From positions 192,736 through 256,735 of the forward strand of contig JBEKEZ010000002.1 in NCBI GenBank assembly GCA_050013575.1: a DNA stretch of 64,000 bases. Direction: 5' to 3'. Under the pieces are notes generated by a model. That model was not told the DNA's origin. It did not search any database and saw nothing but the letters and a program-made list of their open reading frames with translations. Positions within the stretch are counted from its first letter, which is position 1. Every line of letters begins with the position of its first letter. This document shows positions 1 to 64,000 of the stretch, in pieces. A program made the position numbers and the translations under genes. This stretch comes from Terriglobia bacterium (lineage in GTDB: Bacteria; Acidobacteriota; Terriglobia; UBA7540).

Positions 1-182
1 TGGAGGATGTCTTGAAGACCCTGTTGCGGACTGGCAGCGCTGGTGGATTGTGCGGCTCCTGCTGCCGCCGTCGCGCGTGCGTCTTCAGCTTGCGCGTGAG
101 CCATCGGCATCAGCAGCGCCGCGCCAAGGAGAAAGCTGACCAAGGTTGTGCCAAAGAATTTGTGCAATTTGAGAATCATCAT
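1..182 (-). CDS. 5' end of a secreted-protein gene (continues beyond window start)
   Basis: Own translation of the minus strand from ATG at 182-180 gives MMILKLHKFFGTTLVSFLLGAALLMPMAHAQAEDARATAAAG... This is an n-h-c signal peptide with an AHA-Q type cleavage site. The frame stays open to position 1. It is absent from the ORF track because there is no stop in the window. Confidence 0.4.
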   Translation of the reverse strand, partial: MMILKLHKFFGTTLVSFLLGAALLMPMAHAQAEDARATAAAGAAQSTSAASPQQGLQDIL

Positions 183-208
183 GTTTTGCGCCCCCCGGGG
201 AGCAAGAG

Positions 209-263
209 GTCAGAACCGAGAAGCGTCATTCTGACTTCTGGCTTTTGACTTCTTACTTCTCTT
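209..263. repeat. heptad-phased repeat array with short hairpin (H0)
   Basis: gtcagaa (209-215) pairs with ttctgac (229-235). Then five units in strict 7-nt phase: ttctgac ttctggc ttttgac ttcttac ttctctt (229-263). Confidence 0.6.
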
Positions 264-344
264 TGCGATTTGGTGTCTCGATGGTAAGGCAGGTTTCGCT
301 GCGGGCCAAGCTGAAAATGAGCGGCGATCGCGTCCTGCCATTCC

Positions 345-374
345 TTGACACTTTTTTCAGCGCGCCCGTATAAT
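345..374 (+). promoter_or_regulatory. sigma70-type promoter upstream of lysS
   Basis: TTGACA (345-350), 18-nt spacer, TATAAT (369-374), 44 nt upstream of the lysS ATG. An 11-bp perfect stem (376-386 with 403-413) lies between the -10 box and the AAGGG Shine-Dalgarno. Confidence 0.55.
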
Positions 375-417
375 CTCGCTCTGATCCGCGCCGCAGCCAA
401 TCGATCAGAGCGAAGGG

Positions 418-1980
418 ATGTCATCGTTGTCAGACCCAAGCCAGGAAGCCCCGGACCTTATCCAGCAGCGGAAGAAAAAGCTGCTCGCCATCGCGGAGCT
501 CGGCTTCGAGCTTTACCCGCGCAAGATTGATTTCACTCACACCCTGCCTCAGATCCTCGCCGAATACTCGTCGCGGACGGGCGACGAGTTGGCCGCCCAG
601 AAAATTCCCGTCCGCATTGCCGGGCGCGTGATGAGCTTGCGCCCGCACGGCAAAGCGGGCTTCGCGCACCTGGCGGGCGGCGGCGCCAAGCTGCAAATTT
701 ACGTTCGTTTGGACGCGGTGGGGGAGCGTGATTGGAAGCTCTATCAGCTCCTCGATCTCGGCGACCTGATCGGCGCGGAGGGCTATCTGTTTCGCACTCG
801 CACCGGCGAGCTCACCGTGCACGTCGAGCGCCTCCACTTTCTGGCCAAGGCGCTGCTGCCCTTGCCGGAAAAATGGCACGGCCTGGCCGATGTCGAGATC
901 CGATATCGCCAGCGCTACCTGGACCTGATGGTGAATGCCGAGGTGCGCGAAGTCTTTGTGAAACGCGCCCGCATGATCGGCGCTCTGCGCGAGTTCTTTG
1001 AGTCCGAGGGTTACATCGAGGTCGAAACCCCCATGATGCAGCCCCTGGCGGGCGGCGCCATGGCCCGGCCTTTTGTCACCCATCACAATGCGCTCGATAT
1101 CGATCTCTTCCTTCGCATCGCGCCCGAGCTTTACTTGAAACGATTGACCGTCGGAGGTCTCGACCGGGTTTTTGAGATCAACCGCAATTTTCGCAATGAA
1201 GGTATTTCCACGCAGCACAATCCCGAGTTCACGATGCTCGAGTTTTATCAGGCTTATGCCGATTACCGGGACCTGATGACGCTCACCGAGCGGTTGCTTC
1301 AGCACGTGGCGAAGGCCGTAACAGGATCACTCGATTTTGATTACGGCGAGCATCACATTTCCTTCGCGCGCTTCGAGCGCCTCACCATGAAAGAGGCGGT
1401 GGTGAAATTCTGGCCGGGCGAAGCCACGCCGGCGCCCAAGGTTGAAGACCTGGGAGACATGAAAAACATTGCCCGCTGGGTCGAGATCTACAATCGCTGG
1501 TCGGTGCGCTCGGGCAGCGGCCACGAGGCCATCAGCCTCGATCCCACCGCCGCGCCCGGCCTCCTGCTGCAAGAGCTTTTCGAGGCGGTCGCCGAGCGCC
1601 ACCTGATTCAGCCGACATTTGTCATGGACTATCCGCTCGAAGTTTCACCCCTCTCCAAGCAGAAACCGGACGACCCGAATTTCGTGGAGCGATTCGAGCT
1701 TTACGTGGGCGGGATGGAAATCGCCAACGCCTTTAGCGAGCTCAACGATCCCGCCGAACAGCGCGACCGCTTCGCGTACCAGCAGATGCTGCGCGAGAAG
1801 GGCGACCTCTCCGCCCACGCCATCGATGAGGACTACATCCGCGCCCTCAGTTACGGCATGCCACCGACGGGCGGCGAAGGCATCGGCATCGACCGCCTCG
1901 CCATGCTGCTCACCAATTCCCGTTCCATCCGCGATGTGATTTTGTTTCCTCTGCTCCGGCCGGAAAAGCACTCGGACTGA
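418..1980 (+). CDS. lysS: lysine--tRNA ligase, class II
   Basis: 520-aa ORF with an N-terminal OB-fold region and a class II catalytic core. Motifs: [13 protein letters not shown]...[11 protein letters not shown] (motif 2 region) and [14 protein letters not shown] (motif 3). Length and motifs are typical of bacterial LysRS. Confidence 0.95.
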
Positions 1981-2273
1981 ACTCGGCCGCGCCGAGATGA
2001 AGGCCGGCGCCGATTCCCAGGATGCGGACACTACACGCGCCCAGGCGCGTCACTTCGGTGGTTTTTTGATTGGGAGCGGCCAGTCACTCAGCCGCGCGAC
2101 TGAACGCGGTCGAGTGGAAGCTTCTTATCGCCTGGAGGACAGGCGTACTCTGGCCAATGAAAAGGATGTCTCGCAGACTGGCGGGCTGGGATTAGGCGCC
2201 CACGTGCAAAGGAAGGGATGTTGAGAGCTGATACGTGCGACCGGGCGGCGGGTGTTTGCGGGAGCCAGGGTAT

Positions 2274-2858
2274 TCAGGGTGCGGCGGCGTGTGAACCACT
2301 GATACGAGCGCGCAGAATCTGGAAGACCACGTGGAGAAGGATGAGATGAGCGTCCTCGGCCTTTTGCATGTCGTCGACCGGCGCCACGACAGGAGTCCGC
2401 GCCAGGCGTGCCAGCTTGCCGCCATCGAAGCCGCTCAGGCCAACGGTGTGCGCTCCGTGGTTGTTGGCGTACTCGATGGCCTTCAGGACGTTGGGTGAAT
2501 TTCCGCTTCCGGAGAGGGCAACAACCAAGTCGCCGACCTTGAGAAAATTCTTGAGTGGTTCGATGAAAACGTCCTCGTAGGAAACGTCGTTGGCATAGGC
2601 CATTAGCAGCGGCAAGTTGTCGTTCAGACAAATCGCCCGAAAGCGTTTCTGCCGGCCGAACGAAAGGCTTTTGTTCAGGTCGCAAGTAATATGCGAAGCC
2701 GTGGAAGCGCTGCCGCCATTGCCCATCAGGAAGACCTGCCGTTCCTCTTCGTAAGCCGACTCCAAGAGGTGCACGAATTCCTCAAACCGGTCCTGGGAGA
2801 CACCGGCAAGGGCCTTCGACAACTCGGATTGATAGTCTGCGAAGAATTGACGGATCAT
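2274..2858 (-). CDS. SIS-domain sugar-phosphate isomerase (GmhA/phosphoheptose-isomerase-like)
   Basis: 194 aa. SIS motifs FLMGNGGSASTASH and ALSGSGNSPNVLKA. It is the last gene of the minus-strand polysaccharide locus. Confidence 0.75.
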   Translation of the reverse strand: MIRQFFADYQSELSKALAGVSQDRFEEFVHLLESAYEEERQVFLMGNGGSASTASHITCDLNKSLSFGRQKRFRAICLNDNLPLLMAYANDVSYEDVFIEPLKNFLKVGDLVVALSGSGNSPNVLKAIEYANNHGAHTVGLSGFDGGKLARLARTPVVAPVDDMQKAEDAHLILLHVVFQILRARISGSHAAAP

Positions 2859-2909
2859 GGTCTGCGCCAGGGCACGTCCCCTTTGACAGATCTCTGCGCC
2901 GCGCGCGGC

Positions 2910-4868
2910 CTACTCCGCTCCGGCCGTTCGAACAACCGAGGACTCAAAGCACCGGTTAAACTCCGGAAGAAGGCGCTGAACCTCTTGTGACGCATTGCGG
3001 GTTGCGGCGTGCTCCAAGGCGGCTAACTTCTCCTGAAACGCTGCAAAGTGCAAAGCCCTGGGGCGCACCACCCAAATCTTTTCGAATTGCGTGGGCGAGG
3101 CAGTCTCCGTATCCGGATCGAACAATTCCTCCGTCAGTTTTTCTCCGGGGCGCAATTGAGTGACCTCAATCTGAATATCCTTGCCGGGTCGAAGCCCCGA
3201 AAGCTCGATCAGATCGTTCGCCAAGTCGACGATGGGAACAGGGTCGCCCATATCGAGGACGAAGATTTCGCCGGACGACGCCAGCGCTCCCGCCTGAATC
3301 ACCAGGCGAACGGCTTCTGGAATCGTCATCATATACCGCTTCATGTCAGGATGGGTGAGGGTGAGCGGCCCGCCTCGCAGAATCTGTTTTTGGAATAACG
3401 GAATGACGCTTCCCCGGCTCCCCATGACGTTTCCAAAACGCACGCAGGCAAAGCTCGTGGCTTGGCCGTTCCGGCTGTGGGCCTGGACGATGAGTTCGCC
3501 GACGCGCTTCGTCGCACCCATGACGGACAAGGGCTTGACGGCCTTGTCGGTGGAAATGAAGATAAATCGAGAAACGCCGGCGGCCTGCGACTCCTCAACC
3601 AGATTGCGAGTCCCGATCACGTTGTTCAAGACCGCTTCACAGGGGTTGAGTTCCATCAAAGGGACGTGTTTGTGCGCAGCGGCGTGAAAAACGATGTCCG
3701 GCCGGAACTCCGAAAAGACCGCCCGGAGCCGCTCTCGGAATCGGATGTCAGCCACGACCGGATGAATCTCGGGCCCCGCCGCCCCGGCGCTGAGGTGGCC
3801 TGCAACGTCATGAAGACCATTCTCATCTTTGTCGAAAAGAATCAGTCTCTCAGCTTTCAGATTAAATAACTGGTGAGCCAGCTCGGAGCCAATGGAGCCA
3901 CCCGCGCCGGTAATAAGGATGCGGGTCCCTTGATAAGCGGCGTCCACCTGCGCGGCGCCCACCGATAGGTCGACCGTCTCGCGCCCGAGCAGGTCGTCCA
4001 TCTGCACTTCGCGAAAAGCGGCGATGTTGAGTTTGCCGTGCAAGATCTCCTCGAGCGTGGGAATGATCTTCATTTCGACAGAGAGATGCTCGGAGAGAGC
4101 CCACAATCGCTTCAGCGTGGAACGCGGGGGGCGGGTTATGGCGATGACGACCTGGTCCACGTTGTGTTCCTTGACGGCGGTCGCCATGAAGCTCGTAGGA
4201 CCCAACACACGAACACCATTGATGACCGCGCCGACCTTCCTGAAGTCATCATCTAGGAAACCGACGAGTTCAACCTGCGGGTTCGCCTCCATCTCTTTGG
4301 CGAGGCGAACGCCCGCCTGCCCCGCGCCCACCAGCAATATTCGGGTAGACTTCGCGGAGCTCCCATTTCCATTGCCTCCGCCCTGATATCGGAGGCGGCG
4401 GAGAGCCCGCACGCCCATACAGCCGCCCAGCGATAAGCAATATTCGAGAACAATCACGCTGAGCGGAACATGAAGCCAAAACGCGAATGGAACTGAGATA
4501 GGGTATAGAAAGCGGAGCACGAGGAGAAATGCGCTGACGATACTCATGGACCGAGCCATGCTGATGGCGTCAGGAAGGGACACATAGCGCCAAATCGACC
4601 GGTAAATCCCTAACTTCCAGTTGACATAGACTCTGGTGGCCACGAGGTACGGAAACCAGAGGAGAAATTGCTTCAGTGCCGCCCACGGCGGGAGACCTTC
4701 AAACCGAATAAGGTACGCAATGAAGAAGGAGATCGAAAAAATACAAGCGTCGATGATGACTTTGTTAGTTCGGGTGTAAATTCCGGGTTTCATGATTCGG
4801 ACTTGGCTCCTTGGCGGACGTGGAACATTGAAATCGAATAGGCCGCGGTTCACCTGACCGGGCCGCAA
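2910..4868 (-). CDS. membrane-bound nucleotide-sugar 4,6-dehydratase (CapD/PglF/WbpM family)
   Basis: N-terminal multi-TM region, then Rossmann segments LLVGAGQAG and ILITGAGGSIGSEL and a CapD-like C-terminal half. The real start is probably the ATG at 4793 (MKPGIYTRTNKV...). Confidence 0.85.
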   Translation of the reverse strand: MRPGQVNRGLFDFNVPRPPRSQVRIMKPGIYTRTNKVIIDACIFSISFFIAYLIRFEGLPPWAALKQFLLWFPYLVATRVYVNWKLGIYRSIWRYVSLPDAISMARSMSIVSAFLLVLRFLYPISVPFAFWLHVPLSVIVLEYCLSLGGCMGVRALRRLRYQGGGNGNGSSAKSTRILLVGAGQAGVRLAKEMEANPQVELVGFLDDDFRKVGAVINGVRVLGPTSFMATAVKEHNVDQVVIAITRPPRSTLKRLWALSEHLSVEMKIIPTLEEILHGKLNIAAFREVQMDDLLGRETVDLSVGAAQVDAAYQGTRILITGAGGSIGSELAHQLFNLKAERLILFDKDENGLHDVAGHLSAGAAGPEIHPVVADIRFRERLRAVFSEFRPDIVFHAAAHKHVPLMELNPCEAVLNNVIGTRNLVEESQAAGVSRFIFISTDKAVKPLSVMGATKRVGELIVQAHSRNGQATSFACVRFGNVMGSRGSVIPLFQKQILRGGPLTLTHPDMKRYMMTIPEAVRLVIQAGALASSGEIFVLDMGDPVPIVDLANDLIELSGLRPGKDIQIEVTQLRPGEKLTEELFDPDTETASPTQFEKIWVVRPRALHFAAFQEKLAALEHAATRNASQEVQRLLPEFNRCFESSVVRTAGAE

Positions 4869-4966
4869 TGCCTACATAAAGGCACCACGAGTCTCGCCGC
4901 TCCAGCTCTGGAGAGAATCGAGCCCCTCAGTCGATCACAACCCCAGCGCGAAGACGGGGTCATTTC

Positions 4967-5365
4967 TCACAGGCTCCTGTTCCACCCTGCGGAACGGGCG
5001 CATCGCAGGAACGTAATGTCGCTTCCCAGTAGGCCTTCACAGCTCGCAGGGTTGCTTGCAATGAATGTTGAGGCCTTCCACCCCACAGCCTGCTCTGCCT
5101 TGTGCGCCGCTCCCCAAAGCTCGACCGCTTCTGCGCGCCTGATGCGAGAGGGGTCGACCACGACCTGGATTGGTCGCGAGCTCAACCCTATCAGAATTTG
5201 CAGAACCTCCGCGATGGAAACGCTCCGCCCTGACCCAAGTTGATAGACCTCTCCCGGCTCGCCTTCCTCGAGCAACAAGTGGTAGCCGCGGACGATGTCG
5301 CGCCCATCGCTAAAGTCACGGCGCGCCTTGCTGAGCCGATCGGAAGACGGGCCAGCCTGGCATCA
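4967..5365 (-). pseudogene. 3' relic of an NAD-dependent sugar epimerase/reductase (GMD/Rmd-like SDR)
   Basis: The frame reads ...DRLSKARRDFSDGRDIVRGYHLLLEEGEPGEVYQLGSGRSVSIAEVLQIL...DPSRIRRAEAVELWGAAHKAEQAVGWK. This matches only the C-terminal third of extended SDRs. An in-frame TGA lies just upstream, there is no Rossmann N-domain, and the relic abuts the stop of the 5442-7085 gene. Confidence 0.55.
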
Positions 5366-5441
5366 CTTCGCGGCCACGGTCCAGTTGGTGCCGTCGCAGT
5401 ACGCCAGCACATGATTCGTACCGTCCCTTTATCCGCGATAC

Positions 5442-5735
5442 TCACATATTCGCCGCGCCAGTACTCAGCGCGTAGGCGTTGGTGCCGTTAAAGATGAAGC
5501 TCTGCGCACTGCATTTCGAGGCCGTCGAGCCGATAGTCATTCCCCCTAAAACGTTGGTGGGCCAGACGAAAGTATGACTGCCACCGCTGTCCTGGCAGAT
5601 GACGAAGTTGATCGTCTCGCCCGCTCTGGCGTTCGAGAGGGTCGAGCTGGTCACATTACCGGTGAGCGTGATCGTTTGCGTGTTGCCGAGCGAGGCATCG
5701 AAGGTTGGCGTGCTAGAAAAGCTGACGGTGTTGAG
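5442..5735. repeat. dispersed repeat copy 1 (encodes the shared C-terminal module)
   Basis: Nucleotide-level similarity to 54731-55024, for example aagctctgcgcRctgcatttcgaggcSgtcgagccRatMgtcatt. Both copies are 97 codons with no gaps. Confidence 0.8.
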
Positions 5736-7085
5736 CGTCCCGGCGTAGACCTTAAACACGTTTGGCAATTGCGATGTCCACGTCGCCCCTGCGGAATTAA
5801 TGAACTCTGTGGAGGAGCCGTCGATATGGCCGCGCAGGTAGTGAACGTTCGTGTTGGTGCTGTCGATGTAGAGGCCGGAACTATGTCCCCCGGACTGACC
5901 ATCCGAAAGGTGGGGATGTTCCAAGAACAGACCGTCGGTGTTAATGGCGTAAACTTCGGCGTAAGCTCCGGTTTCCCCCGCGTCGTTAAACTGCTCTCCG
6001 AGCATATGGATGCCAACGACCAGGCCATTGGTCCCATCGAGGTATACATCATACGATCCAGACCCCGCGAGGCCGTTCCCTTGATAACTGTTTCCAATAA
6101 ATGTAATGTCCGAAGTGGCGTATCCGGCGTTAGGTTTGAGATGAACGGCCCCTCCGGCAGTCACCTGGTTGCAGCCAATAAAGGTGTTTCGAGAAATCGT
6201 CATTTGGCCTATGCCGTATTCGCCGACAATGGCTCGACCCGCGATAGAAGCAAACTGCGATTGGTCAACTAGTGAGCCCGTGGTGTTTGCATTACCGTAG
6301 CGGATCCCTCCCGTCGTCCAACCAATCTGGACTTGACGAATTCGACTGAAATCAAGAGCGGCAGGACCTGGCGCGTTGAAATTTACTGCGTAACCAGATG
6401 TGTAGGCACCGCCGCCTGCCGGACCACTAAAAGTCATTTTGTCGATGTCAACAAACATCGCCTGAGTGCCGTTCAAGCGCACATGGTCGCGTGTATTAGT
6501 GTTGCCATTGATACGGAAGCCCGACAAGGTTAGCCGAGGTGATGAGTTGGCATCAGCACTAATTGCATCGGTGGCTGCACCTGTAGGATTAAACGTGAAC
6601 AACGTCGCCGCGCCGGTCAAACCGCCGTATCCAATACTGTATGGAGGTCCAGCACTGCCGCATCCGAAGACAGTCAACTGAGGTGAGCCGGTAATGAGAA
6701 AAAGGCTGCTGGCTCCGGTATACGTAAACGTCACGCCGCAACCGAGAAGAATCGTAACGTCCTTCGAGATGGTCACGGTACTCCAATTCTGTGCACCTAC
6801 AAGTCCCCGTGCATCACACGTCCCACCCGTCGCAGGCAAGCTCGCAATACAAGCGATAATCTTCGCTCCGCCGTCAGAGCCCGGCATGAGATCGGCGCGG
6901 ACAGTCGGGCCTTGAGTGTTCGGGTCAACAAACCAGCTACGGACATCGGGCATACGCAGGCTAGGGGTCTGGGGCTGTTGTGCACGCAAGCGCGCGCTGG
7001 AAATTAGAAAATGGAATACAGAAATTAGGAGGAGCACCACCAGTTGCCAATCTCCAGTTTCCAGTTTCTGACTTGGATTCTTCAT
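5442..7085 (-). CDS. secreted right-handed beta-helix (pectate-lyase/tailspike-like) protein with conserved 97-aa C-terminal module
   Basis: Leader is MKNPSQKLETGDWQLVVLLLISVFHFLISSARLRAQQPQ. The body is Gly/Thr/Asn-rich and repetitive (GAKIIACIASLPATGGTCDARG..., GNSYQGNG...). The C-terminal 97 aa are about 77% identical, ungapped, to the C-terminus of the 54731-57916 protein. The ORF track extends to 7139; ATG 7085 is preferred. Confidence 0.7.
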   Translation of the reverse strand: MKNPSQKLETGDWQLVVLLLISVFHFLISSARLRAQQPQTPSLRMPDVRSWFVDPNTQGPTVRADLMPGSDGGAKIIACIASLPATGGTCDARGLVGAQNWSTVTISKDVTILLGCGVTFTYTGASSLFLITGSPQLTVFGCGSAGPPYSIGYGGLTGAATLFTFNPTGAATDAISADANSSPRLTLSGFRINGNTNTRDHVRLNGTQAMFVDIDKMTFSGPAGGGAYTSGYAVNFNAPGPAALDFSRIRQVQIGWTTGGIRYGNANTTGSLVDQSQFASIAGRAIVGEYGIGQMTISRNTFIGCNQVTAGGAVHLKPNAGYATSDITFIGNSYQGNGLAGSGSYDVYLDGTNGLVVGIHMLGEQFNDAGETGAYAEVYAINTDGLFLEHPHLSDGQSGGHSSGLYIDSTNTNVHYLRGHIDGSSTEFINSAGATWTSQLPNVFKVYAGTLNTVSFSSTPTFDASLGNTQTITLTGNVTSSTLSNARAGETINFVICQDSGGSHTFVWPTNVLGGMTIGSTASKCSAQSFIFNGTNAYALSTGAANM

Positions 7086-7089
7086 TTTG
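6999..7089. repeat. heptad-phased inverted arms inside the leader coding region (H1)
   Basis: Arm A: ggaaatt agaaaat ggaatac agaaatt aggagga (6999-7033). Arm B: cagttgc caatctc cagtttc cagtttc tgacttg gattctt cattttg (7041-7089). The arms are imperfectly complementary, and the start codon lies in the last unit. Confidence 0.6.
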
Positions 7090-7200
7090 CACCACGCTCC
7101 AACACTGTCGGCTGGTCCGGGCGTGCGGCGAAGGAACAAGCGAAAAGGGTACCGTCAATTATTGGCTGATTCGTTTGGCTGTAAGGGTCAAACCTTCGCT

Positions 7201-7881
7201 TCACGCCTGAGTATGTCCTCTGTTCTCCCTGGTGGAATCAAAGAGTCGCAGGATGGTACGAAAGAGAAGCTTGAAGTCCCCGACAAGACTGGCCATCTGG
7301 CAGTAGGCCAGGTCAAGCTCCAACTTGCGTGCCAAGATTGTGCCGACATAAAAACTCTCGATGTCGGGATGGCGGGCAAGCAGCCGCTCTTCGTCAATGA
7401 ATGCCAAGGAAGCGGGCCCGGTCATTCCCGGCTTGAATTCCAGCAACTTTCGTTGCTGGCGCGAGTAAGTTACCACGTACTCCGGGAGTTCCGGGCGCGG
7501 GCCGACGAGGCTCATTTCCCCTCGCAGGACGTTGAGCAATTGCGGGATTTCGTCCAGTTTGGTCTTGCGAAGCCACTTCCCAACCCTGGTTATGCGTGCA
7601 TCACCCGAACCGGTAAGTTTAGGGCCCTGGCGGTCCGCGTGTTGGACCATCGTTCGGAGTTTGAGGATTTGGAAAGGGTCGCCCGCCTGCCCGACGCGCC
7701 ATTGGCGGAAGATGATAGGCCCGGGTGATTCAAGATGGATCGCTATTGCACATAATCCTAGAATCGGGCTGGTGATCATCAGGCCGGCTAGGGCGCCCAA
7801 CACGTCGAGGATTCTCTTCCCATACTCGAGGTAGAACGTACTTTGGCGGTCGATTGCTACCTCTTCTCTAGTTTCCATCAA
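7201..7881 (-). CDS. initiating phosphoglycosyl transferase (bacterial sugar transferase, PglC/WbaP C-domain type)
   Basis: 226 aa with one N-terminal TM segment. Motifs: SPGPIIFRQWRVG, FQILKLRTM, DARITRVGKWLRKTKLDEIPQLLNVLRGEMSLVGPRP. Confidence 0.9.
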   Translation of the reverse strand: MMETREEVAIDRQSTFYLEYGKRILDVLGALAGLMITSPILGLCAIAIHLESPGPIIFRQWRVGQAGDPFQILKLRTMVQHADRQGPKLTGSGDARITRVGKWLRKTKLDEIPQLLNVLRGEMSLVGPRPELPEYVVTYSRQQRKLLEFKPGMTGPASLAFIDEERLLARHPDIESFYVGTILARKLELDLAYCQMASLVGDFKLLFRTILRLFDSTRENRGHTQA

Positions 7882-8022
7882 ACTCCAGGATGGTATTCCC
7901 GAATATATTACAGTTTTCTACCCAGCCTATGAACGATTCGTATTATGGCTCTCGAACGACGAATCCGCATTGCTCAGCATCACGGTGGACGACCGGGGCG
8001 CGGCTGAATTCCGATTTCTCCC

Positions 8023-9198
8023 TCATCGACGAAACTTCTGTGCAATATCAGTCAGACTCTCAATCACGCGGTCGACGTCATTATCTGTCATGCCGGGATA
8101 GATGGGCAACGAAATACACCGCTCAAAGTAATTCTCTGCCACCGGGAACTCACCCGGCCGATAGCCCCACTCCCTTTGGTAGTAAGGATGGAGGTGCAAG
8201 GGAATGAAGTGCACTGCCGTACCGATTCCGCGCTGATGCAACTCTTCGATAACTTGGTCACGATGCATGCGCACCACGGCTGGTTCCACCAGGATGACGT
8301 AAAGATGCCAAGCGTGTTGAACGTGGGGCGCGACCGGCGGCGTTCGATATGCATCCACCGGAGAGAGGCCCTGGCTGTATCTTTTGGCGATAGCCAGGCG
8401 CCGTCTCCACATGGCGTCACACTTGGCAAGCTGTACCAGCCCCAACGCCGCCTGAATATCCGTCAGGTTGTACTTGAATCCAGCTTCCAAAACCTCGTAA
8501 CGCCACGAACCTTGTGCACTGTATCGTTTCCAAGCATCCTGGCTCATCCCGTGGAGCCGCATGAGGCTGATCCGGGAAGCCAGTCGGTCATCGTCGGTGG
8601 TCACCATTCCACCTTCGCCAGTGGTAATCGTCTTTGTCGCATAGAAACTGAAAGCTGTAATGGGACTCACCGTCCCGATAGAACGCTCGTGGTACTTCGC
8701 GGGCAGCGCGTGCGCAGCGTCCTCAATGGGCAGCAATCCCTTCGCTTTAGCCAATTCAAGCAGCGCATTCATATCACAAGGATGGCCGGCAAAGTGAACG
8801 GGGATGATGGCGCGCGTCCTAGCCGTAATCTTCTTCTCGGCATCGGGCATGTCCAGATTGAAGTAGCAAGGTTCACAATCAACCAAGACCGGCTTGGCCT
8901 TGAAATAGGCAACCACCTCCGCCGTGGCCGTAAAGGTCAGGGTCGGCACCAGGACTTCTTCACCTTCTTTGAGTCCGATGGCATCCAAGGCGAGGTGAAG
9001 CGCGGCTGTGCAGGAGCTCACGGCCAGGGCATGTTTGCAGCCGATATAGCGCGCAAAAGCCTCTTCCAACTGCTGGGTCTTCGGGCCCGTCGTCAGCCAG
9101 CCGTTGCGGAGCACTTCCGAAACCGCCTCGATTTCTTCCTGCCCGATCGAGGGGCGATGAAAGGGGATAAAGGATTCCTTACTCACAGGTCGGATCAC
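8023..9198 (-). CDS. DegT/DnrJ/EryC1 family nucleotide-sugar aminotransferase (PglE-like)
   Basis: 391 aa. The PLP-lysine context SFYATKTITTGEGGMVTT and an N-terminal PFHRPSIGQEEIEAV are typical of the family. Confidence 0.9.
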   Translation of the reverse strand: MIRPVSKESFIPFHRPSIGQEEIEAVSEVLRNGWLTTGPKTQQLEEAFARYIGCKHALAVSSCTAALHLALDAIGLKEGEEVLVPTLTFTATAEVVAYFKAKPVLVDCEPCYFNLDMPDAEKKITARTRAIIPVHFAGHPCDMNALLELAKAKGLLPIEDAAHALPAKYHERSIGTVSPITAFSFYATKTITTGEGGMVTTDDDRLASRISLMRLHGMSQDAWKRYSAQGSWRYEVLEAGFKYNLTDIQAALGLVQLAKCDAMWRRRLAIAKRYSQGLSPVDAYRTPPVAPHVQHAWHLYVILVEPAVVRMHRDQVIEELHQRGIGTAVHFIPLHLHPYYQREWGYRPGEFPVAENYFERCISLPIYPGMTDNDVDRVIESLTDIAQKFRR

Positions 9199-9268
9199 TC
9201 TGCCTCGGCTGTCGTTAGTTGCTGAAGTCGCCTCTGCCCAGCCTGAAGTCAGTCTTCAGACCTTGGGC

Positions 9269-10297
9269 CTACACCAGCTGGTCCCACTCGATCAGCCCCG
9301 CAGCCCACGAATAACCCACGCCAAATCCGATAAGCATCATTTTCGCCCCCGGCTTGAAGCGCCCCTGGTCGGCGTGCGCACGGAGGAGAATCGGAATGGT
9401 GGCCGAAACCGTGTTCCCGACCTCTTCCATGAAGAATGGCGCCTTTTCCGGCGGAAGACCCAGCTTCTTGAGGAGATGCTCGAGCATGAATCGACTGGCT
9501 TGGTGAAAGATAAAGAAGTCGATATCGCTTATGCTTAATCCGGTCTTATCGAGAAGTGCCTGGATGGACTTGGGAACCGTACTGACCGCAAAGGCAAAGA
9601 CCGCTGCTCCATCCATGAAAAGCTGGTGAGGTGCTCGAACGCAGCCGTTCTGTTCGACGTGTTGATTAAAGATGGACGGCGAGGCAGGAGTTCGCGCCGC
9701 ACCCGCCGGAACGATGAGATTACGCGCGCCACTCCCGTCGGTTCCGAAAACGAAATCTCCAATGCGGCCAGGACTAGAACCGGATTCTGAAATGAGCGTC
9801 GCGGCGGCTCCGTCGCCAAAAAGGGGACGGTTAAGACGGTCTCGGGGATTAATGTACTTGCTGTAAGTCTCGGCGGTAAGTAGTAGAATGTTTTTGCATG
9901 TACCCGATTCGACGAGGCACTTTGCGATGCTCAGCCCGTAGACATACCCGGAACAGCCCTGGTTGAAATCAATCGCGCCCGCGCTCTTGGGGATTCCCAA
10001 GCGATGCTGGATGCAGCACGCCGTGGCAGGAAGGAAGTAGTCCGGAGATTGAGTGCAGAACAGTACGAAATCGATCTGGGATGCTTGTGCCGTGTTCCGC
10101 TCGAACAGCTTGCCGGCGGCCTTGCACGCTAGATCCCCAGCGGTTTCGTCCGGCGCAGCGAGGTGTCGGGCTCGGATCCCCGTTTTCTGGTAGATATCGT
10201 CCATCCGCCAATCGGGATTCTCCCTGGCTAACTGTTCGTTGGTCTCGACCTTAGCCGGCAAGTAGTATTCAATTGCAGCGATTCTCGCGTGACCCAT
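9269..10297 (-). CDS. 3-oxoacyl-ACP synthase III (FabH-like KAS III)
   Basis: Motifs: FNQGCSGYVYGL (active-site Cys), FIFHQAS and GNTVSATIPI. The start is set at ATG 10297 (MGHARIAAIEYYLP), which has a GAGGTA SD 5 nt upstream. The ORF track extends to 10396. Confidence 0.85.
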   Translation of the reverse strand: MGHARIAAIEYYLPAKVETNEQLARENPDWRMDDIYQKTGIRARHLAAPDETAGDLACKAAGKLFERNTAQASQIDFVLFCTQSPDYFLPATACCIQHRLGIPKSAGAIDFNQGCSGYVYGLSIAKCLVESGTCKNILLLTAETYSKYINPRDRLNRPLFGDGAAATLISESGSSPGRIGDFVFGTDGSGARNLIVPAGAARTPASPSIFNQHVEQNGCVRAPHQLFMDGAAVFAFAVSTVPKSIQALLDKTGLSISDIDFFIFHQASRFMLEHLLKKLGLPPEKAPFFMEEVGNTVSATIPILLRAHADQGRFKPGAKMMLIGFGVGYSWAAGLIEWDQLV

Positions 10298-10496
10298 AAG
10301 GTACCTCGGCCTGTCCTGTTTACTGGACTGCCTGCTCCTACCGAAACGTACTCCCGCTTTGCTCGAACCTTGCCATTGTGCCTGAAGCCGCGTCAAAATC
10401 TGGCGAGCTCACCCAGCTCCTTAACGGGGCAACTATAGCTGCCCGCTAGTTTGAATGCCGCCTCGCCATTCCTCGACACTTCCTGCTCGCCGGGGG

Positions 10497-10736
10497 CTAA
10501 TCTTGAAGCAAGCCTTGCGATTTGAGCACCTCGATTATCTGTCCCACTGTTGTCAGCTTCGAAACCAGGTCGTCGGACAGCTCGACGTGCAACTCCTGGT
10601 CGATGGTGGCAAGAATAGTGACCTGGGCCATCGAGTCCCATGTTTTCACAGTCTTCGGGCCATCCTCCATTTTGAGCGACCCCCTCGGAGCTTCGACAAT
10701 ATCTTCTAGTATTGCGACGAATGCTTCTGTCTTCAT
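10497..10736 (-). CDS. acyl carrier protein
   Basis: 79 aa, acidic. It has a WDSMAQV phosphopantetheine-Ser motif and a 4-nt ATGA overlap with the upstream GNAT gene. Confidence 0.8.
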   Translation of the reverse strand: MKTEAFVAILEDIVEAPRGSLKMEDGPKTVKTWDSMAQVTILATIDQELHVELSDDLVSKLTTVGQIIEVLKSQGLLQD

Positions 10737-11401
10737 CCCTGACCCCCCTGATTACGAATGCGATAACAGAGTTCCACGAGCGCCGGCGCCGGCGGCACAT
10801 GTGTCTCGCGCAGCACTTCGAAGCCCATCTTCTGATATGCCCGGATGAGATTCTGGTTTTCTTTTCGGACCTCCAAATAAACGTGCTTGCCACCAAGTTT
10901 CTTGATGTGGTCGACGCAGGCAGATACAATCGCCAGTCCATAGCCTCGCGCTTCTTCCTCAGGCAGGACGGCGGCCGAAGCCAGGGCCGCGATGTCCTTC
11001 TCACTGGGCGTCGCGAGCCGCTGAAATACCGAACGGACGATTCTCACGAGGATCAAAGGTCGCTTGGCCACCGCCCTCAAGGAGTAAACCGCGAAGAGGA
11101 ACCATCGCCTGATGAAGAGCCCCCGGTAAAACTTCCCCGGACTGAACGTGCCAGCACAAAACCCGAGTACCCGCCCGTCCCGCTCGAAGACGTAACTGAT
11201 GCCCCAGCTGGAACGCTGGACCTCCGCGTAGTAAAGGGCCATAAACTTCCGTCCCAGCGAGGTCAGGAAATAGCCAGGAAAAGCAGCCATGTGTATGCCA
11301 ACAACCACAGGGACATCCTCCGGCCTCATCGGCCGAACATGTTGTCGTCCCATCTTTCTCAAATACAGCAGAGCAAGTTCACTGCTCGGAATTCCCGACA
11401 T
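10733..11401 (-). CDS. GNAT family N-acyltransferase
   Basis: 222 aa. Acyl-CoA/ACP pocket-like region AAVLPEEEARGYGLAIVSACVDHIKKLG. It is translationally coupled to the ACP gene. Confidence 0.75.
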   Translation of the reverse strand: MSGIPSSELALLYLRKMGRQHVRPMRPEDVPVVVGIHMAAFPGYFLTSLGRKFMALYYAEVQRSSWGISYVFERDGRVLGFCAGTFSPGKFYRGLFIRRWFLFAVYSLRAVAKRPLILVRIVRSVFQRLATPSEKDIAALASAAVLPEEEARGYGLAIVSACVDHIKKLGGKHVYLEVRKENQNLIRAYQKMGFEVLRETHVPPAPALVELCYRIRNQGGQG

Positions 11402-11706
11402 GGCGATTGGTCCTATTCACACGCCTCCTTGCGTTTCCCGCAGGCCAAAAGGCTTCACTCCCAGGCACCGAATAAGACCTTCCTTGTGCTTGCGGGAACT
11501 TGGCAAGAAACTACAGTCCCCCACAGCCTGTGCTGGGGTACAAATCAACCAGCACAACGGCTCGAGTCCTCGTGAAACTGGCAACTGAATCATGCTCCCA
11601 CGCGGTCAACACGAGTTCCCAGGCATGCTGAACGAAAATATCGCCGGACCACGACATGACAAATGATTTGCAGCCCCGGCCCCCCTCGCAGCGACACCTG
11701 GCTGCC

Positions 11707-12957
11707 TTAAGAGGGCTTGGTCGTCTCTTCCTGGCCCATTCCGGCCGTTTCGGAAAGAATTCGGGCAATTTCTCCTGTGCAGATTCTCCGGCTGAAGTGT
11801 TCCTCCAGATACTTTCGTCCGCGCATCCCCATCTGCTCGATCTCCTCGCGATGGACGTAGGCGTAGTGAAGAGCCTCGGCCAGATCTTTCGGATCGCCGG
11901 ACTCGACACAGATGCCACAATCGGCGGTCTTCACCAGACGAGCAATCTCACTCTCAGGAGGGGCAGTGGCAAGCACCGGGCGGCCGCTGGCCATCATCTT
12001 GAAAATCTTCGAGGGGACGGAGGCGTTCGCAGCGGACGAGTCCAAGGTGACCAAGTTCATGTCGGCGGAGCGAAGAACCGTGGGATAGCGCTCCAGTGGC
12101 TCAAAGGGCCTGAACAAGACGTTGTCGAGCCCTCTGACCTGCACGTCCTCCAGGAGTCGTTGCTTCTTCACGCCTTCGCCGATGATCACCAGCCTGAAGG
12201 GCTCGCTCCGGAGCAAACCCAGCGCCTGAATGACACATTCGAGGTTGGAGTTATGTGTCAAACCACCGGAATATACCACAACGAACTTATCTTTCCCCCA
12301 CGACTCGCGCAAAGCCGGATCGGGCGGACCGGGGCGAACGAAATGAGGGTCAGCCCAATTTGCGACCACGCGAATCTTCGAATCTGGTACGCCTTTGCCC
12401 AAGAGGTTTTGTCGAAACCCCTCGGATATGACCACGATGGCATGGGCATGCCGATAGATCCATTTCTCCATCCACTTGAAGAAACGAATGGCGGTGCGGT
12501 TCCTCAGGACACCGACTGCGACCGCAACATCGGGATGGATGTCCTGGATGTTGACGACGACTTTCGCGGACTTCAGCCAGCCCAACACGGAGGCCGTCAG
12601 GCCGAGCGGCAGAGGCGGAAGGGCCGCGTAAATGACATCTACCCGGGGACTCGCCAGAACGCCGCCGAGGAACGAGGAGACGATGAAGCTCCCGAAATTT
12701 GCGACCCGTTGCCAGAAAGCCTTGCTCGGAGTGGCATAGATGTAAGTGCGGAAAACGTGCGCACCACCCAGCTCCTCACGCTGATACAACTTGTGACGGT
12801 ATGGCGGAGGAATGACTCCGTCGGGGTAGTTTGGGAAAGCCGTAAGGACAGTGACGCGATGTCCTCCGGCCAGCAAATCCTCCGTCAACTCCCAAAGCGA
12901 GACGGCGAAACCAACCTCTTCAGGTCTATAGTACTCGGTCAGCAACAAGATATTCAT
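11707..12957 (-). CDS. glycosyltransferase family 4 (WcaI-like)
   Basis: 416 aa with an MNILLLTEYYRPEEVG start typical of WcaI-type GT4 and a C-terminal GT-B half (VPSKIFKMMASGRPVLA). Confidence 0.85.
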   Translation of the reverse strand: MNILLLTEYYRPEEVGFAVSLWELTEDLLAGGHRVTVLTAFPNYPDGVIPPPYRHKLYQREELGGAHVFRTYIYATPSKAFWQRVANFGSFIVSSFLGGVLASPRVDVIYAALPPLPLGLTASVLGWLKSAKVVVNIQDIHPDVAVAVGVLRNRTAIRFFKWMEKWIYRHAHAIVVISEGFRQNLLGKGVPDSKIRVVANWADPHFVRPGPPDPALRESWGKDKFVVVYSGGLTHNSNLECVIQALGLLRSEPFRLVIIGEGVKKQRLLEDVQVRGLDNVLFRPFEPLERYPTVLRSADMNLVTLDSSAANASVPSKIFKMMASGRPVLATAPPESEIARLVKTADCGICVESGDPKDLAEALHYAYVHREEIEQMGMRGRKYLEEHFSRRICTGEIARILSETAGMGQEETTKPS

Positions 12958-13616
12958 TGGCGCGTCTCGGCCAGGACTGTAATTTCATGTCCAGGCTTGC
13001 CGAAAGCCACGCTCAACCCAGAGATGAGCGCCGCGGGCGCCTTCTCGCGCCCGCCATCCCAAGTCCCGAGTGGGCCGAAAATGTTATGGAACCGGACAAT
13101 ACGAGTCTCAATGGCATAATCCTGCCGATAATGTATACATAATCTCTCAATAACGAGCTTCTCCCAGCCGTAAGCATCTTGGGGCAGAGCAGGATAGGCA
13201 TCTTCTTCCTTGAGGGGAATGACGTTGGTCTCCATTTGCTTGTATTCAGGATAGACGCAGGCTGAAGACGTGAACAGGTACCGCTTCACATCGTGGACGC
13301 GCGCTGCCTCCAACGTGTGGAAGTTGATGAGCGCGTTGTTGTGAAGGATTTGGGCATGGTGGCAGGAGATAAATCCCATTCCTCCCATGTCAGCCGCCAG
13401 CGCATAGACCTCCTGGATACCACGGGTCGCCTCGAGGCAGTTGTCCCAGCGGCGCAGGTCGAGCAATTCAAATTCGTTCGCATCCGTAGGAGCGTACTCC
13501 GGAGGTTTCAGATCCACCCCGCGCACCCAATAGCCCTGTTTCTTGAGGTAGCTCACCAAGTGGTGTCCGATAAACCCGCCGGCGCCCGTCACAAGAACCT
13601 TCACTTGTTGTTCCAT
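12954..13616 (-). CDS. GDP-mannose-3,5-epimerase-like extended SDR, apparently 3'-truncated (220 aa)
   Basis: Motifs: VLVTGAGGFIGHHL, SSACVYP, YGWEK, GGREKAPAA. The ORF then ends after about 25 unrelated residues, with its TGA overlapping the GT4 ATG (caATGA). Family members are normally more than 300 aa. Confidence 0.6.
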   Translation of the reverse strand: MEQQVKVLVTGAGGFIGHHLVSYLKKQGYWVRGVDLKPPEYAPTDANEFELLDLRRWDNCLEATRGIQEVYALAADMGGMGFISCHHAQILHNNALINFHTLEAARVHDVKRYLFTSSACVYPEYKQMETNVIPLKEEDAYPALPQDAYGWEKLVIERLCIHYRQDYAIETRIVRFHNIFGPLGTWDGGREKAPAALISGLSVAFGKPGHEITVLAETRQ

Positions 13617-13688
13617 CGAGGCCTCCCACTATTTGTCTTCAGATCTTCGCAGACCCTGCTCGGCAGTCCTAAGATCTCTAGCTGAGTT

Positions 13689-13730
13689 CGCGATGCCTTT
13701 TCGTACGAATTCCAGGTATTTCCAGTAATT
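13689..13730 (-). repeat. 42-nt duplicated segment, copy A (reads NYWKYLEFVRKGIA on the minus strand)
   Basis: aattacTGgaaatacctggaattcgtacgaaaaggCatCgcG, compared with copy B at 17321-17362. It contains the 10-bp palindrome TTCGTACGAA. Confidence 0.8.
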
Positions 13731-13770
13731 CGTTATTGAAACGCATTCGCTCTTTAGAAGTTCGCACGTC

Positions 13771-15114
13771 TCAAAACGACCGAGAGCGTCCCGCCAGTGG
13801 TGCCAGGATCCTTCGCCTTCGAATCCTGGCGTTTCGCACACTGCCTTGCGATAAATACAGCAGGCTGTAACGCCACAACGCCAAGGCTACAAGGATCGCC
13901 AATGCGCTGACATACGTCGTCTCGAACCAACCGACGAGATCAACAATGTAAAGCCATTCGTAGTGAAACCGAAGGTCCCCAACAGAGGCGGGGTTGGAAA
14001 AGAACCAGTCGAGCGCTCCGAGCAAGACAGCTATCGGAGTGAGCACAACCCAGTAGGCCCAGCCTGGAGCCACAATCAATAGGGATCCAAAAAATGATGC
14101 TGAAGCTGCGCTTACAGGTCCCCCACTTCCGACATACATCTGATTTATGTAATACCCAGGATTAATAGGTTTGTCTGGGAACAAAAAGCCCGGAAGAAAA
14201 CTCCGTATATTATCCCTGATGTATTCTGACCTGAAGCTGTTCCTCCAATCAGAAGCTGTCCACAGGACGCTTGCAACATCTTGCTGCGTAAACCTCCCTA
14301 AAGAACCCGCGAACGCGTCTGCGATCGTGACGTTGGGATCGTGAAACCTGTGCTGAACCCCCACAAGAAGCGCAGGAACAATCGCCAAACCCAAGGCGAT
14401 TGCCAGCAGAGTGGCCCTCCCACGCAATTGCGGCAACCGCCTGAACCTCCAAAAGTAGGCGGCCAAGTATCCCACGAAGACAGCAGCCATGCCCTTGGAA
14501 CCGCTAATGGCGAATTGCCATCCAGCGATTGCTAAGCAGGGGATTGCCCAGAATAGCGCGCCTCTCGTGAGTGCTATCGCAAGGCCCGAAAAGATAGCAA
14601 ACAAGACTCCTTCTATCAGGAGTCCACCTACTTCTAGTTCGCCTAGGCTGCGAGGCTCGAAGATCCCGTATTGCCGACCGCTGAAGGGGTTAAAGTAAAT
14701 CGTGACCAAAATCAAGACAAGAGCGCCACCGTAATACTTATACGCTGACAACGGCACGTTCTCTTTGCTTGACGCGGGGCCGCTTTGCTCCGTACCTCTT
14801 TGCTTTGTTCGCCATCTGCAAAGCCTCCTTGCTGTGGCAAGGTATACAGCCCAGGTGAGGACTACACTAAGGCACCACCAAAGGGTTGCCGCAAAGTAGC
14901 TGCCATCGGAAATCGTGTCTACGGCAACGTAGACACCAGCCTCGTACCTGAAGAGGTTCGATAGAGCGCAGACAAAAAAGTACCCTATTAGAACTATAAG
15001 AACAGGAGCTTCGCTGAAGGAGATTCGTGAGCGACGAAGATAGCGGCGAGCAGAGAAGAAAAGGATTCCGCACAAGATCAGCTGAAAGACTTGTAAAGTC
15101 GGGTAATCCATCAT
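13771..15114 (-). CDS. polytopic membrane protein, Wzy-type repeat-unit polymerase candidate
   Basis: 447 aa with 10 or more hydrophobic segments and no recognisable enzymatic motif. Its position between glycosyltransferase genes in a Wzx/Wzy locus supports the call. Confidence 0.5.
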   Translation of the reverse strand: MMDYPTLQVFQLILCGILFFSARRYLRRSRISFSEAPVLIVLIGYFFVCALSNLFRYEAGVYVAVDTISDGSYFAATLWWCLSVVLTWAVYLATARRLCRWRTKQRGTEQSGPASSKENVPLSAYKYYGGALVLILVTIYFNPFSGRQYGIFEPRSLGELEVGGLLIEGVLFAIFSGLAIALTRGALFWAIPCLAIAGWQFAISGSKGMAAVFVGYLAAYFWRFRRLPQLRGRATLLAIALGLAIVPALLVGVQHRFHDPNVTIADAFAGSLGRFTQQDVASVLWTASDWRNSFRSEYIRDNIRSFLPGFLFPDKPINPGYYINQMYVGSGGPVSAASASFFGSLLIVAPGWAYWVVLTPIAVLLGALDWFFSNPASVGDLRFHYEWLYIVDLVGWFETTYVSALAILVALALWRYSLLYLSQGSVRNARIRRRRILAPLAGRSRSF

Positions 15115-15145
15115 CCCCCAGAAGGCTCCAGTTTATCCGGTACTC

Positions 15146-16294
15146 CTACGGCGTCGTGATGACCCTGAGGGCATTCCGCGAAGCGTCCCGCACGACGCTC
15201 TCGGACCGCACTATCATGTCAAGCACCGCCTCGCAGGCGGCCTGGACGTGTCCGACCTCTAAATCTCTCATACAGATGTTCGTCTCCTGAACGCAGCGGA
15301 AAAATGGTGAAAACCCGCAGCATGGGCTGCATCCGATTCCACTTCGCACGACGGTGCCACCAGGATTGAAGGGTCCGACTTGCCGAGGGTCGGTCGGGCC
15401 GTAGATGCCTACGACTGGAACCCCAAGGGCATTCGCCAAGTGGAGTGGGCCGCTATCGTTGGCCACAAACAAAGCGCAATTCTCGATCAGCGCGGCGGCT
15501 AGTTCCAAGGCACAGTCAAGCACTGGGGTGGCACGAGGTGCGAGACCGCCAACAATCTCTCGAACTTCCGCCTGTTCCTCTTTCGTCCCAAAAACTAGCG
15601 CGTGCAAATTCCACGTCTCACATAGCTGTTTCAGAAGGCTCGAGTACTTCTCTGCCGGCCAACGCCTCTCTGCTATTCCCTTTTTGCACCCAGGGTGAAC
15701 GCCAATCAGGTTTCCCGAAATGCCCCGTTCGCTCAAAAAGCGTCGCCCAGACTCACGCTGCTCTGCGGTAAACTGATAGCGCACCCGAATTTCTGTTGGC
15801 TCGAGCGGAAGGAGTCCAAAGGCTCGTAATAGGTCGATATTGCTCTCGACTTTATGCTTGTGCTCTGAAACCGGCAGAGCATGGGTTAGAAGATAGCGCA
15901 TCATAGCGTACCCACCAGTCTGGTCATGACCAAGACGCACGGGAACGCGCAAGATCCAGCCGATAAGCCCGCTGCGATAGCCGGATGGGAGAGGCAAAAT
16001 AGTCATGTCGTACCCGGTTTTCCAGAGTTCGTACAACTGCCGAAGTTGGCAACCAACGACGCCGGGGCGGATCGGGTAAAGGTTGTTCCACCAGGGATTG
16101 TGCCGGAAGACATGTTCAGCCCCGGCTTGCCCCACCAGAACGTCAATCCGCGCATGTGGCAGTTGGGCTCTCAGCGCTTCCAGCGCGGGACAAAAAAATA
16201 GCGCGTCGCCTAGTCCCTCGCGGGCGATCACCAGAATTTTTGCACTTGGGTTGATTGGCATCAGGGAAGCCGTCTCCTGGGCGAATTGCCACAC
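15146..16294 (-). CDS. glycosyltransferase family 9 (heptosyltransferase-like)
   Basis: 382 aa. Motifs: KILVIAREGLGDALFFCPALEAL, GVHPGCK and NDSGPLHLANALGVPVVGIYGPTDP, typical of GT9. Confidence 0.85.
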   Translation of the reverse strand: MWQFAQETASLMPINPSAKILVIAREGLGDALFFCPALEALRAQLPHARIDVLVGQAGAEHVFRHNPWWNNLYPIRPGVVGCQLRQLYELWKTGYDMTILPLPSGYRSGLIGWILRVPVRLGHDQTGGYAMMRYLLTHALPVSEHKHKVESNIDLLRAFGLLPLEPTEIRVRYQFTAEQRESGRRFLSERGISGNLIGVHPGCKKGIAERRWPAEKYSSLLKQLCETWNLHALVFGTKEEQAEVREIVGGLAPRATPVLDCALELAAALIENCALFVANDSGPLHLANALGVPVVGIYGPTDPRQVGPFNPGGTVVRSGIGCSPCCGFSPFFRCVQETNICMRDLEVGHVQAACEAVLDMIVRSESVVRDASRNALRVITTP

Positions 16295-16375
16295 CCTAGG
16301 CCGAAGGTGGAACGCGCACCGCTGATCTACAATTTTTTTGCGATGTTCGCCGGTAAGCGCCTACCTCCCCCCTGC

Positions 16376-17110
16376 CTACCGCGGACTCTGTTGGGAGGGG
16401 GGCTGACGCCCGCTCGCCCGTCCCGCCGATCTCGGTTTGTTGGCCCTTGGCCGTTTCGTTTTAGGATAGCAGATGTCCAGCAGATCACAAAAGATATGCC
16501 CGATGGTGATGTGGGATTCCTGAATCCTGGGCGTGCTCTCTGATGGAACGTCAATCACCAGTTGTGCAACAATTTTCAGTTCCTCTCCATGGGCGCCGGT
16601 CAGACCGACGGTGAAGGCCCCTTTTGCGCGGGCTGCCTTGAGAGCTCTCAGGACATTGGGTGAGCGCCCGCTGGTCGTGATCCCCACCACGATATCCCCG
16701 CGCCTTACCAGAGCCCGAACCTGGCGCTCGAAAACGTCCTCATAACCATAATCATTGGCGATAGCTGTCAGACTCGAAGTGTTTGTTGTCAACGCGATCG
16801 CAGGTAGCGGTGGTCGCTCCCGAAGAAATCTCCCCACCAGTTCGGCGACAATGTGCTGGGCATCCGCCGCACTCCCTCCATTCCCCATGAAGAAGATTCG
16901 TCGGCCCCTGGTGAGCGCCGCCCGGCTGACTTGGACCCACTTCCAAACCCGACGAAGCAGCCCGTCTGAAAAGGACTGCTTGACTCGACAGGAATCTCGC
17001 AAGTGCATCCGCATCCGGACAATGGCCCGCTCTACATTCGGATTGGGTGACGGTTGCTTCAAGAATCTCTCTCTTCTCGTTGTCTCGCCTTCCGCGGCGA
17101 AGGGAGTCAC
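16376..17110 (-). CDS. gmhA: D-sedoheptulose-7-phosphate isomerase
   Basis: Motifs: FFMGNGGSAADAQHIVAELVGRF, TNTSSLTAIANDYGYEDVFERQ, ITTSGRSPNVLRALKAA, PSESTPRIQESH. The start is uncertain; an internal Met at 17014 is possible. The Arg/Pro-rich C-terminal tail is atypical. Confidence 0.85.
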   Translation of the reverse strand: MTPFAAEGETTRRERFLKQPSPNPNVERAIVRMRMHLRDSCRVKQSFSDGLLRRVWKWVQVSRAALTRGRRIFFMGNGGSAADAQHIVAELVGRFLRERPPLPAIALTTNTSSLTAIANDYGYEDVFERQVRALVRRGDIVVGITTSGRSPNVLRALKAARAKGAFTVGLTGAHGEELKIVAQLVIDVPSESTPRIQESHITIGHIFCDLLDICYPKTKRPRANKPRSAGRASGRQPPSQQSPR

Positions 17111-17320
17111 GCATTCTCCCGGTTCCGTGGCGCAGCAACGCCGAGGGTCCTCGCGTGGAAGCAGTCCCGCGCTACGCGACCTCTAGTGGGCAGGACCCAG
17201 AACCTGAAAATAGGCTTCAACGGTCTGCTGCGCGACTCGCGGTTTTTTCCAGAGCAGCCGGCCGTGTATTTCATTTGCATCCATCCAAGCGACTCCGGCC
17301 ATAAGCACCCAACGAGATCT

Positions 17321-17362
17321 TGCAATACCTTTTCGTACGAATTCCAGGTATTTCAAGTAATT
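17321..17362 (-). repeat. 42-nt duplicated segment, copy B (reads NYLKYLEFVRKGIA)
   Basis: aattacTTgaaatacctggaattcgtacgaaaaggTatTgcA. It lies in the 306-bp gap between the GT2 and gmhA genes. Confidence 0.8.
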
Positions 17363-17416
17363 CATGGTTGGTATTGCAGTAAGCTTGAATCGCCGGCTTC
17401 CCTAGCCCTGCAACGC

Positions 17417-18469
17417 TCAAAGCTCGAGCTCCGTTGCGTACGCTCCATACTCCTTCTGCAACCGGCGGTTCTTGATCCGCAGGACCAGCTTGCGCAGGGC
17501 GGGCATGAGACGGAAAACGTTTTGCGCGAGAGGAACATTCCGGCCAGCCGTGGCCGAGGCCTGAAGCATGAGCGCCCGGCCCTTCAAGTGATAATGGTTG
17601 CGGAGGAACTCAGCCGATTTATAGGCATCCTCCCAATTCCCCCGGGTAACTGATCGGAGGCCATTCAGGAACAAGTATTTCTTTGCCCTGTCCGTCAAAA
17701 CCTGACTGGCATACCTGCGAACACCTTCTGGAATTTGTTCATCCTCCACCAAGTTACGAATCATTTTCAGCCAACCAGGCCACATCAAATCGACGTCTGC
17801 GGTGCTGCACTGCGAGGCTGGGTGGCTGACAAATATCGCCCCTGGTTGCAGCGTGACCACCAGTGGAAACCGCGCGGCGGCGCGCAGTTCGAAATCCAGA
17901 TCGGAAGTGCCTCCCGCTTCTTCGTCCAGCCCCCCAACCTTCTCAATGACCTCTCGTTGAAACAGAATGCCCGTCCACTCAGGATGTCGGTATCTTAACA
18001 TGGCCAGCAGGCCCTCGGGAGGACGGTACAGGCCCGGGGGCCACTTCAGCATGGGCGCGTCTAAGACCCTGCCTTTATCATCCATGTGGATGGTGACCAA
18101 GGCAGAAAGCATGGCCTCGGGATACTTCTCGAAACCCGCCAGGGCAGTCTGATAAAAGCCAGGGAGGAGGACATCATCATCTGAAAGGATCGAGAAGAAC
18201 GGCGTTTCAACGCGGTCCATTCCGTAGACAAAATTCTTCAGCGCACCGACGTTTACGTGGTGACAATAATATTTGATACGGCAGTCAGTTCGCGCCATTT
18301 CATCCACAACCGAGGGCGTCTCATCACCGGAGGCATTGTCATAGACGCAGACCCGAAGGTGAGGGTAGGTCTGCGCCAACACACTTCCGATGGCCCGGCG
18401 CAGCAACTTCGGACGATGGTAAGTTGGGATGATCGCGGTAATAAGCGGCTTGGAGATTGCCTCCGGCAC
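17417..18469 (-). CDS. glycosyltransferase family 2
   Basis: 350 aa. Motifs: ITAIIPTYHRPKLLRRAIGSVLAQTY, VYDNASGDET and an SDDD (DxD-like) motif. Confidence 0.9.
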   Translation of the reverse strand: MPEAISKPLITAIIPTYHRPKLLRRAIGSVLAQTYPHLRVCVYDNASGDETPSVVDEMARTDCRIKYYCHHVNVGALKNFVYGMDRVETPFFSILSDDDVLLPGFYQTALAGFEKYPEAMLSALVTIHMDDKGRVLDAPMLKWPPGLYRPPEGLLAMLRYRHPEWTGILFQREVIEKVGGLDEEAGGTSDLDFELRAAARFPLVVTLQPGAIFVSHPASQCSTADVDLMWPGWLKMIRNLVEDEQIPEGVRRYASQVLTDRAKKYLFLNGLRSVTRGNWEDAYKSAEFLRNHYHLKGRALMLQASATAGRNVPLAQNVFRLMPALRKLVLRIKNRRLQKEYGAYATELEL

Positions 18470-19984
18470 CTAGGACTCTGCGCTCTTGGCCATCAACGTT
18501 TGGGGAAGCTGTGTGATCGTCTCCCGTAGTTCTTCCCCGACCATCAGATAAGCCCCCGCCAGGAACAGCATCGACGCCAGAGCGTAAGCTAGCAGAAGTG
18601 ACATGTTCGAGCGCGCCACGGTGATCGCCAAAACAACCCAGGCAAGACCATAAGTCAGCGCGGCGAGAATAAGAGCCTTACTTATGTGGGCATACCACGA
18701 CCGTATGGGAATTCCAAGACACTCGGAACACATCCGAGGCACCCCGTAAGCGTAAGCAAAAAGGTGATAGAAGACCCAGGAAAATCCTGCCCCCGCAAGG
18801 CCGAAGAAGTAGACCAGAAGGAGTGTGACGGGCAGAACACAGAAAAGCGCATAGAAGTTCAGTCGCGCCGCGATGTCCGGCCTGCCGACAGCCAGAGAAA
18901 AAACGTAGGGAACATTCAGCGTTCCATTCATGTAGAAGCCCAGGCAGAGGAACGTCACTGGTAAAAGCAACAGCTGGGCCGCTCCGGCGTTAAGGAAATA
19001 GCTGAACACCGGAACGGTCGCAAAGAGGATGGCTGCAAAGATGGGCACTATGCCAAAGCAGAGGAAGTCCTGCAGTTTCCGATACTGCACCAACAAAGCC
19101 AGCCGATCGCTTTTTTTGAACAGGGCCGAAAGCGAAGGGAACGCCGCCTGCGCGATCGCGCTCGTTAGCAGCGTGGACCTCGAGATGGCACTATAAGCAA
19201 TGCCATAGTAGCCGAGTTCCCCCACGGGTAAAAGCTTGCTCACCATCGCCTTGTCGGACTGCGTGTGGACCATAGCCAGAATGGAGATGGAGGCCATCCG
19301 CGATGCGTAGGGGAAGTTTCGCTTCACGACTTCGAACGAATACCCGGGGACTAACGCCGGAAGAGAAAAAAAGTGCGCAGAAATCACGAAATAAGCGGCG
19401 ATGCCCAGGGCGAAACAAGCCCCAAACCAATAAGCAACGTGCATCAACCCGCCCCCGAGAACGAGGATCACAATTGTCCCGAACTGCTGAAGCGCGCCCG
19501 TCGTCACATCGATCAGGTTGTTAAACTCCATGCGCTGCAAACCACGAAGAATGCTGGTATAGAATGCCCGAGGCAACGCGAGCAGCGCCCCGATCCCTAG
19601 GATCCGCAAGACCAGGGTTGCCGCTGAAGGATCCAGCGTCTTGAGTTTGATCCACATCGTCACGAGCAAGGGCACGAAGAAATAAAGGGCCACGGCGACC
19701 ACGACATAGGCGACCCAGTAAAAGAGCGACCCGGTGCGAAGGAGCTTGGCGATATAAAGAGGTTCATCTCTGGCGTGGGCGGAGACTTCTCGCAACGTCG
19801 TCGCACCCAGCCCCATTTCCAGCACTCCCGAAAGGATGGCACTCAAGGTGGCGGTGAAGTAGATGATCCCCAGTGCGTCTTCACCCAACTGCCGGAAAAC
19901 GTACTTGACCGCCACGAAGCCCAGGACCACGAGCAATCCCTGGCCCAGGACGTTGTACGTGATGTTCTTCGACAGTCTGGACAT
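18470..19984 (-). CDS. wzx: MOP-superfamily polysaccharide flippase
   Basis: 504 aa with about 12-14 TM segments. The N-terminus MSRLSKNITYNVLGQGLLVVLGF is typical of Wzx/PST proteins. Confidence 0.8.
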   Translation of the reverse strand: MSRLSKNITYNVLGQGLLVVLGFVAVKYVFRQLGEDALGIIYFTATLSAILSGVLEMGLGATTLREVSAHARDEPLYIAKLLRTGSLFYWVAYVVVAVALYFFVPLLVTMWIKLKTLDPSAATLVLRILGIGALLALPRAFYTSILRGLQRMEFNNLIDVTTGALQQFGTIVILVLGGGLMHVAYWFGACFALGIAAYFVISAHFFSLPALVPGYSFEVVKRNFPYASRMASISILAMVHTQSDKAMVSKLLPVGELGYYGIAYSAISRSTLLTSAIAQAAFPSLSALFKKSDRLALLVQYRKLQDFLCFGIVPIFAAILFATVPVFSYFLNAGAAQLLLLPVTFLCLGFYMNGTLNVPYVFSLAVGRPDIAARLNFYALFCVLPVTLLLVYFFGLAGAGFSWVFYHLFAYAYGVPRMCSECLGIPIRSWYAHISKALILAALTYGLAWVVLAITVARSNMSLLLAYALASMLFLAGAYLMVGEELRETITQLPQTLMAKSAES

Positions 19985-19999
19985 GCGGCAGCGCTTTCC

Positions 20000-20767
20000 T
20001 CATTTTTTCTTCAGAAAAGCATCGGGCCAGTAAGTAATACCCAGATATGTAGGCTCGGGGTCGATCTCGAATTCCGGATGGGTCGCCAAGAACTCCTCAA
20101 TGGCCACGAGAGGATTATCCGTCGCCCACTCTGCCTTACCCCCTTGGACGTCATACAAATCTCGCATAATTCCGTCCGCTGCAATGATGTAACTCCCAGG
20201 CGTTACCAAGGGACCGTACATTTCAAGCTCCTGCACGACATGCGCCTTGGCATGGCACGAGTCCAAGACAACGAGGACGGTGTCCTCTGGATGGAGGAGG
20301 GATTGCACCTGAGCTACAGCCAGTGGGTCAATGGAGCTACTTTCAATCAGAGTAATCCGATCCGCCAGAAAGTGATTCTGAATGGCCTCTCGGTTCTGCG
20401 GACGGATTTCAATATCAATGGAGATGACCCGCCCTCCGCCGAGCAACTGTAGGAGGCTCGCGAAGAAAACCGATGATCCGCCGTGTGCAACACCCGTCTC
20501 GACAATAACATCAGGCTTCACCTTCCAAATCACTTCTTGGATACGGATCAAATCCTCCGGCAATTGGATAATGGGACGGCCTAACCACGTGAAGTTATAG
20601 GAGTATTTTTGCGCCCACCCGGTCTTCAACCACAGTTGGGAGATGACGCGAAAGCTCTCTTGGCTGTAAAGGCCGAAGGAGCACACCGTGCCGTTATCCT
20701 TCACGGTGTCCAGAGTCTTCTTGGCGGTATCAATCGTTATAATCATGGCTCTCCGCATCAAAAACAT
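20000..20767 (-). CDS. CmcI/cephalosporin-hydroxylase-family SAM methyltransferase (sugar O-methyltransferase-like)
   Basis: Motifs: WLGRPIIQLPEDLIRIQEVIWKVKPDVIVETGVAHGGSSVFFASLL and GRVISIDIEIR. The likely start is ATG 20746, which has a GGAGAG SD. Confidence 0.8.
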   Translation of the reverse strand: MFLMRRAMIITIDTAKKTLDTVKDNGTVCSFGLYSQESFRVISQLWLKTGWAQKYSYNFTWLGRPIIQLPEDLIRIQEVIWKVKPDVIVETGVAHGGSSVFFASLLQLLGGGRVISIDIEIRPQNREAIQNHFLADRITLIESSSIDPLAVAQVQSLLHPEDTVLVVLDSCHAKAHVVQELEMYGPLVTPGSYIIAADGIMRDLYDVQGGKAEWATDNPLVAIEEFLATHPEFEIDPEPTYLGITYWPDAFLKKK

Positions 20768-21924
20768 TCCAGAGGTGTAGAAACCCCAAGCCGCTCCAGG
20801 AGTTGGAGATTCTCCTCGCGATAGTTCGGGTTCATCAGCAGGATGCCGGCGACGGGCGATTCTCGGAGGTGGCTAGGGGCAACGATGGGGTGGCCCGTGC
20901 CCGCCACGTACCTACCCTGTTTTGCTGGATTGAGATCCACAACGTAGCGTACGTGTTCGCCCTGAGAGTCGAGCAGGTTGAGGAGGGTTGTCCCCTTTGC
21001 CGCCGCACCCCAAACGGCGCAGCCCCCCGCCGTATGGTACTCGTGGATACGACCCAGGCACGCTGATGTCCGGGCTTGAATGCCCGTCAAGAAGCTGCGC
21101 AGTTGCCGCTCCAATTCAGCCGGTTTGGCCGGCGCAGGAGCAGTTCCGGCACGGCTGTTTCCCGCTCGTCCCTCCAACCACAAGTACTGGCCGCAAAATG
21201 ACTTCTGCGCCGTCGCCACTTCAAAGCCTGCACGGTGGAATGCCCACGTCAATGTTTCCGCAGCGAAGTATGAGCAGTGCTCATAGAAGAAATCCCAAAA
21301 AGCACACTGCTCGAAAATCCAGGTAACGTCGGGGACTTCGAAAAACACTGCTGTGTGAGAGTGTTCACCCACCGCTCGCCTTATTGCGGCGAGCATCCCT
21401 ATCGGGTCCGGTACGTGTTCCAGCACATGCCGGCACACGACGAGGTCAGCCGGCGGATTATCACCCTGCCCATGGTAGAAACTTTTCACGAAGCGGAGAG
21501 TCCCACCCTCCACCACTTCGGGGCCCACGTAGCTGGGATCGTACCCCAGCCCGCGATTCTGACCGCCCCGGCAAAGGAGCCGGAGAAACGTTCCCTTGCC
21601 ACAGCCGACTTCAATAATGGTCTTGCCCTTCAAGGCGTACCGCGTGGTGAGATAGGCCGCGAGTTGCTCTAAATATTCCTGAAAAAAGGGGGAACTGGTC
21701 TGCGTGTTGTCATACTCGGCGGAATAGTGCATCCGACCGAGCTCAAACGCAGCATTGAACACAAATCCGCACGCCTGACAGAATGCGAGGGCGAGGTTGC
21801 CACGCGGACACTGTCGGGCCGCAAGCGGGTCACGCATAATGAGATTCTGGTGAACCGGAACCCCGCGACGTTCCAAGAACATTTCAGCGGCAGGTGCGCC
21901 GCAAAGCGGACAGATCAAACCCAT
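20758..21924 (-). CDS. NDP-hexose C-methyltransferase (TylC3-like), paralogue 1
   Basis: 388 aa. N-terminal zinc ribbon CPLCG...CQACG, SAM motif IIEVGCGKGTFL, and the C-terminal C-methyltransferase domain motif VWGAAAKGTTLLN. Confidence 0.8.
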   Translation of the reverse strand: MGLICPLCGAPAAEMFLERRGVPVHQNLIMRDPLAARQCPRGNLALAFCQACGFVFNAAFELGRMHYSAEYDNTQTSSPFFQEYLEQLAAYLTTRYALKGKTIIEVGCGKGTFLRLLCRGGQNRGLGYDPSYVGPEVVEGGTLRFVKSFYHGQGDNPPADLVVCRHVLEHVPDPIGMLAAIRRAVGEHSHTAVFFEVPDVTWIFEQCAFWDFFYEHCSYFAAETLTWAFHRAGFEVATAQKSFCGQYLWLEGRAGNSRAGTAPAPAKPAELERQLRSFLTGIQARTSACLGRIHEYHTAGGCAVWGAAAKGTTLLNLLDSQGEHVRYVVDLNPAKQGRYVAGTGHPIVAPSHLRESPVAGILLMNPNYREENLQLLERLGVSTPLECF

Positions 21925-21926
21925 GA

Positions 21927-22850
21927 CTAAGTTCTCTTCCAGCGTTCACGCCACCAAGCTGCCGTGCGGCGCAAACCCTCATCCAACACGAAAATCGGCT
22001 CCCAGGCAGTATGGGATTTGAGCCGTCGAACATCGGCGACCAAAAACGGCGGCTCTGCAGGGTCCGTGGGCAGAGCGCCAAAGACGGTCTTTTCACCGGC
22101 TTCGAGAATCCGTCCGAGCGTCTCCACCAGGGAACGAATCCTCACGGGTTGGCCCGAGCCGATGTTAACGGGACCTGCCAGGCTGCTCTGGGCGATGGCC
22201 CATACCGCCGCGGCCGCATCCTCCACATGAAGGAAGTCCCGAAGTTGTTCCCCTTCGGTGCATTTTGCGGTCTCCCCGCGTAAAAGCGACAAGATCACGG
22301 ACGGGACCAGCCTTTTGGGGGCCTCGCCCGGGCCGTAGAGGTAAAAGAAACGGGTCCACGCAAAGGCCAGCGATGTTTGCGCACAATATGCCTCCAGAAC
22401 TTGGCGCGTCGCGTTCTTGCAAGCGCCGTAAAGTGTCCGCGGCATGAGCGGAGTCACATCCTCAGACAAGAAACCGTAGCTCCAGTCGTATTCAGCACAT
22501 GAGCCGGCGGCCACCAGGCGGGAACATCCTGCAGCCACCAGCGCCTGGGCCAGGTTAAGGCTCATCGCTACGCAATCAAGGTTCTCAGGCGCTGTCCAAT
22601 ATTGGCCGGGCACCGCATACCACGCCAGGTGAATCGCGCACTCGGGCCGCGCCGCAGAAACAAGCTCTCGGACCGCTTGCCCGTCGCGCAAGTCAACGGC
22701 AACCACGGACAAGCGGTCCAGGACGTCCGTCAGGCGGTCGGTGGATTCCCCCGGCAGGATCGCCGCCCAAACCTCATGTCCTTCCTGGACAACCCTCCGC
22801 GTTACGTGCGAGCCGATAAATCCGGCCGCTCCTGTCACCAGCACTCTCAT
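21927..22850 (-). CDS. NAD(P)-dependent nucleotide-sugar epimerase/4-ketoreductase (extended SDR)
   Basis: 307 aa. Motifs: VLVTGAAGFIGSHV and the catalytic YGACK. Confidence 0.85.
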   Translation of the reverse strand: MRVLVTGAAGFIGSHVTRRVVQEGHEVWAAILPGESTDRLTDVLDRLSVVAVDLRDGQAVRELVSAARPECAIHLAWYAVPGQYWTAPENLDCVAMSLNLAQALVAAGCSRLVAAGSCAEYDWSYGFLSEDVTPLMPRTLYGACKNATRQVLEAYCAQTSLAFAWTRFFYLYGPGEAPKRLVPSVILSLLRGETAKCTEGEQLRDFLHVEDAAAAVWAIAQSSLAGPVNIGSGQPVRIRSLVETLGRILEAGEKTVFGALPTDPAEPPFLVADVRRLKSHTAWEPIFVLDEGLRRTAAWWRERWKRT

Positions 22851-22865
22851 GTGTTCCCCATCCAG

Positions 22866-23315
22866 CTAACGGTGCTTGACGTCCCATCTGTATGGGATGG
22901 AATTCTCAAACGGATCCATCCGCTCGCTTCGGGACGGGTCGTGGGGATGCGTGCAGCAATTGGCGACTATGGCGTACGGCCCACTCATCCCCTTGAAACC
23001 GTTCCAGATCTCCGGCGGGATGATGACTAGGCAGTAGTTATCCGGCCCTAAGAAGATCTCCATCAATTCGCCTTTCGTCGGAGAACCCTCCCGATCATCA
23101 TAGAGGACCAGCTTGATGCGGCCCTCGATACATGCATAATTCAACGTTATTTCCCGATGCTTATGCCAACCCTTGATGACGCCCGGATATACCGTCGAGA
23201 AATAAATCTCCCCAAACTGGCGAAAATGCGGGTCCGTACGTTTGAGCATGTGAAAAATCGTCCCCCGCTCATCGGGGATTCGCCGTAACGGAATGACCTG
23301 AACACCGTCGATCAT
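22866..23315 (-). CDS. RmlC-like cupin, NDP-4-keto-6-deoxyhexose 3,5-(or 5-)epimerase family
   Basis: 149 aa. Motifs: [19 protein letters not shown] and [10 protein letters not shown]. It has a 4-nt overlap with the upstream methyltransferase gene. Confidence 0.75.
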
Positions 23316-24547
23316 GGCTCCACCACGCGTGGTTCCGGGATGGGAATGATGAATCGCCCTCCTCGGCGGCGATATTCGGCCTGCTGCGCGAGAATCTCCT
23401 CGGCAAAGTTCCAGGTGAGGAGCAAAACGTAGTCCGGCATCGCCTCCAGGAGTTTCCCGGGCGGGGAAATCGGAAGGTGTACTCCCGGCATGTACCGTCC
23501 CTGTTTGTAGGTGCTCCGATCAACCACGAATTCCAAGGTCTCGCGGCCGATTCCACAATAGTTCAGCAGCGTGCTGCCTTTGGCGGCGGCGCCGTAGGCT
23601 GCCAGGCGCTTGCCCTTCCGGACAAGATCGCCAAGCAGTTTTCGGAGACTTGACTTCAGGTTTTCCACGCGCTGAGCAAAGGTCCGGTAAGCCTCCTCTC
23701 GATCGACTCCCCAGGCAGACTCCTCGGCCAGCAGCAAGCCCACCGCCGGGCTTAGGCGGGCTGTGGCCTCGGGCGCCGCAAGCAGGCGCAACGAACCGCC
23801 GTGGATGGAGAGGCGCTCCACGTCGCTGATGATCAAGCCGTGCCGCCGGAAGAGCCGATCCAACGCGGTGAGGGAAAAGTAAGAGAGGTGCTCATGATAG
23901 ATGGTGTCAAACTCGCAGCGATCGATCATCTCCTTGACATAGGGAACTTCGATGACTGCCACGCCGTCATCCTTCAACACGGTGCGCACACCACTCAAGA
24001 AGCCATTCAGGTCCGGCACGTGCGCTAAGACGTTGTTGGCGTGGAAAACGTCTGCACCCTGGCCTTCCTCTCGAAGCTTCCGGGCCAACTCCTGCCCGAA
24101 GAATTCACGGAGAGTGGGAATACCGCGCTCAGTCTCTGCCACACGGGCAACATTGAGCGCGGGTTCGATCCCGAGCACGCGGATACCGTGTTGACGATAA
24201 TACTGTAGGAGATACCCGTCATTGCTGGCTGCTTCAACCACCAGACTGTTCCCATCCAGCCGACGGGACTCAATCAGCCGCTCAGCAATCGCGCGGGCAT
24301 GGTGCAAAAGGGCGTCGGAAAACGAGGAGAAGTAGAGATAGTTACGAAACAATTTTTCAGGAGGAACCGTCTCCAGGATTTGAACCAGGGCGCAGCGGGT
24401 ACAAAAGGCCAGATCGAGCGGGTAGGTGGCCTCGGGGAGTTCAAGCTCCTCGGCAGTTGGCAAGGCGTTGGCGAGAGGAGTCCGCCCTAAGGACAGGATG
24501 GCTGCCAACGAAGATTGCCCACATGAGCGACAACCAGAATTCGTCAC
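23312..24547 (-). CDS. NDP-hexose C-methyltransferase (TylC3-like), paralogue 2
   Basis: 411 aa. Zinc ribbon CRSCG...CTRCALVQ, a SAM region [12 protein letters not shown], and the C-terminal motif [14 protein letters not shown]. Confidence 0.8.
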
Positions 24548-25539
24548 TGTTCATCGCCCCCGAAGAACTTCACGTACCAGTCAATCGTTTCCCGCAGGCC
24601 TTCGTCCAGCGTATGGAGAGGCTTCCACCCGAGTAATCGGAATGCCTTCTGGGACGACAGGTATTGATTCCGGATTTCGCCTCTCGCCTCATTAAGGACA
24701 ATCAACTCGATCTGACCGCAATTCATCAATTGGCGAATCTTGTCCACAATCTCGAGGACCGTGACGCGGGATTCGCTGCTGAAATTGAAACTTTCTCCGC
24801 GGACTTGCGTGGACTCCATGTGCTCCGCCAAGCTCAGATATGCGCGCGACACATCTTTCACGTACAGGTAGTCGCGGACGTACCGCCCGTCACTGCGTAT
24901 GACCGGCGATTCTCCCCGGTACAATGATCGGATGGTCGCGGGGACGATCCGGGTCCAATTCAGGTCTCCTCCACCGTAAACGTTACCACACCGGGCGATG
25001 GCCACAGGTAGGTTGTAGGTCCGATGGTAGGATTGAGCAATCAAATCCGCGCAGCTCTTTGACACCTCGTACGGATGCCTTCCTTGCAAAGGCATATCCT
25101 CGGTGTAAGGGAGGTGCTCTTGCTCCCCGTAGGCCTTGTCACTCGAAGCTATGACCACACGTTTCACGAGGTCAGAATGAAGGCGACAGACCTCCAGCAA
25201 ATTCCAGGTGCCGCGCACGTTGGTTTCCAAGGTCGGCAGTGGAGAGCGGGCGGCAACGCTGACAATGGCCTGAGCGCCGAGATGGATGACCGTGTCGCAC
25301 TCGTACGCCAGGACCGCGTGTTCAAGGGTCGCGAAATCCTCAAGCCTTCCATTCACCACATGGACGCGGCGGATATAATCACTGCGGTAGAGTTCCGACT
25401 GCGGGTCAGCATCGAGAACCAGCGCGATCACTTTTGCGCCGTGGTCGGCCAGGTCCTTGACCACCCACGAACCTACAATGCCGGTGGCCCCGGTCACTAG
25501 AACACACTTTTCAGTCCAGAATGCGGAGGCACCCTTCAT
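24544..25539 (-). CDS. rfbG: CDP-glucose 4,6-dehydratase
   Basis: 331 aa. [21 protein letters not shown] start, catalytic YEVSK, and translational coupling to the cytidylyltransferase gene. Confidence 0.85.
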
Positions 25540-26321
25540 TCACTCCAAACCTTCCACGGGGCGCTTTTCTTCCACATCTCGTTCAGCGCCACGAAGTCCC
25601 GGTAAGTATCCATGCAGTGCCAGAACCCCTTGTGGGCATAACCCATGAGCTGGCCATCTCGGGTGAGCTGTTCCAGAGGTTCGCGTTCCAGAATGCAACG
25701 GTCCTCGTCCTGGAGATAATCGAAGAGACTCCTTCGAAAAACAAAGAACCCGCCGCTAATGAACGCATCGTGCGACTGGGGCTTTTCACTGAATTCCCTC
25801 ACCAGTCCGTCTTCGACGGCCAGCTCTCCATATCGCGAAACCGGCCGCACCCCGGTCACCGTCCCGATTTTTCCATGCGCTTGATGGAATGCCCAAAGCT
25901 TTTGGAGGTCGATATCCGCGACCCCGTCACCATAAGTCAGCATGAAGTTTTCTTCGGTAATGTACGGCTCGATTCTCTTCACACGGGCTCCAGTCATTGC
26001 CTCCAGGCCCGTGTCCGCGAAAGTGACGGACCAGTCTTCCAATAGGTTTGCATTGTGAATCTCCGGCTCCCCGCGGGACCCCAGCTTTAGAGTAAAGTCG
26101 CTGTTCATCAGCCGGTAGTTTAAGAAATACTCTTTGATCATGTGACCTTTGTAGCCCAGGCAAAGGACGAAGTTCTTGAACCCGTAATGAGAGTAAATCC
26201 TCATGATGTGCCAGAGAACAGGCTTACCGCCGATCTCGACAAGGGGCTTGGGGCGAAACTCCGTCTCTTCCCTCAGACGAGTCCCCATACCTCCGCAGAG
26301 AATTACCACCTGAGTGTTCAT
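25536..26321 (-). CDS. rfbF: glucose-1-phosphate cytidylyltransferase
   Basis: 261 aa. [43 protein letters not shown] is near-canonical RfbF. Confidence 0.9.
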
Positions 26322-26468
26322 AGTATCCCACCGGGGGCTTTCGTTGGTCCAGGAGTGCTCGTACCCACGACTCGCTCCAAGATTCCGGACTTATTGCGAC
26401 AGTTTAACGCTTTAGCCACCAGGAGTGTAAACTCCTTCCCCAAAGGCAAGGCGCAGGGAAGTCGGTGT

Positions 26469-26618
26469 CTAAGATGATGCCCACTGGTCGGCAGAACTTT
26501 CCCACTGTTCCTGGCCGTATTCGTACTTCCGAAGGTCTACATCGTTCAAAACCACGCCCAGGTTGGGGGCGCCCGAGCTGTAGAGCAGCGTCTTGCCGCG
26601 ACGCTTCGCAGGCGACTG
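26469..26618 (-). pseudogene. relic of the C-terminal tail of a BY-kinase (Wzc-like)
   Basis: Own translation gives ..RRGKTLLYSSGAPNLGVVLNDVDLRKYEYGQEQWESS*. It aligns with the tail of the intact Wzc in this locus (HRTLVLSGSKVLGIVVNKIDSRQNGYYYGS). It is bounded upstream by an in-frame TAG and sits in a 465-bp non-coding gap. Confidence 0.4.
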
Positions 26619-26786
26619 CTACTCTGTAAATCTTGCCCATTTCCCGACCACGGGCCTCATCCAGGTCGCAAACGGCACACAGCCTTCCACGCTGGTGGGA
26701 ATTCCAAACGAGATTCTTCCCCCACTAGCCGCAACCAACAACAGCGACCCGCGGCCCATGTTCGTGCATTGGGCTTCTCCCAGAAC

Positions 26787-27980
26787 TCAGTCGGCCATGC
26801 CGTAAAACTCAGCAATTGTCCGGATCACCTGAGCCTGCTGTTCTTCCTTCAGCTCAGGATAGATGGGAAGCGACAGCGCTTCCCGGCTTGCGGTTTCCGA
26901 ATGAGGGAACTGGCCCTCCTTGCATCCCAGGTAAGAGAAAGCGGGCTGGAGGTGCAGCGGATGCGGGTAGTAGATCTCTGTGGGGATGCCGCGGCCTCGC
27001 AAGAATTGCTGGAGGTGATCGCGTTGCTTGCTACGAATCGTGAACTGGTTGTAAACATGACGGCAATCTGCGGGCTCTGAGGGAAGTGTGATGAACTTAT
27101 TCAACCTATGCTCTATGCAAAACGCGCGATAGCGGTCAGCGTTGCGTTGACGAGCCTTTGCCCAGGATCCAAGGTGCGTCAACTTGACGCGTAAAATGGC
27201 GGCCTGCAACGCGTCCAACCGGCTGTTCATTCCAATGAGCTCGTAAGAGTATTTCTGTTTGCCTCCATGTGCGCGTAGAACCCGCAAGCGCTCTGCCATT
27301 TCGGCAGAGTTAGTCGTGATTAATCCTCCGTCGCCGGCGCCACCCAGATTCTTGGAGGGATAGAAACTGAAACAGCCGAAATGGCTCAAGCTCCCAACCT
27401 GTTTTCCCCGGTAGCACGCGCCGATCGCCTGCGCCGCGTCTTCGATGACCGCCAATCTCTTTGCATCGGCCACTTTCAACAGCGTGTCCATCTCGGCGGG
27501 AAGGCCGAATAAGTGCACCGGGATGATCGCCCTGGTCCGGAGAGTGATCGCAGACTCCACTTGAGCCGGATCGATATTGAAGGTGTCTGGAAGAATATCG
27601 ACGAACACCGGTCTTGCGCCCAAACGCGCCACTGATCCCGCCGTCGCTACAAAGGTGAAGGGGGGAACGATCACCTCATCGCCGGGGCCCACCCCCAACG
27701 CCATCAAGGCGAGCAACAGCGCGTCCGACCCGGACGCGCAACCAACCGCCGCCCCCACCCCGATCGTCTCTGCCATCTCGTTCTCGAAGGCTTGCACTTC
27801 TGAACCGAGAATAAAGGCTTGGCTGTCCATGACCCGAGAGATTGCCTGCATCACCTCACCACGAATTCCTTCAAACTGAGCTTTCAAGTCCAAAAAGTGA
27901 AATGGGGTCGCGTCTTCGCGCAGGACTTCAGAGCCAGCTTGGAGCGCTGAAGCTGAAGAAGCGTTGAGACATGATGGCAT
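26787..27980 (-). CDS. DegT/DnrJ/EryC1 family nucleotide-sugar aminotransferase
   Basis: 397 aa. Motifs: FHFLDLKAQFEGIRGEVMQAI and the PLP-lysine context SFYPSKNLGGAGDGGLITT. The Lys is retained, so an aminotransferase rather than a dehydrase is expected. Confidence 0.9.
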   Translation of the reverse strand: MPSCLNASSASALQAGSEVLREDATPFHFLDLKAQFEGIRGEVMQAISRVMDSQAFILGSEVQAFENEMAETIGVGAAVGCASGSDALLLALMALGVGPGDEVIVPPFTFVATAGSVARLGARPVFVDILPDTFNIDPAQVESAITLRTRAIIPVHLFGLPAEMDTLLKVADAKRLAVIEDAAQAIGACYRGKQVGSLSHFGCFSFYPSKNLGGAGDGGLITTNSAEMAERLRVLRAHGGKQKYSYELIGMNSRLDALQAAILRVKLTHLGSWAKARQRNADRYRAFCIEHRLNKFITLPSEPADCRHVYNQFTIRSKQRDHLQQFLRGRGIPTEIYYPHPLHLQPAFSYLGCKEGQFPHSETASREALSLPIYPELKEEQQAQVIRTIAEFYGMAD

Positions 27981-28043
27981 AAATCTCTCTATTTCCTGCG
28001 AGAAAGACTTGTCAATGGAAGAAAACCCAAAGGGGCTGTCCGC

Positions 28044-29405
28044 TCAGTTAACCAAGCCAGCTGACGCTCCTCTTCGACGCGATGAACTTACCTGGCCGAT
28101 TGAGATACCGAGACAAACCGCGAACCATGCCGCCGTCGCCGGGTTACGCAGATTGAAATCCATCAGGCTGTGAACGAGCAGACCGCAGCACCCGACCGCG
28201 GCACCAAACCGTATCCAACCCGCTTCGCGGTGGAGTCTGTTAGCCATATTGCCGAATGCAAAACGAAAGAACATCACCAGCGCTATGACGATCATGAGTC
28301 CGCCCAGCAATCCCGATTCGACCAAGGCCTCAACATAATCGTCGTGGGCGTGATTCCAGTTGAGATCGGTGGGAATTGTCTGAAAGCGAGGATAAGCAGT
28401 CTCAAATGTCCCGAAGCCGGCGCCGATCCAAGGATACTGGCGGATGACATGAATCGAATCCAACGCGACCTGGGTTCGAAGAGTGTAACTCGTCTCCTCA
28501 GTGATCTTGAGGTTGACGACCCGCCCCAAGTGCTTGGAAATACCCCCCGGGTCAATCCAGAAAAAAAGGGTAGCTGCTGCCGTGACTGCGAGTGCACCCA
28601 AACTGATTAAGCTCCTCCGGCCGGAAACCGGACTGCTGCGGATGAGAAGCGCCCCAAAAATCACTATCTCGGCGAACAAGGCGACAAACCCCCCTCGGGA
28701 GCCGGCGAGCAAGGCCGAAGCAATTGGCACGATGATCGCTAAGCCAAATAGGCCCCGCTTCGACCGGCCTTCGCGGCGGGACAGGGCATACGCCGCAGTC
28801 AGCGGGATCATCAGCTCCATCAGTCCCACATAATGATCGCGGTTCACATAAGAGCCGAAGGCTCCGTACATTGAATGAGTCTGCCAGTAGTTTAAATAGT
28901 TGAATGCTGAACCAGAAAAAAACTGCAAGATTGCGGAGGCGGACAACAAGAAAGTGTAGATCGTGACGGCGAGGCCGAACGCAACCAGTCCTCTTTCAGA
29001 GTTGTTCGCCCATAGCTGTCCCGCGAGGAAAAATAGCATCAAGTCCGTGACCAGTTTCAGCAGCGCTTCGCGTGTATCAACGCGATCGATGGTGAGATTG
29101 CCGAAATACTGGATGGTCCCTAACAGCAGGAATAGGCCCGCAGGTAGGTAGAGTGGCGACCAGTGGATTTTTATCGCCCCTTTCCGAACACAGCCCACCG
29201 CCCAGAGCAGAAGCAAGAGCGTGGCGAGCACCGTCAGTGAGGCCCACGCCCACGGCAGCACGCCACCATATGCCAGCGGCGCGACGAACAAAGTTGCGAG
29301 CAGCAGTGCTCGCGCTGCCGCGTGCAGCCAGACGCCAGGCAGCGCCCCTGGCCCACGGTGGTTCGCAGCGGGAACGGCAACGGATGCAGCAGATGAGCCC
29401 GACAC
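28044..29405 (-). CDS. O-antigen ligase/polymerase family (Wzy_C) membrane protein
   Basis: 453 aa, polytopic. It has the family loop motif NHAHDDYVEALVESGLLGG. Confidence 0.8.
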   Translation of the reverse strand: MSGSSAASVAVPAANHRGPGALPGVWLHAAARALLLATLFVAPLAYGGVLPWAWASLTVLATLLLLLWAVGCVRKGAIKIHWSPLYLPAGLFLLLGTIQYFGNLTIDRVDTREALLKLVTDLMLFFLAGQLWANNSERGLVAFGLAVTIYTFLLSASAILQFFSGSAFNYLNYWQTHSMYGAFGSYVNRDHYVGLMELMIPLTAAYALSRREGRSKRGLFGLAIIVPIASALLAGSRGGFVALFAEIVIFGALLIRSSPVSGRRSLISLGALAVTAAATLFFWIDPGGISKHLGRVVNLKITEETSYTLRTQVALDSIHVIRQYPWIGAGFGTFETAYPRFQTIPTDLNWNHAHDDYVEALVESGLLGGLMIVIALVMFFRFAFGNMANRLHREAGWIRFGAAVGCCGLLVHSLMDFNLRNPATAAWFAVCLGISIGQVSSSRRRGASAGLVN

Positions 29406-29407
29406 GG

Positions 29408-30748
29408 TTAATGCGCCCGTTTCAAAGAGTCTGTATGGTCGGCGGGACCCAAGGCCTTGAGAGTCACATCATCCAACCAAAAGGTGCCGGAAATCTCCAT
29501 CGGAAAGTTCCGGCTTTTCCCTCGAACGACGAAGATTTCCAGCAATTGGGTATCAGTTCCTGTCGAGAACTTCAAGCTGATCTCATGCCAAGGCGTGGTT
29601 CCGACGGTCATGTCGCTCGAAGCATCGACGCAGGACGGACAAGCAGCATCCAGCACGCGGAGCCGAGGGCCGCTATCCGAGGTAATATTTTGAGAGCGGG
29701 CGAAGGCACGGAGGACATATTCCTGAGCGGGAGCCACCGGAACGAATTGAAAGGTCGCCAGAAACTCCTCATTTCGCGGAACGGTAAAATCGATGCGCAA
29801 GCACCTGTTTCCACTATGCGCCGCTTTGTCCGCGAAGTCGACGAACAGGTACGGCGCGGACAAACTGCGCCAATCCAAGCCTTGGTCCAATGGGGGCTCC
29901 TCAAAACCTCCGTTGAAAACGAGATTGTCCGGATCTTCCCTGGCCGACTTCTCGACCACGCCGATTCTCTCGAGATCCTGCCAAACCCTAAGAGCTTCTC
30001 GGCCTTGTCCCAATTGCAGCAGGCGTCCAAGGTAGGGCTGGGTCGACGAAAGGGGAAAAGGTGAGGCGTGGGCCACAGTGGCTGACCATACGCGACCAGC
30101 AGCAGCCATCTCGCCCTGGGAACTCAAAAAGGCCAAATAAGAGAGATTCAGCGCCGTGTCAGTGAGCGGGGCGACCACCTTTTGAAAGACAAGATCGGGA
30201 TCGCCCGTGGCACGCACGCACAACCGAAACGTCTGCCAATCATATCCCGGGTCCATTTTCAAGAGGTGCTCGAAATGGGCCAGAGCCTGATCCGTGCGAT
30301 CCGTTACAAGATAGTGATTGGCGGCGGCCCACTCGGAGCGGGGCACCATGGGGGCGACACGGAGCGCACGCTCGAAGGCCTCATCCGCGCATGCGTTGTC
30401 CCCGGCCAGCTCGCAGGCCGAAGCCAGCGCCGACCAGTTGATGGCTTGGTTCGGACTCAATTGGGTTGCTCGTCGAAGGTGCCCGAGGCCCTCGGCCATG
30501 TGGGGATCCTCCAACGTGCACAGAAACGAACCCAAAAGGCGGTGGACTTGGGCGTTGTCAGGATCGAGGTTCACGGCGCGCCGGAGCTCGGCGGGATCAT
30601 GAGACATCGCCAGAGTGTCTGCGACGCCTACACGCAGAACTTCGATGGACAGAAAGAACGCCGAAAGTCCCAGCGCTAGCAGAAACAGCACAGCCCGCAA
30701 GGGGGGCCGCAGCGACCACTCATACGGGTGAATCGAGAATAATTGCAT
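29408..30748 (-). CDS. membrane-anchored TPR protein with C-terminal jelly-roll (carbohydrate-binding-like) domain
   Basis: 446 aa with an N-terminal TM segment and TPR-like helices (AVNLDPDNAQVHRLLG, ATQLSPNQAINWSALA). The C-terminus FNGGFEEPPLDQGLDWRS...NRCLRIDF resembles CBM4/9-type modules. Confidence 0.65.
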   Translation of the reverse strand: MQLFSIHPYEWSLRPPLRAVLFLLALGLSAFFLSIEVLRVGVADTLAMSHDPAELRRAVNLDPDNAQVHRLLGSFLCTLEDPHMAEGLGHLRRATQLSPNQAINWSALASACELAGDNACADEAFERALRVAPMVPRSEWAAANHYLVTDRTDQALAHFEHLLKMDPGYDWQTFRLCVRATGDPDLVFQKVVAPLTDTALNLSYLAFLSSQGEMAAAGRVWSATVAHASPFPLSSTQPYLGRLLQLGQGREALRVWQDLERIGVVEKSAREDPDNLVFNGGFEEPPLDQGLDWRSLSAPYLFVDFADKAAHSGNRCLRIDFTVPRNEEFLATFQFVPVAPAQEYVLRAFARSQNITSDSGPRLRVLDAACPSCVDASSDMTVGTTPWHEISLKFSTGTDTQLLEIFVVRGKSRNFPMEISGTFWLDDVTLKALGPADHTDSLKRAH

Positions 30749-30900
30749 GTCGTGATCTTGGGAGCGCCTTCAGATGCCGACATCGTGGCATCGCTCCGTA
30801 GAGAAGCCCGTCGCACACCGCCCTTCGCAAGGGCGGCTGACGGATTCTCGAAGTTGGGATGGGCGATCGTCAGGCTCCAAAGGACACCTGAATACACCGA

Positions 30901-33150
30901 TCAACTCTTCGCAGAAACCTCTTTCTCGGATCGCCCATAGTAAGAACCATAGTACTTGTGATAGGAGCCGTAATAGTAGCCATTCTGACGCGAATCAATC
31001 TTGTTGACGACTATCCCGAGAACCTTGCTTCCCGACAACACTAGGGTACGATGAGCACGAATTAATGCAGCCGGCGCCGTCACCCCGCTCTCTGCCACCA
31101 GGATGACTCCGTCCGCAAGAGTGGAGAGGATTGTCGCGTCTGTGACAAGCAGAAGCGGAGGAGAGTCCAATACAATGAACTCGAAGCGGCGCCGAAGCTC
31201 TCCCATGATGGTCTCCATGGTGGAAGAGGAGAGCAACTCCGCAGGATTCGGGGGGTGAGGGCCGGCCGGCAAGACCCACAAGTCCGATGCCGATTCCACA
31301 CGATGGAGCGCCTCATCGAGCGAATGCGCACCGGTCAGCACGCCGGTGAGTCCTCTCTTTTCTACCAAGCCCAAAGCTTGAGCGATGCCCGGGTTGCGCA
31401 TATCTCCCTCGACAATCAACACGCGCGCTCGGTTCTGGGCGAGGACCGCTGCGAGGTTCAGGGAAGTGGAAGTTTTCCCTTCGTTGGGCTGGGCGCTGGT
31501 GACGACCAAGACCTGAGGTGGCTGCGGAGTGCTGGAAAAAAGGATGGCGCTGCGGAGGGCCCGATAGGACTCCGCGACCGGCGATGTGGGATCATTCAAG
31601 ACGCTCAGCGCCACCTTACCGTCTTGCGGCGCGTGTGGCTCACCGCGCTTCAGCATCCCATACCGGGACGGGCCGGACCCGGCGAGCGGAATCAGGGCGA
31701 GGCACGTGGCAGGCACGAGTCCTTCCACGTCCTCGGCTGTCTTTACCGTGGAATGCTCCAGACCTTCCAAGACGAATGCCAACGAGATCCCCAGCATGAG
31801 TCCTACCACGGCGCCTATGGCGATGTTGAGCCTCTTTCTGGGCCGAACTGGTACTGCGGACGCGAAGGCTGTATCCACAGTGTGGATATTCGTAGCTCTT
31901 AAGCCCTCAGAAACCGTTGCGTCTTTCAGGCGTTGGAGCAGGCTTTCATAAAGCTGCTGGTTGGTCTCGAAGTCGCGCTGCAAGATGTTGTGCCCTATCA
32001 GCAACTGATTGAGCCTCCCGACCTCCAGCTTCTGGTGTTCCACCTCATCGGCAATGAGTTTCTCCCGAACCACAGCCGCATTGTAGTCGTTCTCAATGCG
32101 CGCCACAGCGCGCTTGTGTTCACGATCGATGAGTGACTGAATCTCATCCACCTGGTCTCGCAACCTCATCACCTTCGGGAAGTTCGGTCCGTACTGAGCC
32201 GAGGCGTCGACGTATTGGCTCTTCAAGTCGGCGTACTTCTCTTCGAGCCTCTGCAACAAGTCGTTTTGCGTCAGCAAGGCCACCTGCTGCGGGCTCGACT
32301 TGACCATCTCGTACACGGATTCCTTCTGCGCCCGTTCACCCTGGGCGATGGTCAGTTCCTTGGTCAGATCGGATAACTTCTGCTCCGAGACTGTCTGCTT
32401 GTCGTTGACGTTGACAATGGAATTGGCCCTTTCGTAGCTCACCAACTGCTCCTGCGACTTCTCCACCTTGGCTTTTAGCTCATCCAGTTGCTGTCCCATC
32501 CACTCGCCGGCTTGCCGGGTGGCATCGTATTTCTTACGAAAGTTGTATTCAATGTAGTTGTTCACCAGCGCGTTCGTGACCGCCGGCGCTAAATCGGGAT
32601 CCGTGCTCTCAAAGCTCACCTCCACCACGTGGGTCATCCGCAGCAGGTTCACTTCCAGAGCGTTTTCGAACCGATTCGTGAGCAGCGCCCGCATGGCTGG
32701 GGAATCCGGCGCAGGCCCCGTGCTCGAGCCACTGCTGGAATAGAAGGCTGGGTTCTCGGCCAGCTTGAGTTGCTCGATCGTTTGCCAAGCCAGATTGTCA
32801 CTCTCCAGCACCCTGACTTGCGTTTGCAGGAAGGCTTCATCGGTGGGCATATTCCCGTAAAGGTCCTTGATCGATTGAACGAGTGGCGTCTCGGCTTCGA
32901 TTTCCAGCCGAGACGTTGCACGGTAAATGGGTTTCATCTTGAACGAATAGATGGTCACAAGCGTGACCGTCGCTAGAACGCAAGTCAACACTTCCCATCG
33001 GCGTTTCGACAAGATATCCCAGTAGGCGCGCAAGGAAGAATAGGTGTCGACCTCTGTGGGAAGCACGTCGATGACCGATTCGGGCATCTCGTCCCGCCTC
33101 TTCAACAGAGCTCCTTGCCTCAGGGCACTTAATTTTTCGTTATCTGCCAT
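30901..33150 (-). CDS. wzc: polysaccharide co-polymerase / tyrosine autokinase
   Basis: 749 aa. Wzz/GumC-like periplasmic coiled region, a second TM, Walker A SAQPNEGKTSTSLNLA, and a Tyr-rich tail NGYYYGSYHKYYGSYYG. Confidence 0.9.
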   Translation of the reverse strand: MADNEKLSALRQGALLKRRDEMPESVIDVLPTEVDTYSSLRAYWDILSKRRWEVLTCVLATVTLVTIYSFKMKPIYRATSRLEIEAETPLVQSIKDLYGNMPTDEAFLQTQVRVLESDNLAWQTIEQLKLAENPAFYSSSGSSTGPAPDSPAMRALLTNRFENALEVNLLRMTHVVEVSFESTDPDLAPAVTNALVNNYIEYNFRKKYDATRQAGEWMGQQLDELKAKVEKSQEQLVSYERANSIVNVNDKQTVSEQKLSDLTKELTIAQGERAQKESVYEMVKSSPQQVALLTQNDLLQRLEEKYADLKSQYVDASAQYGPNFPKVMRLRDQVDEIQSLIDREHKRAVARIENDYNAAVVREKLIADEVEHQKLEVGRLNQLLIGHNILQRDFETNQQLYESLLQRLKDATVSEGLRATNIHTVDTAFASAVPVRPRKRLNIAIGAVVGLMLGISLAFVLEGLEHSTVKTAEDVEGLVPATCLALIPLAGSGPSRYGMLKRGEPHAPQDGKVALSVLNDPTSPVAESYRALRSAILFSSTPQPPQVLVVTSAQPNEGKTSTSLNLAAVLAQNRARVLIVEGDMRNPGIAQALGLVEKRGLTGVLTGAHSLDEALHRVESASDLWVLPAGPHPPNPAELLSSSTMETIMGELRRRFEFIVLDSPPLLLVTDATILSTLADGVILVAESGVTAPAALIRAHRTLVLSGSKVLGIVVNKIDSRQNGYYYGSYHKYYGSYYGRSEKEVSAKS

Positions 33151-33286
33151 GTCACCGTCCTTGGCGGAGCAAACGCCGCCCTCATGGTTCGCACTCCACG
33201 CCGCAAGAGATTTGACTCGAAGGCCTTAACAGAGGCCTGCAAGCGCTGCTCGGCCATTCTTCGAGCGCTGCCGAGAAGAGAGAATG

Positions 33287-34426
33287 TCATGGTACTCGAT
33301 AGAGCAGCACAACAGCCCCCTGCGCAATCGCCTCCGCGGCCCTATTCAGCGCCCTTCTGCTGCCGCTCTCCGGAATGAACAAGATGTCATTGGCTAGCAA
33401 GACCCGATCTTTGGCGAGCCCTTGAGTGATTTTGTCCAGCTCCACAGGGATTTCCTGAGTTCCTCCCGCCGCCTTGGGAGCTTGGCGAACGATGACCGTC
33501 CTTTTCATCGCCGCGGTGCTCTTGGTGTATTCCGCAAGAGCGAGCACCTTCAGTATGGTCATCTGCTGTCGGTCGTCTTTCAACACGAACCCTCCCGGTT
33601 TGTTGACGGCCCCGACCACGTAAACGATGCCGGCACGTTGCACACTGATTCGGTCCCCAGGATACAGTTCGAAATTCTGGCTGGCATCGCCGTCTTCCAA
33701 TAGCCGTTTCAGGTCAACTGGCACGGTGCCGGAATGCACGAGCGTGCTTTCCAGTTTAGTGTCCGAGGTCTGCTCGGCTTCCGAGACCCGGCTCGCGAGG
33801 TCACCGCGCGTAATAATAGCGGTACTTCCGGCATCTTCGGCCAGCCCCTCGGCCTGTGCGAGAGCATCGAGGACCGTCGTTTTGCCGAATATTTCATACA
33901 TCTGAGGCTTATGCACCGCGCCCGCAACAGTTACCGCGTGAAGCCGAGACCGATTGACGTGGACCGTCACGTGCGGATGAGAAACCATGCCCGCAGCTTG
34001 AAGTTGGTCGGCGATGGACTGCGCCAGTTGTTCGAGCGTTAAGCCCATGGCTTGGATGGGCTTGGAGAGCAGAGGCATGGTAATCACGCCTGTGGGACTC
34101 ACACGATACACACGCGAAAACTCGCCCACGTCTACCACATCGACAGCTAACTCGTCATCCGGACTAATGATGTAGTCTTGGGGAATTGTCTGGACGTTGG
34201 GCGGCGTGGTGCGCCGAAGCTCGATGCGACCCGGCTGCATTTTGGCAGGAAGCAAATCCAGACGCGGAGGCTGTGGGTCCACCGGAAGCGACGCGGGTTT
34301 CTGTGCCCGCAGGATTCCCGCCGCACCGCAAAGAATTCCTCCCCACAACAAAGCACTGAGGAGTACTTGCCCTTTCCAGCCGAAGCTGTGAAATGAATGC
34401 GCGTTCCTGCTCGAATATTGCATCAT
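33287..34426 (-). CDS. wza: polysaccharide export outer-membrane protein (Poly_export + SLBB)
   Basis: 379 aa with a signal peptide. Motifs: YIISPDDELAVDV, VSPTGVITMPLL and repeated SLBB-like segments (LYPGDRISV). Confidence 0.85.
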   Translation of the reverse strand: MMQYSSRNAHSFHSFGWKGQVLLSALLWGGILCGAAGILRAQKPASLPVDPQPPRLDLLPAKMQPGRIELRRTTPPNVQTIPQDYIISPDDELAVDVVDVGEFSRVYRVSPTGVITMPLLSKPIQAMGLTLEQLAQSIADQLQAAGMVSHPHVTVHVNRSRLHAVTVAGAVHKPQMYEIFGKTTVLDALAQAEGLAEDAGSTAIITRGDLASRVSEAEQTSDTKLESTLVHSGTVPVDLKRLLEDGDASQNFELYPGDRISVQRAGIVYVVGAVNKPGGFVLKDDRQQMTILKVLALAEYTKSTAAMKRTVIVRQAPKAAGGTQEIPVELDKITQGLAKDRVLLANDILFIPESGSRRALNRAAEAIAQGAVVLLYRVP

Positions 34427-34493
34427 GAACCTCCTTTTGTACCCGACTAAAGACAGGAGAGAGCGTCAGCGAAATCGGGAGTCATCCGTGGAG

Positions 34494-35075
34494 TCAGATG
34501 GTGGAAGCAGTCGCAGCCAACCAGGATTGTGGGGCGGCTCCACTTCGGCCGGCCACGCGCTCCACCATGGTGGCGTCCACCTCCACCGCCACGGATTTTT
34601 GCAGCAATTCCACCGAAAGCACTAGACGAAAGGAGTTTTTTTTCCGAACTAAAATACCTTCGATTCCCTCTAGAGGCCCGGACTTAATCCTGACCACGTC
34701 GCCCGACTTGAGAAACGGGAAGGGTTCCACCGCTGAGCCCTTCTCCAGTGCCCGGCGTATGGCCTCAATCTCGGGTTGTGGGATCATGGCAGGCCGATTG
34801 CCAACGGTCACGAAGCTGTGAAAGCCCGGGGCCGTCACGATGTCGAGCCGTCGCTCAAGGCCGCCCCAAATGAACACATAACAAGGGAAAAGCGGGAGCG
34901 AAAGCCGCTTGGTTCGGTCTTTCCAACGGCGCGCCGTTGCGTAAAGAGGCAGGAAAACCTCAAACCCCCGGTCAGAGAGGAGGCGGGCGATCGTCTTCTC
35001 GTGCTGGTGACGGGTATAGATGGCATGCCACCCAAAACTCCCCTCGTGGATATTATAATTAGAGATATCTTCCAT
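34494..35075 (-). CDS. UpxY/NusG-like transcription antiterminator
   Basis: 193 aa. NGN-like N-domain (WHAIYTRHQHEKTIARLL...VFLPLY...PLFPCYVF) and a KOW motif (GDVVRIKSGPLEGIEGILV). It is the first gene of the 33-kb locus. Confidence 0.8.
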   Translation of the reverse strand: MEDISNYNIHEGSFGWHAIYTRHQHEKTIARLLSDRGFEVFLPLYATARRWKDRTKRLSLPLFPCYVFIWGGLERRLDIVTAPGFHSFVTVGNRPAMIPQPEIEAIRRALEKGSAVEPFPFLKSGDVVRIKSGPLEGIEGILVRKKNSFRLVLSVELLQKSVAVEVDATMVERVAGRSGAAPQSWLAATASTI

Positions 35076-35199
35076 GACAATACACAGCTCCGCCCTGTGA
35101 CTTACAGAGGCAGCGCCCGCAAGTCCAGCCGCGTGAAAATGTCACTCCGATACAAAATAAGGAATCTCTCTAACTTCATCTAACTAAAAGACCGCCCTC

Positions 35200-35229
35200 A
35201 TTGTCCTCCGGCGTTGGCCTTCTTGTCAA
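35200..35229 (-). promoter_or_regulatory. candidate sigma70-type promoter of the polysaccharide locus
   Basis: The minus strand reads TTGACA (35229-35224), 18-nt spacer, GACAAT (35205-35200), about 125 nt upstream of the antiterminator ATG. The -35 context CCTTGACAAGA is shared with the promoter at 38980-39009. Confidence 0.35.
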
Positions 35230-35452
35230 GGTTGCGCCGAGGGCGAAGGGTCGCAACATCACAAAGTAGAAGTTGACTGCCGCTTCGGCTCGATCCTTCC
35301 GCCTATAGCCACTGCGGCCTTCGGAGGGCAGAGGGCGTGCTACCGCGCGCCGCCCGAGGGCTCAGATTATTTCCACCAACTCTGCTTCCGAACTGTTTGC
35401 AGGAAGAAGCGCGAGAACGCCTCGGCCTAAGGTCGCGAGCTTACCTTGCTTG

Positions 35453-35545
35453 CGGAAACTCGAAATTCGAAACTGAAAACGGGACGCAGAGCTTGAGTGA
35501 CCGGTTTCCACTTTCCAGTTTCCAGTTTCCAATTTCTGCTTCTCC
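35453..35545. repeat. heptad-phased inverted arms (H2)
   Basis: cggaaac tcgaaat tcgaaac tgaaaac (35453-35480), then gtttcca ctttcca gtttcca gtttcca atttctg cttctcc (35504-35545). The arms are imperfectly complementary. Confidence 0.6.
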
Positions 35546-35649
35546 ACGCAATCGCTCGACGACCTGCAACCTTTTTCTAAGCAGATTCGTCTACAGAGGT
35601 GTAAAATGAATGTGCCGCCGACCTGGGTCTCCGGCAAGGGAGGTGCGCC

Positions 35650-37524
35650 ATGAAGCCCACGCTACGTCAAGCGATTCTGATCCTCGCATTGGCGGTAGCC
35701 ATCCTACCCGCCTCTTTCACGTCACGCGCACAGAATAGTGCGTTACCCGCACAGGCTAACGTGGTATCGCCCAGCGACCTCTCGCACGTGCGAATCGTGC
35801 GCCTGAGTTTTGTCGAGGGCACGGTGACGATGCACCGCGCCGACATGGCCGATTGGGCGGCCGCGCCAGCCAACACTCCAATTCAAGAAGGCTTCAAGCT
35901 CTCGACCGCCGAGAACAGCTTTGCTGAAGTCGAGTTTGAGAACACGTCCACAGCACGCCTGGGCCAGCTCTCCTTGCTGGACTTCGATCAGTTGGCCGCA
36001 ACTTCGAGTGGCGGCAAACTAAATCGCATGACGCTCGAGCAAGGTTACGCGACTTTCAACGTGATCCCGGAACTCACGGAGGCGTTCGAGGTGAAAGCAC
36101 AGGACGTCACCGTCACCTTTGCCGCGGCCACGGCGACGCGGTTCCGCATTGACATCGATGAAGGCGCGGTGCGTGTCGAGGTCTTCAAGGGCGCCGCGGC
36201 TGTTGCGAGTCCCTACGGCCAGCAAACCCTCACGCCCGATATGGTGGCCGAGATCCGGCCCGGCACGCAGCAAGCCTTTAGCGTTTCCATAGGCATCACT
36301 AAAGACGCTTGGGACCAATGGGTCGACGAGCGCGAAAACCAGATGTCTGTGGTTCGAAATAGCCCCAACCCCAATGGCGGCTCATACTACGGTTGGAACG
36401 ATCTCTCCAACTACGGCGACTGGAGCTACTTCCCCGGTTACGGCTATGGATGGATTCCCGGGGCACCTTACGGCTGGGGGCCCTACACGTCGGGACAGTG
36501 GTGCTGGTATTCCGGGATGGGCTATGCCTGGATCTCGTTCGAGCCTTGGGGCTGGCTGCCCTATCATTTCGGTGGCTGGCTGTTCTATCCCGGATTGGGA
36601 TGGGCGTGGTTTCCCGGAAGCTTTGGAGCGTGGTCGCCAGCGAATGTGGCTTGGTGGCAGGGACAGGGCGGGGTGGGTTGGTCGCCATTGCCTCCGGCGG
36701 GCAAGCCCGGAGTCCCGGTGGGCAGCGCCAACTGCCCTCACGGACAAACATGCGGCAGAGTTATCGTGAGGCCGGAAACAGTGCAACAAGGCAAACCTGT
36801 CGCAACTGGATTCTTGAAGGCCGATGCTGGTGAAGGGAAAATCGTTCCCAAACTGGACCTTCCTCCCAGCAAGAGCGGCATGCTGCCGGGCACAATATTC
36901 TCGCGACCTGCGTCCGCGTTGGCAGCTGGTTCAGGGCGCGAGCAGCCAGTCGGCACGCGCACTGAAGTGACGAGCGGCAGCCGCACCATCGTGGTCGGTG
37001 GACCTGGAATCGTCTTCAACCCCACAGCCGGCCGGTACGAAAACAACCCTAAATCCCAGCCACGACTGGTAACCACGCAGCCAGCGCCGGCTGCTTCTGT
37101 AAACCCGAAAGAGAATGGTGTGGCACCTTCGGCTCCCACGAACGTGCGAGATGCCGCGGCACCGGGCGCAAGACCTGCGTGGGGTTCGCGAGACTCTGTC
37201 GCTCCTAGTGCTCGATCCTCGCATTCCGAGGCGCCTTCCTACCGACCCTCGACATCCTCGGGTTCCGGTTCCTGGGGCGGCTCGCGCTCGGGATACTCGG
37301 GCGGTTCCGGATCATCTTCCGGAGGTTGGGGACATAGCAGCGGCGGCTCATCGAGCAGTGGGGGCGGGGGCAGTTGGGGATCATCGGGATCATCCCACAG
37401 CAGCGGTGGATACTCCGGCGGGAGCAGCGGCGGAGGTGGGCACAGTGGCGGCGGTGGATCCTCTGGCGGAAGCGGCGGCGGATCCTCTGGCGGGAGCAGC
37501 GGCGGAGGCACTCCCCACAAGTAA
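35650..37524 (+). CDS. secreted FecR-domain protein with Trp/Gly/Tyr-rich repeat region and Gly/Ser-rich tail
   Basis: 624 aa with GGGAGG upstream of the ATG and a signal peptide. A FecR-like beta segment (VRIVRLSFVEGTVTMH...EGFKLSTAENSFAEVEF) is followed by an aromatic block GWIPGAPYGWGPYTSGQWCWYSGMGYAWISFEPWGWLPYHFGGWLFYPGLGWAWFPG. The last ~110 aa are G/S/W/H low complexity. Confidence 0.75.
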   Translation: MKPTLRQAILILALAVAILPASFTSRAQNSALPAQANVVSPSDLSHVRIVRLSFVEGTVTMHRADMADWAAAPANTPIQEGFKLSTAENSFAEVEFENTSTARLGQLSLLDFDQLAATSSGGKLNRMTLEQGYATFNVIPELTEAFEVKAQDVTVTFAAATATRFRIDIDEGAVRVEVFKGAAAVASPYGQQTLTPDMVAEIRPGTQQAFSVSIGITKDAWDQWVDERENQMSVVRNSPNPNGGSYYGWNDLSNYGDWSYFPGYGYGWIPGAPYGWGPYTSGQWCWYSGMGYAWISFEPWGWLPYHFGGWLFYPGLGWAWFPGSFGAWSPANVAWWQGQGGVGWSPLPPAGKPGVPVGSANCPHGQTCGRVIVRPETVQQGKPVATGFLKADAGEGKIVPKLDLPPSKSGMLPGTIFSRPASALAAGSGREQPVGTRTEVTSGSRTIVVGGPGIVFNPTAGRYENNPKSQPRLVTTQPAPAASVNPKENGVAPSAPTNVRDAAAPGARPAWGSRDSVAPSARSSHSEAPSYRPSTSSGSGSWGGSRSGYSGGSGSSSGGWGHSSGGSSSSGGGGSWGSSGSSHSSGGYSGGSSGGGGHSGGGGSSGGSGGGSSGGSSGGGTPHK

Positions 37525-37685
37525 AGCGATCATCGCGCTCGCGGTGGGCGTCACCACGACGCCCACCGCGGGAGAGACAGCCGCTCTCAAGGAGGGCTTA
37601 GCGACGGGTGAGAGGCCCCATTGCTCTTCGGCAGGTCCCCGTGCGTTTCTCGATTCTGTATAATCCCTTGATTACGTAATCCACT

Positions 37686-38513
37686 TTAAGATATTATTAT
37701 TCCTGCATAGCCCACGACGGCGTCGGCATCGCCGCCGGCGTCGGCCGAGGTCGCATACTTCACCAGCTCCGCCTTCTTCGCGCCCAGGTCATTGGCGGCG
37801 GTCACGAGAGCCACGGCCGGCCCGAAGCCGCACATCGAGATGTTCTCGCGATGCACCACGTCGTAAAGGCCGCGGGCATCCAGCTTCAGAATCTGATCGA
37901 TCGCTTTGCGGTCTTTGATGCGCGTCAGGCTGTCGGGCTCGTAGTGGTTCATATCACTCGAAGCGATAATCATCACCGGCTTCGGCGCAGACTCAACCGC
38001 GCGCGCCACGCCGTGTCCCAGGGATTCCAGCGCCGCGTACGATCCCACGCCCACCGCCACCGGAACGAACCGGAATTCCTTAACGATGTGCTGTAAGAAC
38101 GGAAGGTGGACCTCGATCGAGTGTTCCGCAACGTGCGCCTCGCGATCTTCGGTGACCAAAGGGCAGGCGGCGAGCAGTGCGGTGGCGAGGTCATGGTCAA
38201 CAGGGATCTCGCCCAGCGGCGTAAGCCACGTGCCGCTCGAATTCGTCGCCAGTGGCGCCCCCCTTCCGAAATGGTTCGGGCCGAGGGCGATGTAGGAAGC
38301 GCGCGGCGGGAGTCGGCGGTAAACCGCGCCGGCCACGTGGCCGGAGTACATGTAGCCGGCGTGGGGCGCGATGCATCCGAGCGCTCCTTCCACTGTCGGG
38401 GCAGCCTCGCCGCCAGGGCCCAGATATTCCTCGATCTCTCGCGTCAGGATCTCAGCGCGAGCCGGATAAAATCGACCCGCTACAGCGGGTCTGCGGACCA
38501 TGGATTTTTCCAT
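37686..38513 (-). CDS. Memo-like / AmmeMemoRadiSam system protein B
   Basis: 275 aa. Motifs: PAVAGRFYP, IAPHAGYMYSGHVAG, ASSDMNHYE. Confidence 0.85.
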   Translation of the reverse strand: MEKSMVRRPAVAGRFYPARAEILTREIEEYLGPGGEAAPTVEGALGCIAPHAGYMYSGHVAGAVYRRLPPRASYIALGPNHFGRGAPLATNSSGTWLTPLGEIPVDHDLATALLAACPLVTEDREAHVAEHSIEVHLPFLQHIVKEFRFVPVAVGVGSYAALESLGHGVARAVESAPKPVMIIASSDMNHYEPDSLTRIKDRKAIDQILKLDARGLYDVVHRENISMCGFGPAVALVTAANDLGAKKAELVKYATSADAGGDADAVVGYAGIIIS

Positions 38514-38641
38514 AAAAGCCTCCGCGTTTGCCGGATGCGTATGCTCAGCGCATCCAGCGAGGAGGGTGGTCCAGTCGGTGTCAAGGCTGGAATGACTACA
38601 GTATACGACGAAGATTATGGGAATGCGAACCAGCGGCAGGC

Positions 38642-38938
38642 CTACTCGTTCTCTTTTTCAACACTGATCTTCAGAGCGCGCAGGAATTGTGCGTCTTGGG
38701 TGGTGATGTGGAACTCGCCGTTGGAGTGCTGTTCAGCCGCCAGCTTCTGCCGGTGCACGAGATTGGCTTCGCCGCGTTTGTTGAAACCGATGGTGACTTC
38801 GAGCACTAAGAACAAATCGTAGCCCGCGGCTCGGATTCGCGCCAGGACCTCCGCGATGCGCTCCGACTCGGAGAGCGACTCGTTGATCGCGCTTCCCAAT
38901 TCTTTGATCAGGCGTTTGAAATCGTCGTCGAGTTCCAA
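38642..38938 (-). CDS. hypothetical small protein (98 aa)
   Basis: TTG start with an AGGTGA SD 3 nt upstream and its own TTGACA-N18-TAGAAT promoter. Helical N-half and a beta-like C-half. No family recognised. Confidence 0.5.
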   Translation of the reverse strand: MELDDDFKRLIKELGSAINESLSESERIAEVLARIRAAGYDLFLVLEVTIGFNKRGEANLVHRQKLAAEQHSNGEFHITTQDAQFLRALKISVEKENE

Positions 38939-38979
38939 AAGTCACCTGCGTCGATAAAGGGTGGGCCGACTCAACCAGA

Positions 38980-39009
38980 ATTCTATGACTCGCCCTCGGG
39001 TCTTGTCAA
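38980..39009 (-). promoter_or_regulatory. sigma70-type promoter of the 98-aa gene
   Basis: The minus strand reads TTGACA (39009-39004), 18-nt spacer, TAGAAT (38985-38980), about 40 nt upstream of the TTG start. Confidence 0.5.
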
Positions 39010-39015
39010 GGCGAC

Positions 39016-39324
39016 GTGCGGGCGCTTATCATGACGATGCTTTTGTTTCAGCGGCTCGTTGGAGCCGATGAGGACGCTTTGACCAAGCTCGCGGAACTGT
39101 TGGCTTTTTGGTGGCGCCTGGTGCAGCGGGCGCTCCACGCGTTGGTCGGTGTAATCTTTCTCCTTCTGGCTGGCGCCGGCGGTCTGCTCTCGTTTTCCGA
39201 GTGGCGGCGTTATCGCGAAGATCCGGCAGTCGGCCTGATGGAGTTCGGTATGGTCTCCGGCTTCACAGTTCTTCTCACTATTCTTTCGCTCTATTCATTT
39301 CTGAAAGCCCGAAGCGTGAGATGA
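39016..39324 (+). CDS. small membrane protein, translationally coupled to the mutase gene
   Basis: 102 aa with two hydrophobic helices. Its stop overlaps the mutase ATG (gagATGA). The start is uncertain. A plus-strand TTGTCA-N17-TTATCA would place the transcript start near the in-frame ATG at 39037. Confidence 0.5.
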
Positions 39325-40871
39325 AGGCCCTTTACAAACCCGAGGATTTAGCTGCGTGGGAGCACGAGCGCGACCTGGGCTTTCCGGGCGAATATCCTTT
39401 CACACGCGGGATCTATCCCACGCAATACCGCAGCCGGCTTTGGACGATGCGGCAGTACGCGGGCTACGGCTCTGCCGCCGAGTCCAACGCTCGCTATCGC
39501 TACCTCCTGGCGCGCGGCCAGACAGGGCTCTCACTGGCGTTCGACTTGCCCACGCAGATCGGACTCGATTCCGACCATCCTCTGGCGGCGGGCGAAGTGG
39601 GCCGAGCCGGCGTGGCCATTGATTCTCTCGAGGACCTGGAGACATTGTTCGACGGCATCGCGCTGGACCGCGTCTCCACGTCGATGACCATCAACGCCAC
39701 GGCAGCGATTCTGCTGGCGCTTTATTTTGCGGTGGCGGAAAAGCGGGGCGTGCCGCTCGAAAAACTCTCTGGAACCGTCCAGAACGATATCTTGAAGGAA
39801 TACATCGCGCGCGGCACTTATATCTATCCGCCGGGCCCGGCGCTGCGCATCGTCACCGATGTTTTTGCGTTTTGCCGCGACCGCGCGCCCGAATGGAATA
39901 CCATCTCAATCAGCGGCTATCACATTCGCGAGGCCGGCTCGACCGCAGTTCAGGAAGTGGCTTTCACCTTGGCCAACGCGATCGCGTACGTGGAAGCCGC
40001 AGTCGGCCGCGGACTTGCTGTTGACGACATTGCGCCACGGCTTTCGTTTTTCTTGAATTCCCACAACGGACTGCTCGAAGAGGTCTCGAAATTTCGCGCT
40101 GCGCGCCGGCTATGGGCGCGCATCATGCGCGAGCGCTTCAAAGCGCAGAATCCCCGGTCGTGGATGTTCCGCTTTCATGCGCAGACCGGCGGCTCAACCC
40201 TCACTGCGCAGCAGCCGGACGTGAACATCGTGCGCGTCACGCTCCAGGCGCTGGCGGCCGTGCTGGGCGGAACGCAATCGTTGCACACCAATGCGCGCGA
40301 CGAAGCCCTGGCGCTGCCCACGGAAGCGTCGGCCCTGATCGCTCTCCGCACCCAGCAGATTCTGGCCTATGAAAGCGGGGTGGCCAACACCGTCGACCCG
40401 CTCGGCGGCTCCTACGCCATCGAGAAGTTCACCAATGAAATCGAGCAGGGCGCCGAGGAATATCTGAAAAAGATCGATACCCTGGGCGGCGTTTTGCGCG
40501 CCATCGAGACGGGATACATGACGAAGGAAATCCAGCAGGCAGCGTATGAGTATCAGCGAAAAGTGGAGTCCGGCGAGCAGGTGGTGGTGGGCGTGAACCG
40601 TTACACCACCGACGGCGCGCCTTCTCCTCCCATCCTGCGTATCGACCCTGAGGTCGAACGCGGGCAGGTGGCGCGCTTGCGCGAGCTTCGCGCCCGCCGT
40701 GACGCCGCGCAGGTCGCCAGGGCCTTGAAACAGTTGGAAGCCACCGCGCGCTCGGAAGAGAACTTGATGCCCGCCATCACGGAGGCTGTGAATTGCTACG
40801 CAACCGTGGGCGAAATCTCAGACACGCTGCGCAAGGTCTTTGGCGAGCACCAAGAGTCTGTCGTCATCTGA
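39321..40871 (+). CDS. methylmalonyl-CoA mutase family, catalytic (substrate-binding TIM barrel) subunit
   Basis: 516 aa from [10 protein letters not shown]. Motifs: [30 protein letters not shown] and [17 protein letters not shown]. There is no C-terminal B12-binding domain. The ORF-track N-extension from 39108 is rejected. Confidence 0.9.
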
Positions 40872-40915
40872 ACCGCTGCTGAAATTCCGCTCACTCCGCT
40901 GGAGGGCTGACGAGT

Positions 40916-42304
40916 ATGGCGACCTTACAATTTCTCGGCGCGACCGGAACCGTCACTGGCTCGAAATATCTGCTGGAAGCCGGGGGCGAGCGGCTGCTGA
41001 TTGACTGCGGCCTCTTTCAAGGCGAAAAAGAACTTCGTCTGCGCAATTGGAATCCCCTGCCGGTTCCACCTTCGAGCCTCAACTGGTTGGTTCTGACGCA
41101 CGCGCATTTGGATCATGTCGGCTACATTCCTCGGCTAGTGAAGGACGGCTATCGCGGGGAAATTCTCGCCAACCCGGCGACGGTGGAGCTGGCGCGGCTC
41201 ACCCTGCCCGACTCCGGCCATCTACAGGAAGAAGACGCGGCTTACGCCAACAAGAAGGGTTTCAGCAAGCACAAGCCGGCGTTGCCGCTGTATACCCATG
41301 AAGAAGCGGTGAAGTCCCTGGAGTCATTCAGCCCCATCGACGACTCCAAACCTCTGGAAATATCCCCTCGCTTTACCCTCCGGTTCTTTGGCGCTGGCCA
41401 CATCATGGGCGCGCGCAGCATTCACGTGACGATTCGGGAGAACGGCAGCACCCAGAGCGTGCTTTTTTCCGGCGATCTCGGCCGTTTTCACCAACTGATT
41501 GTCAAGGAGCCGGCGGCCGCGCTGGGAGCGGACACCTTGCTTTGCGAGTCGACTTACGGCGACCGCTTGCACCCGACCGACGACTTTCGCGCCCGCCTGG
41601 GGAAAATTGTTCAGACGACGGTCGAGCGCGGCGGCACGGTGGTGATTCCGGCCTTTGCCATCGGGCGAACACAGGAACTGCTTTACGTTTTTCGGGAATT
41701 GATCGAGCAGGGCCTGATGCCCCCGGTCGCGATCCACGTGAACAGCCCCATGGCGATTGACGTCACCGAAATTTATCAGCGTCACCAGGAAGACGACAAT
41801 GTGGAAACCGCCGCTCTGGTCGAGCACGGCGGCAAACCGTTTTCGCCGCCCAATGTCCATTTCGATCGGACGTTGGAGCAATCGAAGGCGCTGAACAAGT
41901 CACACCCGCCCTGCGTCATCATTTCAGCCAGCGGCATGGCGACGGGCGGGCGCGTGCTCCACCATCTCGCGGCTTGTTTGCCCGACCGGCGCAACACTGT
42001 TCTATTCGTCGGATATCAGGGCGCCGGCACGCGCGGACAAATCATTCAGTCTGGAGCCGACTTCGTCAAAATTCATGGGGCGATGATTCCCGTCCGCGCC
42101 CAGATCGAGACGATCGACAACTTAAGCGGCCACGCAGACTATGGCGAGATATTGAAATGGCTGAGCCGAATTTCCCGAGCTCCGCGCCAGGCGTTCATCA
42201 CCCACGGCGAGCCGCGCCCCGCCAATGCCTTGAAAGAAAGAATCACCCAGGAACTCCGTTGGCGAGTGCGCGTGCCTAGTTACCTGGAACGAGTCACGCT
42301 TTAG
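40916..42304 (+). CDS. MBL-fold beta-CASP hydrolase (RNA-metabolising type)
   Basis: 462 aa. Motifs: HAHLDHVGYIP (HxHxDH), a beta-CASP segment and a C-terminal HGE motif (ITHGEP). Confidence 0.85.
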   Translation: MATLQFLGATGTVTGSKYLLEAGGERLLIDCGLFQGEKELRLRNWNPLPVPPSSLNWLVLTHAHLDHVGYIPRLVKDGYRGEILANPATVELARLTLPDSGHLQEEDAAYANKKGFSKHKPALPLYTHEEAVKSLESFSPIDDSKPLEISPRFTLRFFGAGHIMGARSIHVTIRENGSTQSVLFSGDLGRFHQLIVKEPAAALGADTLLCESTYGDRLHPTDDFRARLGKIVQTTVERGGTVVIPAFAIGRTQELLYVFRELIEQGLMPPVAIHVNSPMAIDVTEIYQRHQEDDNVETAALVEHGGKPFSPPNVHFDRTLEQSKALNKSHPPCVIISASGMATGGRVLHHLAACLPDRRNTVLFVGYQGAGTRGQIIQSGADFVKIHGAMIPVRAQIETIDNLSGHADYGEILKWLSRISRAPRQAFITHGEPRPANALKERITQELRWRVRVPSYLERVTL

Positions 42305-42313
42305 CCGCCGAAT

Positions 42314-42477
42314 AGTAGGCAGTAGGCAGTCGGCAGTTGGGGAAATCAGAAATCAGAAATTAGAAATCAGAATCAAAGACTCAGCGATTGAGGTTCTGCG
42401 TTCTGCTCTCTAATTTCTGCTTTCTAACTTCTGATTTCTGCTTTCTGATTTCTAATTTCTGATTTCTCCCTACTGCC
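42314..42477. terminator. long heptad-phased hairpin between convergent genes (H3), probable bidirectional terminator
   Basis: Left arm: agtaggc agtaggc agtcggc agttggg gaaatca gaaatca gaaatta gaaatca gaatcaa (42314-42376). Right arm: 12 phased units ttctgcg...ttctgat ttctaat ttctgat ttctccc tactgcc (42394-42477). About 30 bp of near-perfect complementarity (gggaaatcagaaat..tagaaatcagaa). It overlaps the stop codon of the HD gene. Confidence 0.6.
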
Positions 42478-43030
42478 CCGCCACGAGCCCCAAAGTCTCC
42501 GCGATGGCGCGCATGGCTTCAATGCAGAAGGTGATGTGCTCGTCGAGCGGCACGCCCAGCTCTTCCGCGCCCCTGATAATGTCCTCACGGCTCACCGAGC
42601 GCGCGAAGGCTTTATCCTTCATCCGCTTTCGCACTGATTTGGCTTCGAGGCTGGCGAGGCGGTCGGGCCGGACGAGCGCGCAGGCGGTGATGAAGCCAGC
42701 CAGCTCGTCGCACGCAAAAAGCGTCCTGGCCAGCGGAGTGTCGCGCGGCACGCCGGTGTAGTCCGCATGACCGAGGATGGCGCGCCGCAGATCCTCCGGG
42801 AAGCCCCGCTCTTTCAAAATCTCGCTGCCCTCCAGCGGATGATCAGGAGCGTTGGGATAAACTTCGTAATCGAAATCGTGAATCAGACCGACTACACCCC
42901 ACGTGCCTTCATCTTCGCCAAGTTTCTTGGCGTAGGCTCGCACGCAGGCCTCGACGGCGAGCGCGTGCTTTCGCAGATTCTCGTTCTTCGTATACTCGCA
43001 GAGCAACTGCCAGGCCGCTTCGCGGTCCAT
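42470..43030 (-). CDS. HD/HDIG-domain phosphohydrolase
   Basis: Start set at MDREAAWQLL (43030). Motifs: KHALAVEA, GLIHDFDY and GHADYTG metal-binding signatures. Confidence 0.8.
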   Translation of the reverse strand: MDREAAWQLLCEYTKNENLRKHALAVEACVRAYAKKLGEDEGTWGVVGLIHDFDYEVYPNAPDHPLEGSEILKERGFPEDLRRAILGHADYTGVPRDTPLARTLFACDELAGFITACALVRPDRLASLEAKSVRKRMKDKAFARSVSREDIIRGAEELGVPLDEHITFCIEAMRAIAETLGLVAGQ

Positions 43031-43152
43031 CGGTTCACCTCGCCAACTCGAGGGTGCATTATACGGGAGAGCTATGGAGATGGCAAAAAGCACGGCGCGC
43101 AGCAAGGCCTCTTCCGCGCGCGGCGCGCACAGCTTGGCCACCTCTCCTTCCG

Positions 43153-44376
43153 ATGATATCCTCTTCGATCATGCACACGCTCCGCAGCCGGCTCGCACTC
43201 TTCATTCTCTCGTTGCTGGTCAGCCCTACCGTGTCCATTCCAGCGCCCGCGCAGGAGCAGAGTTTTCAGGCAATGTTCGATCAATATGTGCAACACGACG
43301 AAATCGTCGGGGCTTCTTGCGTCATTCTGAACAAGAATGAAGCGGCCGAGCCTCACACGATCGGCATGGCTGACTTGGAAGCGCACCAGCCCGTTAACGC
43401 GAATACGATCTTCCACGGGGCCTCCATCACCAAGACACTGACCGCCGTGGCGATCATGCAATTGCGGGATCGCGGAAAGCTCTCGCTTGACGATCCAATT
43501 GTAAAATATGTGCCGGAGTTGACGCGCGTTCGCAGCGAAGATAACTCCATCGCGCGGGTGACACTGCGTCATCTTCTTTCTCACACGTCGGGTTTTCAGT
43601 CGCCCACCTGGCCTTACCGGGACGACGCCAAGCCCTGGCAACCTTTCGAGCCCACGGAATGGCAGCAGCTCGTGGCCATGATGCCTTACCAGGAATTGGC
43701 GTTTGCGCCCGGCACAAAATTCCAGTATTCCAACCCGGGCTTCATTTATCTGGCTCGCGTGATCGAGGCCCTGACAGGTGATCCTTATCAGGTGTATGTG
43801 CAGAAGAACATTCTGACGCCCCTGGGCATGACGCGAAGCTACTTCAATATTTCGCCTTATCATCTTGCCGCCGACCGCTCCAATAACTACACGATCAGCG
43901 CCGGCAGCGACGGACGCAGCAAGGTGGTCGCCAACGGCCGCGAGTTCCACACGGGCATCACAACGCCGAACGGCGGCCTCAACGCGCCTCTGGGCGACTT
44001 GGCAAAATGGGTGGCGTTTCTCAGCGGCTCAAGTCCTTCGGCGAGCTCGGACATGATTCTGGCGCGGAAATCGCTTGAAGAAATGTGGCAACCCGTGACG
44101 CCGGTTCCTTCCGATTTTGCCACCGCGCCCCCGGAATTTATGGGGCTGTCGTTCTTCCTCTACCCGCGCGGTGCGGGCGGCGACGCAATTGCGCTGGTCG
44201 GGCACACGGGACATCAGGCGGGATTCGCAACGTTCTTTGTCATGAACCCGCGCAACGGCCGCGCCGTGATTGCGGCGTTCAATACCAGCCACGCCGAAAC
44301 TGACCGCGATGCCTACGGCAAATCCAACCTCGGCTTCCGCGCGCTCGTCGAGCAGGCACTAAAGATTGTCCAATAG
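43153..44376 (+). CDS. serine hydrolase, beta-lactamase/PBP4* family
   Basis: Signal peptide from MISSSIMHTLRSRLALFILSLLV. It has the SxxK motif (ASITKTL), the YSN motif (FQYSNPG) and HTG (VGHTGHQ). Confidence 0.85.
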   Translation: MISSSIMHTLRSRLALFILSLLVSPTVSIPAPAQEQSFQAMFDQYVQHDEIVGASCVILNKNEAAEPHTIGMADLEAHQPVNANTIFHGASITKTLTAVAIMQLRDRGKLSLDDPIVKYVPELTRVRSEDNSIARVTLRHLLSHTSGFQSPTWPYRDDAKPWQPFEPTEWQQLVAMMPYQELAFAPGTKFQYSNPGFIYLARVIEALTGDPYQVYVQKNILTPLGMTRSYFNISPYHLAADRSNNYTISAGSDGRSKVVANGREFHTGITTPNGGLNAPLGDLAKWVAFLSGSSPSASSDMILARKSLEEMWQPVTPVPSDFATAPPEFMGLSFFLYPRGAGGDAIALVGHTGHQAGFATFFVMNPRNGRAVIAAFNTSHAETDRDAYGKSNLGFRALVEQALKIVQ

Positions 44377-45213
44377 TGCAGCAACGCGGGCATCTTGCCC
44401 GCCGCGTGGTAACTGATGCCCGTGCTCGAACCCCCGATCTTGCTCATTCGGTTCGTCGGCGTATTGTAGCGCGAGGGCCGCTCTCCGGCCCGTTCCCCCG
44501 CCAAGCGGGATCAGGGCGGGCTTTGCGGCCCTTCCATGTATTGACGCTAAACGCACCCGACGACGGGAACACATCTCGAAATGCCGCAGGGCTAGACGGC
44601 TAGCCCTGCGCTACGAGCTTGGAAAACTCGGCCCAACCGCGGGTTTTCCACATTTCCACCGCCCCGACGACGAGGGTTTATCTTTGGCCGAAGAAAAGAA
44701 AAACAAAACCCCCTTGACACCCGCCGCTCCCTTCATAGATGCGCCACCCGCGAAGCTGGCAATTCAGGACTGTCACCCCCGACTCACGTGGATTTTGGTC
44801 TGCGGAAGGACTACGGCCAGGCGGGTACGAGATCGTCGTCCACGGCAAAGTTGGGGGTTACGACGCGGACTGGGAGTACGGCCTAGACCTCGACGCTGGC
44901 CAAACCATCTCCCTGCCCCTGACCAGCCCTCGATTCTTCCGCCGCGTAAATCCCGAAGCCGCCCAATAGGGTGCTCGCTACCCGCGCATGCGCTCCAAAG
45001 TCTCTCCCTTCTAATTCCCTGACTTCATCTTGCCACTTGAACAGCCATCAGCTCTCAGCGAGATTTCCGGATGTTTCCTCAAAACTGACGACTGACCTTC
45101 GACGACTCTTCCTTGGTACCCTGCGGTGTTGGTTCATTTTCTCAAAATCGTGAGACAATACGGTGAACTGGCTGAACCCGCTCCAGCCGGATTCCATGCG
45201 TAAGGAGACGCAA

Positions 45214-46071
45214 ATGTCTACGATTTCGAGAAGAGAGTTTTTCAGGAAAGCATCGGTGAATGCCGCCGCGGTTGGGTTTCTGTCTGCAGGCGCAAGTATG
45301 CTGCGCGCTAATCCGCTTGGCCTGCCGATCGGGTGCCAGACATGGCCGGTCAGGAAGATGATTGCCGCGGACTTTCCCGGCACGATCAAGCAGCTTGCCG
45401 CGGCCGGATTTCAAACCATCGAGCTGTGCTCGCCGGGAGGCTACGAGGAATTTGTCGGTCTCGCCAAACTTAGCGGAACCGAAACTCGAAGAATCCTGAG
45501 CGATGCGGGCGTTACCTGTGTCAGTTCGCATTTCGGCCTCGACGAACTGAAGAAAGATCAAGATAAGGCAATCGCCTGGGCCAAGGATGTGGGCCTGACG
45601 CAGATGCTGGTGGCCAGCCTTGAGGGGCCGCGACATCCGACCATGGACGATGTCAAGAAGGCAGCGGACGAATACAACAAAATTGGCGAGAAGGCCGCCA
45701 GCGCCGGCATCACCCAGGGTCTGCACAATGAGAATTTTGAGACCTCGACCGTCGATGGCCAGCGAACTTACGACGTGCTGTTTAAGCTGCTAGATCCGAA
45801 ATTTGTGAAGTTTCAGTTTCAGGTTTCCACGATCGCCCAGGGCTTCGATGCCGCCGAATACTTCAACAAGTATCCTGGCCGCTTCATCTCCATGCACGTT
45901 CAGGGATGGGACGCGAACACCAGGAAAATTGTGCCGGTCGGCCAGGGCACTCTCGACTGGAAGAAGATCTTTAGCGCGGCGAAAACGGGCGGCATCAAGA
46001 ATTACTACGTCGAAATGAACCTGGAGATGATGAAGGCCAGCGTTCCCTACCTTCGCAATCTGGAGGTCTGA
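45214..46071 (+). CDS. Tat-exported sugar-phosphate isomerase/epimerase (xylose-isomerase-like TIM barrel)
   Basis: AAGGAG SD upstream and the twin-arginine motif MSTISRREFFRKA. AP-endonuclease-2/xylose-isomerase-fold signatures (FQTIELCS, GLHNENFE, YYVEMN). Confidence 0.8.
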   Translation: MSTISRREFFRKASVNAAAVGFLSAGASMLRANPLGLPIGCQTWPVRKMIAADFPGTIKQLAAAGFQTIELCSPGGYEEFVGLAKLSGTETRRILSDAGVTCVSSHFGLDELKKDQDKAIAWAKDVGLTQMLVASLEGPRHPTMDDVKKAADEYNKIGEKAASAGITQGLHNENFETSTVDGQRTYDVLFKLLDPKFVKFQFQVSTIAQGFDAAEYFNKYPGRFISMHVQGWDANTRKIVPVGQGTLDWKKIFSAAKTGGIKNYYVEMNLEMMKASVPYLRNLEV

Positions 46072-46080
46072 ACGGCAGTC

Positions 46081-46197
46081 AGTGAAGCAGTGGCAAGTGG
46101 CGATACAGCCATCGGGTTTCGGGATTAGGGATTCGGGGTTCGCAAATCCCGATCCCACATTCATCCGCGAACCCCGAACACCGAAACCCGAATCCCC
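46081..46197. repeat. heptad-phased element with hairpin (H4)
   Basis: agtgaag c agtggca agtggcg, then gggtttc gggatta gggattc ggggttc gcaaatc (46114-46148), facing gcgaacc ccgaaca ccgaaac ccgaatc (46167-46194). The terminal 12 bp, ttcggggttcgc with gcgaaccccgaa, are perfectly complementary. Confidence 0.6.
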
Positions 46198-46314
46198 AGT
46201 CTTTCAGTGGCTTCTCACCGCCCTCGGGAGGGTGTACACTGACAATTACTCGGGGAGTGTCCCACCCAAACTCCCACCTGAGATTTTTCCGCCCGCGACT
46301 TGTGGAGACTCACG

Positions 46315-47466
46315 ATGAGCCTTATGCGCTTCGTGCGCAGGAACGCGTTTCGCAACAAGCGCCGCAGCTTCCTGACGGTGGTCAGCATCGGGTTTGGCCT
46401 TTTGCTGCTCACGGTGATGATGACCATCTGGCGCGCCTTTTACATTGACAAGGGCAGCGTCGAGTCGTCGCATCGGCTGCTTGTTCGGCACAAAGTATCG
46501 TTCGCGTTTTTCCTGCCGAGCTTTTATCGCGAGAAGATCCGAGCCCTCCCTGGCGTCAAGCACGTGGTGAATCAAACCTGGTTTGGCGGGCAGTACAAAG
46601 ACGACCGGGCGGAAAACTTCTTCGCCCAATTCGGCACCGATCCCCAAGAAATCATGGACGTGCATCGAGACGTCCAGATGCCGGAGGACCAACTGAAAGC
46701 CTGGCAACACGACCGCGCGGGCTGCATTGTGGACGGCGAATTGGCCAAGCGGCTCGGATTGAAGCTGGGCGACCGCGTCTATATTAAGGGGACCATCTTT
46801 CCCATGAACCTCGACCTTACCGTTCGAGGCATCTTCACCGCGCCCATCCCGACCGAAACTCTCTACTTCGACAATGCCTATCTCGACGAAGGCTATCCCC
46901 GCGTGAAGGGCATGGTCGGGTTCTTCAGCGTGCTGGCGGATTCGCCGGAGGCGGTGCCGCGCCTGACGGAAGAGATCGACTCGACCTTCCGCAATTCGAC
47001 GCGTCCCACCAAGACCGGAAGCGAGAAGGAATTCCAGTTGGAATGGATCGCCATGATGGGCAACGTGAAGGCTTTCTTGCTGAGCATCTGCGGGGCGGTG
47101 GTCTTCGCCACGCTGCTGGTATCCGCCAACACCATGGCCATGTCGATCCGCGAACGGACGCGCGAGGTGGCGGTGCTGAAGGCCCTGGGCTTCACGCGCG
47201 GCACGGTGCTTGGGCTTTTCGTGAGCGAAGCCATGACCTTGTCCCTTGCTGGCGGGGTTGTGGGCGCTTTGGCGGCGTGGGGAGTGATGACCGTCATCGT
47301 GCATTCGCCGAAGGGCACATTGTTCGTGAACGGGATGAGGATAACGCTCCCCACCGTGCTGGCTGCCTTGACCGTGGCTGCCGCCGTCGGGTTGTTCAGC
47401 TCGATTGTGCCGGCTTACAACGCTTCGCGAAAGAATATCGTTGATGGATTAAGGTACGTTGGTTGA
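46315..47466 (+). CDS. ABC transporter permease, FtsX/MacB type
   Basis: MSLMRFVRRNAFRNKRRSFLTVVSIGFG start, a large periplasmic loop, and a C-terminal FtsX 3-TM bundle (REVAVLKALGFTRG). Confidence 0.85.
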   Translation: MSLMRFVRRNAFRNKRRSFLTVVSIGFGLLLLTVMMTIWRAFYIDKGSVESSHRLLVRHKVSFAFFLPSFYREKIRALPGVKHVVNQTWFGGQYKDDRAENFFAQFGTDPQEIMDVHRDVQMPEDQLKAWQHDRAGCIVDGELAKRLGLKLGDRVYIKGTIFPMNLDLTVRGIFTAPIPTETLYFDNAYLDEGYPRVKGMVGFFSVLADSPEAVPRLTEEIDSTFRNSTRPTKTGSEKEFQLEWIAMMGNVKAFLLSICGAVVFATLLVSANTMAMSIRERTREVAVLKALGFTRGTVLGLFVSEAMTLSLAGGVVGALAAWGVMTVIVHSPKGTLFVNGMRITLPTVLAALTVAAAVGLFSSIVPAYNASRKNIVDGLRYVG

Positions 47467-47467
47467 A

Positions 47468-47693
47468 AGAAGCTGGAAGCTAGGAGTTAGAAGCTAGAAG
47501 GCAGAAGGCAGTGCGCAGTAGGCGGTGGGCCGAGGAGAGCGGGCGCGGCGCCGGAAGTGTAAGAGTGGCAAATGGGTCATGGTAAATGGGAAATGTGAAA
47601 TGGCCTGTTCGCCATTTACCATTTCCCATGGCCCATTTGCCATTTGAAATGTTTTGCTGGCCCCTCGACATTCGCTTTCTGCCTACTGCCCAC
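47468..47693. repeat. nested heptad-phased palindromic element (H5)
   Basis: Outer array of 9 phased units: agaagct ggaagct aggagtt agaagct agaaggc agaaggc agtgcgc agtaggc ggtgggc (47468-47530), pairing with ctttctgcctactgcccac (47675-47693). Inner hairpin: ggcaaat gggtcat ggtaaat gggaaat gtgaaat (47567-47601) with gccattt accattt cccatgg cccattt gccattt (47611-47645). Confidence 0.65.
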
Positions 47694-47730
47694 TTTTAGA
47701 CCGGCTTGCAGAGGACGGAATCGAGGGTAG

Positions 47731-48894
47731 ATGGCTGTTCCTATTCGATACAATCTCCGTAACCTGGGCGTGCGCAAGGCCACCACGGTGATGACGGCCT
47801 TGGGCATAGCGCTAACCGTGACCACCGCGGTTTTCATCATGGCGCTGCTGACCGGCCTGCGCGAAGCTTTCGCTAATACGGGCGACCCGCAGAACGTAAT
47901 GGTCCTGCGCAAAGGATCCACGTCCGAGGTGGGCGCGGGGGGCGTCGGTCGTGATGCAGCGCAGGTGCTGAAGACCTTGCCCGGCGTGGCGCGCAGTGTC
48001 CAAGGGGAGCCCCTGGTTTCCGGCGAAGATATTTTGATGATCGTTCTCCCACGCAAGGGCGCCTCGGGCGAGGCGAACGTCACCGTCCGATTTCTCTCGC
48101 CCCTGGGCATCGAGATGCGGCCGGAGGCGAAGCTGGTCGCCGGACGATGGTTCACGCCCGGCCAGCGCGAGGTGACCGCGAGCCGGTCCATCAACAAGCG
48201 CTTTGAGCACGCCAACATAGGCGACACCGTCCAGATCGGCAACAGGGTGTGGAATGTCGTGGGCCTCTTTGATGCCGGCGGCACGGCGCACGCATCCGAG
48301 ATGTGGGGCGACGTCAACCAACTCGGAACCGACTTCGACCGTACCTGGTTTTCGTCGGTCCTGATCCGCTCGACCGACCGGGCATCGGCGGAGGCCGTCA
48401 GAAACCGCGTGCACGACGACCAGCAACTGAAGCTCAACGCGATGCTGGAACCGGATTATTACGCCTCGCAGACCAACTCCGGCGCGCCCATCAAATTTGT
48501 CGGAATCATCGTGGCCATCATCATGGCCATCGGCTCGTGCTTTGCCGCCATGAACACCATGTTCGCGGCGGTCGTCAACCGCGCCAAAGAAATCGCCGTG
48601 CTGCGCGTCATGGGTTTCTCGCGGCCCAGCATCATGGCCTCGTTCGTGTTGGAGTCGCTGCTGCTCTCGCTGCTGGGCGCGCTGTTGGGCATCGCGCTGA
48701 TGCTGCCTTTCAATGGCATGACCACCGGCACTTCCAACCAGGCAACCTACAGCGAAGTCATCTTCAGCCTACGCATGTCGCCGGCAGTCCTCGGCGTCGC
48801 CGTCGCTTTCGCGCTGTCGATGGGCTTCTTGGGGGGGTTCGCTCCCGCCTGGCAGGCCGCCCGACAAAATATCGTCACGTCGCTGAGAGACTGA
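47731..48894 (+). CDS. ABC transporter permease, FtsX/MacB type
   Basis: MAVPIRYNLRNLGVRKATTVMTALGIAL start and a C-terminal FtsX domain (KEIAVLRVMGFSRP). Confidence 0.85.
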   Translation: MAVPIRYNLRNLGVRKATTVMTALGIALTVTTAVFIMALLTGLREAFANTGDPQNVMVLRKGSTSEVGAGGVGRDAAQVLKTLPGVARSVQGEPLVSGEDILMIVLPRKGASGEANVTVRFLSPLGIEMRPEAKLVAGRWFTPGQREVTASRSINKRFEHANIGDTVQIGNRVWNVVGLFDAGGTAHASEMWGDVNQLGTDFDRTWFSSVLIRSTDRASAEAVRNRVHDDQQLKLNAMLEPDYYASQTNSGAPIKFVGIIVAIIMAIGSCFAAMNTMFAAVVNRAKEIAVLRVMGFSRPSIMASFVLESLLLSLLGALLGIALMLPFNGMTTGTSNQATYSEVIFSLRMSPAVLGVAVAFALSMGFLGGFAPAWQAARQNIVTSLRD

Positions 48895-48950
48895 AGTAAT
48901 ACTGGCTCCAGCGATCGGGTCCTGTTATCATGCTTCGAGAGGGTGATAAC

Positions 48951-49175
48951 ATGATTCGCACGCAGGTGAGCCTCGACGAACGAGAGTACCAGTTGGCAAG
49001 GGAGGAAGCGGAAGCGCTGGGAATCTCGGTGGCGGAATACGTCCGCCGGGCGATTCGCCAAGTGCTTCCGCCTTCCGGCCACCCGGTCTGGATGCGATAC
49101 GCAGGACTGGTCGAGTCAGGCAATCCGCGGTCCAGCCAGTTGATCGATGACATCGTTTATGGCCGCAAAGACTGA
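48951..49175 (+). CDS. vapB: ribbon-helix-helix antitoxin
   Basis: MIRTQVSLDEREYQLAREEAEALGISVAEYVRRAI is an RHH/CopG-type fold signature. It overlaps the PIN gene. Confidence 0.7.
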   Translation: MIRTQVSLDEREYQLAREEAEALGISVAEYVRRAIRQVLPPSGHPVWMRYAGLVESGNPRSSQLIDDIVYGRKD

Positions 49176-49578
49176 GGCTTACGTCGACACCTCCGCTCTC
49201 ATTGCCTTTCTGGACCGGTCGGACAGCTACCATCCGCTGTTTCGGAGACTGTTTTCCAACCCACCGCGTCTCATTACCTCGTCGCTGGTCATCGCCGAAG
49301 GGCACGGGTGGTTTTTGCGGCGATACGACCATAACCGCGCCATCCAGTTTCTGAACTTCATCGACGATCTGTCGGTTCTGGCCATTCAGAGCTTCAATCG
49401 CGAGGAATTAGCGAAGACCAACCAACTGGTGAAGCGGTTTGCCGACCAGTCGCTGACGCTGGCCGATGCCCACGGCCTCGTCATCATCAATGAGCGCCGA
49501 ATTTCCACTTGCTGGTCGACCGACCGCCATCTGGCGCTCACTGGCGCGAGGTTGGTGATTTCCTCCGCCAGCATGTGA
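49159..49578 (+). CDS. vapC: PIN-domain toxin
   Basis: YVDTSALIAF (first acidic residue), a conserved E (VIAEGHGW) and D (LTLADAHGL). It overlaps the antitoxin stop by 17 nt. Confidence 0.8.
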   Translation: MAAKTEAYVDTSALIAFLDRSDSYHPLFRRLFSNPPRLITSSLVIAEGHGWFLRRYDHNRAIQFLNFIDDLSVLAIQSFNREELAKTNQLVKRFADQSLTLADAHGLVIINERRISTCWSTDRHLALTGARLVISSASM

Positions 49579-49943
49579 CTCCTGCGCGGCGCGTCCCGGG
49601 AAGCAGTCCATCCCGCGCGCAAATCGCTGAGCTGTTATCCGCGCATGATGCACTTCATCAGTTTTCTGCTGCTGGCAGCGGTTGCTCTGCCGATTGCCAG
49701 GTGTGGAGCGCACGTGGCGGCCAAGGTTCTTGATTGGCCTGAGCGCCGCAGGGCTCTGGCATAGAATCCGCACTAGCATGTGGCGCACCCGCACCCCCAG
49801 CGCATCTGTGAACCGAAGAATCCAAGAAATATGTTATCCTGAAAAGACAAATTTTATTTCGTGGCCGCATTTGGGTCTCATCACTATGCAAGACCCAGTG
49901 AGGTTGCTTGATGGGTGGGGGAAGAACAAGGAGGGTGCGCTAA

Positions 49944-51002
49944 ATGGAACCGACTGAAGCCGCCGTCGCTGCGGCCAGCGTGACTGAAGATCGCCCCGTC
50001 GAGGCGGAGGCCATCGACCAGGAGTCACGCGCTCGGAGAACAGATCCCGCGGTATTAAAAAGTCTGCTCGAGCAAATGTTGTTGATCCGGCGTTTTGAGG
50101 AGCGAGCCGCGGAGCTCTACACCATGGGAAAGATTGGAGGGTTTTGTCACCTCTATATCGGTCAGGAGGCGGTGGCAGTTGGCGCGCTTTCGACTCTCCG
50201 TAAGGAAGATTACATCCTCACCTCGTACCGCGAGCACGGGCATGCTTTGGCGCGCGGCGTCGATCCCGGCGAAGTGATGGCCGAACTCTACGGCAAGCAG
50301 AGCGGCGTCTCCGAGGGCAAGGGCGGATCGATGCATTTGTTCGACAAGGCCAGGGGATTTTTGGGCGGGCACGCCATCGTCGGTGGTCAGATCCCGTTGG
50401 CCACGGGCACGGCGTTCGCCGCAAAGTATCTCAAGCAACCGCGCGTCACGCTTTGCTTCTTCGGCGAAGCGGCGGTGAATATCGGCTCGTTTCACGAGTC
50501 GCTGAACCTCGCGGCGCTGTGGAAGCTGCCCGTCGTTTACATTTGCGAGAACAATCGGTTCGGCATGGGAACGCCGATTGAGCGCGCCTCGGCCTTGTAC
50601 GAACTTTCGCAGAAGGCTCTCGCTTACAACATGGCCCGCGCTCAGGTGGACGGCATGGACGTGCTGGCCGTGCGCGACGTGGTGATGGAGGCTGTCGAGC
50701 GGGCGAGGAATGAAGCTGCGCCAACACTGATCGAGGCGCGGACCTACCGCTTCATGGGCCACTCGATGTCCGATCCCGTTCACGGCCACTATCGCACCAA
50801 AGCGGAAGTGGAGGAGCAGAAGCGCCACGACCCGATCAGGCGCCTCGCTTCCACGCTCGAATCGATGGGGCTGATCACGCGCGAAGATATACGCGAGATC
50901 GATGGGAAGGTGAAGGAAATCGTTGAGGACGCGGTCGGGTTCTCCGAGCGCAGCGATGACCCGCACCCCTCACAGCTTTACGCCGACGTCTACACGCCGT
51001 GA
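49944..51002 (+). CDS. pdhA: pyruvate dehydrogenase E1 component, alpha subunit
   Basis: AAGGAGGG SD upstream. Motifs: LLIRRFEERAAELY, GFCHLYIGQEA and the ThDP region YICENNRFGMGT. Confidence 0.9.
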   Translation: MEPTEAAVAAASVTEDRPVEAEAIDQESRARRTDPAVLKSLLEQMLLIRRFEERAAELYTMGKIGGFCHLYIGQEAVAVGALSTLRKEDYILTSYREHGHALARGVDPGEVMAELYGKQSGVSEGKGGSMHLFDKARGFLGGHAIVGGQIPLATGTAFAAKYLKQPRVTLCFFGEAAVNIGSFHESLNLAALWKLPVVYICENNRFGMGTPIERASALYELSQKALAYNMARAQVDGMDVLAVRDVVMEAVERARNEAAPTLIEARTYRFMGHSMSDPVHGHYRTKAEVEEQKRHDPIRRLASTLESMGLITREDIREIDGKVKEIVEDAVGFSERSDDPHPSQLYADVYTP

Positions 51003-51115
51003 CGAAGAAGCGACGAGTGGCAAGTGGCGAGGAAGAGCCGCTCCCCACTGTGCCAGCCCCCTCCGGAGTCGCGAAAGGCGCGAGCCGGAAATTTGAACTC
51101 TGAAATTTGAAAAGC
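51001..51115. repeat. heptad-phased element in the pdhA-pdhB spacer (H6)
   Basis: gacgaag aagcgac gagtggc aagtggc gaggaag (51001-51035) and ggaaatt tgaactc tgaaatt tgaaaag (51088-51115). It shares the 15-mer agtggcaagtggcga with 46089-46103. Confidence 0.55.
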
Positions 51116-51125
51116 CGGAGACTAG

Positions 51126-52106
51126 ATGCCGATCATTACTTACCGCGAAGCACTCAACCAGGCCCTGCGCGAGGAATTGCGCCACGATGACCGCGTCTTC
51201 CTGATGGGCGAGGAAGTCGGCTACTACCAGGGCGCCTACAAGATCAGCAAGGGATTGTTGGACGAATTCGGACCACAGCGGGTTTTGGATACGCCCATCA
51301 CCGAGCTCGGCTTCACCGGGCTGGGCGTGGGCGCGGCCATGGCCGGCCTGCGGCCCATCGTCGAGATGATGACGTTCAACTTCGCTCTGCTCGCGATTGA
51401 CCAGATCGTGAACAGCGCCGCCAAGATGCTCTACATGTCCGGCGGACAGTGCCGCGTGCCGATGGTGATCCGCGGACCGGGCGGCGCCGGGCATCAGCTC
51501 GCGGCGCAACACTCACAAGCGCTGGAGTCCTGGTTTTGTCACGTCCCGGGTCTCAAAGTGGTCACACCGGCCACGCCCGCCGATGCCAAAGGACTCCTGA
51601 AGAGCTCGGTTCGCGATGACAACACCGTGATCTTCATCGAGTCGGAAGTGCTTTACGGAACCAAGGGCGAAGTGCCGGAGGGCGAGAATCTGATTCCGCT
51701 CGGCGTGGCGGAAATCAAAAGACCGGGCGGGCACGTCACCGTGATCGCGCACTCCAAGATGGTGCTGGTCGCGCTGGACGCTGCGCAGGAACTAGCGAAA
51801 GAAGGAATCGAAGCCGAAGTCGTCGACCCGCGCACGCTGCGTCCGCTCGATACCAACACGATCCTGGACTCAGTCAAGAAGACCAACCACGCCGTGATCG
51901 TCGAGGAAGGCTGGCCGTATTGCGGTGTGGGCGCGCAGATCTCGGATACGATCCAGCTTCACGCGTTCGATTATCTGGATGCTCCCATCTTGCGCGTGAC
52001 CGGCGCGGACGTGCCCATGCCTTACGCGAAGAATCTGGAACACGCGTGCCTGCCCGACAAAACCCGGGTGGTCGAGGCGGTGCACCAAGTTTTGAATCGA
52101 AAGTAG
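51126..52106 (+). CDS. pdhB: pyruvate dehydrogenase E1 component, beta subunit
   Basis: 326 aa. Motifs: MPIITYREALNQALREEL, GEEVGYYQGAYK and the transketolase-like Pyr and C-terminal domains. Confidence 0.92.
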   Translation: MPIITYREALNQALREELRHDDRVFLMGEEVGYYQGAYKISKGLLDEFGPQRVLDTPITELGFTGLGVGAAMAGLRPIVEMMTFNFALLAIDQIVNSAAKMLYMSGGQCRVPMVIRGPGGAGHQLAAQHSQALESWFCHVPGLKVVTPATPADAKGLLKSSVRDDNTVIFIESEVLYGTKGEVPEGENLIPLGVAEIKRPGGHVTVIAHSKMVLVALDAAQELAKEGIEAEVVDPRTLRPLDTNTILDSVKKTNHAVIVEEGWPYCGVGAQISDTIQLHAFDYLDAPILRVTGADVPMPYAKNLEHACLPDKTRVVEAVHQVLNRK

Positions 52107-52267
52107 GAATTAGGAACTAGGAACTAGGGATGGGGAATTTGGGGGCAGCGCAATTAAGAAATTCAAAAGTAAAAATTCAAAAGAAAGAACGCTCTGCTTC
52201 AATTTTGACTTTTTAATTTTGAATTGACAGACGAAAATCCTTCGTCCTTTCCTAATTCCGGATCCCT
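52104..52267. repeat. nested heptad-phased element in the pdhB-pdhC spacer (H7)
   Basis: taggaat taggaac taggaac tagggat ggggaat ttggggg (52104-52145). The first unit contains the pdhB stop codon. AT-rich inner hairpin: aagaaattcaaaagtaaaaattcaaaag with cttcaattttgactttttaattttgaattg. The outer arm is closed by cctttcctaattccggatccc (52247-52267). Confidence 0.65.
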
Positions 52268-52278
52268 GAGGAGAGCTT

Positions 52279-53721
52279 ATGGCGGCGCGTGTATTGATGC
52301 CGAAAGGCAGCGACACGATGACGGAAGGGAAAGTCCTGAAGTGGCTCAAGGGGGAGGGCGAATCGGTTGCCGCCGGCGACGCTGTGGTGGAGATTGAAAC
52401 TGACAAAGTGGACATGGAAGTTGAGACGTCGGGCGAAGGCGTTCTGCGGCAAATTCTGGTGAAGGAAGGCCAGACCGTTCCGGTGGGACAGTTGCTGGGA
52501 GTGATCGCGCCGCCGAACGAAGACATTGCGGCGATCATCAAGGAAGCTCAGGCCGCTCCACCGCCCGCGCCGCATCTCGAAGCCGAGCCAGCCCTGGCGC
52601 CCAAAGCTGCGGCGGCTCCTTCTGCGCCTGGAAGGCCCGCGGCGCCCGCCGCCGTTGGCGCGCCATCGGTTCCATCAGCACCCACGAGCGCGCGCGTCGC
52701 AGCATCCGAGCCGCAGCCTCGGCTGGCCGTGCCTGCTTCTCCGTCCCCAAGTGCAGTTGGCGAGCCCAAGGCCACGGCGGGGGCTCTAGCCGCAGTGCTC
52801 CCTCGCACCGACGGGGGCCGCGTTTTTGCGTCGCCCTTGGCGCGACGGATTGCCAGGGACAAGGGCGTGGATCTGAGCCTCGTCAGCGGAAGCGGGCCGG
52901 GAGGAAGAATCGTTCGCGAGGATGTTGACCGCGCGCTCGCCAGTGTGGCGGCCGCTCCTCTGGCGCAGGGTGCGGCAGTGGGCGGCGCAGTTCGCGCGGC
53001 GACTCCAGCGCGACCGGTCTTTGTGCCGGGTGGGCCGGAAGTCCACGACGAGCCTTTGAGCACGATGCGGAAAACCATCGCCACGCGCCTCACGCAGAGC
53101 TTGGGTCCGGTGCCGCATTTTTATCTGACCATCGAAGTGGACATGCGCCGCGCCATGGAGCTGCGCGAGTCGGCGAACAATCTCGATCCGGAATTGAAGC
53201 TGACCTACAACGACATCATCGTCAAGGCCTGCGCTGCGGCTCTGCGGGCGCATCCGGAGGTGAACGCGTCTTTCATCGGTGAAGCGATCCGCACTTACAG
53301 CCGCGTGCACATTGGCGTCGCGGTGCCTGTGGACGGCGGCGGCCTGATCACGCCGGTGATCCGCGACTGCGATCAGAAGAGCTTGCAGCAAATCTCGGAC
53401 GAGGCCAAAGAGCTGATCGCCCGCGCGCGCAGTCGGAAACTGAATCCCGACGAGTACACGGGCGCGACGTTCAGCGTCTCGAACCTGGGCATGATGGGCA
53501 TCGATCAGTTCTCCGCCATCATCAATCCGCCCGAGGGCGCGATCCTCGCCGTGGGCGCGGTGGTGGAGAAACCCGTGGTCACCGACCATCACGTCGGCAT
53601 CGGCCACCGCTGCCGGCTGACGCTCTCCTGCGACCATCGCGTGGTGGACGGAGCCACCGGCGCGAGGTTCCTCCAGACCCTGCAATCGATCCTGGAGAAT
53701 CCGGTTTACTTGGCGTTCTGA
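52279..53721 (+). CDS. pdhC: dihydrolipoamide acetyltransferase (E2)
   Basis: Lipoyl domain (VVEIETDKVDMEVE), an Ala/Pro linker, a peripheral-subunit-binding domain (ASPLARRIARDKGVDL) and the catalytic motif DHRVVDGA. Confidence 0.92.
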   Translation: MAARVLMPKGSDTMTEGKVLKWLKGEGESVAAGDAVVEIETDKVDMEVETSGEGVLRQILVKEGQTVPVGQLLGVIAPPNEDIAAIIKEAQAAPPPAPHLEAEPALAPKAAAAPSAPGRPAAPAAVGAPSVPSAPTSARVAASEPQPRLAVPASPSPSAVGEPKATAGALAAVLPRTDGGRVFASPLARRIARDKGVDLSLVSGSGPGGRIVREDVDRALASVAAAPLAQGAAVGGAVRAATPARPVFVPGGPEVHDEPLSTMRKTIATRLTQSLGPVPHFYLTIEVDMRRAMELRESANNLDPELKLTYNDIIVKACAAALRAHPEVNASFIGEAIRTYSRVHIGVAVPVDGGGLITPVIRDCDQKSLQQISDEAKELIARARSRKLNPDEYTGATFSVSNLGMMGIDQFSAIINPPEGAILAVGAVVEKPVVTDHHVGIGHRCRLTLSCDHRVVDGATGARFLQTLQSILENPVYLAF

Positions 53722-54005
53722 GTCTTCGGGATTCCGTGATAGCTCGTTCCATCAATTTTCGCACATGCCGCCGAAAGTAAACGGCATGTCCATACTACAA
53801 GTGTTATATACAGCTGTATATAATGATGGTGTAATATCGCATAGGCATCGGAATCCACTTCCGCCCCAATCGTTCGATAGGCCGTGATCCGACACGGCGG
53901 GTTGGCACCCGCGTTTGAGTAAGGGGCTGTGGGAAGGCGGGTTGCGGCCGAAGAGATATTTTGACGGGTGGGGCGAAATTTGCACCCTTGGGGTGGGAGA
54001 TGCAG

Positions 54006-54431
54006 TTACACTCGGGCATGCGCGAACCCGAGAAGCCTTCTCCGACCGAATCGCCGATGTTGTTTGATCCCGCAAAGCGGGACCGAGCCCGCATCGGAAT
54101 CGCTCACGGCGCTGGGCGTAGCGGGGAAGCGAATGCCCCACATGTCGCCTTCCGCCTGGAGGAGTTGAAGGCCGAGATGGTAGAACCCCTCGCGGTCCGT
54201 GGTATTCACCCAAACGACGCTGAAGGTGCCTGCGACGTCGTTCTTCGTGCTCACCACGTGTACCTCTGAGTCCAGTTCCACAAGATTCTTGATCCGAGTC
54301 ATGCACCCGTGCTGGCTGATCAGGATGGTTTGTGTCGATTCGTCAAAAAACTTGTTTTCTGTGGACATGCCGCGCACTCGAATGGGCAGAGCTAACATCA
54401 CTCGAGCGCTTCTGCGGCGGGCGTCATCCAT
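54006..54431 (-). CDS. PilZ-domain protein
   Basis: 141 aa. An RRSARV...PIRVRG N-motif followed by a D/ExSxxG-like segment ESTQTILISQHGC. Confidence 0.55.
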   Translation of the reverse strand: MDDARRRSARVMLALPIRVRGMSTENKFFDESTQTILISQHGCMTRIKNLVELDSEVHVVSTKNDVAGTFSVVWVNTTDREGFYHLGLQLLQAEGDMWGIRFPATPSAVSDSDAGSVPLCGIKQHRRFGRRRLLGFAHARV

Positions 54432-54730
54432 CTACATGTCGATTCAATAAAATAGCGAGGAGCGCCCGTTCACGTCTTGACACGACCTCCCCATCCCAGG
54501 TTTCCCCAGGACAGGCAATTCCCCCGTTCAAGCTTATCGGGTTATTTTACCACGGCTTGAGGCGAGCGGCGGGGAGCGGCTCGTTGGGTAGGGCGGAGAA
54601 CTCTTGCATCTTCCCAGTTGTGGCCCAATCGAGGAAGGAAAGTGCACTCGCAAGTCATCGCTGGCCGTCCGGCTTTTGGGAATTCTGACCGCGCATGACA
54701 CAGTCCGATTTCAAGAGATCGGCAACGCCC

Positions 54731-55024
54731 TCACATGTTAGTGACGCCTGGAGAGGTTGCTTCCGCGTTGCTGCCGTCGAACACAAAGCTCTGCGCGCTG
54801 CATTTCGAGGCGGTCGAGCCAATCGTCATTGCGCCCTTCACGTTTGAGGGCCAGACGAAGGTCCTGCTGCCGGTCGAGTCCTGGCAGATGATGAAGTTCA
54901 ATTGCTCGCCCGCAGAAGCGTTGGCGAGCGTCGAACTGGTGACGTTGCCGGTGAGCGTAATCTTTTGGGTGTTGCCGAGGGACGCGTCGAAGGTAGGCGT
55001 CCCTGAGAACGTCACGACGTTCAG
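54731..55024. repeat. dispersed repeat copy 2 (encodes the shared C-terminal module)
   Basis: See 5442-5735. My hand count is 75 of 97 identical residues, with no gaps. Confidence 0.8.
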
Positions 55025-57916
55025 TGATGTGGCAAAGTTTCGCGCCGTAACCGCGCCCGTGCCGCTAGGCGTGAGTGTGACGTTCTGGTTCGTTCCGCCC
55101 GCGGTGAGCGAGATGGCGCCGGTCGACGTCACGCCCCCATTGATCACGGGCGAGGTCAGCGTCTTGTTAGTCAACGTGTCGACAGAAGCCCTGTAGACGA
55201 AGGTGTCGGTCACGTCTTGCAGGGTCTGGGTGCGCGCGCCTGTTGCCGTGCCGGTGACTTTGATGTTGTTGGTAGCCGCACTGCCCAGCCACAGGTTGCC
55301 GAACGGGAGCGAGGCCGACCCAAGGTCCCCGACGCCGGCGGAGGAGGGTGTGATCGTCTGCGGTACGCTGAGCGCGCTCGCTCCGAAGATATAAGATTTG
55401 GTGCCGTTCGAGGCTGTCAAGACAAACTGTGAAGACGAAGGATTGAGGTAGAGAGAGTCCGACCCCGCAGCGTCAGAGTTTATCATGTCGTAGACGGGCT
55501 GATTGGCGGAACAGTTCGTGCCCGTGTTGACGGGGGTCCCGTTATTCACTTGCGCAGCCGGGCAGCCAATCCGGATGGCTGCGCCACCGTAAACGCTGGG
55601 GGCAGTCGGGAGCCACATTCCGTAGAAGAATAGCCCTTGAGCAGTGATCACGGCAGGCGGCGAGAAGGGAGCCCCATTGACATAGTCCGCATACTCTGAC
55701 GGGTCGTTCAAATTTTGGACGCCAATCGCATTTTCGCTCCTCTGCCATCCGTGCCCGGACAGTTGAATCAGCATCGTGCTGCTCGGCGCGTTCCCCACGT
55801 AGGGCAATAATTTGTGCACGCCGGAGAACACGTTCGCGCTGGAATCGAATTGCCAGTAGTGTTGATTTTCGACCATCTCGCCGCTTGCCCAGTTGACGTT
55901 GTTCGGGGCCAGCGTTGCCGTGTCCGAAAGCTTCCCGTTTTGCTGCCACGAAAGAACCTCGGCCCCCGGAAAAACGTAGTACTGGTTGGACTGCTGCCAG
56001 CCCGTGCAGGTGGGTGGCGAGCAGCTTCCGCTGATCCCATGGCCGGAGTAACCGATTCCGTTGTTGCCAACCGCCCATGGAATCAGGTGGGAGCTGTCAG
56101 TGACGGCAAGTATCGGGAACGCCTGACGAACACAGTTCACCGCGGGCGAGACTCCGCACGTCGAACTATATCCAGCCTCGCCGTAACGGTCCGAGACCAA
56201 CTCGACATAGTAACCCGCGCAGGCTCCAGCGTTGCCCGATGCGCACGCGCCACCGTTGGCAATGCTCACTACCGCTCCCGGAGGGTGCGGCTTATTGAAA
56301 GTCGCAGTGAAGGCGGTTTGAGGGTTTCCGGAGAAGGCAGTGGCTTTCACAATTTCGTAACTTCCGTCATCGCCGATGACGATGGGCGTGTTAGTGGTGA
56401 CACCGCTCAAGTTCGTCCCCATGGTGTAACTGGCCGGCGTCACTGTGCAGGTGGCAGGCAGGGTGGTAGTAGGGTTGCAGTTCGGACCCGGGATCGCAGC
56501 GTCGGTCAGGGCCAGCACGGTGTTCGCAGTCCACGACGTGCCGTTGCCAACATACTGCGGCCAGGTCCATGCGCCGAGGTTATACGTCCCAAGGGAAGAG
56601 AGCGTGCCATTGCTGCCTTTGGAAATATCGAGCAACGGGCGCCCGGCGCCCTGCTCGGTCTCGGACTGGAGATTGCTCACGGTGATCTGCGTGGCCCCTT
56701 GAGATAATGCAGGGCAGGAGGGCGGACCACAGATCGTGCCGGAGTATACGTCACTCACCTGATAAGCGGTGAAGCCGGCCGACTCCAACCCCTCGTCACC
56801 CATCGTGCTCGCGCCTCCGTAGTTCATGCTCAACACTTCGAGGCCGATGGTGTCGCCCGTCGCCCCGCTGAGCGTCTGGATGCTCAGAGGAATGTGTTCA
56901 GCAGGCGTGTAGTACTGTCCGGCGATGTTAACGGCCTTGAAGACGCTTTTGTCGGCGTAATAGGGCCAGTTGTAGAGATTCCTTCCGCCATCAAAGACCT
57001 TCTGGGAAAACTCGTTTTCCACTACATTCATGAACTGAGTATAGCCGCTGCTTCGGTAGCGATTCCCCACCCACTGATTGCCGACGATGAGATTCGGAAG
57101 GCCGCCGCTGTCAGTCGCGTTGCCCGGCGAATCGTAGTTGGTGACGTGAAGCCCGTCGCGGAAGTCCCAAACCTGGAGATTGGGACTATTCGAGCACCCA
57201 TTGGAGTTACCTGTCATCGAGGTGATGCCGCTGTAGATACTGCCCGCGCCGCAGATTGCCTCCGTGGAGCTGGACTTGCTCGCGGGATTCACGATGAGCG
57301 CGCCGTTCGTTCCGGCATTTGAGATGGCGCTGGCACAAGGCGTGGAACCGGAAAATTGGTCGCAGAATCGCGTGGCCTCGACGTGACCCGTGGAGTCGGT
57401 GCCCAGCGGCTGCGGCACAGACCAAGTTCGCACGTCGGTGATCGAGTTGATGGACGAGCTCCCCGTGCTGACTTCCGCCAGAGGGACTTGACCGGCGACG
57501 AAGCCGCTGGTGTTAGAGGCCGGCACACAGTTATTGGCTGGGTCCAGATACACGTAATTCGTCGCGCTCGCGGTCATGGGCAGGGTGCCGCCGGGATAGC
57601 TGACTGGGGCCTGCGGATTGCCGCAAAAAGCCGTTCCCGCGGCAATGTTCACGTTGGGCCAAGTCCCCGCCGTCACCCAATAGCCAGGACCCACGCCCTG
57701 GACGTACTTCGCATTGACGGCGTAAACGGGCTGGCCGCCTTCCGCCTGCGGCTGCTGCCCCAAAACTAGTGACGAGTGACGAGTGAAGAGTGACGAGCAA
57801 GTTAGAACGACCACGATCAGAGCAACTCGCAGCGCATCGTGCCCGTTCCGACCCCTGACTCCTGACTCCTGACTCCTAACTTCTAGCTTTTGACTTTTAG
57901 ATGCTGCTTTCAACAT
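54731..57916 (-). CDS. large tail-fibre-like secreted protein (1061 aa) with conserved leader and C-terminal module
   Basis: GAGGTG SD 5 nt before the ATG. Leader: MLKAASKSQKLEVRSQESGVRGRNGHDALRVALIVVVLTCSSLFTRHSSLVLGQQPQ. Fibre-type motifs: DLGSASLPFGNLWLG and DTLTNKTLTSPVING. The Gly/Thr/Ser/Asn/Cys-rich body and the C-terminal 97 aa are shared with the 5442-7085 protein. Confidence 0.75.
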   Translation of the reverse strand: MLKAASKSQKLEVRSQESGVRGRNGHDALRVALIVVVLTCSSLFTRHSSLVLGQQPQAEGGQPVYAVNAKYVQGVGPGYWVTAGTWPNVNIAAGTAFCGNPQAPVSYPGGTLPMTASATNYVYLDPANNCVPASNTSGFVAGQVPLAEVSTGSSSINSITDVRTWSVPQPLGTDSTGHVEATRFCDQFSGSTPCASAISNAGTNGALIVNPASKSSSTEAICGAGSIYSGITSMTGNSNGCSNSPNLQVWDFRDGLHVTNYDSPGNATDSGGLPNLIVGNQWVGNRYRSSGYTQFMNVVENEFSQKVFDGGRNLYNWPYYADKSVFKAVNIAGQYYTPAEHIPLSIQTLSGATGDTIGLEVLSMNYGGASTMGDEGLESAGFTAYQVSDVYSGTICGPPSCPALSQGATQITVSNLQSETEQGAGRPLLDISKGSNGTLSSLGTYNLGAWTWPQYVGNGTSWTANTVLALTDAAIPGPNCNPTTTLPATCTVTPASYTMGTNLSGVTTNTPIVIGDDGSYEIVKATAFSGNPQTAFTATFNKPHPPGAVVSIANGGACASGNAGACAGYYVELVSDRYGEAGYSSTCGVSPAVNCVRQAFPILAVTDSSHLIPWAVGNNGIGYSGHGISGSCSPPTCTGWQQSNQYYVFPGAEVLSWQQNGKLSDTATLAPNNVNWASGEMVENQHYWQFDSSANVFSGVHKLLPYVGNAPSSTMLIQLSGHGWQRSENAIGVQNLNDPSEYADYVNGAPFSPPAVITAQGLFFYGMWLPTAPSVYGGAAIRIGCPAAQVNNGTPVNTGTNCSANQPVYDMINSDAAGSDSLYLNPSSSQFVLTASNGTKSYIFGASALSVPQTITPSSAGVGDLGSASLPFGNLWLGSAATNNIKVTGTATGARTQTLQDVTDTFVYRASVDTLTNKTLTSPVINGGVTSTGAISLTAGGTNQNVTLTPSGTGAVTARNFATSLNVVTFSGTPTFDASLGNTQKITLTGNVTSSTLANASAGEQLNFIICQDSTGSRTFVWPSNVKGAMTIGSTASKCSAQSFVFDGSNAEATSPGVTNM
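57778..57902. repeat. two heptad-phased arrays inside the leader coding region (H8)
   Basis: agtgacg agtgacg agtgaag agtgacg agcaagt (57778-57812) and cctgact cctgact cctgact cctaact tctagct tttgact tttagat (57854-57902). About 5 of 7 positions per unit are complementary between the arrays. Confidence 0.6.
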
Positions 57917-57999
57917 ACGATCACCTCATGGACCTGGCTTCAAAATCACCAGCAAGGGCAGGCCTTAATTCAAAGTCGTGCGCTAATGGCGCCGCACGC

Positions 58000-58662
58000 T
58001 TACCAAATCTGAATGCTCGCCGTGACCCCCGCATCCGAGGCGGTGAGATACAGGTTGGTAGCGTCGAACAGAGTTGTTGGTTGAAACCACAGCGCTCCGC
58101 CGGAGGTCATGTAAATGATTGCGCCCAGCGGTGCCCGCCCAAGATTGTGGTTAGTTGAAAAATTGCCCGCTGCCGCGGCACTCACGGCCAGCCGACCGTA
58201 AACCTTGGTGGCGTTTGTCACCGCGAGGACGTGGGTCGCGTCGGTGGTCACGCTGCCGAGATATGCGTCGCCCGGCGTTGCCGGCGACCCCGTCAGATTG
58301 AAATAGAACCCGGTGATCGAACTCCACCACAGGAAACTCGTGGAGCTGGCCGGCGCCGCTGAGGGGGTCGGGGACGAAGGAGCCCAGCGCATTCCTTGCG
58401 CGTAGAGCACTCCCGGTGAAAGACCCGGCGTCAAATTCGCCGAAGTTGCAAGCGTGAAGCCGGCGATCACACCAGATAGGCCAATGTCGCCAAGCCACGC
58501 GGCGACAGTCCCAGCGGCCAGGACCGCATTCCGGACGTCGTTGGCGTCCTGCAAAAGCGAGTCAATGGTCTGCCAGTTGGTGTCCAGGTCAGTTTCGTAG
58601 TTGTTTCCGTGCTGCGGCTCGATAATTCCTTTTCGCGGCAAAACTGTTCTTACGATCGCCAT
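58000..58662 (-). CDS. short tail-fibre-like protein (220 aa)
   Basis: Start set at MAIVRTVLPRKGIIEPQHGNNYETDLDTNWQTIDSLL. This has the LP-x-P...W...N...ID pattern common at the N-termini of phage fibre and minor tail proteins. The C-half is Ala/Gly/Thr/Ser-rich and beta-like. The ORF track extends to 58815. Confidence 0.6.
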   Translation of the reverse strand: MAIVRTVLPRKGIIEPQHGNNYETDLDTNWQTIDSLLQDANDVRNAVLAAGTVAAWLGDIGLSGVIAGFTLATSANLTPGLSPGVLYAQGMRWAPSSPTPSAAPASSTSFLWWSSITGFYFNLTGSPATPGDAYLGSVTTDATHVLAVTNATKVYGRLAVSAAAAGNFSTNHNLGRAPLGAIIYMTSGGALWFQPTTLFDATNLYLTASDAGVTASIQIW

Positions 58663-58672
58663 GTTCGAAATC

Positions 58673-58707
58673 CAGGAATCGGGGATAGGGGATTCGAGAT
58701 TAGCCAA
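58673..58707. repeat. heptad-phased array (H9)
   Basis: caggaat cggggat aggggat tcgagat tagccaa, immediately upstream of the 220-aa gene start. Confidence 0.5.
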
Positions 58708-58760
58708 AGCAAAAGGCGCTTCGGCAAACCCCGTTCCCCAGCTCCTAAGCCCTGACCTCC

Positions 58761-59264
58761 TTAATCTGATGAGACTCCGAGCGGCAGATTCACGCTCGAT
58801 CTTGTGGCCAAGCAATACACTTTCACCGTGCCGTCATTAGTCGGGGTTTCTGCGCCGCCCCCCACGTAGTAACTGACCACCGTGGTCACTATGCCGTTGG
58901 CGTCGTTGATGTCCACGATCCATCTGTAAATTTGTCCCGCGCCGCCGTTTGAATTCGAGAGCGACGGGAAAGCAGTTTGTCCCGGCGTGAATCCCGGCCC
59001 CGGCGGGCGGCTCGCTGCAAAAATAGGGATGAACAGGCACTCAGGATAAGAATACTGGTAACCATCGACCGGGCTGGCCGGCACGGGCACGGTGTTCCCA
59101 TTTGCGTAGAAGCCCATATAAATCAACTCGGGGCGCACCGCGGCAAACTTGGCGTTCTGCGAGATCTTGATCATGGAATAGTCGGTGAGCGGCTGGTTTG
59201 CCGAAATCGAGGCGTCGGGCAAATCGATGAAACCGGGTATGGCGCTGAGCAATAGCTGGGACAT
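58761..59264 (-). CDS. hypothetical protein (167 aa)
   Basis: ATG preceded by a GAGGAG SD. No signal peptide and no family recognised. It is co-oriented between the giant protein gene and the fibre-like genes. Confidence 0.6.
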   Translation of the reverse strand: MSQLLLSAIPGFIDLPDASISANQPLTDYSMIKISQNAKFAAVRPELIYMGFYANGNTVPVPASPVDGYQYSYPECLFIPIFAASRPPGPGFTPGQTAFPSLSNSNGGAGQIYRWIVDINDANGIVTTVVSYYVGGGAETPTNDGTVKVYCLATRSSVNLPLGVSSD

Positions 59265-59345
59265 GGTTAATCTCCTCTATAATTGCCGAAGGCGGATGGA
59301 CGAATGAAAGCGCTTTGTTCCAATCATCAATCGTCGTGCAAAAAT

Positions 59346-62300
59346 CTAAAAAATGGTGTTTCCCGGCGTGCCATCGCTATACGTCCCGCCCGTCGCGCTT
59401 GCCGAGATCACCATGTACTCCGCCTTCTGCGCTGGCGTCAGGTCGGCCCAAACCGGCAAACCAAGCGACGCCGGCGCGATCTGATAGGGCGTCGAAAGAC
59501 CCATAAACCGGGCATCGAGCAGCTCAAACTGCATTTGGCCTTTGGCGTAGCTGGGTTGACGGCTCATCACCTTGCAAAGAACGTTGGAAATCCCCACTCC
59601 GCCATTGCCCTGGGGATTCAGGTCCGTCACTTTGCGATGTGAAAGAGTAACGTAATCCCCCACTTCCACCCCGACCGCGCTCAAGAAGGAAGTCACCTTA
59701 TACCGTGGCGTATCAAAGGCGTAACTGCGGAACAGCCAGTCCGCCAGCAGATACGACCACAAATAGCCGCCGTAATTCACTCGCAACCCGGTGGACTCCA
59801 CCTGTTGGTTGTAAACGTACTTGTGCAGATTGATGGAATCGTTTTCCTGAAAAAACCACTGGTTCTGGAACCCGCGGGCCGCCGACATGGGCCCGCCATC
59901 GTCGGGTTCAAGGCGCGTAGTCAGCATGTTGACCACCGGGTCGCGGGTGACCTCGGGAATGCCGATCACGTTGGAGTCCGTAAAGGAATAGACTGGCGTC
60001 AGGCCGGCGGGATTCTTGACGGGCACCAGTGAAATTGCGCCGGACGCGCGGATGACCACGACCAGTCCGAGCGGCTTGAGGATGTAATCCTCGATCCAGC
60101 TTTTTGCCTGCATGCCTGTCGTGATGGTGAACTCGAAGTGCGCGCCGCCGTATATGCCATCGCGTAGCGCCAGAATGCCTGGGATATCGATAAATGGGTT
60201 GGGATTTATCAGTGTTTCCGGGTGGCCGGGAACGTACTTCACCCAGTAAGGATTGGCCATCACTTGGCTGGTCGTACCGACGCCAGTCAGGATCGGGGTC
60301 AAGGCGGGGTCCTGGCCCACGCCGAGCTCATTCTGAAGCGCGGCCAGTAACAAGTCGAGTGGATGGCCGGAAAGTTGGCGCGGGTTCTTGTCAGAAGTGG
60401 GAAAGGCGTTCGCGAGCCACGAATCGCCAATGGGAAACGGCGGAGCGGGCTGGCCGGGCAGCCACTCGCTCGGGCCGCCATTGGGCCAAATCATCGCACC
60501 CGCGATATACCGCTGCAAATCCGAGCACGTAATTTGCACTTTGCCGTCGGATGAAAATCCCACACCCTTGATGGTGACGGTGTGCAGCGGCATGAAGTCA
60601 TTGAGCGCCAGGCCGGAGAAGCCCATCGAAAACACCGCGATCTGGCCAATCAGCGCTTGCTGCGCCGCCAGCGAGCGCAGCGAGCCGCCCGGGTCGTTGC
60701 ACTCGATCGTAAACTCGCCCACGTCGCTCGATCCTTCCGAGTCTCGAATCGCCTGGCTCGGCCCGTCCGGCAAGACCATATTGGGCAGCAACTGTGATTG
60801 CGTCGAACTCGAGAGTACGAGCGTGGGGTTAGTGGCCGTAATCCACATCCAGGCGGTCGGCGCGAGCATCGGCCAGACCTCGAACTCCCACGGCAGCCCG
60901 CGCGCCGCGAGCGAATAACCCACCAGCGACCCGTTCCCCGTGGCTTGCAGGATGTTGCATTGGCCAGTGACGAGGGCGGAGAGCACGGCGTCCGTCGTCG
61001 TGCCGAGGCCGGCGAAATAATCGGCTAGGCCAGGCGTCGAATAGAGCCGGAGAAGCGCCGCGATCATCCCCCAGGTTCCTTCTTGCCAGACGGACGCCGG
61101 AGATCCCGAATAGCCGCCGGAAGAATCGTTGTAAGGCTTCATCCCGCTGAAAGGGGTGGCGAGAGCATAGGCTTCGTTCCAGGTGCTGGCGCCGTTCGAC
61201 TTGACGATGGTTTCGTTGTTGAGCAGGAAATTCGCGTAGGCGAACTCGAGGCACTGGAGCGCAATGTCGTCGCGGGCGTTGGCGTCGGCGAGCATCGCGG
61301 TCCATGCTCCACTGGCATCGAGCGCCTGGCTCGTGTCGAGCCCGCTGGCGCTCGCTCCCTGCGCGAAATGGCCGGGCACGTTGCCGGCTGGCGCGATATA
61401 GAGACCGGCGAGAAGGTTCGTCCATATCGTCGCAGCGGCGGTGCTCAGCATCGTAGCCAGTGCTGTCAATGAAGAGGCTTGCGCAGAAGTAAGTTGACCC
61501 GTTTTAATGAGATTCAAGGAGGCCGTGGGCAGCAGCGCCGCGGCGCGCGTAAAGGCAAACCACAAGTCCACCTGATGCTCGGTTGAAACGGCCAACTGTT
61601 CGCCCGGAACGAATTGGTAGCCTGGGTCCTGATATTGCCCGTAGCCCATGTAGAACAGTCCGTTGGTCAGGTCACTCGCGCTGCTTTGCAAAGTCAGCAG
61701 GAAATTCAGCATCCGTTGCAGATAGAGGACATGGGAAAAGTCCGTTGACATCTGCATGTAAAGCGCGTAGGCGTAACACACCCAGGCCATCGCTCCGGTG
61801 CGGATGTAGGCTTGGTCGATCTGGCCATTGTAAACGTCATAAGAAAAGCTCAGCGAGTCCGCCGGCTGGATGTTGCCGATGCTTAGGTTGTCAAATTTAA
61901 GATCTCCCGCCGCGTCCAGCGTGATCCTGAACCCGGTAATGGAGCTGAGGGTGTCCGAAGCGAGCGAAGAAATCAGAGAGGCCAGGTTGACAAGTTGGGT
62001 GCGGTACGTGCCTGCGCCCGGACCGATCGCCAGGGTGATGGTTTTGGTTCCGGCGTTGAATAAGGCCGGGGCCTCCGCGCCGGAAGTCACCAGCACATCC
62101 GTCACCGCGCCGTTCGCCGTTGTCACCGAAATGTCAAAACTGAAACCGACGCCGGCAGCCTCGCTGTGTTGCCACTCGATTTGACTCTCCGTCGATGCGG
62201 GAAGGCCGCTGCCCGTATAAGTGAAATAGTCCCCCGCGTTCGCGGCGTGGAAATCGACCACCAGGCCGGCGCCGTAGGGCGGCTCAGTCGGATCGTTCAC

Positions 62301-63803
62301 GTCAGTGATCGAGTCTGAGGCGTTTGATTTGTTCCAGCGCGAGGCCGAATTGCCATCTTCCCCGTTTTCCAGGACGGCATTCGCGAGGTAGCCGGGATGA
62401 TCGAGCAGGTCATTCAACTGCTGGATGACCTTTTGTGCCGAGGCAAAATTTCCCGAAGCGCTGTAGGCAATAATGGCTAGGGCGTCGTCGTAGATGAAAC
62501 TGCGATTCTGCAGCGCGGCGGCGTTTGACAGTGTGGGGTTGGGATCGTAAAGCGGATCGGAAGTGGGAACATCGAACGAGCGCGCCAAGCCCTGGTAGGC
62601 GGCCAGGCTCTGCATGGATGAATAGACCGTAATCCAGCCGGCCACGGGGTCGTTATAGAGCACGTGGACCGTGGGCGCGCCCTCGCCGGGCCAGACGCTC
62701 GAGCCGCAGCGCGCGTGGAAATCGTCAGCCTGCATGAGGATGGGGATATTGTCTTCCTGCAGGTATTCAATGTCGGTCTTCACAAAAACCTGCGCTTTGT
62801 AGTTCGAAAGCTGGCTGCCGATCCCCATGTTCGAGTGGGCCACCCACCCGGCCGGCACTTGCGCGCCGCTCCAGCCGCTGGCGGGCTGGGCAACGCTGGC
62901 GGGATAGAGCACAGCCAATAGCAGGCCCGGCGCCACGCTGGCCACGCTGAACGTTCCGGCGCTCTCGAACGCATCGCCACCGAGCGCGGTTGTATAGAGA
63001 GACGAGCTGCCTTGGTAGTAGAAGACGTCAGTGTGGACGAAGAGGTCGACGCGATAATACGAGAGAGGCCGAAGCAAATTGAAAACGTAACCCAGGGCCA
63101 GCCAGCCGACGTTTTGGTAGCCCAGCGCCACCAGCTTCCACACCTGCGCGTCGTCGCCCGTCAGGGCGCCCAGCGTCGCCGGCCAGTTGGGAGGGTTGCC
63201 GCCGCCGCAACCGGCAATCCCGCTGGCGCACGTCTGGCCGGTCACCAGCGCCATTTGCGTGTTGTTGTTTGAGTCCACGATCATCTGCCCGAAACTGTAA
63301 ACGGCGCCCGCCACCCACTTCGCGTAGACGCCGGGCGTTTGCGGCGGGCCGGGCGTCAAGTTGGCGCTGCCGTCGGAAAGCAGGTAATTGGTGGCGGCGA
63401 TCATGGCCGGGGTAATCTGGTAAGAGTTCACCAGAAGCGAGCCCCAGCCGAGCGGCTGCGGCGACTCGTTAATGGGGTAGCCGTCCGGGCCAAGCTGTGT
63501 GTCCGGATAGAGGCCGGCGGGAAGCTGAAGCACAATGTTTTCAATTTGGTTATAAAGGAAGGGCGTGCCCTGCGCTTCACTGACCATCTGCCCGGTAATG
63601 AAGTTGGTTTCAGACGAGAGCCCGCACTCGATGAATCCGCTGGATTGGCCCGGCGTCTGCGGAGAAGGCGTCGCGCCAGCCGTCAGGAGTGCGTTCGCCT
63701 GCCAGTTGCCGACCGGCCCCGTCTGCCGGGCCAGTAGCCACGCCACCGCCTTGTTCAAATCCGCGTAATATGAGCCAGGATAATAGCCTTTAACCGCGGC
63801 CAT
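59346..63803 (-). CDS. giant (about 1485 aa) multidomain protein: six-hairpin (alpha/alpha)6 glycosidase-like region plus phage tail-hub/host-specificity-like C-terminal region
   Basis: Start set at ATG 63803, with a GGAGG SD 5 nt upstream. Toroid-type helix pairs: YDDALAIIAYSASGNFASAQKVIQQL, LQRMLNFLLTLQ, AVSTEHQVDLWFAFTRAA, VWQEGTWGMIAALLRL, LAPTAWMWI. A beta-sandwich insert is present. The last ~500 aa are beta-rich (FTIECNDPGGSLRSLAAQQALIGQIAVFSMGFSG...). No signal peptide. Confidence 0.65.
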   Translation of the reverse strand: MAAVKGYYPGSYYADLNKAVAWLLARQTGPVGNWQANALLTAGATPSPQTPGQSSGFIECGLSSETNFITGQMVSEAQGTPFLYNQIENIVLQLPAGLYPDTQLGPDGYPINESPQPLGWGSLLVNSYQITPAMIAATNYLLSDGSANLTPGPPQTPGVYAKWVAGAVYSFGQMIVDSNNNTQMALVTGQTCASGIAGCGGGNPPNWPATLGALTGDDAQVWKLVALGYQNVGWLALGYVFNLLRPLSYYRVDLFVHTDVFYYQGSSSLYTTALGGDAFESAGTFSVASVAPGLLLAVLYPASVAQPASGWSGAQVPAGWVAHSNMGIGSQLSNYKAQVFVKTDIEYLQEDNIPILMQADDFHARCGSSVWPGEGAPTVHVLYNDPVAGWITVYSSMQSLAAYQGLARSFDVPTSDPLYDPNPTLSNAAALQNRSFIYDDALAIIAYSASGNFASAQKVIQQLNDLLDHPGYLANAVLENGEDGNSASRWNKSNASDSITDVNDPTEPPYGAGLVVDFHAANAGDYFTYTGSGLPASTESQIEWQHSEAAGVGFSFDISVTTANGAVTDVLVTSGAEAPALFNAGTKTITLAIGPGAGTYRTQLVNLASLISSLASDTLSSITGFRITLDAAGDLKFDNLSIGNIQPADSLSFSYDVYNGQIDQAYIRTGAMAWVCYAYALYMQMSTDFSHVLYLQRMLNFLLTLQSSASDLTNGLFYMGYGQYQDPGYQFVPGEQLAVSTEHQVDLWFAFTRAAALLPTASLNLIKTGQLTSAQASSLTALATMLSTAAATIWTNLLAGLYIAPAGNVPGHFAQGASASGLDTSQALDASGAWTAMLADANARDDIALQCLEFAYANFLLNNETIVKSNGASTWNEAYALATPFSGMKPYNDSSGGYSGSPASVWQEGTWGMIAALLRLYSTPGLADYFAGLGTTTDAVLSALVTGQCNILQATGNGSLVGYSLAARGLPWEFEVWPMLAPTAWMWITATNPTLVLSSSTQSQLLPNMVLPDGPSQAIRDSEGSSDVGEFTIECNDPGGSLRSLAAQQALIGQIAVFSMGFSGLALNDFMPLHTVTIKGVGFSSDGKVQITCSDLQRYIAGAMIWPNGGPSEWLPGQPAPPFPIGDSWLANAFPTSDKNPRQLSGHPLDLLLAALQNELGVGQDPALTPILTGVGTTSQVMANPYWVKYVPGHPETLINPNPFIDIPGILALRDGIYGGAHFEFTITTGMQAKSWIEDYILKPLGLVVVIRASGAISLVPVKNPAGLTPVYSFTDSNVIGIPEVTRDPVVNMLTTRLEPDDGGPMSAARGFQNQWFFQENDSINLHKYVYNQQVESTGLRVNYGGYLWSYLLADWLFRSYAFDTPRYKVTSFLSAVGVEVGDYVTLSHRKVTDLNPQGNGGVGISNVLCKVMSRQPSYAKGQMQFELLDARFMGLSTPYQIAPASLGLPVWADLTPAQKAEYMVISASATGGTYSDGTPGNTIF

Positions 63804-63873
63804 CGTGCCTCCGCCACCCCTGTCGCCGATGAACGACCGTGGAACTTTTTCCACCCATCAGCAAGCGTCCGGA

Positions 63874-64000
63874 TCAAATGCCGTAACCTCCCAGCCCATA
63901 GGGGATCACCCCGTAGCCGCCCAGGAGCGTAATCAAACCGGCCGAGAAGCTGGACAGGAAAATGCCGAACGCTGGAATCTGCAGCACGTAGAGCGGCTGC
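63874..64000 (-). CDS. 3' end of an upstream co-oriented gene (partial)
   Basis: Own translation gives ...QPLYVLQIPAFGIFLSSFSAGLITLLGGYGVIPYGLGGYGI* with the stop at 63876-63874. The tail is hydrophobic and Gly-rich. The 5' part lies outside the window. Confidence 0.35.
   Translation of the reverse strand, partial: QPLYVLQIPAFGIFLSSFSAGLITLLGGYGVIPYGLGGYGI

Follow-up and report, generated by a model that had tools for sequence, protein, structure and literature searches.

A tailspike-like beta-helix gene beside a truncated SDR relic in a polysaccharide cluster of a Terriglobia bacterium: a candidate domesticated phage-type spike

Results

Gene arrangement at the locus

The DNA investigated here, referred to as the window, is a stretch of 64,000 nt from the Terriglobia bacterium assembly GCA_050013575.1 (contig JBEKEZ010000002.1, positions 192,736-256,735), and the features considered in this study are collected in Table 1. 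The gene of interest, called the spike gene, lies in an open reading frame of 5442-7139, in which the ATG at 7085 is the start found in identical database proteins and gives a product of 547 aa. It had been placed between a PglC-like and a PglF-like gene in a preliminary description made from the sequence, and the Pfam and NCBIfam matches of both neighbours confirmed this position, with all three genes on the minus strand; the spike gene is a member of the polysaccharide cluster and is read in the same direction as its pathway genes. The PglF-like reading frame can be taken as 2910-4868 or 2910-4793, and the same 627-aa gene call was observed on identical contigs. In the gap between the PglC-like and spike genes, promoter-like sites were no more numerous than in shuffled sequence, and no hairpin resembling a terminator was found. 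Around the spike gene, no phage genes, integrase or att repeats remain, a search for flanking att-like repeats found none, and no adjoining genes of a uronic-acid pathway were seen in the Pfam and NCBIfam annotation.

Table 1. Positions of the genes and features at the spike locus and of the knob-sharing gene of the tail-like cluster, all numbered within the window
Feature	Position	Strand	Remarks
PglF-like membrane-anchored UDP-HexNAc 4,6-dehydratase, downstream neighbour	2910..4793	-	Pfam Polysacc_synt_2, 1.9e-110
Pseudogene stump, last third (residues ~213-323) of a Gmd/Rmd-type extended SDR	4996..5329	-	+1 frameshift near 5077
Possible relic of an older knob C-terminus	5363..5428	-	'RDGTNHVLAYCDGTNWTVAAK*'; just 3' of the present stop codon
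Spike gene ('bh')	5442..7085	-	547 aa; stop codon 5442-5444; ORF present
C-terminal knob, residues 447-547	5445..5747	-	Phage tail-fibre C-terminal domain; precomputed Pfam PF26209
Right-handed beta-helix region (moderate confidence), residues ~46-446	5748..6950	-	Starts with the family-conserved cap 'DVRSWFVDPN...LPATGGTCDARG'
Predicted Sec-type leader, residues 1-35	6981..7085	-	Hydrophobic core LVVLLLISVFHFLISS, then ARLRA|QQPQ; read from sequence
115-nt gap, PglC-like gene to spike gene	7086..7200	-	GGAG ~12 nt before the ATG; weak promoter-like site 7185-7158
PglC-like monotopic phosphoglycosyl transferase, upstream neighbour	7201..7881	-	Pfam Bac_transf, 1.8e-58; NCBIfam EPS_sugtrans, 1.7e-67
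PglE-like gene	8023-9198	-	Pfam/NCBIfam
1061-aa secreted fibre-like protein sharing the knob	54731..57916	-	Last gene of the tail-like cluster

Leader and beta-helix body of the spike protein

The predicted leader forms a helix at residues 12-33 in the AF2 model and carries the AxA|QQ pattern that is present in most members of the spike family, features which suggest that the protein may be exported by Sec; its n-region, on the other hand, lacks a net positive charge. In relatives from the same family, about 100 aa separate the leader from a DVRTW motif ('PIYAVNAKYVQGVGPGYW...ITDVRTW'), whereas in the window the leader runs directly into 'DVRSW', so that the ~100-aa N-terminal module of the family, presumed to be the attachment part, is absent.

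The body of the protein is assigned, with moderate confidence, to the right-handed parallel beta-helix fold. With an alignment of 46 sequences, AF2 returned an all-beta model with short regular strands and a moderate pLDDT of 68.6 (45-75 in the helix body), while the single sequence gave an unusable model (39.6). Deepening of the alignment by region and profile searches of a 5.8-billion-protein set yielded few extra sequences, and the alignment left out P0121 and other matches of the representatives search. When the model was compared with the PDB by Foldseek, 48 of the 50 matches listed were right-handed beta-helix proteins and the other two spanned only ~100 residues of tailspike chains; probabilities reached 0.99-1.0, yet the E values were at least 1.7e-3 and the TM scores 0.2-0.33. 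The top matches were beta-helix glycanases and tailspikes, including GH28 enzymes, rhamnogalacturonase A, CBA120 TSP2/3 and HK620, and a structure search of BFVD returned 87 phage fibre or 'pectate lyase superfamily' matches at E<=1e-3.

At the level of sequence, the helix body was matched only by P0121 (49% identity) and P0122 (37%), and P0121, the closest helix homologue, ends in a K1-capsule-lyase C-terminal domain. The spike protein itself had no direct match in Pfam, PHROG or NCBIfam, the Beta_helix, Pectate_lyase_3 and NosD models included; Beta_helix was matched by only 3 of 27 spike homologues, and the Gp49 pectin-lyase-like or RHGA models by single homologues. A profile of these 27 homologues detected no chain of the PDB sequence set at E<=1, WceF included, and no catalytic residues or motif could be assigned on the moderate model. 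The earlier picture of a leader, a pectate-lyase-type beta-helix and a fibre tip therefore holds as far as a modular, tailspike-like protein is concerned, with the helix resting on the moderate AF2 model and weak Foldseek matches and not on a direct Pfam match.

Beta-helix proteins may alternatively be lectins, adhesins or polymer-level epimerases. The spike could be a non-catalytic exported protein of the surface or matrix, with a helix and knob that work as lectin or adhesin and cross-link or anchor polysaccharide, and we regard this as rather unlikely. The beta-helix adhesin PfbA is among the Foldseek matches, no catalytic motif was identified, and WceF is slow at cleaving its substrate, with which it agglutinates (PMC7949094); nevertheless, glycanases and depolymerising tailspikes make up most of the structural neighbours, and the capsule-lyase C-terminal domain of the closest helix homologue argues in the same direction. 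An enzyme that modifies the polymer, such as a C5-epimerase of the AlgG/AlgE type, instead of a glycanase, is highly improbable: the A-module of AlgE4 and NosD do occur among the fold matches, and 3 of the 27 homologues match Beta_helix or NosD models, but glycanases and tailspikes score better than these among the fold matches, a depolymerase-type protein is what the phage-fibre knob and the family context suggest, and no uronic-acid pathway genes were seen beside the spike gene.

The C-terminal knob and the tail-like cluster

The knob was modelled with a pLDDT of 90-97 and superimposed on tail-fibre C-terminal domains of BFVD with an rmsd of 1.6-2.5 A at 26-34% identity. Its precomputed matches to PF26209 (Phage_phiTE_241_C) were marked weak, and local hmmscan gave nothing at E<=10. 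The last 101 aa of the spike share 75% protein identity with the end of the 1061-aa protein (54734-55036), and the 1502-aa protein encoded upstream of the latter matches tail-fibre PHROGs. Paralogy had been proposed for both ends of the two proteins, and this is upheld for the C-terminal end; at the leader, the similarity is unsupported (protein E 0.25, no DNA similarity). A recent exchange between the two knobs of the window was also rejected, as their DNA is ~78% identical, with the similarity extending no further than the stop codon. The composition of the spike gene is mosaic, with a GC3 of 0.57 for the helix and of 0.78, like that of the tail cluster, for the knob; the genes on either side have 0.65-0.71.

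The knob module is widespread and conserved, being 60-85% identical in >100 different proteins, and the central parts of the spike and the 1061-aa protein are unrelated. The functional link between the EPS locus and the tail-like cluster that had been suggested earlier is weakened accordingly, because a widespread knob alone is common to both. Just 3' of the present stop codon, a short segment resembles the ends of variant knobs ('NVQLFSCDGTNAWAVS') with an E value of 0.002 in the 160-nt spacer, which is non-significant window-wide; this segment is kept in both L001 and L002, two contigs with orthologous spikes, and may possibly represent a faint relic of an older knob.

The SDR relic and the insertion scar

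The sequence 3' of the spike gene had been described as only the C-terminal third of a GMD/Rmd-type SDR without a Rossmann domain, and our alignments and Pfam search bear this out. The relic aligns to residues 213-323 of intact 331-aa SDRs (67% identity to that of G003 and 73% to that of contig L031), and GDP_Man_Dehyd matches it at 3.3e-8 over profile positions 218-323 of 332, the C-terminal substrate-binding region. Upstream of the relic, no match to a Rossmann fold (GxxGxxG) or a catalytic Tyr-x3-Lys was found, and the homology begins at residue 213. Several of the intact homologues (67-73% identity) are located directly 3' of a true gmd. A truncated SDR elsewhere in the window, at 12954-13616, was considered as the gene from which this third is missing and was rejected, the relic being only 28% identical to that part of the intact orthologue.

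The internal lesion of the relic is the +1 frameshift, which disrupts its 3' end, and not the in-frame stop reported before, since the sole in-frame stop (5363-5365) falls at its 5' edge. In L001 and L002, whose spikes are ~90% identical to that of the window, the junction is the same, and the relic is covered by L002 and the window. The relic of L002 lacks the frameshift and has a TGG-to-TGA premature stop instead, so the lesions are independent; the comparison supports the view that related lineages have this SDR fragment in common as a decaying remnant. Four genomes of the same genus possess intact SDR homologues (52-67% identical) and no full-length counterpart of the spike. Given the common junction, the different lesion in L002 and the absence of the spike in the same genus, an insertion scar at the SDR is well supported. 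Neither an intact reading frame for this SDR nor a functional short SDR in relatives, the two observations that would speak against an insertion, was encountered, and the relic in L002 carries a lesion of its own. With regard to the proposal that the spike gene replaced the 5' two-thirds of the SDR, the pre-insertion allele, an intact SDR with no spike gene, was not found in 40 related genomes or the metagenome scan, so that replacement is put forward as the best scenario only. The insertion may have extended beyond the spike gene.

Conservation of the spike gene

The identical spike protein was detected on >20 metagenome contigs and in 76 index blocks, with the same synteny on the contigs displayed (4 places, which represent the 22 that were read). 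Compared with orthologues of 90-91% identity, the gene has a dN/dS of 0.16, falling to 0.05 for residues 1-290 (range 0.05-0.17), and it is under purifying selection. At least three lineages carry it as a stably fixed gene, and its reading frame has stayed intact there while the adjoining relic gained lesions. These values disfavour, to the point of making it barely credible, the idea that the spike gene is an unrelated passenger, that is, a neutral remnant from recombination or from a prophage that is of no use to the cell. Its position at a junction with a pseudogene scar and the mosaic nature of polysaccharide loci, which carry gene remnants, would fit a passenger, but a low dN/dS, a frame intact in three lineages beside a relic with lesions, and a protein identical across many samples would not.

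Phage relatives and origin

Relatives of the spike are found at the ends of siphophage-like tail modules: P0013 and P0015 are preceded by genes with tape-measure, tail-assembly, J-like and tail-fibre PHROG matches, P0062 is the final gene of a comparable string, and the 1061-aa paralogue holds the same kind of position, whereas the spike copy of the window lies between pathway genes, outside any phage tail module. Helix segments have been swapped between lineages. Searches of viral contigs with the spike protein and of genome contigs with the helix alignment gave no match, and among 50,697 isolated phages the sole match was Arthrobacter phage Jinkies (32% identity, residues 356-536). Since relatives end siphophage-like tail modules and the copy at the locus is without the ~100-aa N-terminal module, a phage origin of the spike gene is well supported by these sequence comparisons.

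The very end of tail modules is also where lysogenic-conversion genes are usually located. The spike gene might consequently be viewed as the last gene of a decayed prophage that is kept for phage defence and stands outside the polysaccharide pathway proper, its secreted product acting as an enzyme or decoy that removes or masks a glycan receptor, or binds the incoming phage. The family's place at the end of tail modules, the export leaders predicted for the family, and the broken SDR within tens of bases of the knob stop or possible older-knob relic, which fits a prophage edge inside the SDR, are all compatible with this. We nonetheless consider it unlikely, because the integrase, att repeats and other phage genes are absent nearby, strand and spacing are common to the spike and pathway genes, and fixation of the gene is stable across three lineages or more.

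Discussion

With reference to the above results, the explanation we prefer, at a probability of roughly 55%, is that a domesticated phage-type spike resides in the polysaccharide cluster, is exported and probably trims or releases the polymer of its own cell, and that its arrival cut the SDR. The 547-aa protein would belong to a Terriglobia family of exported tailspike- or tail-fibre-like proteins, whose genes usually close siphophage-type tail modules, and would have been domesticated. One copy would have become fixed at the 3' end of a surface-polysaccharide (O-antigen or EPS) cluster, retaining leader, beta-helix and fibre knob and losing the ~100-aa N-terminal module. The event that placed it there probably cut an ancestral Gmd/Rmd-type SDR at about codon 213 and left the last third as a decaying scar. 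Presumably co-transcribed with the pathway genes and exported by Sec, the spike may bind the polysaccharide of the locus along its beta-helix groove and probably cleave it, leading to trimming of chain length or release of polymer by analogy with WceF.

WceF of Pantoea stewartii is a tailspike-fold glycosidase with an export signal, encoded in an EPS cluster, and its knockout results in longer chains (PMC7949094). Like WceF and its homologues AmsF and WcaM (PMC7949094), the spike gene encodes a putative tailspike-fold beta-helix within a polysaccharide cluster (of the Wzx/Wzy type for WceF) and on the same strand, and the two have in common a suspected phage origin and a proposed role in trimming the polymer of the producer; the N-terminal export signal of WceF may have a counterpart in the putative leader of the spike. 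They differ in that no sequence relation was detected with the profile of 27 homologues, and in that WceF has a Tat leader and has kept a tailspike-like N-terminal domain, whereas the spike has a predicted Sec-type leader and has lost the N-terminal module of its family. The spike, unlike WceF, also ends in a phage-fibre knob (PF26209, a weak match) with a 75% identical copy on a tail-cluster gene of the same genome, and its insertion scar is still visible. Compared with phage tailspikes and depolymerases (P22, HK620, CBA120 TSP2/3 and the tail proteins named 'pectate lyase superfamily'), it resembles them in the predicted beta-helix body followed by a C-terminal domain, in fold matches, in relatives at tail-module ends and in helix segments exchanged between lineages, but it lies outside a phage or tail module, carries a predicted export leader, is fixed in a biosynthetic locus and is without the particle-binding N-terminal domain. 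In O-antigen and capsule loci, gene remnants are found at recombination junctions, with a cut-off sugar-pathway gene at the edge of the acquired DNA, as at the spike locus; what was acquired here would be a phage-type spike gene and not a sugar-pathway block.

A further arrangement is known from the detachable tailspike TspA of RcGTA, a domesticated phage-derived element; the TspA gene lies outside the particle cluster, and its product degrades the biofilm polysaccharide of the producer, is co-regulated with the GTA and binds the particle by an N-terminal beta-sandwich (bioRxiv 10.64898/2026.07.19.739414). The spike gene is likewise apart from the tail-like particle cluster. On this model, an unattached spike encoded by the locus and exported would act in trans as an accessory that opens the polysaccharide of its own species for tail-like particles; the cluster, 48 kb from the spike gene, would then be domesticated and the common knob would reflect a common docking target. 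More broadly, Sec export, and not cytoplasmic assembly onto virions, would be the route taken by the whole fibre-like family at tail-module ends. The spike differs from the GTA co-regulated TspA in having no N-terminal module and a predicted Sec leader, and we hold this accessory role to be very unlikely; if it were true, a polysaccharide locus would supply the spike for domesticated particles.

Returning to the preferred reading of a domesticated spike that may trim the polysaccharide of its own cell, the principle has already been established by WceF, and the locus described here is a clear new example and not a new principle. With it, a case from the Acidobacteriota, a phylum that is dominant in soil and little studied, joins the few examples of phage-type spikes in the polysaccharide locus of their own host, and its phage ancestry is unusually legible in the paralogous knob, the relatives at tail-module ends, the lost N-terminal module and the visible scar. 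The spike is a tractable candidate for an enzyme acting on acidobacterial EPS or O-antigen, both relevant to soil aggregation and peat carbon.

Locus architecture and decay of the SDR relic

We propose that the end gene of a tail module would have been joined to the polysaccharide locus at a break inside an SDR gene, either within a prophage that has since decayed or on a recombined segment, and that the spike gene was afterwards kept and the SDR remnant decays. The locus ends at an aminoacyl-tRNA synthetase gene on the opposite strand, as read on identical contigs, and farther upstream (upstream of 15114, seen on metagenome contig L038 at 198-1940) lie a second SIS (GmhA-like) gene and a GT9 heptosyltransferase gene. 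Since the two SIS genes and the heptosyltransferase bracket the cluster, the glycan it makes may be of the LPS or O-antigen type and not free EPS.

Features of the polysaccharide locus, the spike protein and the tail-cluster paralogue
Feature	Position	Strand	Basis or remark
Second extended SDR	12885-13616	minus	truncated to 220 aa
GNAT	10733-11401	minus	Pfam/NCBIfam
Small ORF, directly after GNAT		minus	without Pfam match; called on identical contigs
KAS-III	9269-10297	minus	Pfam/NCBIfam
PglE/PseC-like aminotransferase	8023-9198	minus	Pfam/NCBIfam
PglC-like phosphoglycosyl transferase	7201-7881	minus	Pfam/NCBIfam
Spike ORF, 547 aa	5442-7085	minus	between PglC-like and PglF-like genes
Predicted Sec leader	residues 1-35		hydrophobic core, then ARLRA|QQPQ; judged by eye from sequence
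Helix start, family-conserved	residues about 46-150		'DVRSWFVDPN...LPATGGTCDARG'
Knob	residues 447-547		C-terminal
Gap, 650 nt			between spike ORF and PglF-like gene; contains SDR relic
SDR relic	4996-5329	minus
PglF-like 4,6-dehydratase	2910-4793	minus	Pfam/NCBIfam
SIS (GmhA-like)	2274-2858	minus	Pfam/NCBIfam
1061-aa paralogue	54731-57916		minus strand; last gene of its tail module

Intact extended SDRs have 331 aa, and the relic aligns to their residues 213-323, at 67% identity to that of G003 (same genus) and 73% to that of metagenome contig L031, and Pfam GDP_Man_Dehyd matches it at profile positions 218-323 of 332 only. No match to the Rossmann two-thirds was found in the sequence upstream of it. 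In relatives the intact SDR often sits straight after a true gmd, a position that fits an Rmd-type reductase; none of the NCBIfam models reached its cut-off for this SDR. The preliminary description had placed the relic correctly and given it an in-frame stop, yet the lesion is a frameshift (extra A near 5077), and the 5' edge is where the sole in-frame stop is found (5363-5365).

Spike proteins 90-100% identical occur in three lineages, namely the window population (L038-L041, identical DNA), JGI contig L002 (Ga0187771_10056690) and Logan contig L001. All three have one sequence in common that starts at the stop codon of the spike gene and reaches into the spacer. The L002 alignment runs on through the relic into PglF; its relic is without the frameshift of the window and has a TGG-to-TGA change five codons further on. 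The two lesions are independent and later than a shared truncation, and the relic is old and decaying. Over the 252 bases that can be compared between lineages (5078-5329), the stump has more synonymous changes (7) than non-synonymous ones (5), with omega 0.22 and a binomial P of 0.014, in spite of its independent disabling lesions. Because of these small counts, the lack of a conserved start or ribosome-binding site and the recombination evident nearby, the relic is still read as a pseudogene despite this omega. A pre-insertion allele, with intact SDR and the spike gene absent, was not found among 40 related genomes and the metagenome scan. Four same-genus genomes lack a full-length spike orthologue; they carry the knob on other, longer proteins, and intact SDR homologues near PglC/PglF genes in varying orders.

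The second extended SDR of the locus has a 333-aa orthologue in L001, and here about 500 nt (its C-terminal third and the start of a GT4 gene) were replaced by 141 unrelated bases. It breaks off at residue about 197, close to residue about 213 where the stump begins, so that the two almost complement each other. With only 28% identity to the missing part, the stump is ruled out as that part, and the near-complementarity is probably a coincidence.

Modular structure and phage ancestry of the spike protein

The helix start is 50-63% identical to many relatives, whereas the helix body is rare: among 1.84 billion cluster representatives searched, only P0121 (49%) and P0122 (37%) align along it. 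P0121, a metagenome protein of 617 aa and the only close relative of this helix body, joins it to another N-terminus and to a C-terminal domain of the K1-capsule-lyase type, which again shows that modules are shuffled among depolymerase-like proteins. The AF2 model reached pLDDT 68.6 from a 46-sequence alignment (helix start 80-92, knob 90-97, helix body 45-75). Nearly all Foldseek matches in the PDB were right-handed beta-helix proteins, among them GH28 polygalacturonases, rhamnogalacturonase A, the tailspikes CBA120 TSP2/3, HK620, P22 and Sf6, and also AlgE4, NosD and PfbA, with weak scores (best E 1.7e-3, TM at most 0.33). A search of predicted viral structures brought 87 matches at E<=1e-3, to tail fibres, to 'pectate lyase superfamily' proteins and to C-terminal domains of tail fibres, the last of which superpose on the knob at 1.6-2.5 A. 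Both sets of matches support the beta-helix fold class and phage-fibre character; this support does not extend to catalysis. A lectin or adhesin, a defence-type receptor-destroying or decoy protein, or an epimerase are less likely, rival readings of the protein's role.

Three family members on long contigs (P0013, P0015 and P0062) and the 1061-aa paralogue were checked for tail context. P0013, P0015 and the paralogue each close a same-strand tail module with tape-measure, tail-assembly, J-like or tail-fibre PHROG genes, and P0062 stands at the end of a comparable run of unnamed genes, of which one has a spanin-like match. The spike gene is the exception, sitting amid sugar-pathway genes and missing the ~100-aa module that relatives have between leader and helix. 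Its GC3 (helix 0.57, knob 0.78, neighbouring genes 0.65-0.71) indicates a mosaic history. Against L002, patch 5710-6210 is only 63-89% identical (background 96-99%), and the L002 orthologue carries a 261-nt insert encoding an 87-aa extra fibre-like segment before the knob, so module exchange continues. In L002 (1200-2135) the end of the helix is recombined, with 63-70% DNA identity against a background of 96-99%. Right behind the spike stop codon, 5363-5428 resembles the C-terminus of another knob variant ('...YCDGTNW...'), with weak support (E 0.002 locally, not significant window-wide), and may be a remnant from an earlier knob replacement.

Paralogous ends shared with the 54.7-kb tail cluster had been claimed. 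This stands for the knob, which matches the C-terminus of the 1061-aa protein at 75% identity; for the leaders, paralogy could not be demonstrated. The proposed functional link to that cluster is weak, as its sole basis is a widespread knob (60-85% identical in more than 100 other proteins). The AxA|QQ pattern of the spike leader recurs across the family, and a Sec-type leader (AxA|QQPQ) opens nearly all Terriglobia fibre-like proteins ending phage tail modules (54731-57916 and loci L042-L044). Virion proteins are assembled in the cytoplasm and would not be expected to carry one.

Retention and probable function

The rival reading of the spike gene as a passenger is disfavoured by its dN/dS versus L001 and L002, which comes to 0.16 over the whole gene and to 0.05 over residues 1-290. 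The index lists the identical protein in 76 blocks, and synteny is the same on the contigs displayed, where four places represent the 22 that were read, from JGI and ENA samples. The gene is thus in use. By analogy with WceF, we infer that the spike protein is exported and acts, as an enzyme or a lectin, on the glycan made by its own locus. WceF is a stewartan-hydrolysing protein of tailspike fold with an export signal, encoded in an EPS cluster, and its knockouts make longer chains (PMC7949094). A tailspike-like gene in a polysaccharide locus is therefore of a kind already known, and this case is notable for its clear phage ancestry and visible scar.

Follow-up and report, generated by a model that had tools for sequence, protein, structure and literature searches.

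A gene-less nested foldback element between two convergent genes of a Terriglobia bacterium, probably akin to PF05635 cassettes

The hairpin between a Beta-CASP gene and an HD-domain gene

Two convergent protein-coding genes enclose the element at positions 42314-42477 of the window (the whole stretch of 64,000 nt analyzed), and the locus lies in neither helix 25 nor helix 45 of 23S rRNA. On the plus strand, a Beta-CASP/metallo-beta-lactamase gene of the RNA-hydrolase type (40916-42304; Pfam Beta-Casp, 3.1e-36; RMMBL, 5.8e-18) ends in a TAG stop codon at 42302-42304 in the ORF list. The HD-domain gene on the minus strand (42470-43141; Pfam HD, 1.1e-7) ends in a stop codon that reads CTA at 42470-42472. 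The initial annotation placed the repeats exactly between the two convergent stop codons; the left one does lie outside the element, whereas the right one was found within its outer right arm.

As delimited by Tandem Repeats Finder (TRF), an outer left arm of (AGTAGGC)x3.4 at 42314-42337 is followed by an inner left arm of (GAAATCA)x4.4 at 42342-42372, whose units vary in the order TCA-TCA-TTA-TCA, and, beyond a non-repeat core or loop of 28 nt (…AATCAAAGACTCAGCGATTGAGGTTCTGCG; 42373-42400), by an inner right arm of (TTCTGMT)x9.6 at 42401-42467 that is expanded relative to its left counterpart. The element closes with a remnant of the outer right arm, CCCTACTGCC (42468-42477), which pairs with the outer left arm in the minimum free energy fold and encodes the last two codons and the stop of the HD-domain gene; the last five residues of that gene's product fail to align with orthologs. 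The fold reached -69.7 kcal/mol on the plus strand and -73.6 kcal/mol on the minus strand (z = -5.5 and -5.8, respectively) and was matched by 0 of 200 shuffles. Inspection of the sequence revealed no T-run after the stem and neither an ORF nor a PF05635 gene inside the 28-nt core, and no Rfam family reached its gathering score anywhere in the window.

Arms of both classes also occur around PF05635 genes. The outer class (AGTAGGC/AGGCAGA) forms the arms of PF05635 cassettes in the relative G008 (L210 and L211), and the inner left arm aligns with the left arm of a PF05635 cassette of this genome (G000), C51:18088-18667, whose GAAATCA/TTCTGAT arms are of the same class as the focal locus, and with four paralogs. 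A 30-mer of this arm was found again in seven related genomes at 94-97% identity. The similarity to the C51 cassette extends beyond the repeats: ~10 nt of the inner edge align together with the arm, and both edges of the core resemble the inner edges of the cassette. The core is kept in the paralogs C19:51900, C2:330817 and C49:22179 and, in a diverged form, in C38:61640; the identical core junction occurs at 4-5 unrelated loci with unrelated flanks. Because paralogs of the inner right arm carry from ~4 to ~45 units, slippage has evidently changed the copy number of this arm. No fixed-length target-site duplication was seen, and the direct repeats of 5-8 nt that flank three paralogs differ in length and could be chance.

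Heptamer arrays in the window and across the genome

Ten loci of the window, the focal one included, had been listed as period-7 arrays with arms that can pair. TRF recovered nine of them; the weakest, a degenerate GGGGATT-like run at 58673-58707, at the 5' end of the minus-strand gene 58000-58707, was not reported by the program (fold z = -0.25). The pairing of arms held less widely, as only about six of the ten folded better than shuffles: pairing was clear at 42314, 46081 and 47555 (z of about -5.4 to -5.8), weak at 209, 35453 and 57778 (z of about -2) and not seen at 6999, 51001 and 58673 (z = +0.6 to -0.9).

Among the strong hairpins, 46081-46197 consists of AGTGGCA units followed by (TCGGGAT)x4.4 facing (CGAACCC)x4.1 (-54.8 kcal/mol, z = -5.8) and belongs to the class of the C38 cassette. 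A nested composite lies at 47468-47693, where outer AGAAGCT/AGAAGGC/AGTAGGC arrays surround an inner (TGGGAAA)x5.4/(CCATTTC)x4.9 hairpin (-48.3 kcal/mol, z = -5.4); this outer/inner combination was seen again at C19:49071, C27:3337 and C8:46245, and the spacer, 264 nt long here, measures 12 nt in G001; in G003 it measures 121 nt and carries different arms. The weaker folds are those of (TTCTGAC)x4.6 at 229-260 with a short GTCAGAA partner at 209-228 (TRF; z = -2.3), of (GAAACTC)x3.6 facing (GTTTCCA)x4.7 at 35453-35545 (TRF; z = -2.05), and of 57768-57881, where (AGTGACG)x4.3 and (GACTCCT)x4.6 are only partly complementary (TRF; z = -2.07). In the last case, the first array starts just past the stop of the minus-strand gene 54731-57763 and the second falls within the spacer that leads to 58000-58707, both by rough gene calls. 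The GGAAATT-type units that face (CCAGTTT)x4.1 at 6999-7089 folded no better than shuffles (z = +0.6); the PF05635 cassettes on C12 and C27 have arms of the identical unit class.

Two further members interrupt a 2-oxoacid dehydrogenase operon, an assignment based on the Pfam match of the E1-beta gene (51126-52106). Between the E1-alpha-like and E1-beta genes, AGTGGCG units and (GAAATTT)x3.6 at 51001-51115 gave no clear paired fold (z = -0.9). Between the E1-beta and E2-like genes, a nested element at 52104-52267 (TRF) has outer arms (TAGGAAT)x5.1 … TCCTAATTCC and inner arms AAATTCA/AATTTTG, and holds the stop codon within its first unit; its fold z of -1.0 refers to a stretch of 150 nt that leaves out the outer partner. 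This spacer is 172 nt here and 33 nt in G001, G002, G003 and L035, and the outer element is common to the metagenome relative L034 only. Overall, spacers of 165, 172 and 264 nt correspond to 50-79, 33 and 12 nt in relatives, and same-genus relatives lack the elements in the same spacers.

Across the 6.1-Mb genome of this soil acidobacterium, TRF returned 2,288 period-7 rows, which reduce to 2,243 non-redundant arrays at 1,373 loci with ~300 unit types (297 ranked). The dispersed family of inverted period-7 arrays that the initial annotation proposed from 64 kb thus exists genome-wide, and it is enriched ~75-fold over shuffled intergenic controls (1,737 intergenic rows versus 14-29, or ~23, in five dinucleotide shuffles). 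Its description as strictly 7-nt did not hold: a separate 8-nt class accounts for 319 intergenic rows, compared with 20-40 in shuffles, and likewise has inverted arms, and one cassette of a relative carries 9-nt arms. Arrays make up about 5% of intergenic bases. By a home-made codon-usage gene caller that designates 81% of the genome as coding, 81.5% of array bases fall in the 19% called non-coding and ~18% inside called coding DNA. On the same rough calls, the median distance is 11 nt to the upstream stop and 56 nt to the start, consistent with the earlier remark that most copies begin within ~20 nt of a stop codon, and elements sit between the stop codon and the ribosome-binding site of the next gene. 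Divergent spacers are occupied in 153 cases, at a per-base array share of 2.9% versus 5.9% in tandem spacers. Pairs with the same unit cluster locally (225 within 5 kb versus 101 expected). Our literature search found no report of acidobacterial heptamer repeats.

The arrays are organized as hairpins with a median span of 93 nt. Adjacent arrays are inverted in 45% of pairs versus ~3% of random pairings; 1,122 of the 2,243 arrays have an inverted partner, compared with 37 in a reversed-unit control, and 383 adjacent pairs are strictly inverted. The arms are direct tandem repeats rather than imperfect palindromes, and their length has a mode of about five unit cores in both classes (30-32 nt for 7-mers and 36-37 nt for 8-mers). 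In 288 of 381 pairs, the 5' arm is rich in purines and G and the 3' arm in pyrimidines and C, a layout that reads alike on both strands. Each unit consists of a conserved 4-5-nt core and 2-3 variable positions; the two most variable positions hold 83% of mismatches (69% expected), and a weak pattern, A-N-T-S-R-N-A, is common to the classes (4.5 versus 3.5 bits). In pairwise tests, loci of 9 of 10 classes shared their unit-variant order more than in a null with permuted unit order, and the order is common to different loci and genera; outer/inner combinations of arrays also recur at several loci. A single master sequence per class was rejected, as EM alignment, a less sensitive approach than the pairwise one, gained only 0-1.4 bits over the permuted null. 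The two arms of a hairpin showed no preferred register of mirror-image unit order (87% versus 80% identity), inner and outer arrays of nested elements were equally homogeneous and gave no age order (n = 12, p = 0.73), and sense-strand G:U and A:C mismatches were balanced (206 versus 219), with no sign of selection on a sense RNA stem.

PF05635 cassettes and ribosomal intervening sequences

The search for a repeat-associated gene, RAYT-like or other, that had been suggested at the outset led to PF05635 and not to a RAYT. The product is a small four-helix-bundle protein, termed S23p, Avd-like or "23S rRNA intervening-sequence protein"; to our knowledge it is widespread and structurally solved but has no assigned function. 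Inverted arrays of the same unit bracket 16 of the 21 PF05635 genes of this genome within 300 nt, versus 7 of 597 small control genes (1.2%), and the bracketed cassettes span 450-640 nt. In relatives, 15 of 20 sampled PF05635 genes are bracketed, including genes in the repeat-poor genomes G008, G013 and G025. The C51 protein matches PDB 2rld (E = 2.8e-20), an entry that holds five chains; 15 of its 18 homologs, from at least nine phyla, are bracketed, and all six Acidobacteriota homologs (67-73% protein identity) keep the AGAAATC/TTCTGAT arm class.

Units of cassette arms are also among the most abundant of the genome. They rank 2, 3, 4, 5, 7, 9, 10 and 12 of the 297 unit types and cover 722 arrays exactly, whereas unit types drawn at random cover 166 on average and 444 at most. 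The commonest class, AAGTGGC (109 arrays), is not represented by any cassette here. The number of PF05635 genes correlates with period-7 density (Spearman 0.79) over 18 genomes, which are kin and not independent. G008 has 11 PF05635 genes, of which 4 of 6 sampled are armed, yet its repeat density is only at background, so cassettes by themselves do not bring about proliferation. In the present genome, arm similarity can be predicted from that of the proteins for the closest pairs only (rho = -0.17). No nuclease, recombinase, polymerase or other mobility enzyme is encoded by the elements. A link to diversity-generating retroelements (DGRs) was rejected, as none of the four reverse-transcriptase matches in the genome adjoins a PF05635 gene.

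The closest known counterpart is the intervening sequence (IVS) of 23S rRNA that carries an ORF, described in Coxiella burnetii and also in Leptospira, Brucella and, as S23p, Xanthomonas. The helix-45 IVS of C. burnetii has a 28-bp stem with tandem GACAGAT heptamers and an S23p ORF, and is cut by RNase III at the first repeat (PMC4990558). The two systems share a stem formed by terminal inverted repeats (PMC4990558), tandem heptamers within a stem of ~25-30 bp, as at the focal locus, a full-length form with a PF05635/S23p gene in its loop, and heptamer copy numbers that differ, for IVSs between strains (PMC4990558). They differ in that protein-coding genes, not rRNA, surround the focal locus and ~1,350 others, that nearly all elements here lack an ORF and occur in hundreds of copies with ~300 unit types, and that excision by RNase III, described for IVSs, is a prediction for the present elements. 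A direct connection is provided by the organism's own 23S rRNA, in which a gene-less 105-nt hairpin with octamer arms occupies the tip of helix 45, the classical IVS site (position 1218/1219 of the Rfam LSU model), and has the unit class of the cassette C1:363206-363655. The genome encodes RNase III.

Among dispersed repeats, the heptamers of Xanthomonas (GGGAATC) and Nostoc (GGGGAYT) and the STRRs of Calothrix and Nostoc (PMC4692102) resemble the present family in units above chance, intergenic stop-proximal bias, preferred size and inverted pairs. In Xanthomonas and Nostoc, tandem arrays of 7-nt units, most often about four, are ~90% intergenic, lie 28 nt from the upstream stop versus 160 nt from the next start, form 70-75 inverted pairs per genome, are rarer in divergent spacers and vary between close species (PMC4692102). 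The Xanthomonas repeat has one dominant G-rich unit, read there as a G-quadruplex former, whereas the present genome has about ten times more arrays with hundreds of units; most of these are not G-rich, so G-quadruplex formation cannot explain the four-unit mode, and this explanation was rejected here. That report named no associated gene (PMC4692102), while PF05635 is linked to the repeats here. The TAACTGA repeats of marine Beggiatoaceae, Microcystis and some Bacteroidetes are likewise intergenic tandem heptamers, with 2-6 copies and hundreds of sets per genome, and their patchy occurrence among phyla points to horizontal spread, but they are mostly direct (one indirect repeat was reported), lie upstream of starts and have one dominant unit (PMC4679880). 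Like MITEs and foldback transposons, the present elements are short non-coding hairpins that share arms with rarer gene-bearing copies and cluster locally by class; unlike them, their gene-bearing form has no recognizable transposase, no consistent target-site duplication was found, and internal sequences are mostly unique.

Origin of the gene-less hairpins

Birth by slippage had been one of the suggested origins of the arrays. As a full account, 7-nt polymerase slippage would generate ordinary STRR-like repeats, template switching would supply the inverted partner, and the PF05635 genes would be incidental. Such a process is visible in long perfect expansions of one arm (~45 units at C38 and 18 at C51:1-217), in paralogs that differ in copy number and in the resemblance of the TAGGAAT unit at 52104 to the ancestral gene end GGAAATAG in L035; most loops are unique, and slippage of the polymerase has been invoked for the heptamer excess (Mrazek 2007, as cited in PMC4692102 and PMC4679880). 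It accounts poorly for arm lengths with sharp modes instead of a decaying distribution, for a unit-variant order common to loci and genera, for identical loops at unrelated sites, for the bracketing of PF05635 genes at a rate far from the 1.2% of controls and in repeat-poor genomes too, and for whole elements of 140-250 nt that are present or absent where relatives have spacers of 12-33 nt. Slippage is unlikely as the sole origin, although it resizes arms afterwards. Selection for RNA at gene ends, in the form of bidirectional terminators without a U-tract or of 3'-stabilizing hairpins like the operon REPs of E. coli, would fit the short distance to the upstream stop, the strength of some hairpins, the purine-to-pyrimidine polarity that is the same on both strands and the halved share in divergent spacers, and another signal could serve where canonical terminators are not enriched. 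Nevertheless, elements were inserted into 33-nt and 12-nt spacers of the 2-oxoacid dehydrogenase operon and other co-directional runs, as well as into the 153 divergent spacers, called coding DNA and 23S rRNA; no T-run follows the stem and no sense-strand G:U excess was detected. Orthologous spacers of close relatives lack the elements, which are thus dispensable at those sites, and we regard this explanation as quite improbable. Intrinsic terminators were rejected, as a U-tract is lacking and a scan of the region yielded 16 sites versus 20.9 expected, none at array loci, and a terminator function of the arrays is unlikely.

Proteins of the ribbon-helix-helix type, such as omega and MetJ, polymerize on contiguous boxes of 7-8 bp, and the arrays might by analogy be double-stranded DNA sites for a nucleoid or global regulator. 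Arms quantized at 4-5 units, the conserved 4-5-nt core with its concentrated mismatches and the weak pattern common to classes agree with this, as does the precedent of the paired "global regulator binding sites" of Geobacter metallireducens (5 x MTYCTGA, 4 x GTTGCTYN and 3 x TCTCCGTSY; PMC2700814). Those sites are also opposite-strand pairs at variable distance, with five heptamers or four octamers per site, in intergenic and operon-internal positions (PMC2700814), and MTYCTGA is at most one base from the focal TTTCTGA unit. They number only 8-24 pairs per class, were read as IHF/HU sites and were noted without a PF05635 link (PMC2700814). For the present genome a regulator is very unlikely, given that ~300 unit types would need many specificities, that sites were gained and lost between close relatives with no tie to gene function, that no candidate regulator was found and that the PF05635 link accounts for the same quantization. 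Mobilization as REP/REPIN-type elements by the genome's RAYTs appears least credible. The layout is REPIN-like, with two inverted arms of ~31 nt and a short spacer, and the family shares with REP, BIME and REPIN elements the ~100-nt hairpins with inverted ~30-nt arms, positions at gene 3' ends and inside operons, mosaic or nested clusters, lineage-specific presence and a conserved single-gene partner; 15 RAYT-like places, several above the NCBIfam NF047646 cut-off, were located in the genome, and their count correlates with period-7 density (rho = 0.62). However, an array occurs within 400 nt of only 2 of the 15 RAYT-like genes (37% for background genes) and on both sides of only 1, and the defining flanking of a RAYT gene by its own REPs was not found, leading us to reject the link. 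In addition, the arms are not imperfect palindromes as in REPs, unit types number in the hundreds, the partner protein, a four-helix bundle, is not known to catalyze any reaction, and G008 combines 18 RAYT matches with background repeat density. The initial view that the elements are neither ordinary terminators nor ordinary REPs is thus borne out.

We consider it probable that the element at 42314-42477, nested and without a gene, belongs to a genome-wide family of small foldbacks akin to PF05635 cassettes. The ~1,400 hairpins appear to be gene-less copies of the cassette that carries the PF05635 gene. As the recurrence of the core junction shows, gene-less copies have multiplied after the gene was lost or without ever having had it, and slippage later resized the arms. 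Because cassettes are armed even in genomes with almost no gene-less hairpins, the hairpins would derive from the cassettes and not the reverse; we argue for, without claiming to prove, gene loss over insertion of the gene into a pre-existing hairpin. Loops are unique in 300 of 323 cases and have a paralog in only 23, so that most hairpins cannot be shown to be copies of each other or of a cassette.

Once transcribed together with adjacent genes, the two arms would form an imperfect stem of double-stranded RNA, 25-35 bp long. As RNase III cuts such stems when excising IVSs from rRNA, the molecular effect, by analogy, is likely to be RNase III processing or a 3'-end stem rather than termination. 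A protein-spacing constraint, raised earlier for the conserved period, gains support from arms quantized at about five cores and from the report that S23p of Xanthomonas is a homopentamer (Lin 2006, as cited in PMC4990558); the five-core arm may reflect contact with the pentameric ring. Tentatively, an S23p pentamer could read five units of 7 or 8 nt per arm, one per subunit, the cassette being a self-propagating element without nuclease or transposase whose gene-less offspring are the source of the heptamer excess. Such a cassette might move via an RNA excised by RNase III or a hairpin DNA intermediate.

In many bacterial genomes, no other long simple repeats are as over-represented as those of seven nucleotides. 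This excess has been on record for cyanobacteria since 1990 and for bacteria at large since 2007, and gene-less copies of PF05635 cassettes may explain it. Three separate published observations, namely the heptamer excess, the paired 5x7 and 4x8 sites of Geobacter and the PF05635 protein, would here be one system in an extreme form. If the link holds, the repeats gain a concrete partner, testable through binding by the S23p pentamer and cleavage by RNase III, and annotators should be warned that these hairpins are neither terminators nor small RNAs. Under the same condition, a selfish or semi-domesticated element would appear to have shaped the operon spacers of many soil bacteria.

An autonomous element with distant array ends was also considered and rejected, as inverted same-unit pairs 300-5000 nt apart numbered 105 versus 120 direct ones; the short-range inverted pairs, ~400-650 nt apart, corresponded to the PF05635 cassettes.

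Genome-wide heptamer arrays and their inverted layout

Tandem Repeats Finder (TRF) analysis of the whole Terriglobia bacterium genome (G000; 6.13 Mb, 58.9% G+C, 74 contigs) reported 2,288 rows of period 7, 153 of period 6 and 468 of period 9, and the rows of periods 14 and 21 were harmonics of period 7. The expected enrichment over shuffled intergenic controls was confirmed, with 1,737 period-7 rows compared with 14-29 in five dinucleotide-preserving shuffles. Removal of overlaps left 1,373 loci with 2,243 period-7 arrays and ~300 canonical unit types. The period had been described as strictly 7 nt, which did not hold: a separate octamer class with the same inverted layout gave 319 intergenic rows (20-40 in the shuffles). 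All positional figures rest on a rough home-made gene caller (4,746 genes, 81% coding). By these calls, 81.5% of array bases were non-coding, arrays occupied 4.9% of intergenic bases and were present in between one quarter and one third of spacers, and the proposed closeness to stop codons was recovered (median 11 nt to the upstream stop vs 56 nt to a start). Arrays of the same unit also clustered locally (225 pairs 300-5000 nt apart vs 101 expected), which suggests short-range spread or gene conversion among neighbouring spacers.

The window spans G000:C2:192736-256735, and at its focal locus (42314-42477) the arrays were ordered as (AGTAGGC)x3.4, (GAAATCA)x4.4, a 28-nt non-repeat core, (TTCTGMT)x9.6 and CCCTACTGCC. 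The hairpin begins 10 nt past the TAG that ends a Beta-CASP/RMMBL gene, and its outer right arm supplies the final two codons and the stop of the convergent HD-domain gene. The predicted fold was long and imperfect on either strand (-69.7 and -73.6 kcal/mol, z -5.5 and -5.8), and none of 200 shuffles matched its energy. The initial annotation was correct in kind and over-generous in detail. Among its ten listed loci, TRF detected period-7 arrays at nine and reported none at 58673-58707, and the claimed ability of the arms to pair received strong fold support at three loci, weak support at three and none at three; locus 52104, for which the fold was truncated at 150 nt, gave a z of -1.0.

Adjacent arrays were reverse complements at ≥6 of 7 positions in 383 of 848 pairs (45%), compared with ~3% in random pairings, and half of all arrays had an inverted partner no more than 200 nt away (37 in the reversed-unit control). 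Loops had a median length of 30 nt, and whole elements a median span of 93 nt. The purine-rich arm (G 29%, C 12%) was the 5' arm in 288 of 381 pairs, with its complement as the 3' arm (binomial p = 3e-24), a polarity that reads identically from either strand. Arm length is quantised. The heptamer arms peaked at 30-32 nt, or 4.4 units (five cores and four linkers), with 185-218 arrays per length at the peak and 42 at 35 nt, and the octamer arms peaked at 36-37 and 28-30 nt; the 30-32-nt peak recurred in relatives and metagenome contigs. Two unit positions held 83% of the mismatches inside arrays (69% expected), indicating that the units resemble a conserved 4-5-nt core with a variable linker. 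A shared unit pattern, A-N-T-S-R-N-A, was weak, at 1 bit over the rotation-matched null.

Two functional readings of the hairpins were weighed. That they serve as transcription terminators is opposed by their presence in operon-internal spacers and in 153 divergent spacers (rough gene calls), by the absence of a U-tract and by the count of canonical terminators, which were not enriched (16 found vs 20.9 expected). That they are RNA structures under selection is disfavoured by G:U pairs on the sense strand, which were not in excess (206 vs 219).

PF05635 cassettes with matching arms

The arrays are associated with genes of the PF05635 family (S23p, "23S rRNA intervening-sequence protein"). Inverted arrays of one unit within 300 nt bracketed 16 of the 21 PF05635 genes in G000, compared with 7 of 597 small control genes, and formed cassettes of 450-640 nt; three of the five unbracketed genes had related arrays on both sides. 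The arms of two cassettes were built of octamers, and these account for the 8-nt class. Cassette-arm units ranked 2, 3, 4, 5, 7, 9, 10 and 12 among 297 hairpin unit types and exactly matched 722 arrays, whereas random draws averaged 166 and reached 444 at most. The unit agreed between both arms in every cassette, though it varied from cassette to cassette, and the proteins of the AATGGCA/TGCCATT and AAAGTCA/TTTTGAC cassettes were 66% identical. This agreement amounts to concerted or compensatory change across the arms.

The cassette at C51:18088-18667 has AGAAATC/TTCTGAT arms, and its left arm shows the variant order of the focal locus, TCA-TCA-TTA-TCA after GGG. The match extends past the arm by ~10 nt of inner sequence (ACTCAG), and the right inner edges are also alike (TTGGAGG/TTGAGG). 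The outer AGTAGGC class of the focal locus forms cassette arms in the related genome G008. The C51 protein belongs to PF05635/TIGR02436 and matched PDB 2rld (E = 2.8e-20), an entry with five chains. Its C-terminal tail (…EKQKEKQKLESRNQKK…; G000:C51:18520-18640) is encoded by direct AGCAGAA-type heptamers, so that arm-like repeats reach into the coding sequence. A RAYT-like gene, which had been suggested as the repeat-associated gene, fared less well. G000 has 15 RAYT-like places, and an array lay within 400 nt at just 2 of these, compared with 37% of background genes. The family thus lacks the defining REP-RAYT feature, and REPs mobilised by RAYT were rejected.

Bracketing was found for 15 of 20 PF05635 genes sampled in relatives, even where period-7 density equalled background (G008, with 4 of 6 genes, G013 and G025), indicating that the arms travel with the gene. 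We therefore infer that cassettes gave rise to the gene-less hairpins, and not that the genes inserted into hairpins already present. Across 18 genomes, period-7 density (estimated in relatives from 20-100 kb samples) correlated with PF05635 count (Spearman 0.79) and RAYT count (0.62), with significance overstated by kinship among the genomes. G008 was an outlier, with 11 PF05635 genes at ~1 period-7 array per 100 kb (L206-L211; 100-kb sample L134-L138); its armed cassettes without gene-less proliferation indicate that cassettes alone are insufficient. When named genomes were searched with the C51 protein, 18 homologs were recovered, 15 of them bracketed, from Acidobacteriota, Bacteroidota, Calditrichota, Verrucomicrobiota, Planctomycetota, Saccharibacteria, Cyanobacteria, Nitrospirota and other candidate phyla. 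The AGAAATC/TTCTGAT arm class was retained by all six Acidobacteriota homologs (67-73% identity), and remoter homologs had other units. A PF05635 gene in the related genome G037 (G037:C26:201900-203400; L222) was flanked by 9-nt-period arrays, GTTCAGTCT x12.9 and GACCGAATA x6.6, so that the period varies between 7 and 9 among cassettes.

Gain, copying and resizing of elements

Presence of the elements is lineage-specific. The focal spacer was 165 nt in G000 and 50-79 nt, array-free, in same-genus and same-family relatives; in G020 it was 216 nt, likewise without an array. The E1-beta/E2 spacer of a 2-oxoacid dehydrogenase operon (Pfam) was 172 nt in G000 and 33 nt in G001, G002, G003 and the metagenome contig L035, and the closer metagenome relative L034 had its outer TAGGAAT element without the inner one. 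Some 3.4 kb upstream in the same co-directional gene run, the spacer between genes 46300-47466 and 47731-48894 was 264 nt in G000, 12 nt in G001 and 121 nt with other arms in G003. These length differences indicate that whole elements were gained in spacers for which a ribosome-binding site suffices.

After gain, the arms are clearly subject to slippage, as right arms of focal-element paralogs ranged from ~4 to ~45 units. Very long one-arm expansions included ~45 TTCTGCY units at G000:C38:61640-61985 and 18 perfect GGCAGAA units at a contig end (G000:C51:1-217), and such arrays probably break assemblies. Shared cores, recurring arm combinations, shared unit order and recurrence of arms across genomes argue that the elements are not merely local slippage products; gene-less elements are copied. 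A 31-nt core, AGAATCAAAGACTCAGCGATTGAGGTTCTGC, was common to four paralogs with unrelated flanks (the copy in a fifth had diverged), certain outer/inner arm combinations were found at 3-4 loci each, and 28-nt runs with at most one mismatch were shared between loci at 1.5-7x the permuted-unit-order rate in 9 of 10 classes. The focal left arm, AAATCAGAAATCAGAAATTAGAAATCAGAA (30 nt, window 42343-42372), recurred at 94-97% identity in G001, G002, G003, G006, G010, G019 and G020, where the genes flanking the matches were just ~70-75% identical. These matches reach other genera, reflecting either strong constraint on the arm or horizontal spread. Counting against copying, 300 of 323 loops were unique. 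The elements encode no enzyme, and no consistent target duplication was seen at them.

Known heptamer repeats and 23S rRNA inserts

In Xanthomonas and Nostoc, heptamer arrays in inverted orientation have been described close to stop codons, with a modal length of four units attributed to G-quadruplexes (PMC4692102); this account is inapplicable to G000, because its units are mostly not G-rich. Paired sites of five MTYCTGA heptamers or four octamers in Geobacter metallireducens were interpreted as regulator sites, and this heptamer is one base apart from the TTTCTGA of the focal locus (PMC2700814). The same body of work includes TAACTGA repeats in Beggiatoaceae (PMC4679880) and repeated heptamers that lie upstream of rec genes in Nostoc (bioRxiv 10.1101/2022.06.06.494920). 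PF05635 genes have been recorded wedged in cas loci (PMC3936711), and Avd of diversity-generating retroelements is a PF05635 homolog (PMC10053308). Our literature search found no paper linking genome-wide heptamer hairpins with the S23p cassette.

The 23S rRNA gene of G000 (L226:1501-5467 = G000:C11:97704-101670) is 3,967 nt long, compared with a 2,925-position model. The hairpin at model position 1218/1219, which we take to be helix 45 from E. coli numbering and the following GGUAG-GGAGCGUU motif, carries a 105-nt insert at its tip. The arms of the insert are (CATTGATT)x4.8 and the complement (-57.9 kcal/mol, z -5.8), and its unit class matches the cassette at C1:363206-363655. Smaller inserts with heptamers were found at model positions ~282 and ~583. 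The rRNA operon spacers (pre-23S, 23S-5S and post-5S) were dense with several classes of 7- and 8-mer arrays (L226:1380-1473, 5498-5526, 5621-5648, 5720-5750 and 5940-5971).

The Coxiella intervening sequence is sited at helix 45, with a 28-bp stem and, before the S23p ORF, tandem GACAGAT heptamers whose copy number varies by strain; it is cleaved by RNase III at the first repeat, and the S23p of Xanthomonas forms a homopentameric toroid (PMC4990558). RNase III is encoded in G000. Co-transcribed with flanking genes, the arms would form an imperfect double-stranded RNA stem of 25-35 bp that RNase III is expected to cut, which may explain the tolerance of such inserts even within 23S rRNA. The five cores of an arm may correspond to a pentameric S23p ring, with one unit for each subunit.

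A further 23S insert of ~790 nt, after model position ~1649, carries a 170-aa LAGLIDADG_1 homing-endonuclease ORF (PF00961, 7.6e-19; L226:3857-4369, + strand) and is probably a group I intron.

Follow-up and report, generated by a model that had tools for sequence, protein, structure and literature searches.

Five co-oriented genes that fill positions 54731-64000 of the 64,000-nucleotide stretch analyzed here (the window) are the tail-tip and fiber end of a ~30-kb phage-derived head-and-tail late-gene cluster in the chromosome of a soil member of the Terriglobia (Acidobacteriota). On the gene content and synteny, we consider it likely that this cluster is a vertically retained, non-mobile and non-autonomous late-gene element, defective-prophage (PBSX-type) or GTA-like, and a putative maker of particles. 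The genes, their subregions and their flanks are as follows.

63874..64000, minus strand: 3' part of g58, a small hydrophobic Gly-rich ORF (frame translation)
59346-63803, minus strand: giant gene, 1485 aa, tail hub (Tal / tip-attachment-J class) with enzyme-like N-terminal extension
60804..62516, minus strand: giant aa ~430-1000, predicted CBM-like beta-sandwich inserted in an (α/α)6 toroid (model and Foldseek)
59349..60779, minus strand: giant aa ~1009-1485, predicted gp27-like tail hub fold, the last ~480 aa (Foldseek)
58761-59264, minus strand: 167-aa gene, conserved hub-associated protein
58000-58662, minus strand: 220-aa gene, conserved short-fiber or fiber-adaptor-like protein
54731-57916, minus strand: 1061-aa gene, modular tailspike/fiber-like protein, last gene of the cluster
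57758..57916, minus strand: extended Sec/SPase-I-type leader of the 1061-aa protein
57850..57881, minus strand: heptamer tandem array AGGAGTC x4.6 (coding strand) inside the leader coding region (Tandem Repeats Finder)
57768-57797: second tandem array, CGTCACT x4.3 (Tandem Repeats Finder)
54006-54398, minus strand: flanking PilZ-like ORF
49944-53721, plus strand: flanking pdhA, pdhB and pdhC

All five ORFs are present on the minus strand between pdhABC/PilZ and the window edge, as an earlier sequence-only reading had described. That reading also saw no other phage hallmark within 9 kb, which is true inside the window but only because the window edge cuts the cluster; the remaining head-tail genes lie just beyond 64000. 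A Pfam search of the four complete window proteins gave no match. The fifth gene, g58, is called as a gene on identical contigs, with a full length of 58 aa and a start at window-equivalent position 64050; its frame translation in the window ends ...QPLYVLQIPAFGIFLSSFSAGLITLLGGYGVIPYGLGGYGI and a stop. It sits between a 127-aa Dit-like gene and the hub gene, a position shared by its homologs in relatives (41-62% identity).

The remainder of the cluster was read from a public contig that matches the window at 100% identity over 10 kb and extends 29 kb past its edge. The whole cluster occupies ~30 kb of a single strand, from 54731 to about window-equivalent position 84,950. It is transcribed right to left in the order endolysin-like gene, small TM proteins, holin-like gene, wHTH-like 104-aa gene, 369-aa gene at the TerS position, large terminase (TerL), Mu-type portal, Mu-type protease/scaffold, capsid, neck genes, signal-peptide fiber of 1020 aa, secreted 557-aa protein, tube and chaperone pair, 297-aa tape-measure-like gene, 127-aa Dit-like gene, 58-aa gene, hub and then the 167-, 220- and 1061-aa genes. 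The Dit-like, tape-measure-like, chaperone, tube and neck genes are thus next to the window genes, and the capsid, protease/scaffold, portal, terminase and lysis genes are farther upstream. Precomputed Pfam annotation of this contig lists Terminase_6N/6C, Portal_Mu, Mu-like_Pro_N, Phage_cap_E (weak) and Phage_tail_S, and a direct Pfam scan, performed on relative L075 only, returned the same five families. PHROG matches comprise Neck1/tail completion, head scaffolding, major-tail/Ig and phrog_1544. Cultured siphophages have portal and capsid proteins 31-37% identical to the ones encoded here. About one third of the cluster ORFs have no assignable function, and in this genome an uninterrupted run of ~27 ORFs is intact.

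The giant protein was assigned 1485 aa from an ATG preceded by GGAGG, the longest ORF being 1502 aa from a GTG. It has more than 215 full-length homologs in Terriglobia, none of them with a Pfam domain, and no sequence similarity to Pfam or PDB entries was detectable. Its gene follows the tape-measure-like and Dit-like genes. An AlphaFold (AF2) model of aa 400-1485 (pLDDT 77.7) was compared with known structures using Foldseek, and matched tail hub/Tal/J proteins, an (α/α)6 toroid and a CBM-like sandwich. These matches bear out the phage-tail-like character proposed from the sequence alone, including a tail-tip-like C-terminal ~500 aa fused to a glycosidase-like toroid, and add the sandwich. 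In the model, the last ~480 aa are a tail hub (Tal/J/gp27-like fold), the residue range of which was derived from secondary structure. The PDB matches of this domain include the NF5 tail-associated lysin 9m7n, Listeria gp18 3gs9, MuSo2 3cdd, phiCD508 9g8s_q (TMt 0.63), JBD30 8rk3_b, T5/DT57C pb3, VgrG, the pyocin R2 hub and RcGTA 6tba_8A, and among those in BFVD, with E values as low as 8e-15, are entries named 'Tail protein', 'Tip attachment protein J', 'Central tail hub' and 'XkdQ-related'.

Judged by secondary structure at high pLDDT, the beta-sandwich covers aa ~470-650 and the toroid aa ~430-470 and ~650-1000. The Foldseek matches of this region include D-glucuronyl C5-epimerase (E 1e-9), GH100 invertase, GH78 rhamnosidase, and CBM16 and FAP20 jelly rolls. 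Weak PHROG 'tail fiber' matches fall at aa 652-770, a Coprococcus phage protein shares 29% identity over aa 650-993, and the invariant residues, acidic ones among them, include E742, H743 and D746. The predicted CBM and toroid region probably has a polysaccharide as its substrate or ligand. The giant would trimerize as a tail hub via its C-terminal gp27-like domain, with the N-terminal CBM and toroid facing outward, where they could bind or cut surface polysaccharide.

The 167-aa gene always lies directly after the hub gene, and its syntenic homologs in three relatives (L093, L094 and L107) are 50-58% identical; the protein had no match in Pfam, PHROG, PDB or cultured phages. The next gene has 271 aa in the ORF list, where it starts at an upstream TTG, whereas public gene calls and homolog alignment favor 220 aa. 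The 220-aa protein begins with MAIVRTVLPRKGIIEPQHGNNYETDLDTNWQTIDSLL, has an invariant N-terminus (MAxVRTVL..PQHG..YE.D.D.N), and is 50-80% identical to its syntenic homologs (dN/dS 0.13). Although this N-terminal motif, present as quoted in the sequence-only reading, was there considered typical of fiber proteins, no match in Pfam, PHROG or the other databases searched confirms it. From position and motif we infer that the protein is probably a short fiber or fiber adaptor; both proteins would act as conserved hub partners.

The 1061-aa protein, which contains the two other quoted motifs (DLGSASLPFGNLWLG and TLTNKTLTSP), is a mosaic tailspike/fiber that belongs to a large family, in agreement with its initial description as a fiber. 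It consists of a leader, a conserved N-module (aa ~54-180), a lineage-specific center and a conserved C-module (aa ~930-1061). Its 3274 representative homologs have nothing in common with it beyond the N- and/or C-module, and the centers of relatives are of pectate-lyase/beta-helix/endosialidase type. The C-module is 47% identical to Arthrobacter phage Jinkies gp36, and a weak precomputed Pfam match is to Phage_phiTE_241_C. AF2 predicts just the N- and C-modules with confidence; the center is modeled poorly and has no recognizable Pfam domain, and the Foldseek matches to tailspikes are weak (E 0.008-0.05). Among relatives, the last gene encodes 989 aa or 2529 aa, or is absent. The protein could serve as an exchangeable tailspike-like receptor or depolymerase module.

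The Sec-type leader suspected on this protein is real. It reads MLKAASKSQK...VALIVVVLTCSSLF...LVLG/QQPQAEGG from an ATG preceded by GAGGTGA, and forms a helix at aa 28-39 in the AF2 model; some gene callers use TTG codon 52 instead, giving 1010 aa. A hydrophobic 10-mer lies 4-18 residues ahead of the conserved QQ site in 45/50 homologs, 40 of which have A, G or S at -1. The two heptamer arrays have a constant length across seven independent assemblies. A Sec-type signal peptide is normally missing from virion proteins. The leaders on the 1020- and 1061-aa fibers are at odds with virion assembly in the cytoplasm. The signal-peptide proteins (1061 aa, and 1020 and 557 aa beyond the edge) might instead be host-benefiting secreted depolymerases or adhesins (morons) that ride the late operon outside the virion, the tail module proper ending at the 220-aa gene. 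This is possible, if somewhat doubtful. The leaders are conserved, the genes that carry them are those that vary or are missing (L093 lacks any beyond its 250-aa gene) and shift position between relatives, and the centers of relatives are polysaccharide-lyase-like beta-helices. Against this, receptor-binding proteins attached to virions classically combine a conserved N-terminal module with a distal part that is exchanged, the C-module is common to cultured phage proteins, and the fold weakly resembles the N-terminal attachment domains of tailspikes.

The status of the cluster as a whole is argued from its gene content and its neighbors. The sequence-only reading had offered a prophage tail module continuing past 64000; capsid, portal, terminase, tube and tape-measure-like genes were indeed found there, but not an integrase or a complete ordinary prophage. 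Of the genes called from dtd to pdhC, none matches a Pfam family for integrases, transposases, repressors or replication, and neither Pfam nor PHROGs identified an integrase, DDE transposase, repressor or replication gene over ~34 kb bounded by host metabolic genes. The left junction (510-aa gene, in some an MBL-fold gene, dtd and then g286) recurs in 5/5 divergent Terriglobia contigs, with host-flank identities of 58-81% and cluster identities of 53-94%. The order 127-58-hub-167-220 is likewise kept among relatives; the right flank and the last gene vary. The cluster genes are under purifying selection (pairwise dN/dS 0.05-0.36, with dS saturated and comparable to the host flanks). Since no recombinase, repressor or replication gene was found, dtd is adjacent in every related genome examined and selection is purifying, a vertically retained, non-mobile, particle-producing element is most likely, and the GTA-like half of the earlier suggestion of a domesticated tailocin/GTA-like module stays alive as the preferred one.

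Several observations count against the preferred reading. The right flank is not conserved (PilZ-pdhCBA here vs DUF2335 and a decarboxylase in the closest relative), and to the left of the 510-aa gene every genome examined has different DNA, so what is conserved could be a larger block that moves as a unit. The giant and its counterpart in the closest relative share 44% identity vs 80-94% for neighboring genes; such a mosaic hub block means that it has recombined with other lineages, as active phages do. Among the unassignable third of the ORFs there could be a recombinase or regulator of a new kind. The frameshifted (split) TerL of one relative and the Sec leaders on the fibers weigh in the same direction.

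These points partly favor an ordinary, still-functional temperate prophage, with integration and early functions in unrecognized cluster genes or outside the examined stretch and the five genes as its tail-tip module. The full lysis, packaging, head and tail set with intact ORFs, the classing of relatives as viral contigs by IMG/VR, and hub and fiber mosaicism typical of exchanging phages also speak for it. We nevertheless consider it unlikely, given that Pfam and PHROGs show no mobility genes and that the dtd junction recurs in all five genomes despite flank proteins of only 58-81% identity. Moreover, an IMG/VR provirus call covers the cluster and nothing else, none of the IMG/VR relatives exceeds it in length, and a search of each boundary region on its own gave no direct repeats. 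A dead remnant, retained only because decay is incomplete, would account for the missing mobility and regulatory genes and the split TerL, but is improbable: the ORFs are intact here, syntenic ORFs occur in many divergent genomes, and neutral decay at saturated dS would have destroyed them. A tailocin, suggested by a window with only tail-tip genes, is rejected because the operon also encodes capsid, portal, protease/scaffold and large terminase, and no sheath gene was identified in the cluster.

The predicted fold of the giant's last ~480 aa matches siphophage hub/Tal/tip-attachment proteins (lambda gpJ class, T5 pb3, SPP1/TP901-type Tal, Listeria A118-like gp18 3gs9, Mu gp44-like 3cdd, JBD30 8rk3), which likewise follow tape-measure-like and Dit-like genes and are in many cases fused to an enzyme-like module. 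Unlike in these, the modeled hub domain is C-terminal to a ~1000-aa extension, canonical Tal/J proteins having the reverse order, and the extension is a CBM and (α/α)6 toroid rather than a peptidase or lysozyme. Mu-like transposable siphoviruses (B3/D3112/JBD30 group) share Portal_Mu, the Mu-like protease/scaffold, Phage_tail_S (Mu gpG-type), a T4/Mu-type TerL, the placement of lysis genes immediately upstream of those for packaging, and a hub resembling the JBD30 baseplate protein. The cluster differs in lacking transposase A/B, repressor and early region, in its non-random insertion, as the constant dtd junction indicates, and in a protein identity of at most 37% to any cultured phage. Tailspikes and depolymerases (P22, CBA120 TSPs, Acinetobacter phage Solidus gp83) resemble the 1061-aa family in modularity, with a conserved N-module and swappable centers, but not in the signal peptide found throughout that family or in the unrecognizable center.

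With RcGTA and PBSX-type defective prophages, the cluster shares a head-plus-tail gene set that lacks genes for integration or replication, a constant chromosomal neighbor across divergent hosts, purifying selection and a short tape-measure-like protein (297 aa). In contrast to these, it has its own lysis genes and Mu-type head genes within ~30 kb, an unconserved right flank and a mosaic hub block; the sole link to RcGTA is the fold-level hub match (6tba_8A, E 1e-4). The one publication consulted names no GTA from Acidobacteriota. Particle production and any DNA transfer or killing function are putative; from its gene content and constant position, the cluster may be a domesticated particle-maker of these soil Terriglobia rather than a live prophage.

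The five co-oriented genes that the sequence-only reading had placed between position 54731 and the window edge are all present on the minus strand in the ORF list, and the motifs quoted from them were found in their proteins. With their flank, they are arranged as follows.

Genes at the window edge and their flank
49944-53721, plus strand: pdhA, pdhB and pdhC (flank)
54006-54398, minus strand: PilZ-like ORF of 130 aa (flank)
54731-57916, minus strand: 1061-aa gene (ORF list)
58000-58662, minus strand: 220-aa gene (ORF list)
58761-59264, minus strand: 167-aa gene (ORF list)
59346-63803, minus strand: giant gene of 1485 aa (ORF list)
63874-64000, minus strand: small hydrophobic ORF, last 42 codons (frame translation)

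The GC content of the five-gene region (~0.6) equals that of the flanking host DNA. None of the four complete proteins matched a Pfam family, and PHROGs returned only weak 'tail fiber' matches at aa 652-770 of the giant. No tRNA genes were found in the window, and scans around the cluster (53500-64000 and 53700-59400) gave no Rfam family and no meaningful promoter or terminator site. The PilZ-like ORF carries an RRxxR motif, comes immediately behind the final gene of the cluster and shares its strand; no Pfam match is on record for it, and in the relatives examined no homolog was found behind the fibre gene.

Exact-sequence matches to the 167-aa and giant proteins occur on many public peat and soil metagenome contigs. 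A 340-kb JGI contig, which matches 10 kb of the window at 100% identity, was used to walk upstream and to build a 43.6-kb composite, on which the suspected remainder of the cluster beyond position 64000 was indeed encountered.

Gene order on the composite, left to right (strand of the five genes unless marked)
IstB fragment, Toast_rack, Peptidase_S15, 95-aa gene, 510-aa gene: left of the cluster, in that order
MBL-fold gene: Pfam Apyc1 match
dtd: opposite strand
286-, 61- and 180-aa genes: directly after dtd
114-, 104- and 369-aa genes
TerL: Terminase_6N/6C
Portal: Portal_Mu
Protease/scaffold: Mu-like_Pro_N
137-aa gene: PHROG head scaffolding
Capsid, 311 aa: Phage_cap_E, weak
161-, 175- and 184-aa genes: the 175-aa gene with Phage_tail_S and PHROG Neck1/tail completion
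1020- and 557-aa genes: between the neck and tube genes
199-aa gene, tube-like: PHROG Ig/major tail
177- and 72-aa ORFs, overlapping: positions 7474-8215 of the same-contig stretch L005
297-aa gene: Ala/Gly-rich, tape-measure-like (weak assignment)
127-aa gene: Pfam Dit_like at E 0.07 only (weak assignment)
58-aa gene, giant, 167-, 220- and 1061-aa genes
PilZ-like gene, then pdhC (opposite strand): right end

The cluster measures ~30.2 kb from the start of the 286-aa gene to the stop of the 1061-aa gene. It comprises TerL, portal, protease/scaffold, capsid, neck, tube and hub genes, preceded by weakly assigned endolysin-like (SLT/muramidase) and holin-like genes. Lysozyme-like motifs are present in the 286-aa family, whose matches to SLT, Muramidase and PDB endolysins are weak; several TM segments are predicted for the 180-aa protein, which hits phrog_1544 at E 1e-24; and the 104-aa protein is weakly wHTH-like. 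Portal and capsid are 31-37% identical to their counterparts in cultured siphophages. Since lysis, packaging, head and tail genes continue beyond the edge, the five genes are, as judged from these gene assignments, the distal end of a complete phage late region. Among the hallmarks sought past position 64000, terminase, tube-like and weak tape-measure-like genes were thus recovered, while an integrase was not. The overlapping 177/72-aa pair follows the tube gene and precedes the tape-measure-like gene, which is where the tail assembly chaperones, usually made by programmed frameshift, are encoded.

The giant has more than 215 full-length homologs, all annotated as hypothetical and all from Terriglobia/Acidobacteriota. 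They are essentially devoid of Pfam domains, with PF13385 in three longer variants. Sequence searches of the PDB with the giant, as a single sequence or as a family profile, gave no match; no curated hub family (e.g. Pfam Phage-tail_3, Tal family) was matched at E ≤ 0.1; and tblastn against cultured phages gave one match, in a Coprococcus phage. An AF2 model covering aa 400-1485 was obtained from a 40-sequence alignment (mean pLDDT 77.7, pTM 0.66) and compared with the PDB using Foldseek. Three classes of matches were obtained: an (α/α)6 toroid (D-glucuronyl C5-epimerase at E 1e-9, GH100 invertase, GH78 rhamnosidase), a CBM-like jelly roll (CBM16, FAP20) and tail hub proteins. The hub class (E 1e-6 to 1e-4, TMt up to 0.63) includes the NF5 tail-associated lysin, Listeria gp18, Milano, phiCD508, JBD30, T5/DT57C pb3 and Chi, as well as VgrG, the pyocin R2 hub, RcGTA 6tba_8A and MuSo2 gp44-like proteins. 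Matches in BFVD (E down to 8e-15) are annotated 'Tail protein', 'Tip attachment protein J', 'Central tail hub' and 'XkdQ-related'. The model thus displays a gp27-like multi-domain hub fold, and the gene lies downstream of the tape-measure-like and Dit-like genes, as a hub gene would, though both of these assignments are weak.

According to the secondary structure of the model, the mixed alpha/beta hub occupies aa ~1009-1485, and the helical toroid, within which the PHROG matches fall, lies with the CBM at aa ~430-1000. In canonical Tal/J proteins, the hub domain is N-terminal and the functional extension C-terminal. In contrast, the giant is predicted to have its hub at the C-terminus and its extension at the N-terminus, which reverses this order.

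For the 1061-aa protein, 3274 representative homologs were retrieved, which have in common only an N-module (aa ~50-180) and/or a C-module (aa ~930-1061). Their centres are unrelated and comprise beta-helices of pectate-lyase-like type, N-terminal domains of endosialidases and Ig-like domains of tailspikes; of 40 relatives, at least 15 carry Pfam families of the beta-helix and endosialidase kinds. A conserved N-module with exchangeable distal domains is the organization of a receptor-binding protein. The protein itself has no Pfam match, a PDB sequence search gave none, and tblastn against cultured phages matched the C-terminal part only. Its AF2 model (mean pLDDT 52) is too poor in the centre (<50) for a fold to be assigned there, and the best Foldseek matches are tailspikes, at a weak E 0.008-0.05. 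In relatives, the last gene encodes 989 aa or 2529 aa or is absent, a variation that is, by analogy, the usual behaviour of receptor-binding genes. The tail-like features seen earlier in the giant and the 1061-aa protein are accordingly borne out by the hub fold matches of the former and the mosaic tailspike/fibre family of the latter, and we consider the identification of a tail hub and a fibre to be solid.

The 167- and 220-aa genes always lie behind the hub in the relatives compared, and the 220-aa protein is under purifying selection. Neither protein matched Pfam, PHROGs, the PDB (single sequence and family profile) or cultured phages (tblastn), and we infer their roles from gene position.

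The Sec-type leader noticed in the 1061-aa protein also held up. The upstream ATG is preceded by an SD-like GAGGTGA, and the leader consists of a hydrophobic segment followed by (A/G/S)|QQPQ; its n-, h- and c-regions and small residue at -1 have the sequence layout of a signal peptide with a predicted cleavage site. Some gene callers start the protein later and give it 1010 aa. A start-codon artefact is ruled out by the GAGGTGA before the ATG and by the hydrophobic segment and QQ site, a layout shared by 45/50 homologs in a hydropathy/QQ-site heuristic. The 1020-aa fibre-like protein (L005:1837-4899), which contains the fibre-type repeats STDWSTFNSK and WRGDGTWATP, has a leader as well, ending in ...PSAFA|(N/G)T(Q/H)VTG or a close variant, as do all five homologs examined. 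The 557-aa protein (L005:4947-6620) carries a canonical leader; it is Cys-rich, lies within the structural operon and was not found in the related loci compared. From relative to relative, it is the 1061-, 1020- and 557-aa genes whose presence and position change.

Virion proteins are usually assembled in the cytoplasm. The predicted Sec leaders on tailspike-like proteins are at odds with such particle assembly, which cannot explain by which route these proteins would join the particle. Alternatively, the three leader-bearing proteins may be secreted morons and not virion parts. Heptamer arrays are located within the leader-coding 5' ends of both large genes: AGGAGTC (x4.6, window 57850-57881) and CGTCACT (x4.3, window 57768-57797) in the 1061-aa gene, and GAAATCA and CTTTCTG in the 1020-aa gene (L005:1845-2020). 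A change in copy number would shift the frame, and the AGGAG repeats look like stacked ribosome-binding sites. Phase variation at these arrays was rejected, no length variation being found in 7 assemblies.

The left junction was compared in four further contigs (NCBI GCA_054639455.1, ENA ERZ27256801, JGI Ga0373629 and IMG/VR UViG_3300031670_000658). The 510-aa gene and dtd directly precede the homolog of the 286-aa gene in all four, hence in 5/5 contigs including this one, and an MBL-fold gene lies between them in 2/4. IMG/VR scans with left-end proteins as queries retrieved no relatives; the IMG/VR provirus call (29.4 kb) starts 123 bp before the 286-aa gene and corresponds to the cluster alone. 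Protein identity to this genome is 58-81% for flank proteins and 53-94% for cluster proteins. The closer relative is closer in both, so that cluster divergence tracks flank divergence in these protein identities. Pairwise dN/dS (NG86) against the closest relative, GCA_054639455.1, was calculated for 16 cluster genes and three host flank genes. It ranges from 0.05 to 0.36 in the 17/19 pairs giving a value, the 127- and 167-aa genes having yielded no dS; cluster dS, at 0.67-2.2, is of similar size to the 1.4-2.2 of the flanking host genes. Purifying selection on structural genes is what a GTA or domesticated phage would show, yet active phages show the same.

The intergenic region between dtd and the 286-aa gene (7587-8032 of the same-contig stretch L102, window-equivalent ~84947-85392) contains a promoter-like block conserved in five genomes, with three to four tandem 9-mers whose sequence co-varies by lineage: ATAGTTTCA-type here, TAGTAAC in the closest relative (L105) and CGTCCCA-type in two other relatives' loci (L106, L112). 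These 9-mers may serve as an operator, bound by a late activator or by a regulator of the host. The MBL-fold gene just left of dtd (273 aa, L102:6228-7049) matches Pfam Anti-Pycsar_Apyc1, a phage anti-defence nuclease family; it adjoins the cluster in 3/5 contigs, namely this one and two relatives, and may be either a host or an element gene. Toxin-antitoxin pairs (PIN with a small ORF; HicB; DUF433/DUF5615) surround the variable outer flanks (window ~49159-49800; L105 and the relative's locus L109), and an IS21 IstB fragment lies 7 kb further left, with host-like genes between it and the cluster. Because these elements gather there, the outer flanks of the cluster appear to be a recombination-prone neighbourhood.

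Among the genes called from dtd to pdhC, none matched an integrase, transposase, recombinase, repressor or replication family in Pfam, and the left ends of the four further relatives showed no integrase, recombinase or transposase family either. Direct repeats searched separately within the left and right boundary regions revealed nothing relevant, and no lysogeny switch or replication gene was recognised in the cluster by Pfam or PHROGs, several small ORFs being without assignment. A head-tail cluster devoid of mobility and replication genes is characteristic of GTAs and domesticated phages. We therefore regard the element as probably a cluster of phage late genes that is not autonomous and that Terriglobia have kept, either a defective prophage or GTA-like. 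The GTA-like half of the domesticated module proposed from sequence is thus the preferred reading.

Strict vertical fixation of this cluster is opposed by several observations. Synteny at the locus holds at the constant left junction and fails on the right, where the flank differs in the closest relative, the one relative examined; the DNA left of the 510-aa gene differs in every genome compared. The hub region is mosaic: the block from the 127-aa gene through the 58-aa gene and hub to the 167-aa gene is 41-50% identical to that of the closest relative (the giant, 44%, against L107:10315-14289), while the adjacent tube, 220-aa and capsid proteins are 80-94% identical, which indicates that the hub module was probably replaced by recombination. 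Finally, TerL in GCA_054639455.1 is frameshifted into ORFs of 375 and 207 aa (L099:2971-4718 / L105:14361-16108), by decay, assembly error or a programmed event.

A more specific version of the retained-cluster reading is possible but tentative. A Terriglobia clade would carry a vertically inherited head-and-tail particle system, GTA- or PBSX-like, derived from the late region of a Mu-type siphovirus and the first in the phylum, with Sec-exported tailspike-like proteins (1061- and 1020-aa families). These exported proteins would then either join particles once outside the cytoplasm or serve as secreted depolymerases, removing exopolysaccharide from the producer so that particles can be released or taken up. 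A limited literature search found no description of a GTA-like system in Acidobacteriota, for which prophage surveys exist. An ordinary prophage whose mobility genes escaped recognition is unlikely. The cluster shares Mu-type head genes with Mu-like transposable phages, which have DDE transposase A and ATPase B and insert at variable sites; a Mu-like transposable prophage is rejected on the lack of any recognised transposase and on the constancy of the dtd junction. A tailocin, also proposed from sequence, is excluded because capsid, portal and TerL are present in the same operon.

The unusual features of the element are the exported tailspike-like proteins, as predicted from their leaders, and the inverted hub architecture of the model. 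Acidobacteriota belong to the most abundant bacteria of soil, yet almost nothing appears to be known of their phages or of the routes by which they exchange genes. The giant, with its inverted Tal design and predicted (α/α)6 enzyme-like module, would widen the known design space of tail tips. Family-wide Sec leaders, across thousands of sequence clusters, would suggest either that particles can be assembled by a route so far unrecognised or that phages carry secreted polysaccharide depolymerases, which would be relevant to soil carbon turnover. Should no such reading hold, the five genes would be the tail module of an ordinary prophage, truncated by the edge of the window. If the preferred reading is correct, many Terriglobia would carry, at one chromosomal site, a conserved, non-mobile and intact phage late-gene cluster, and with it a new candidate for a domesticated system that transfers genes or makes killing particles.
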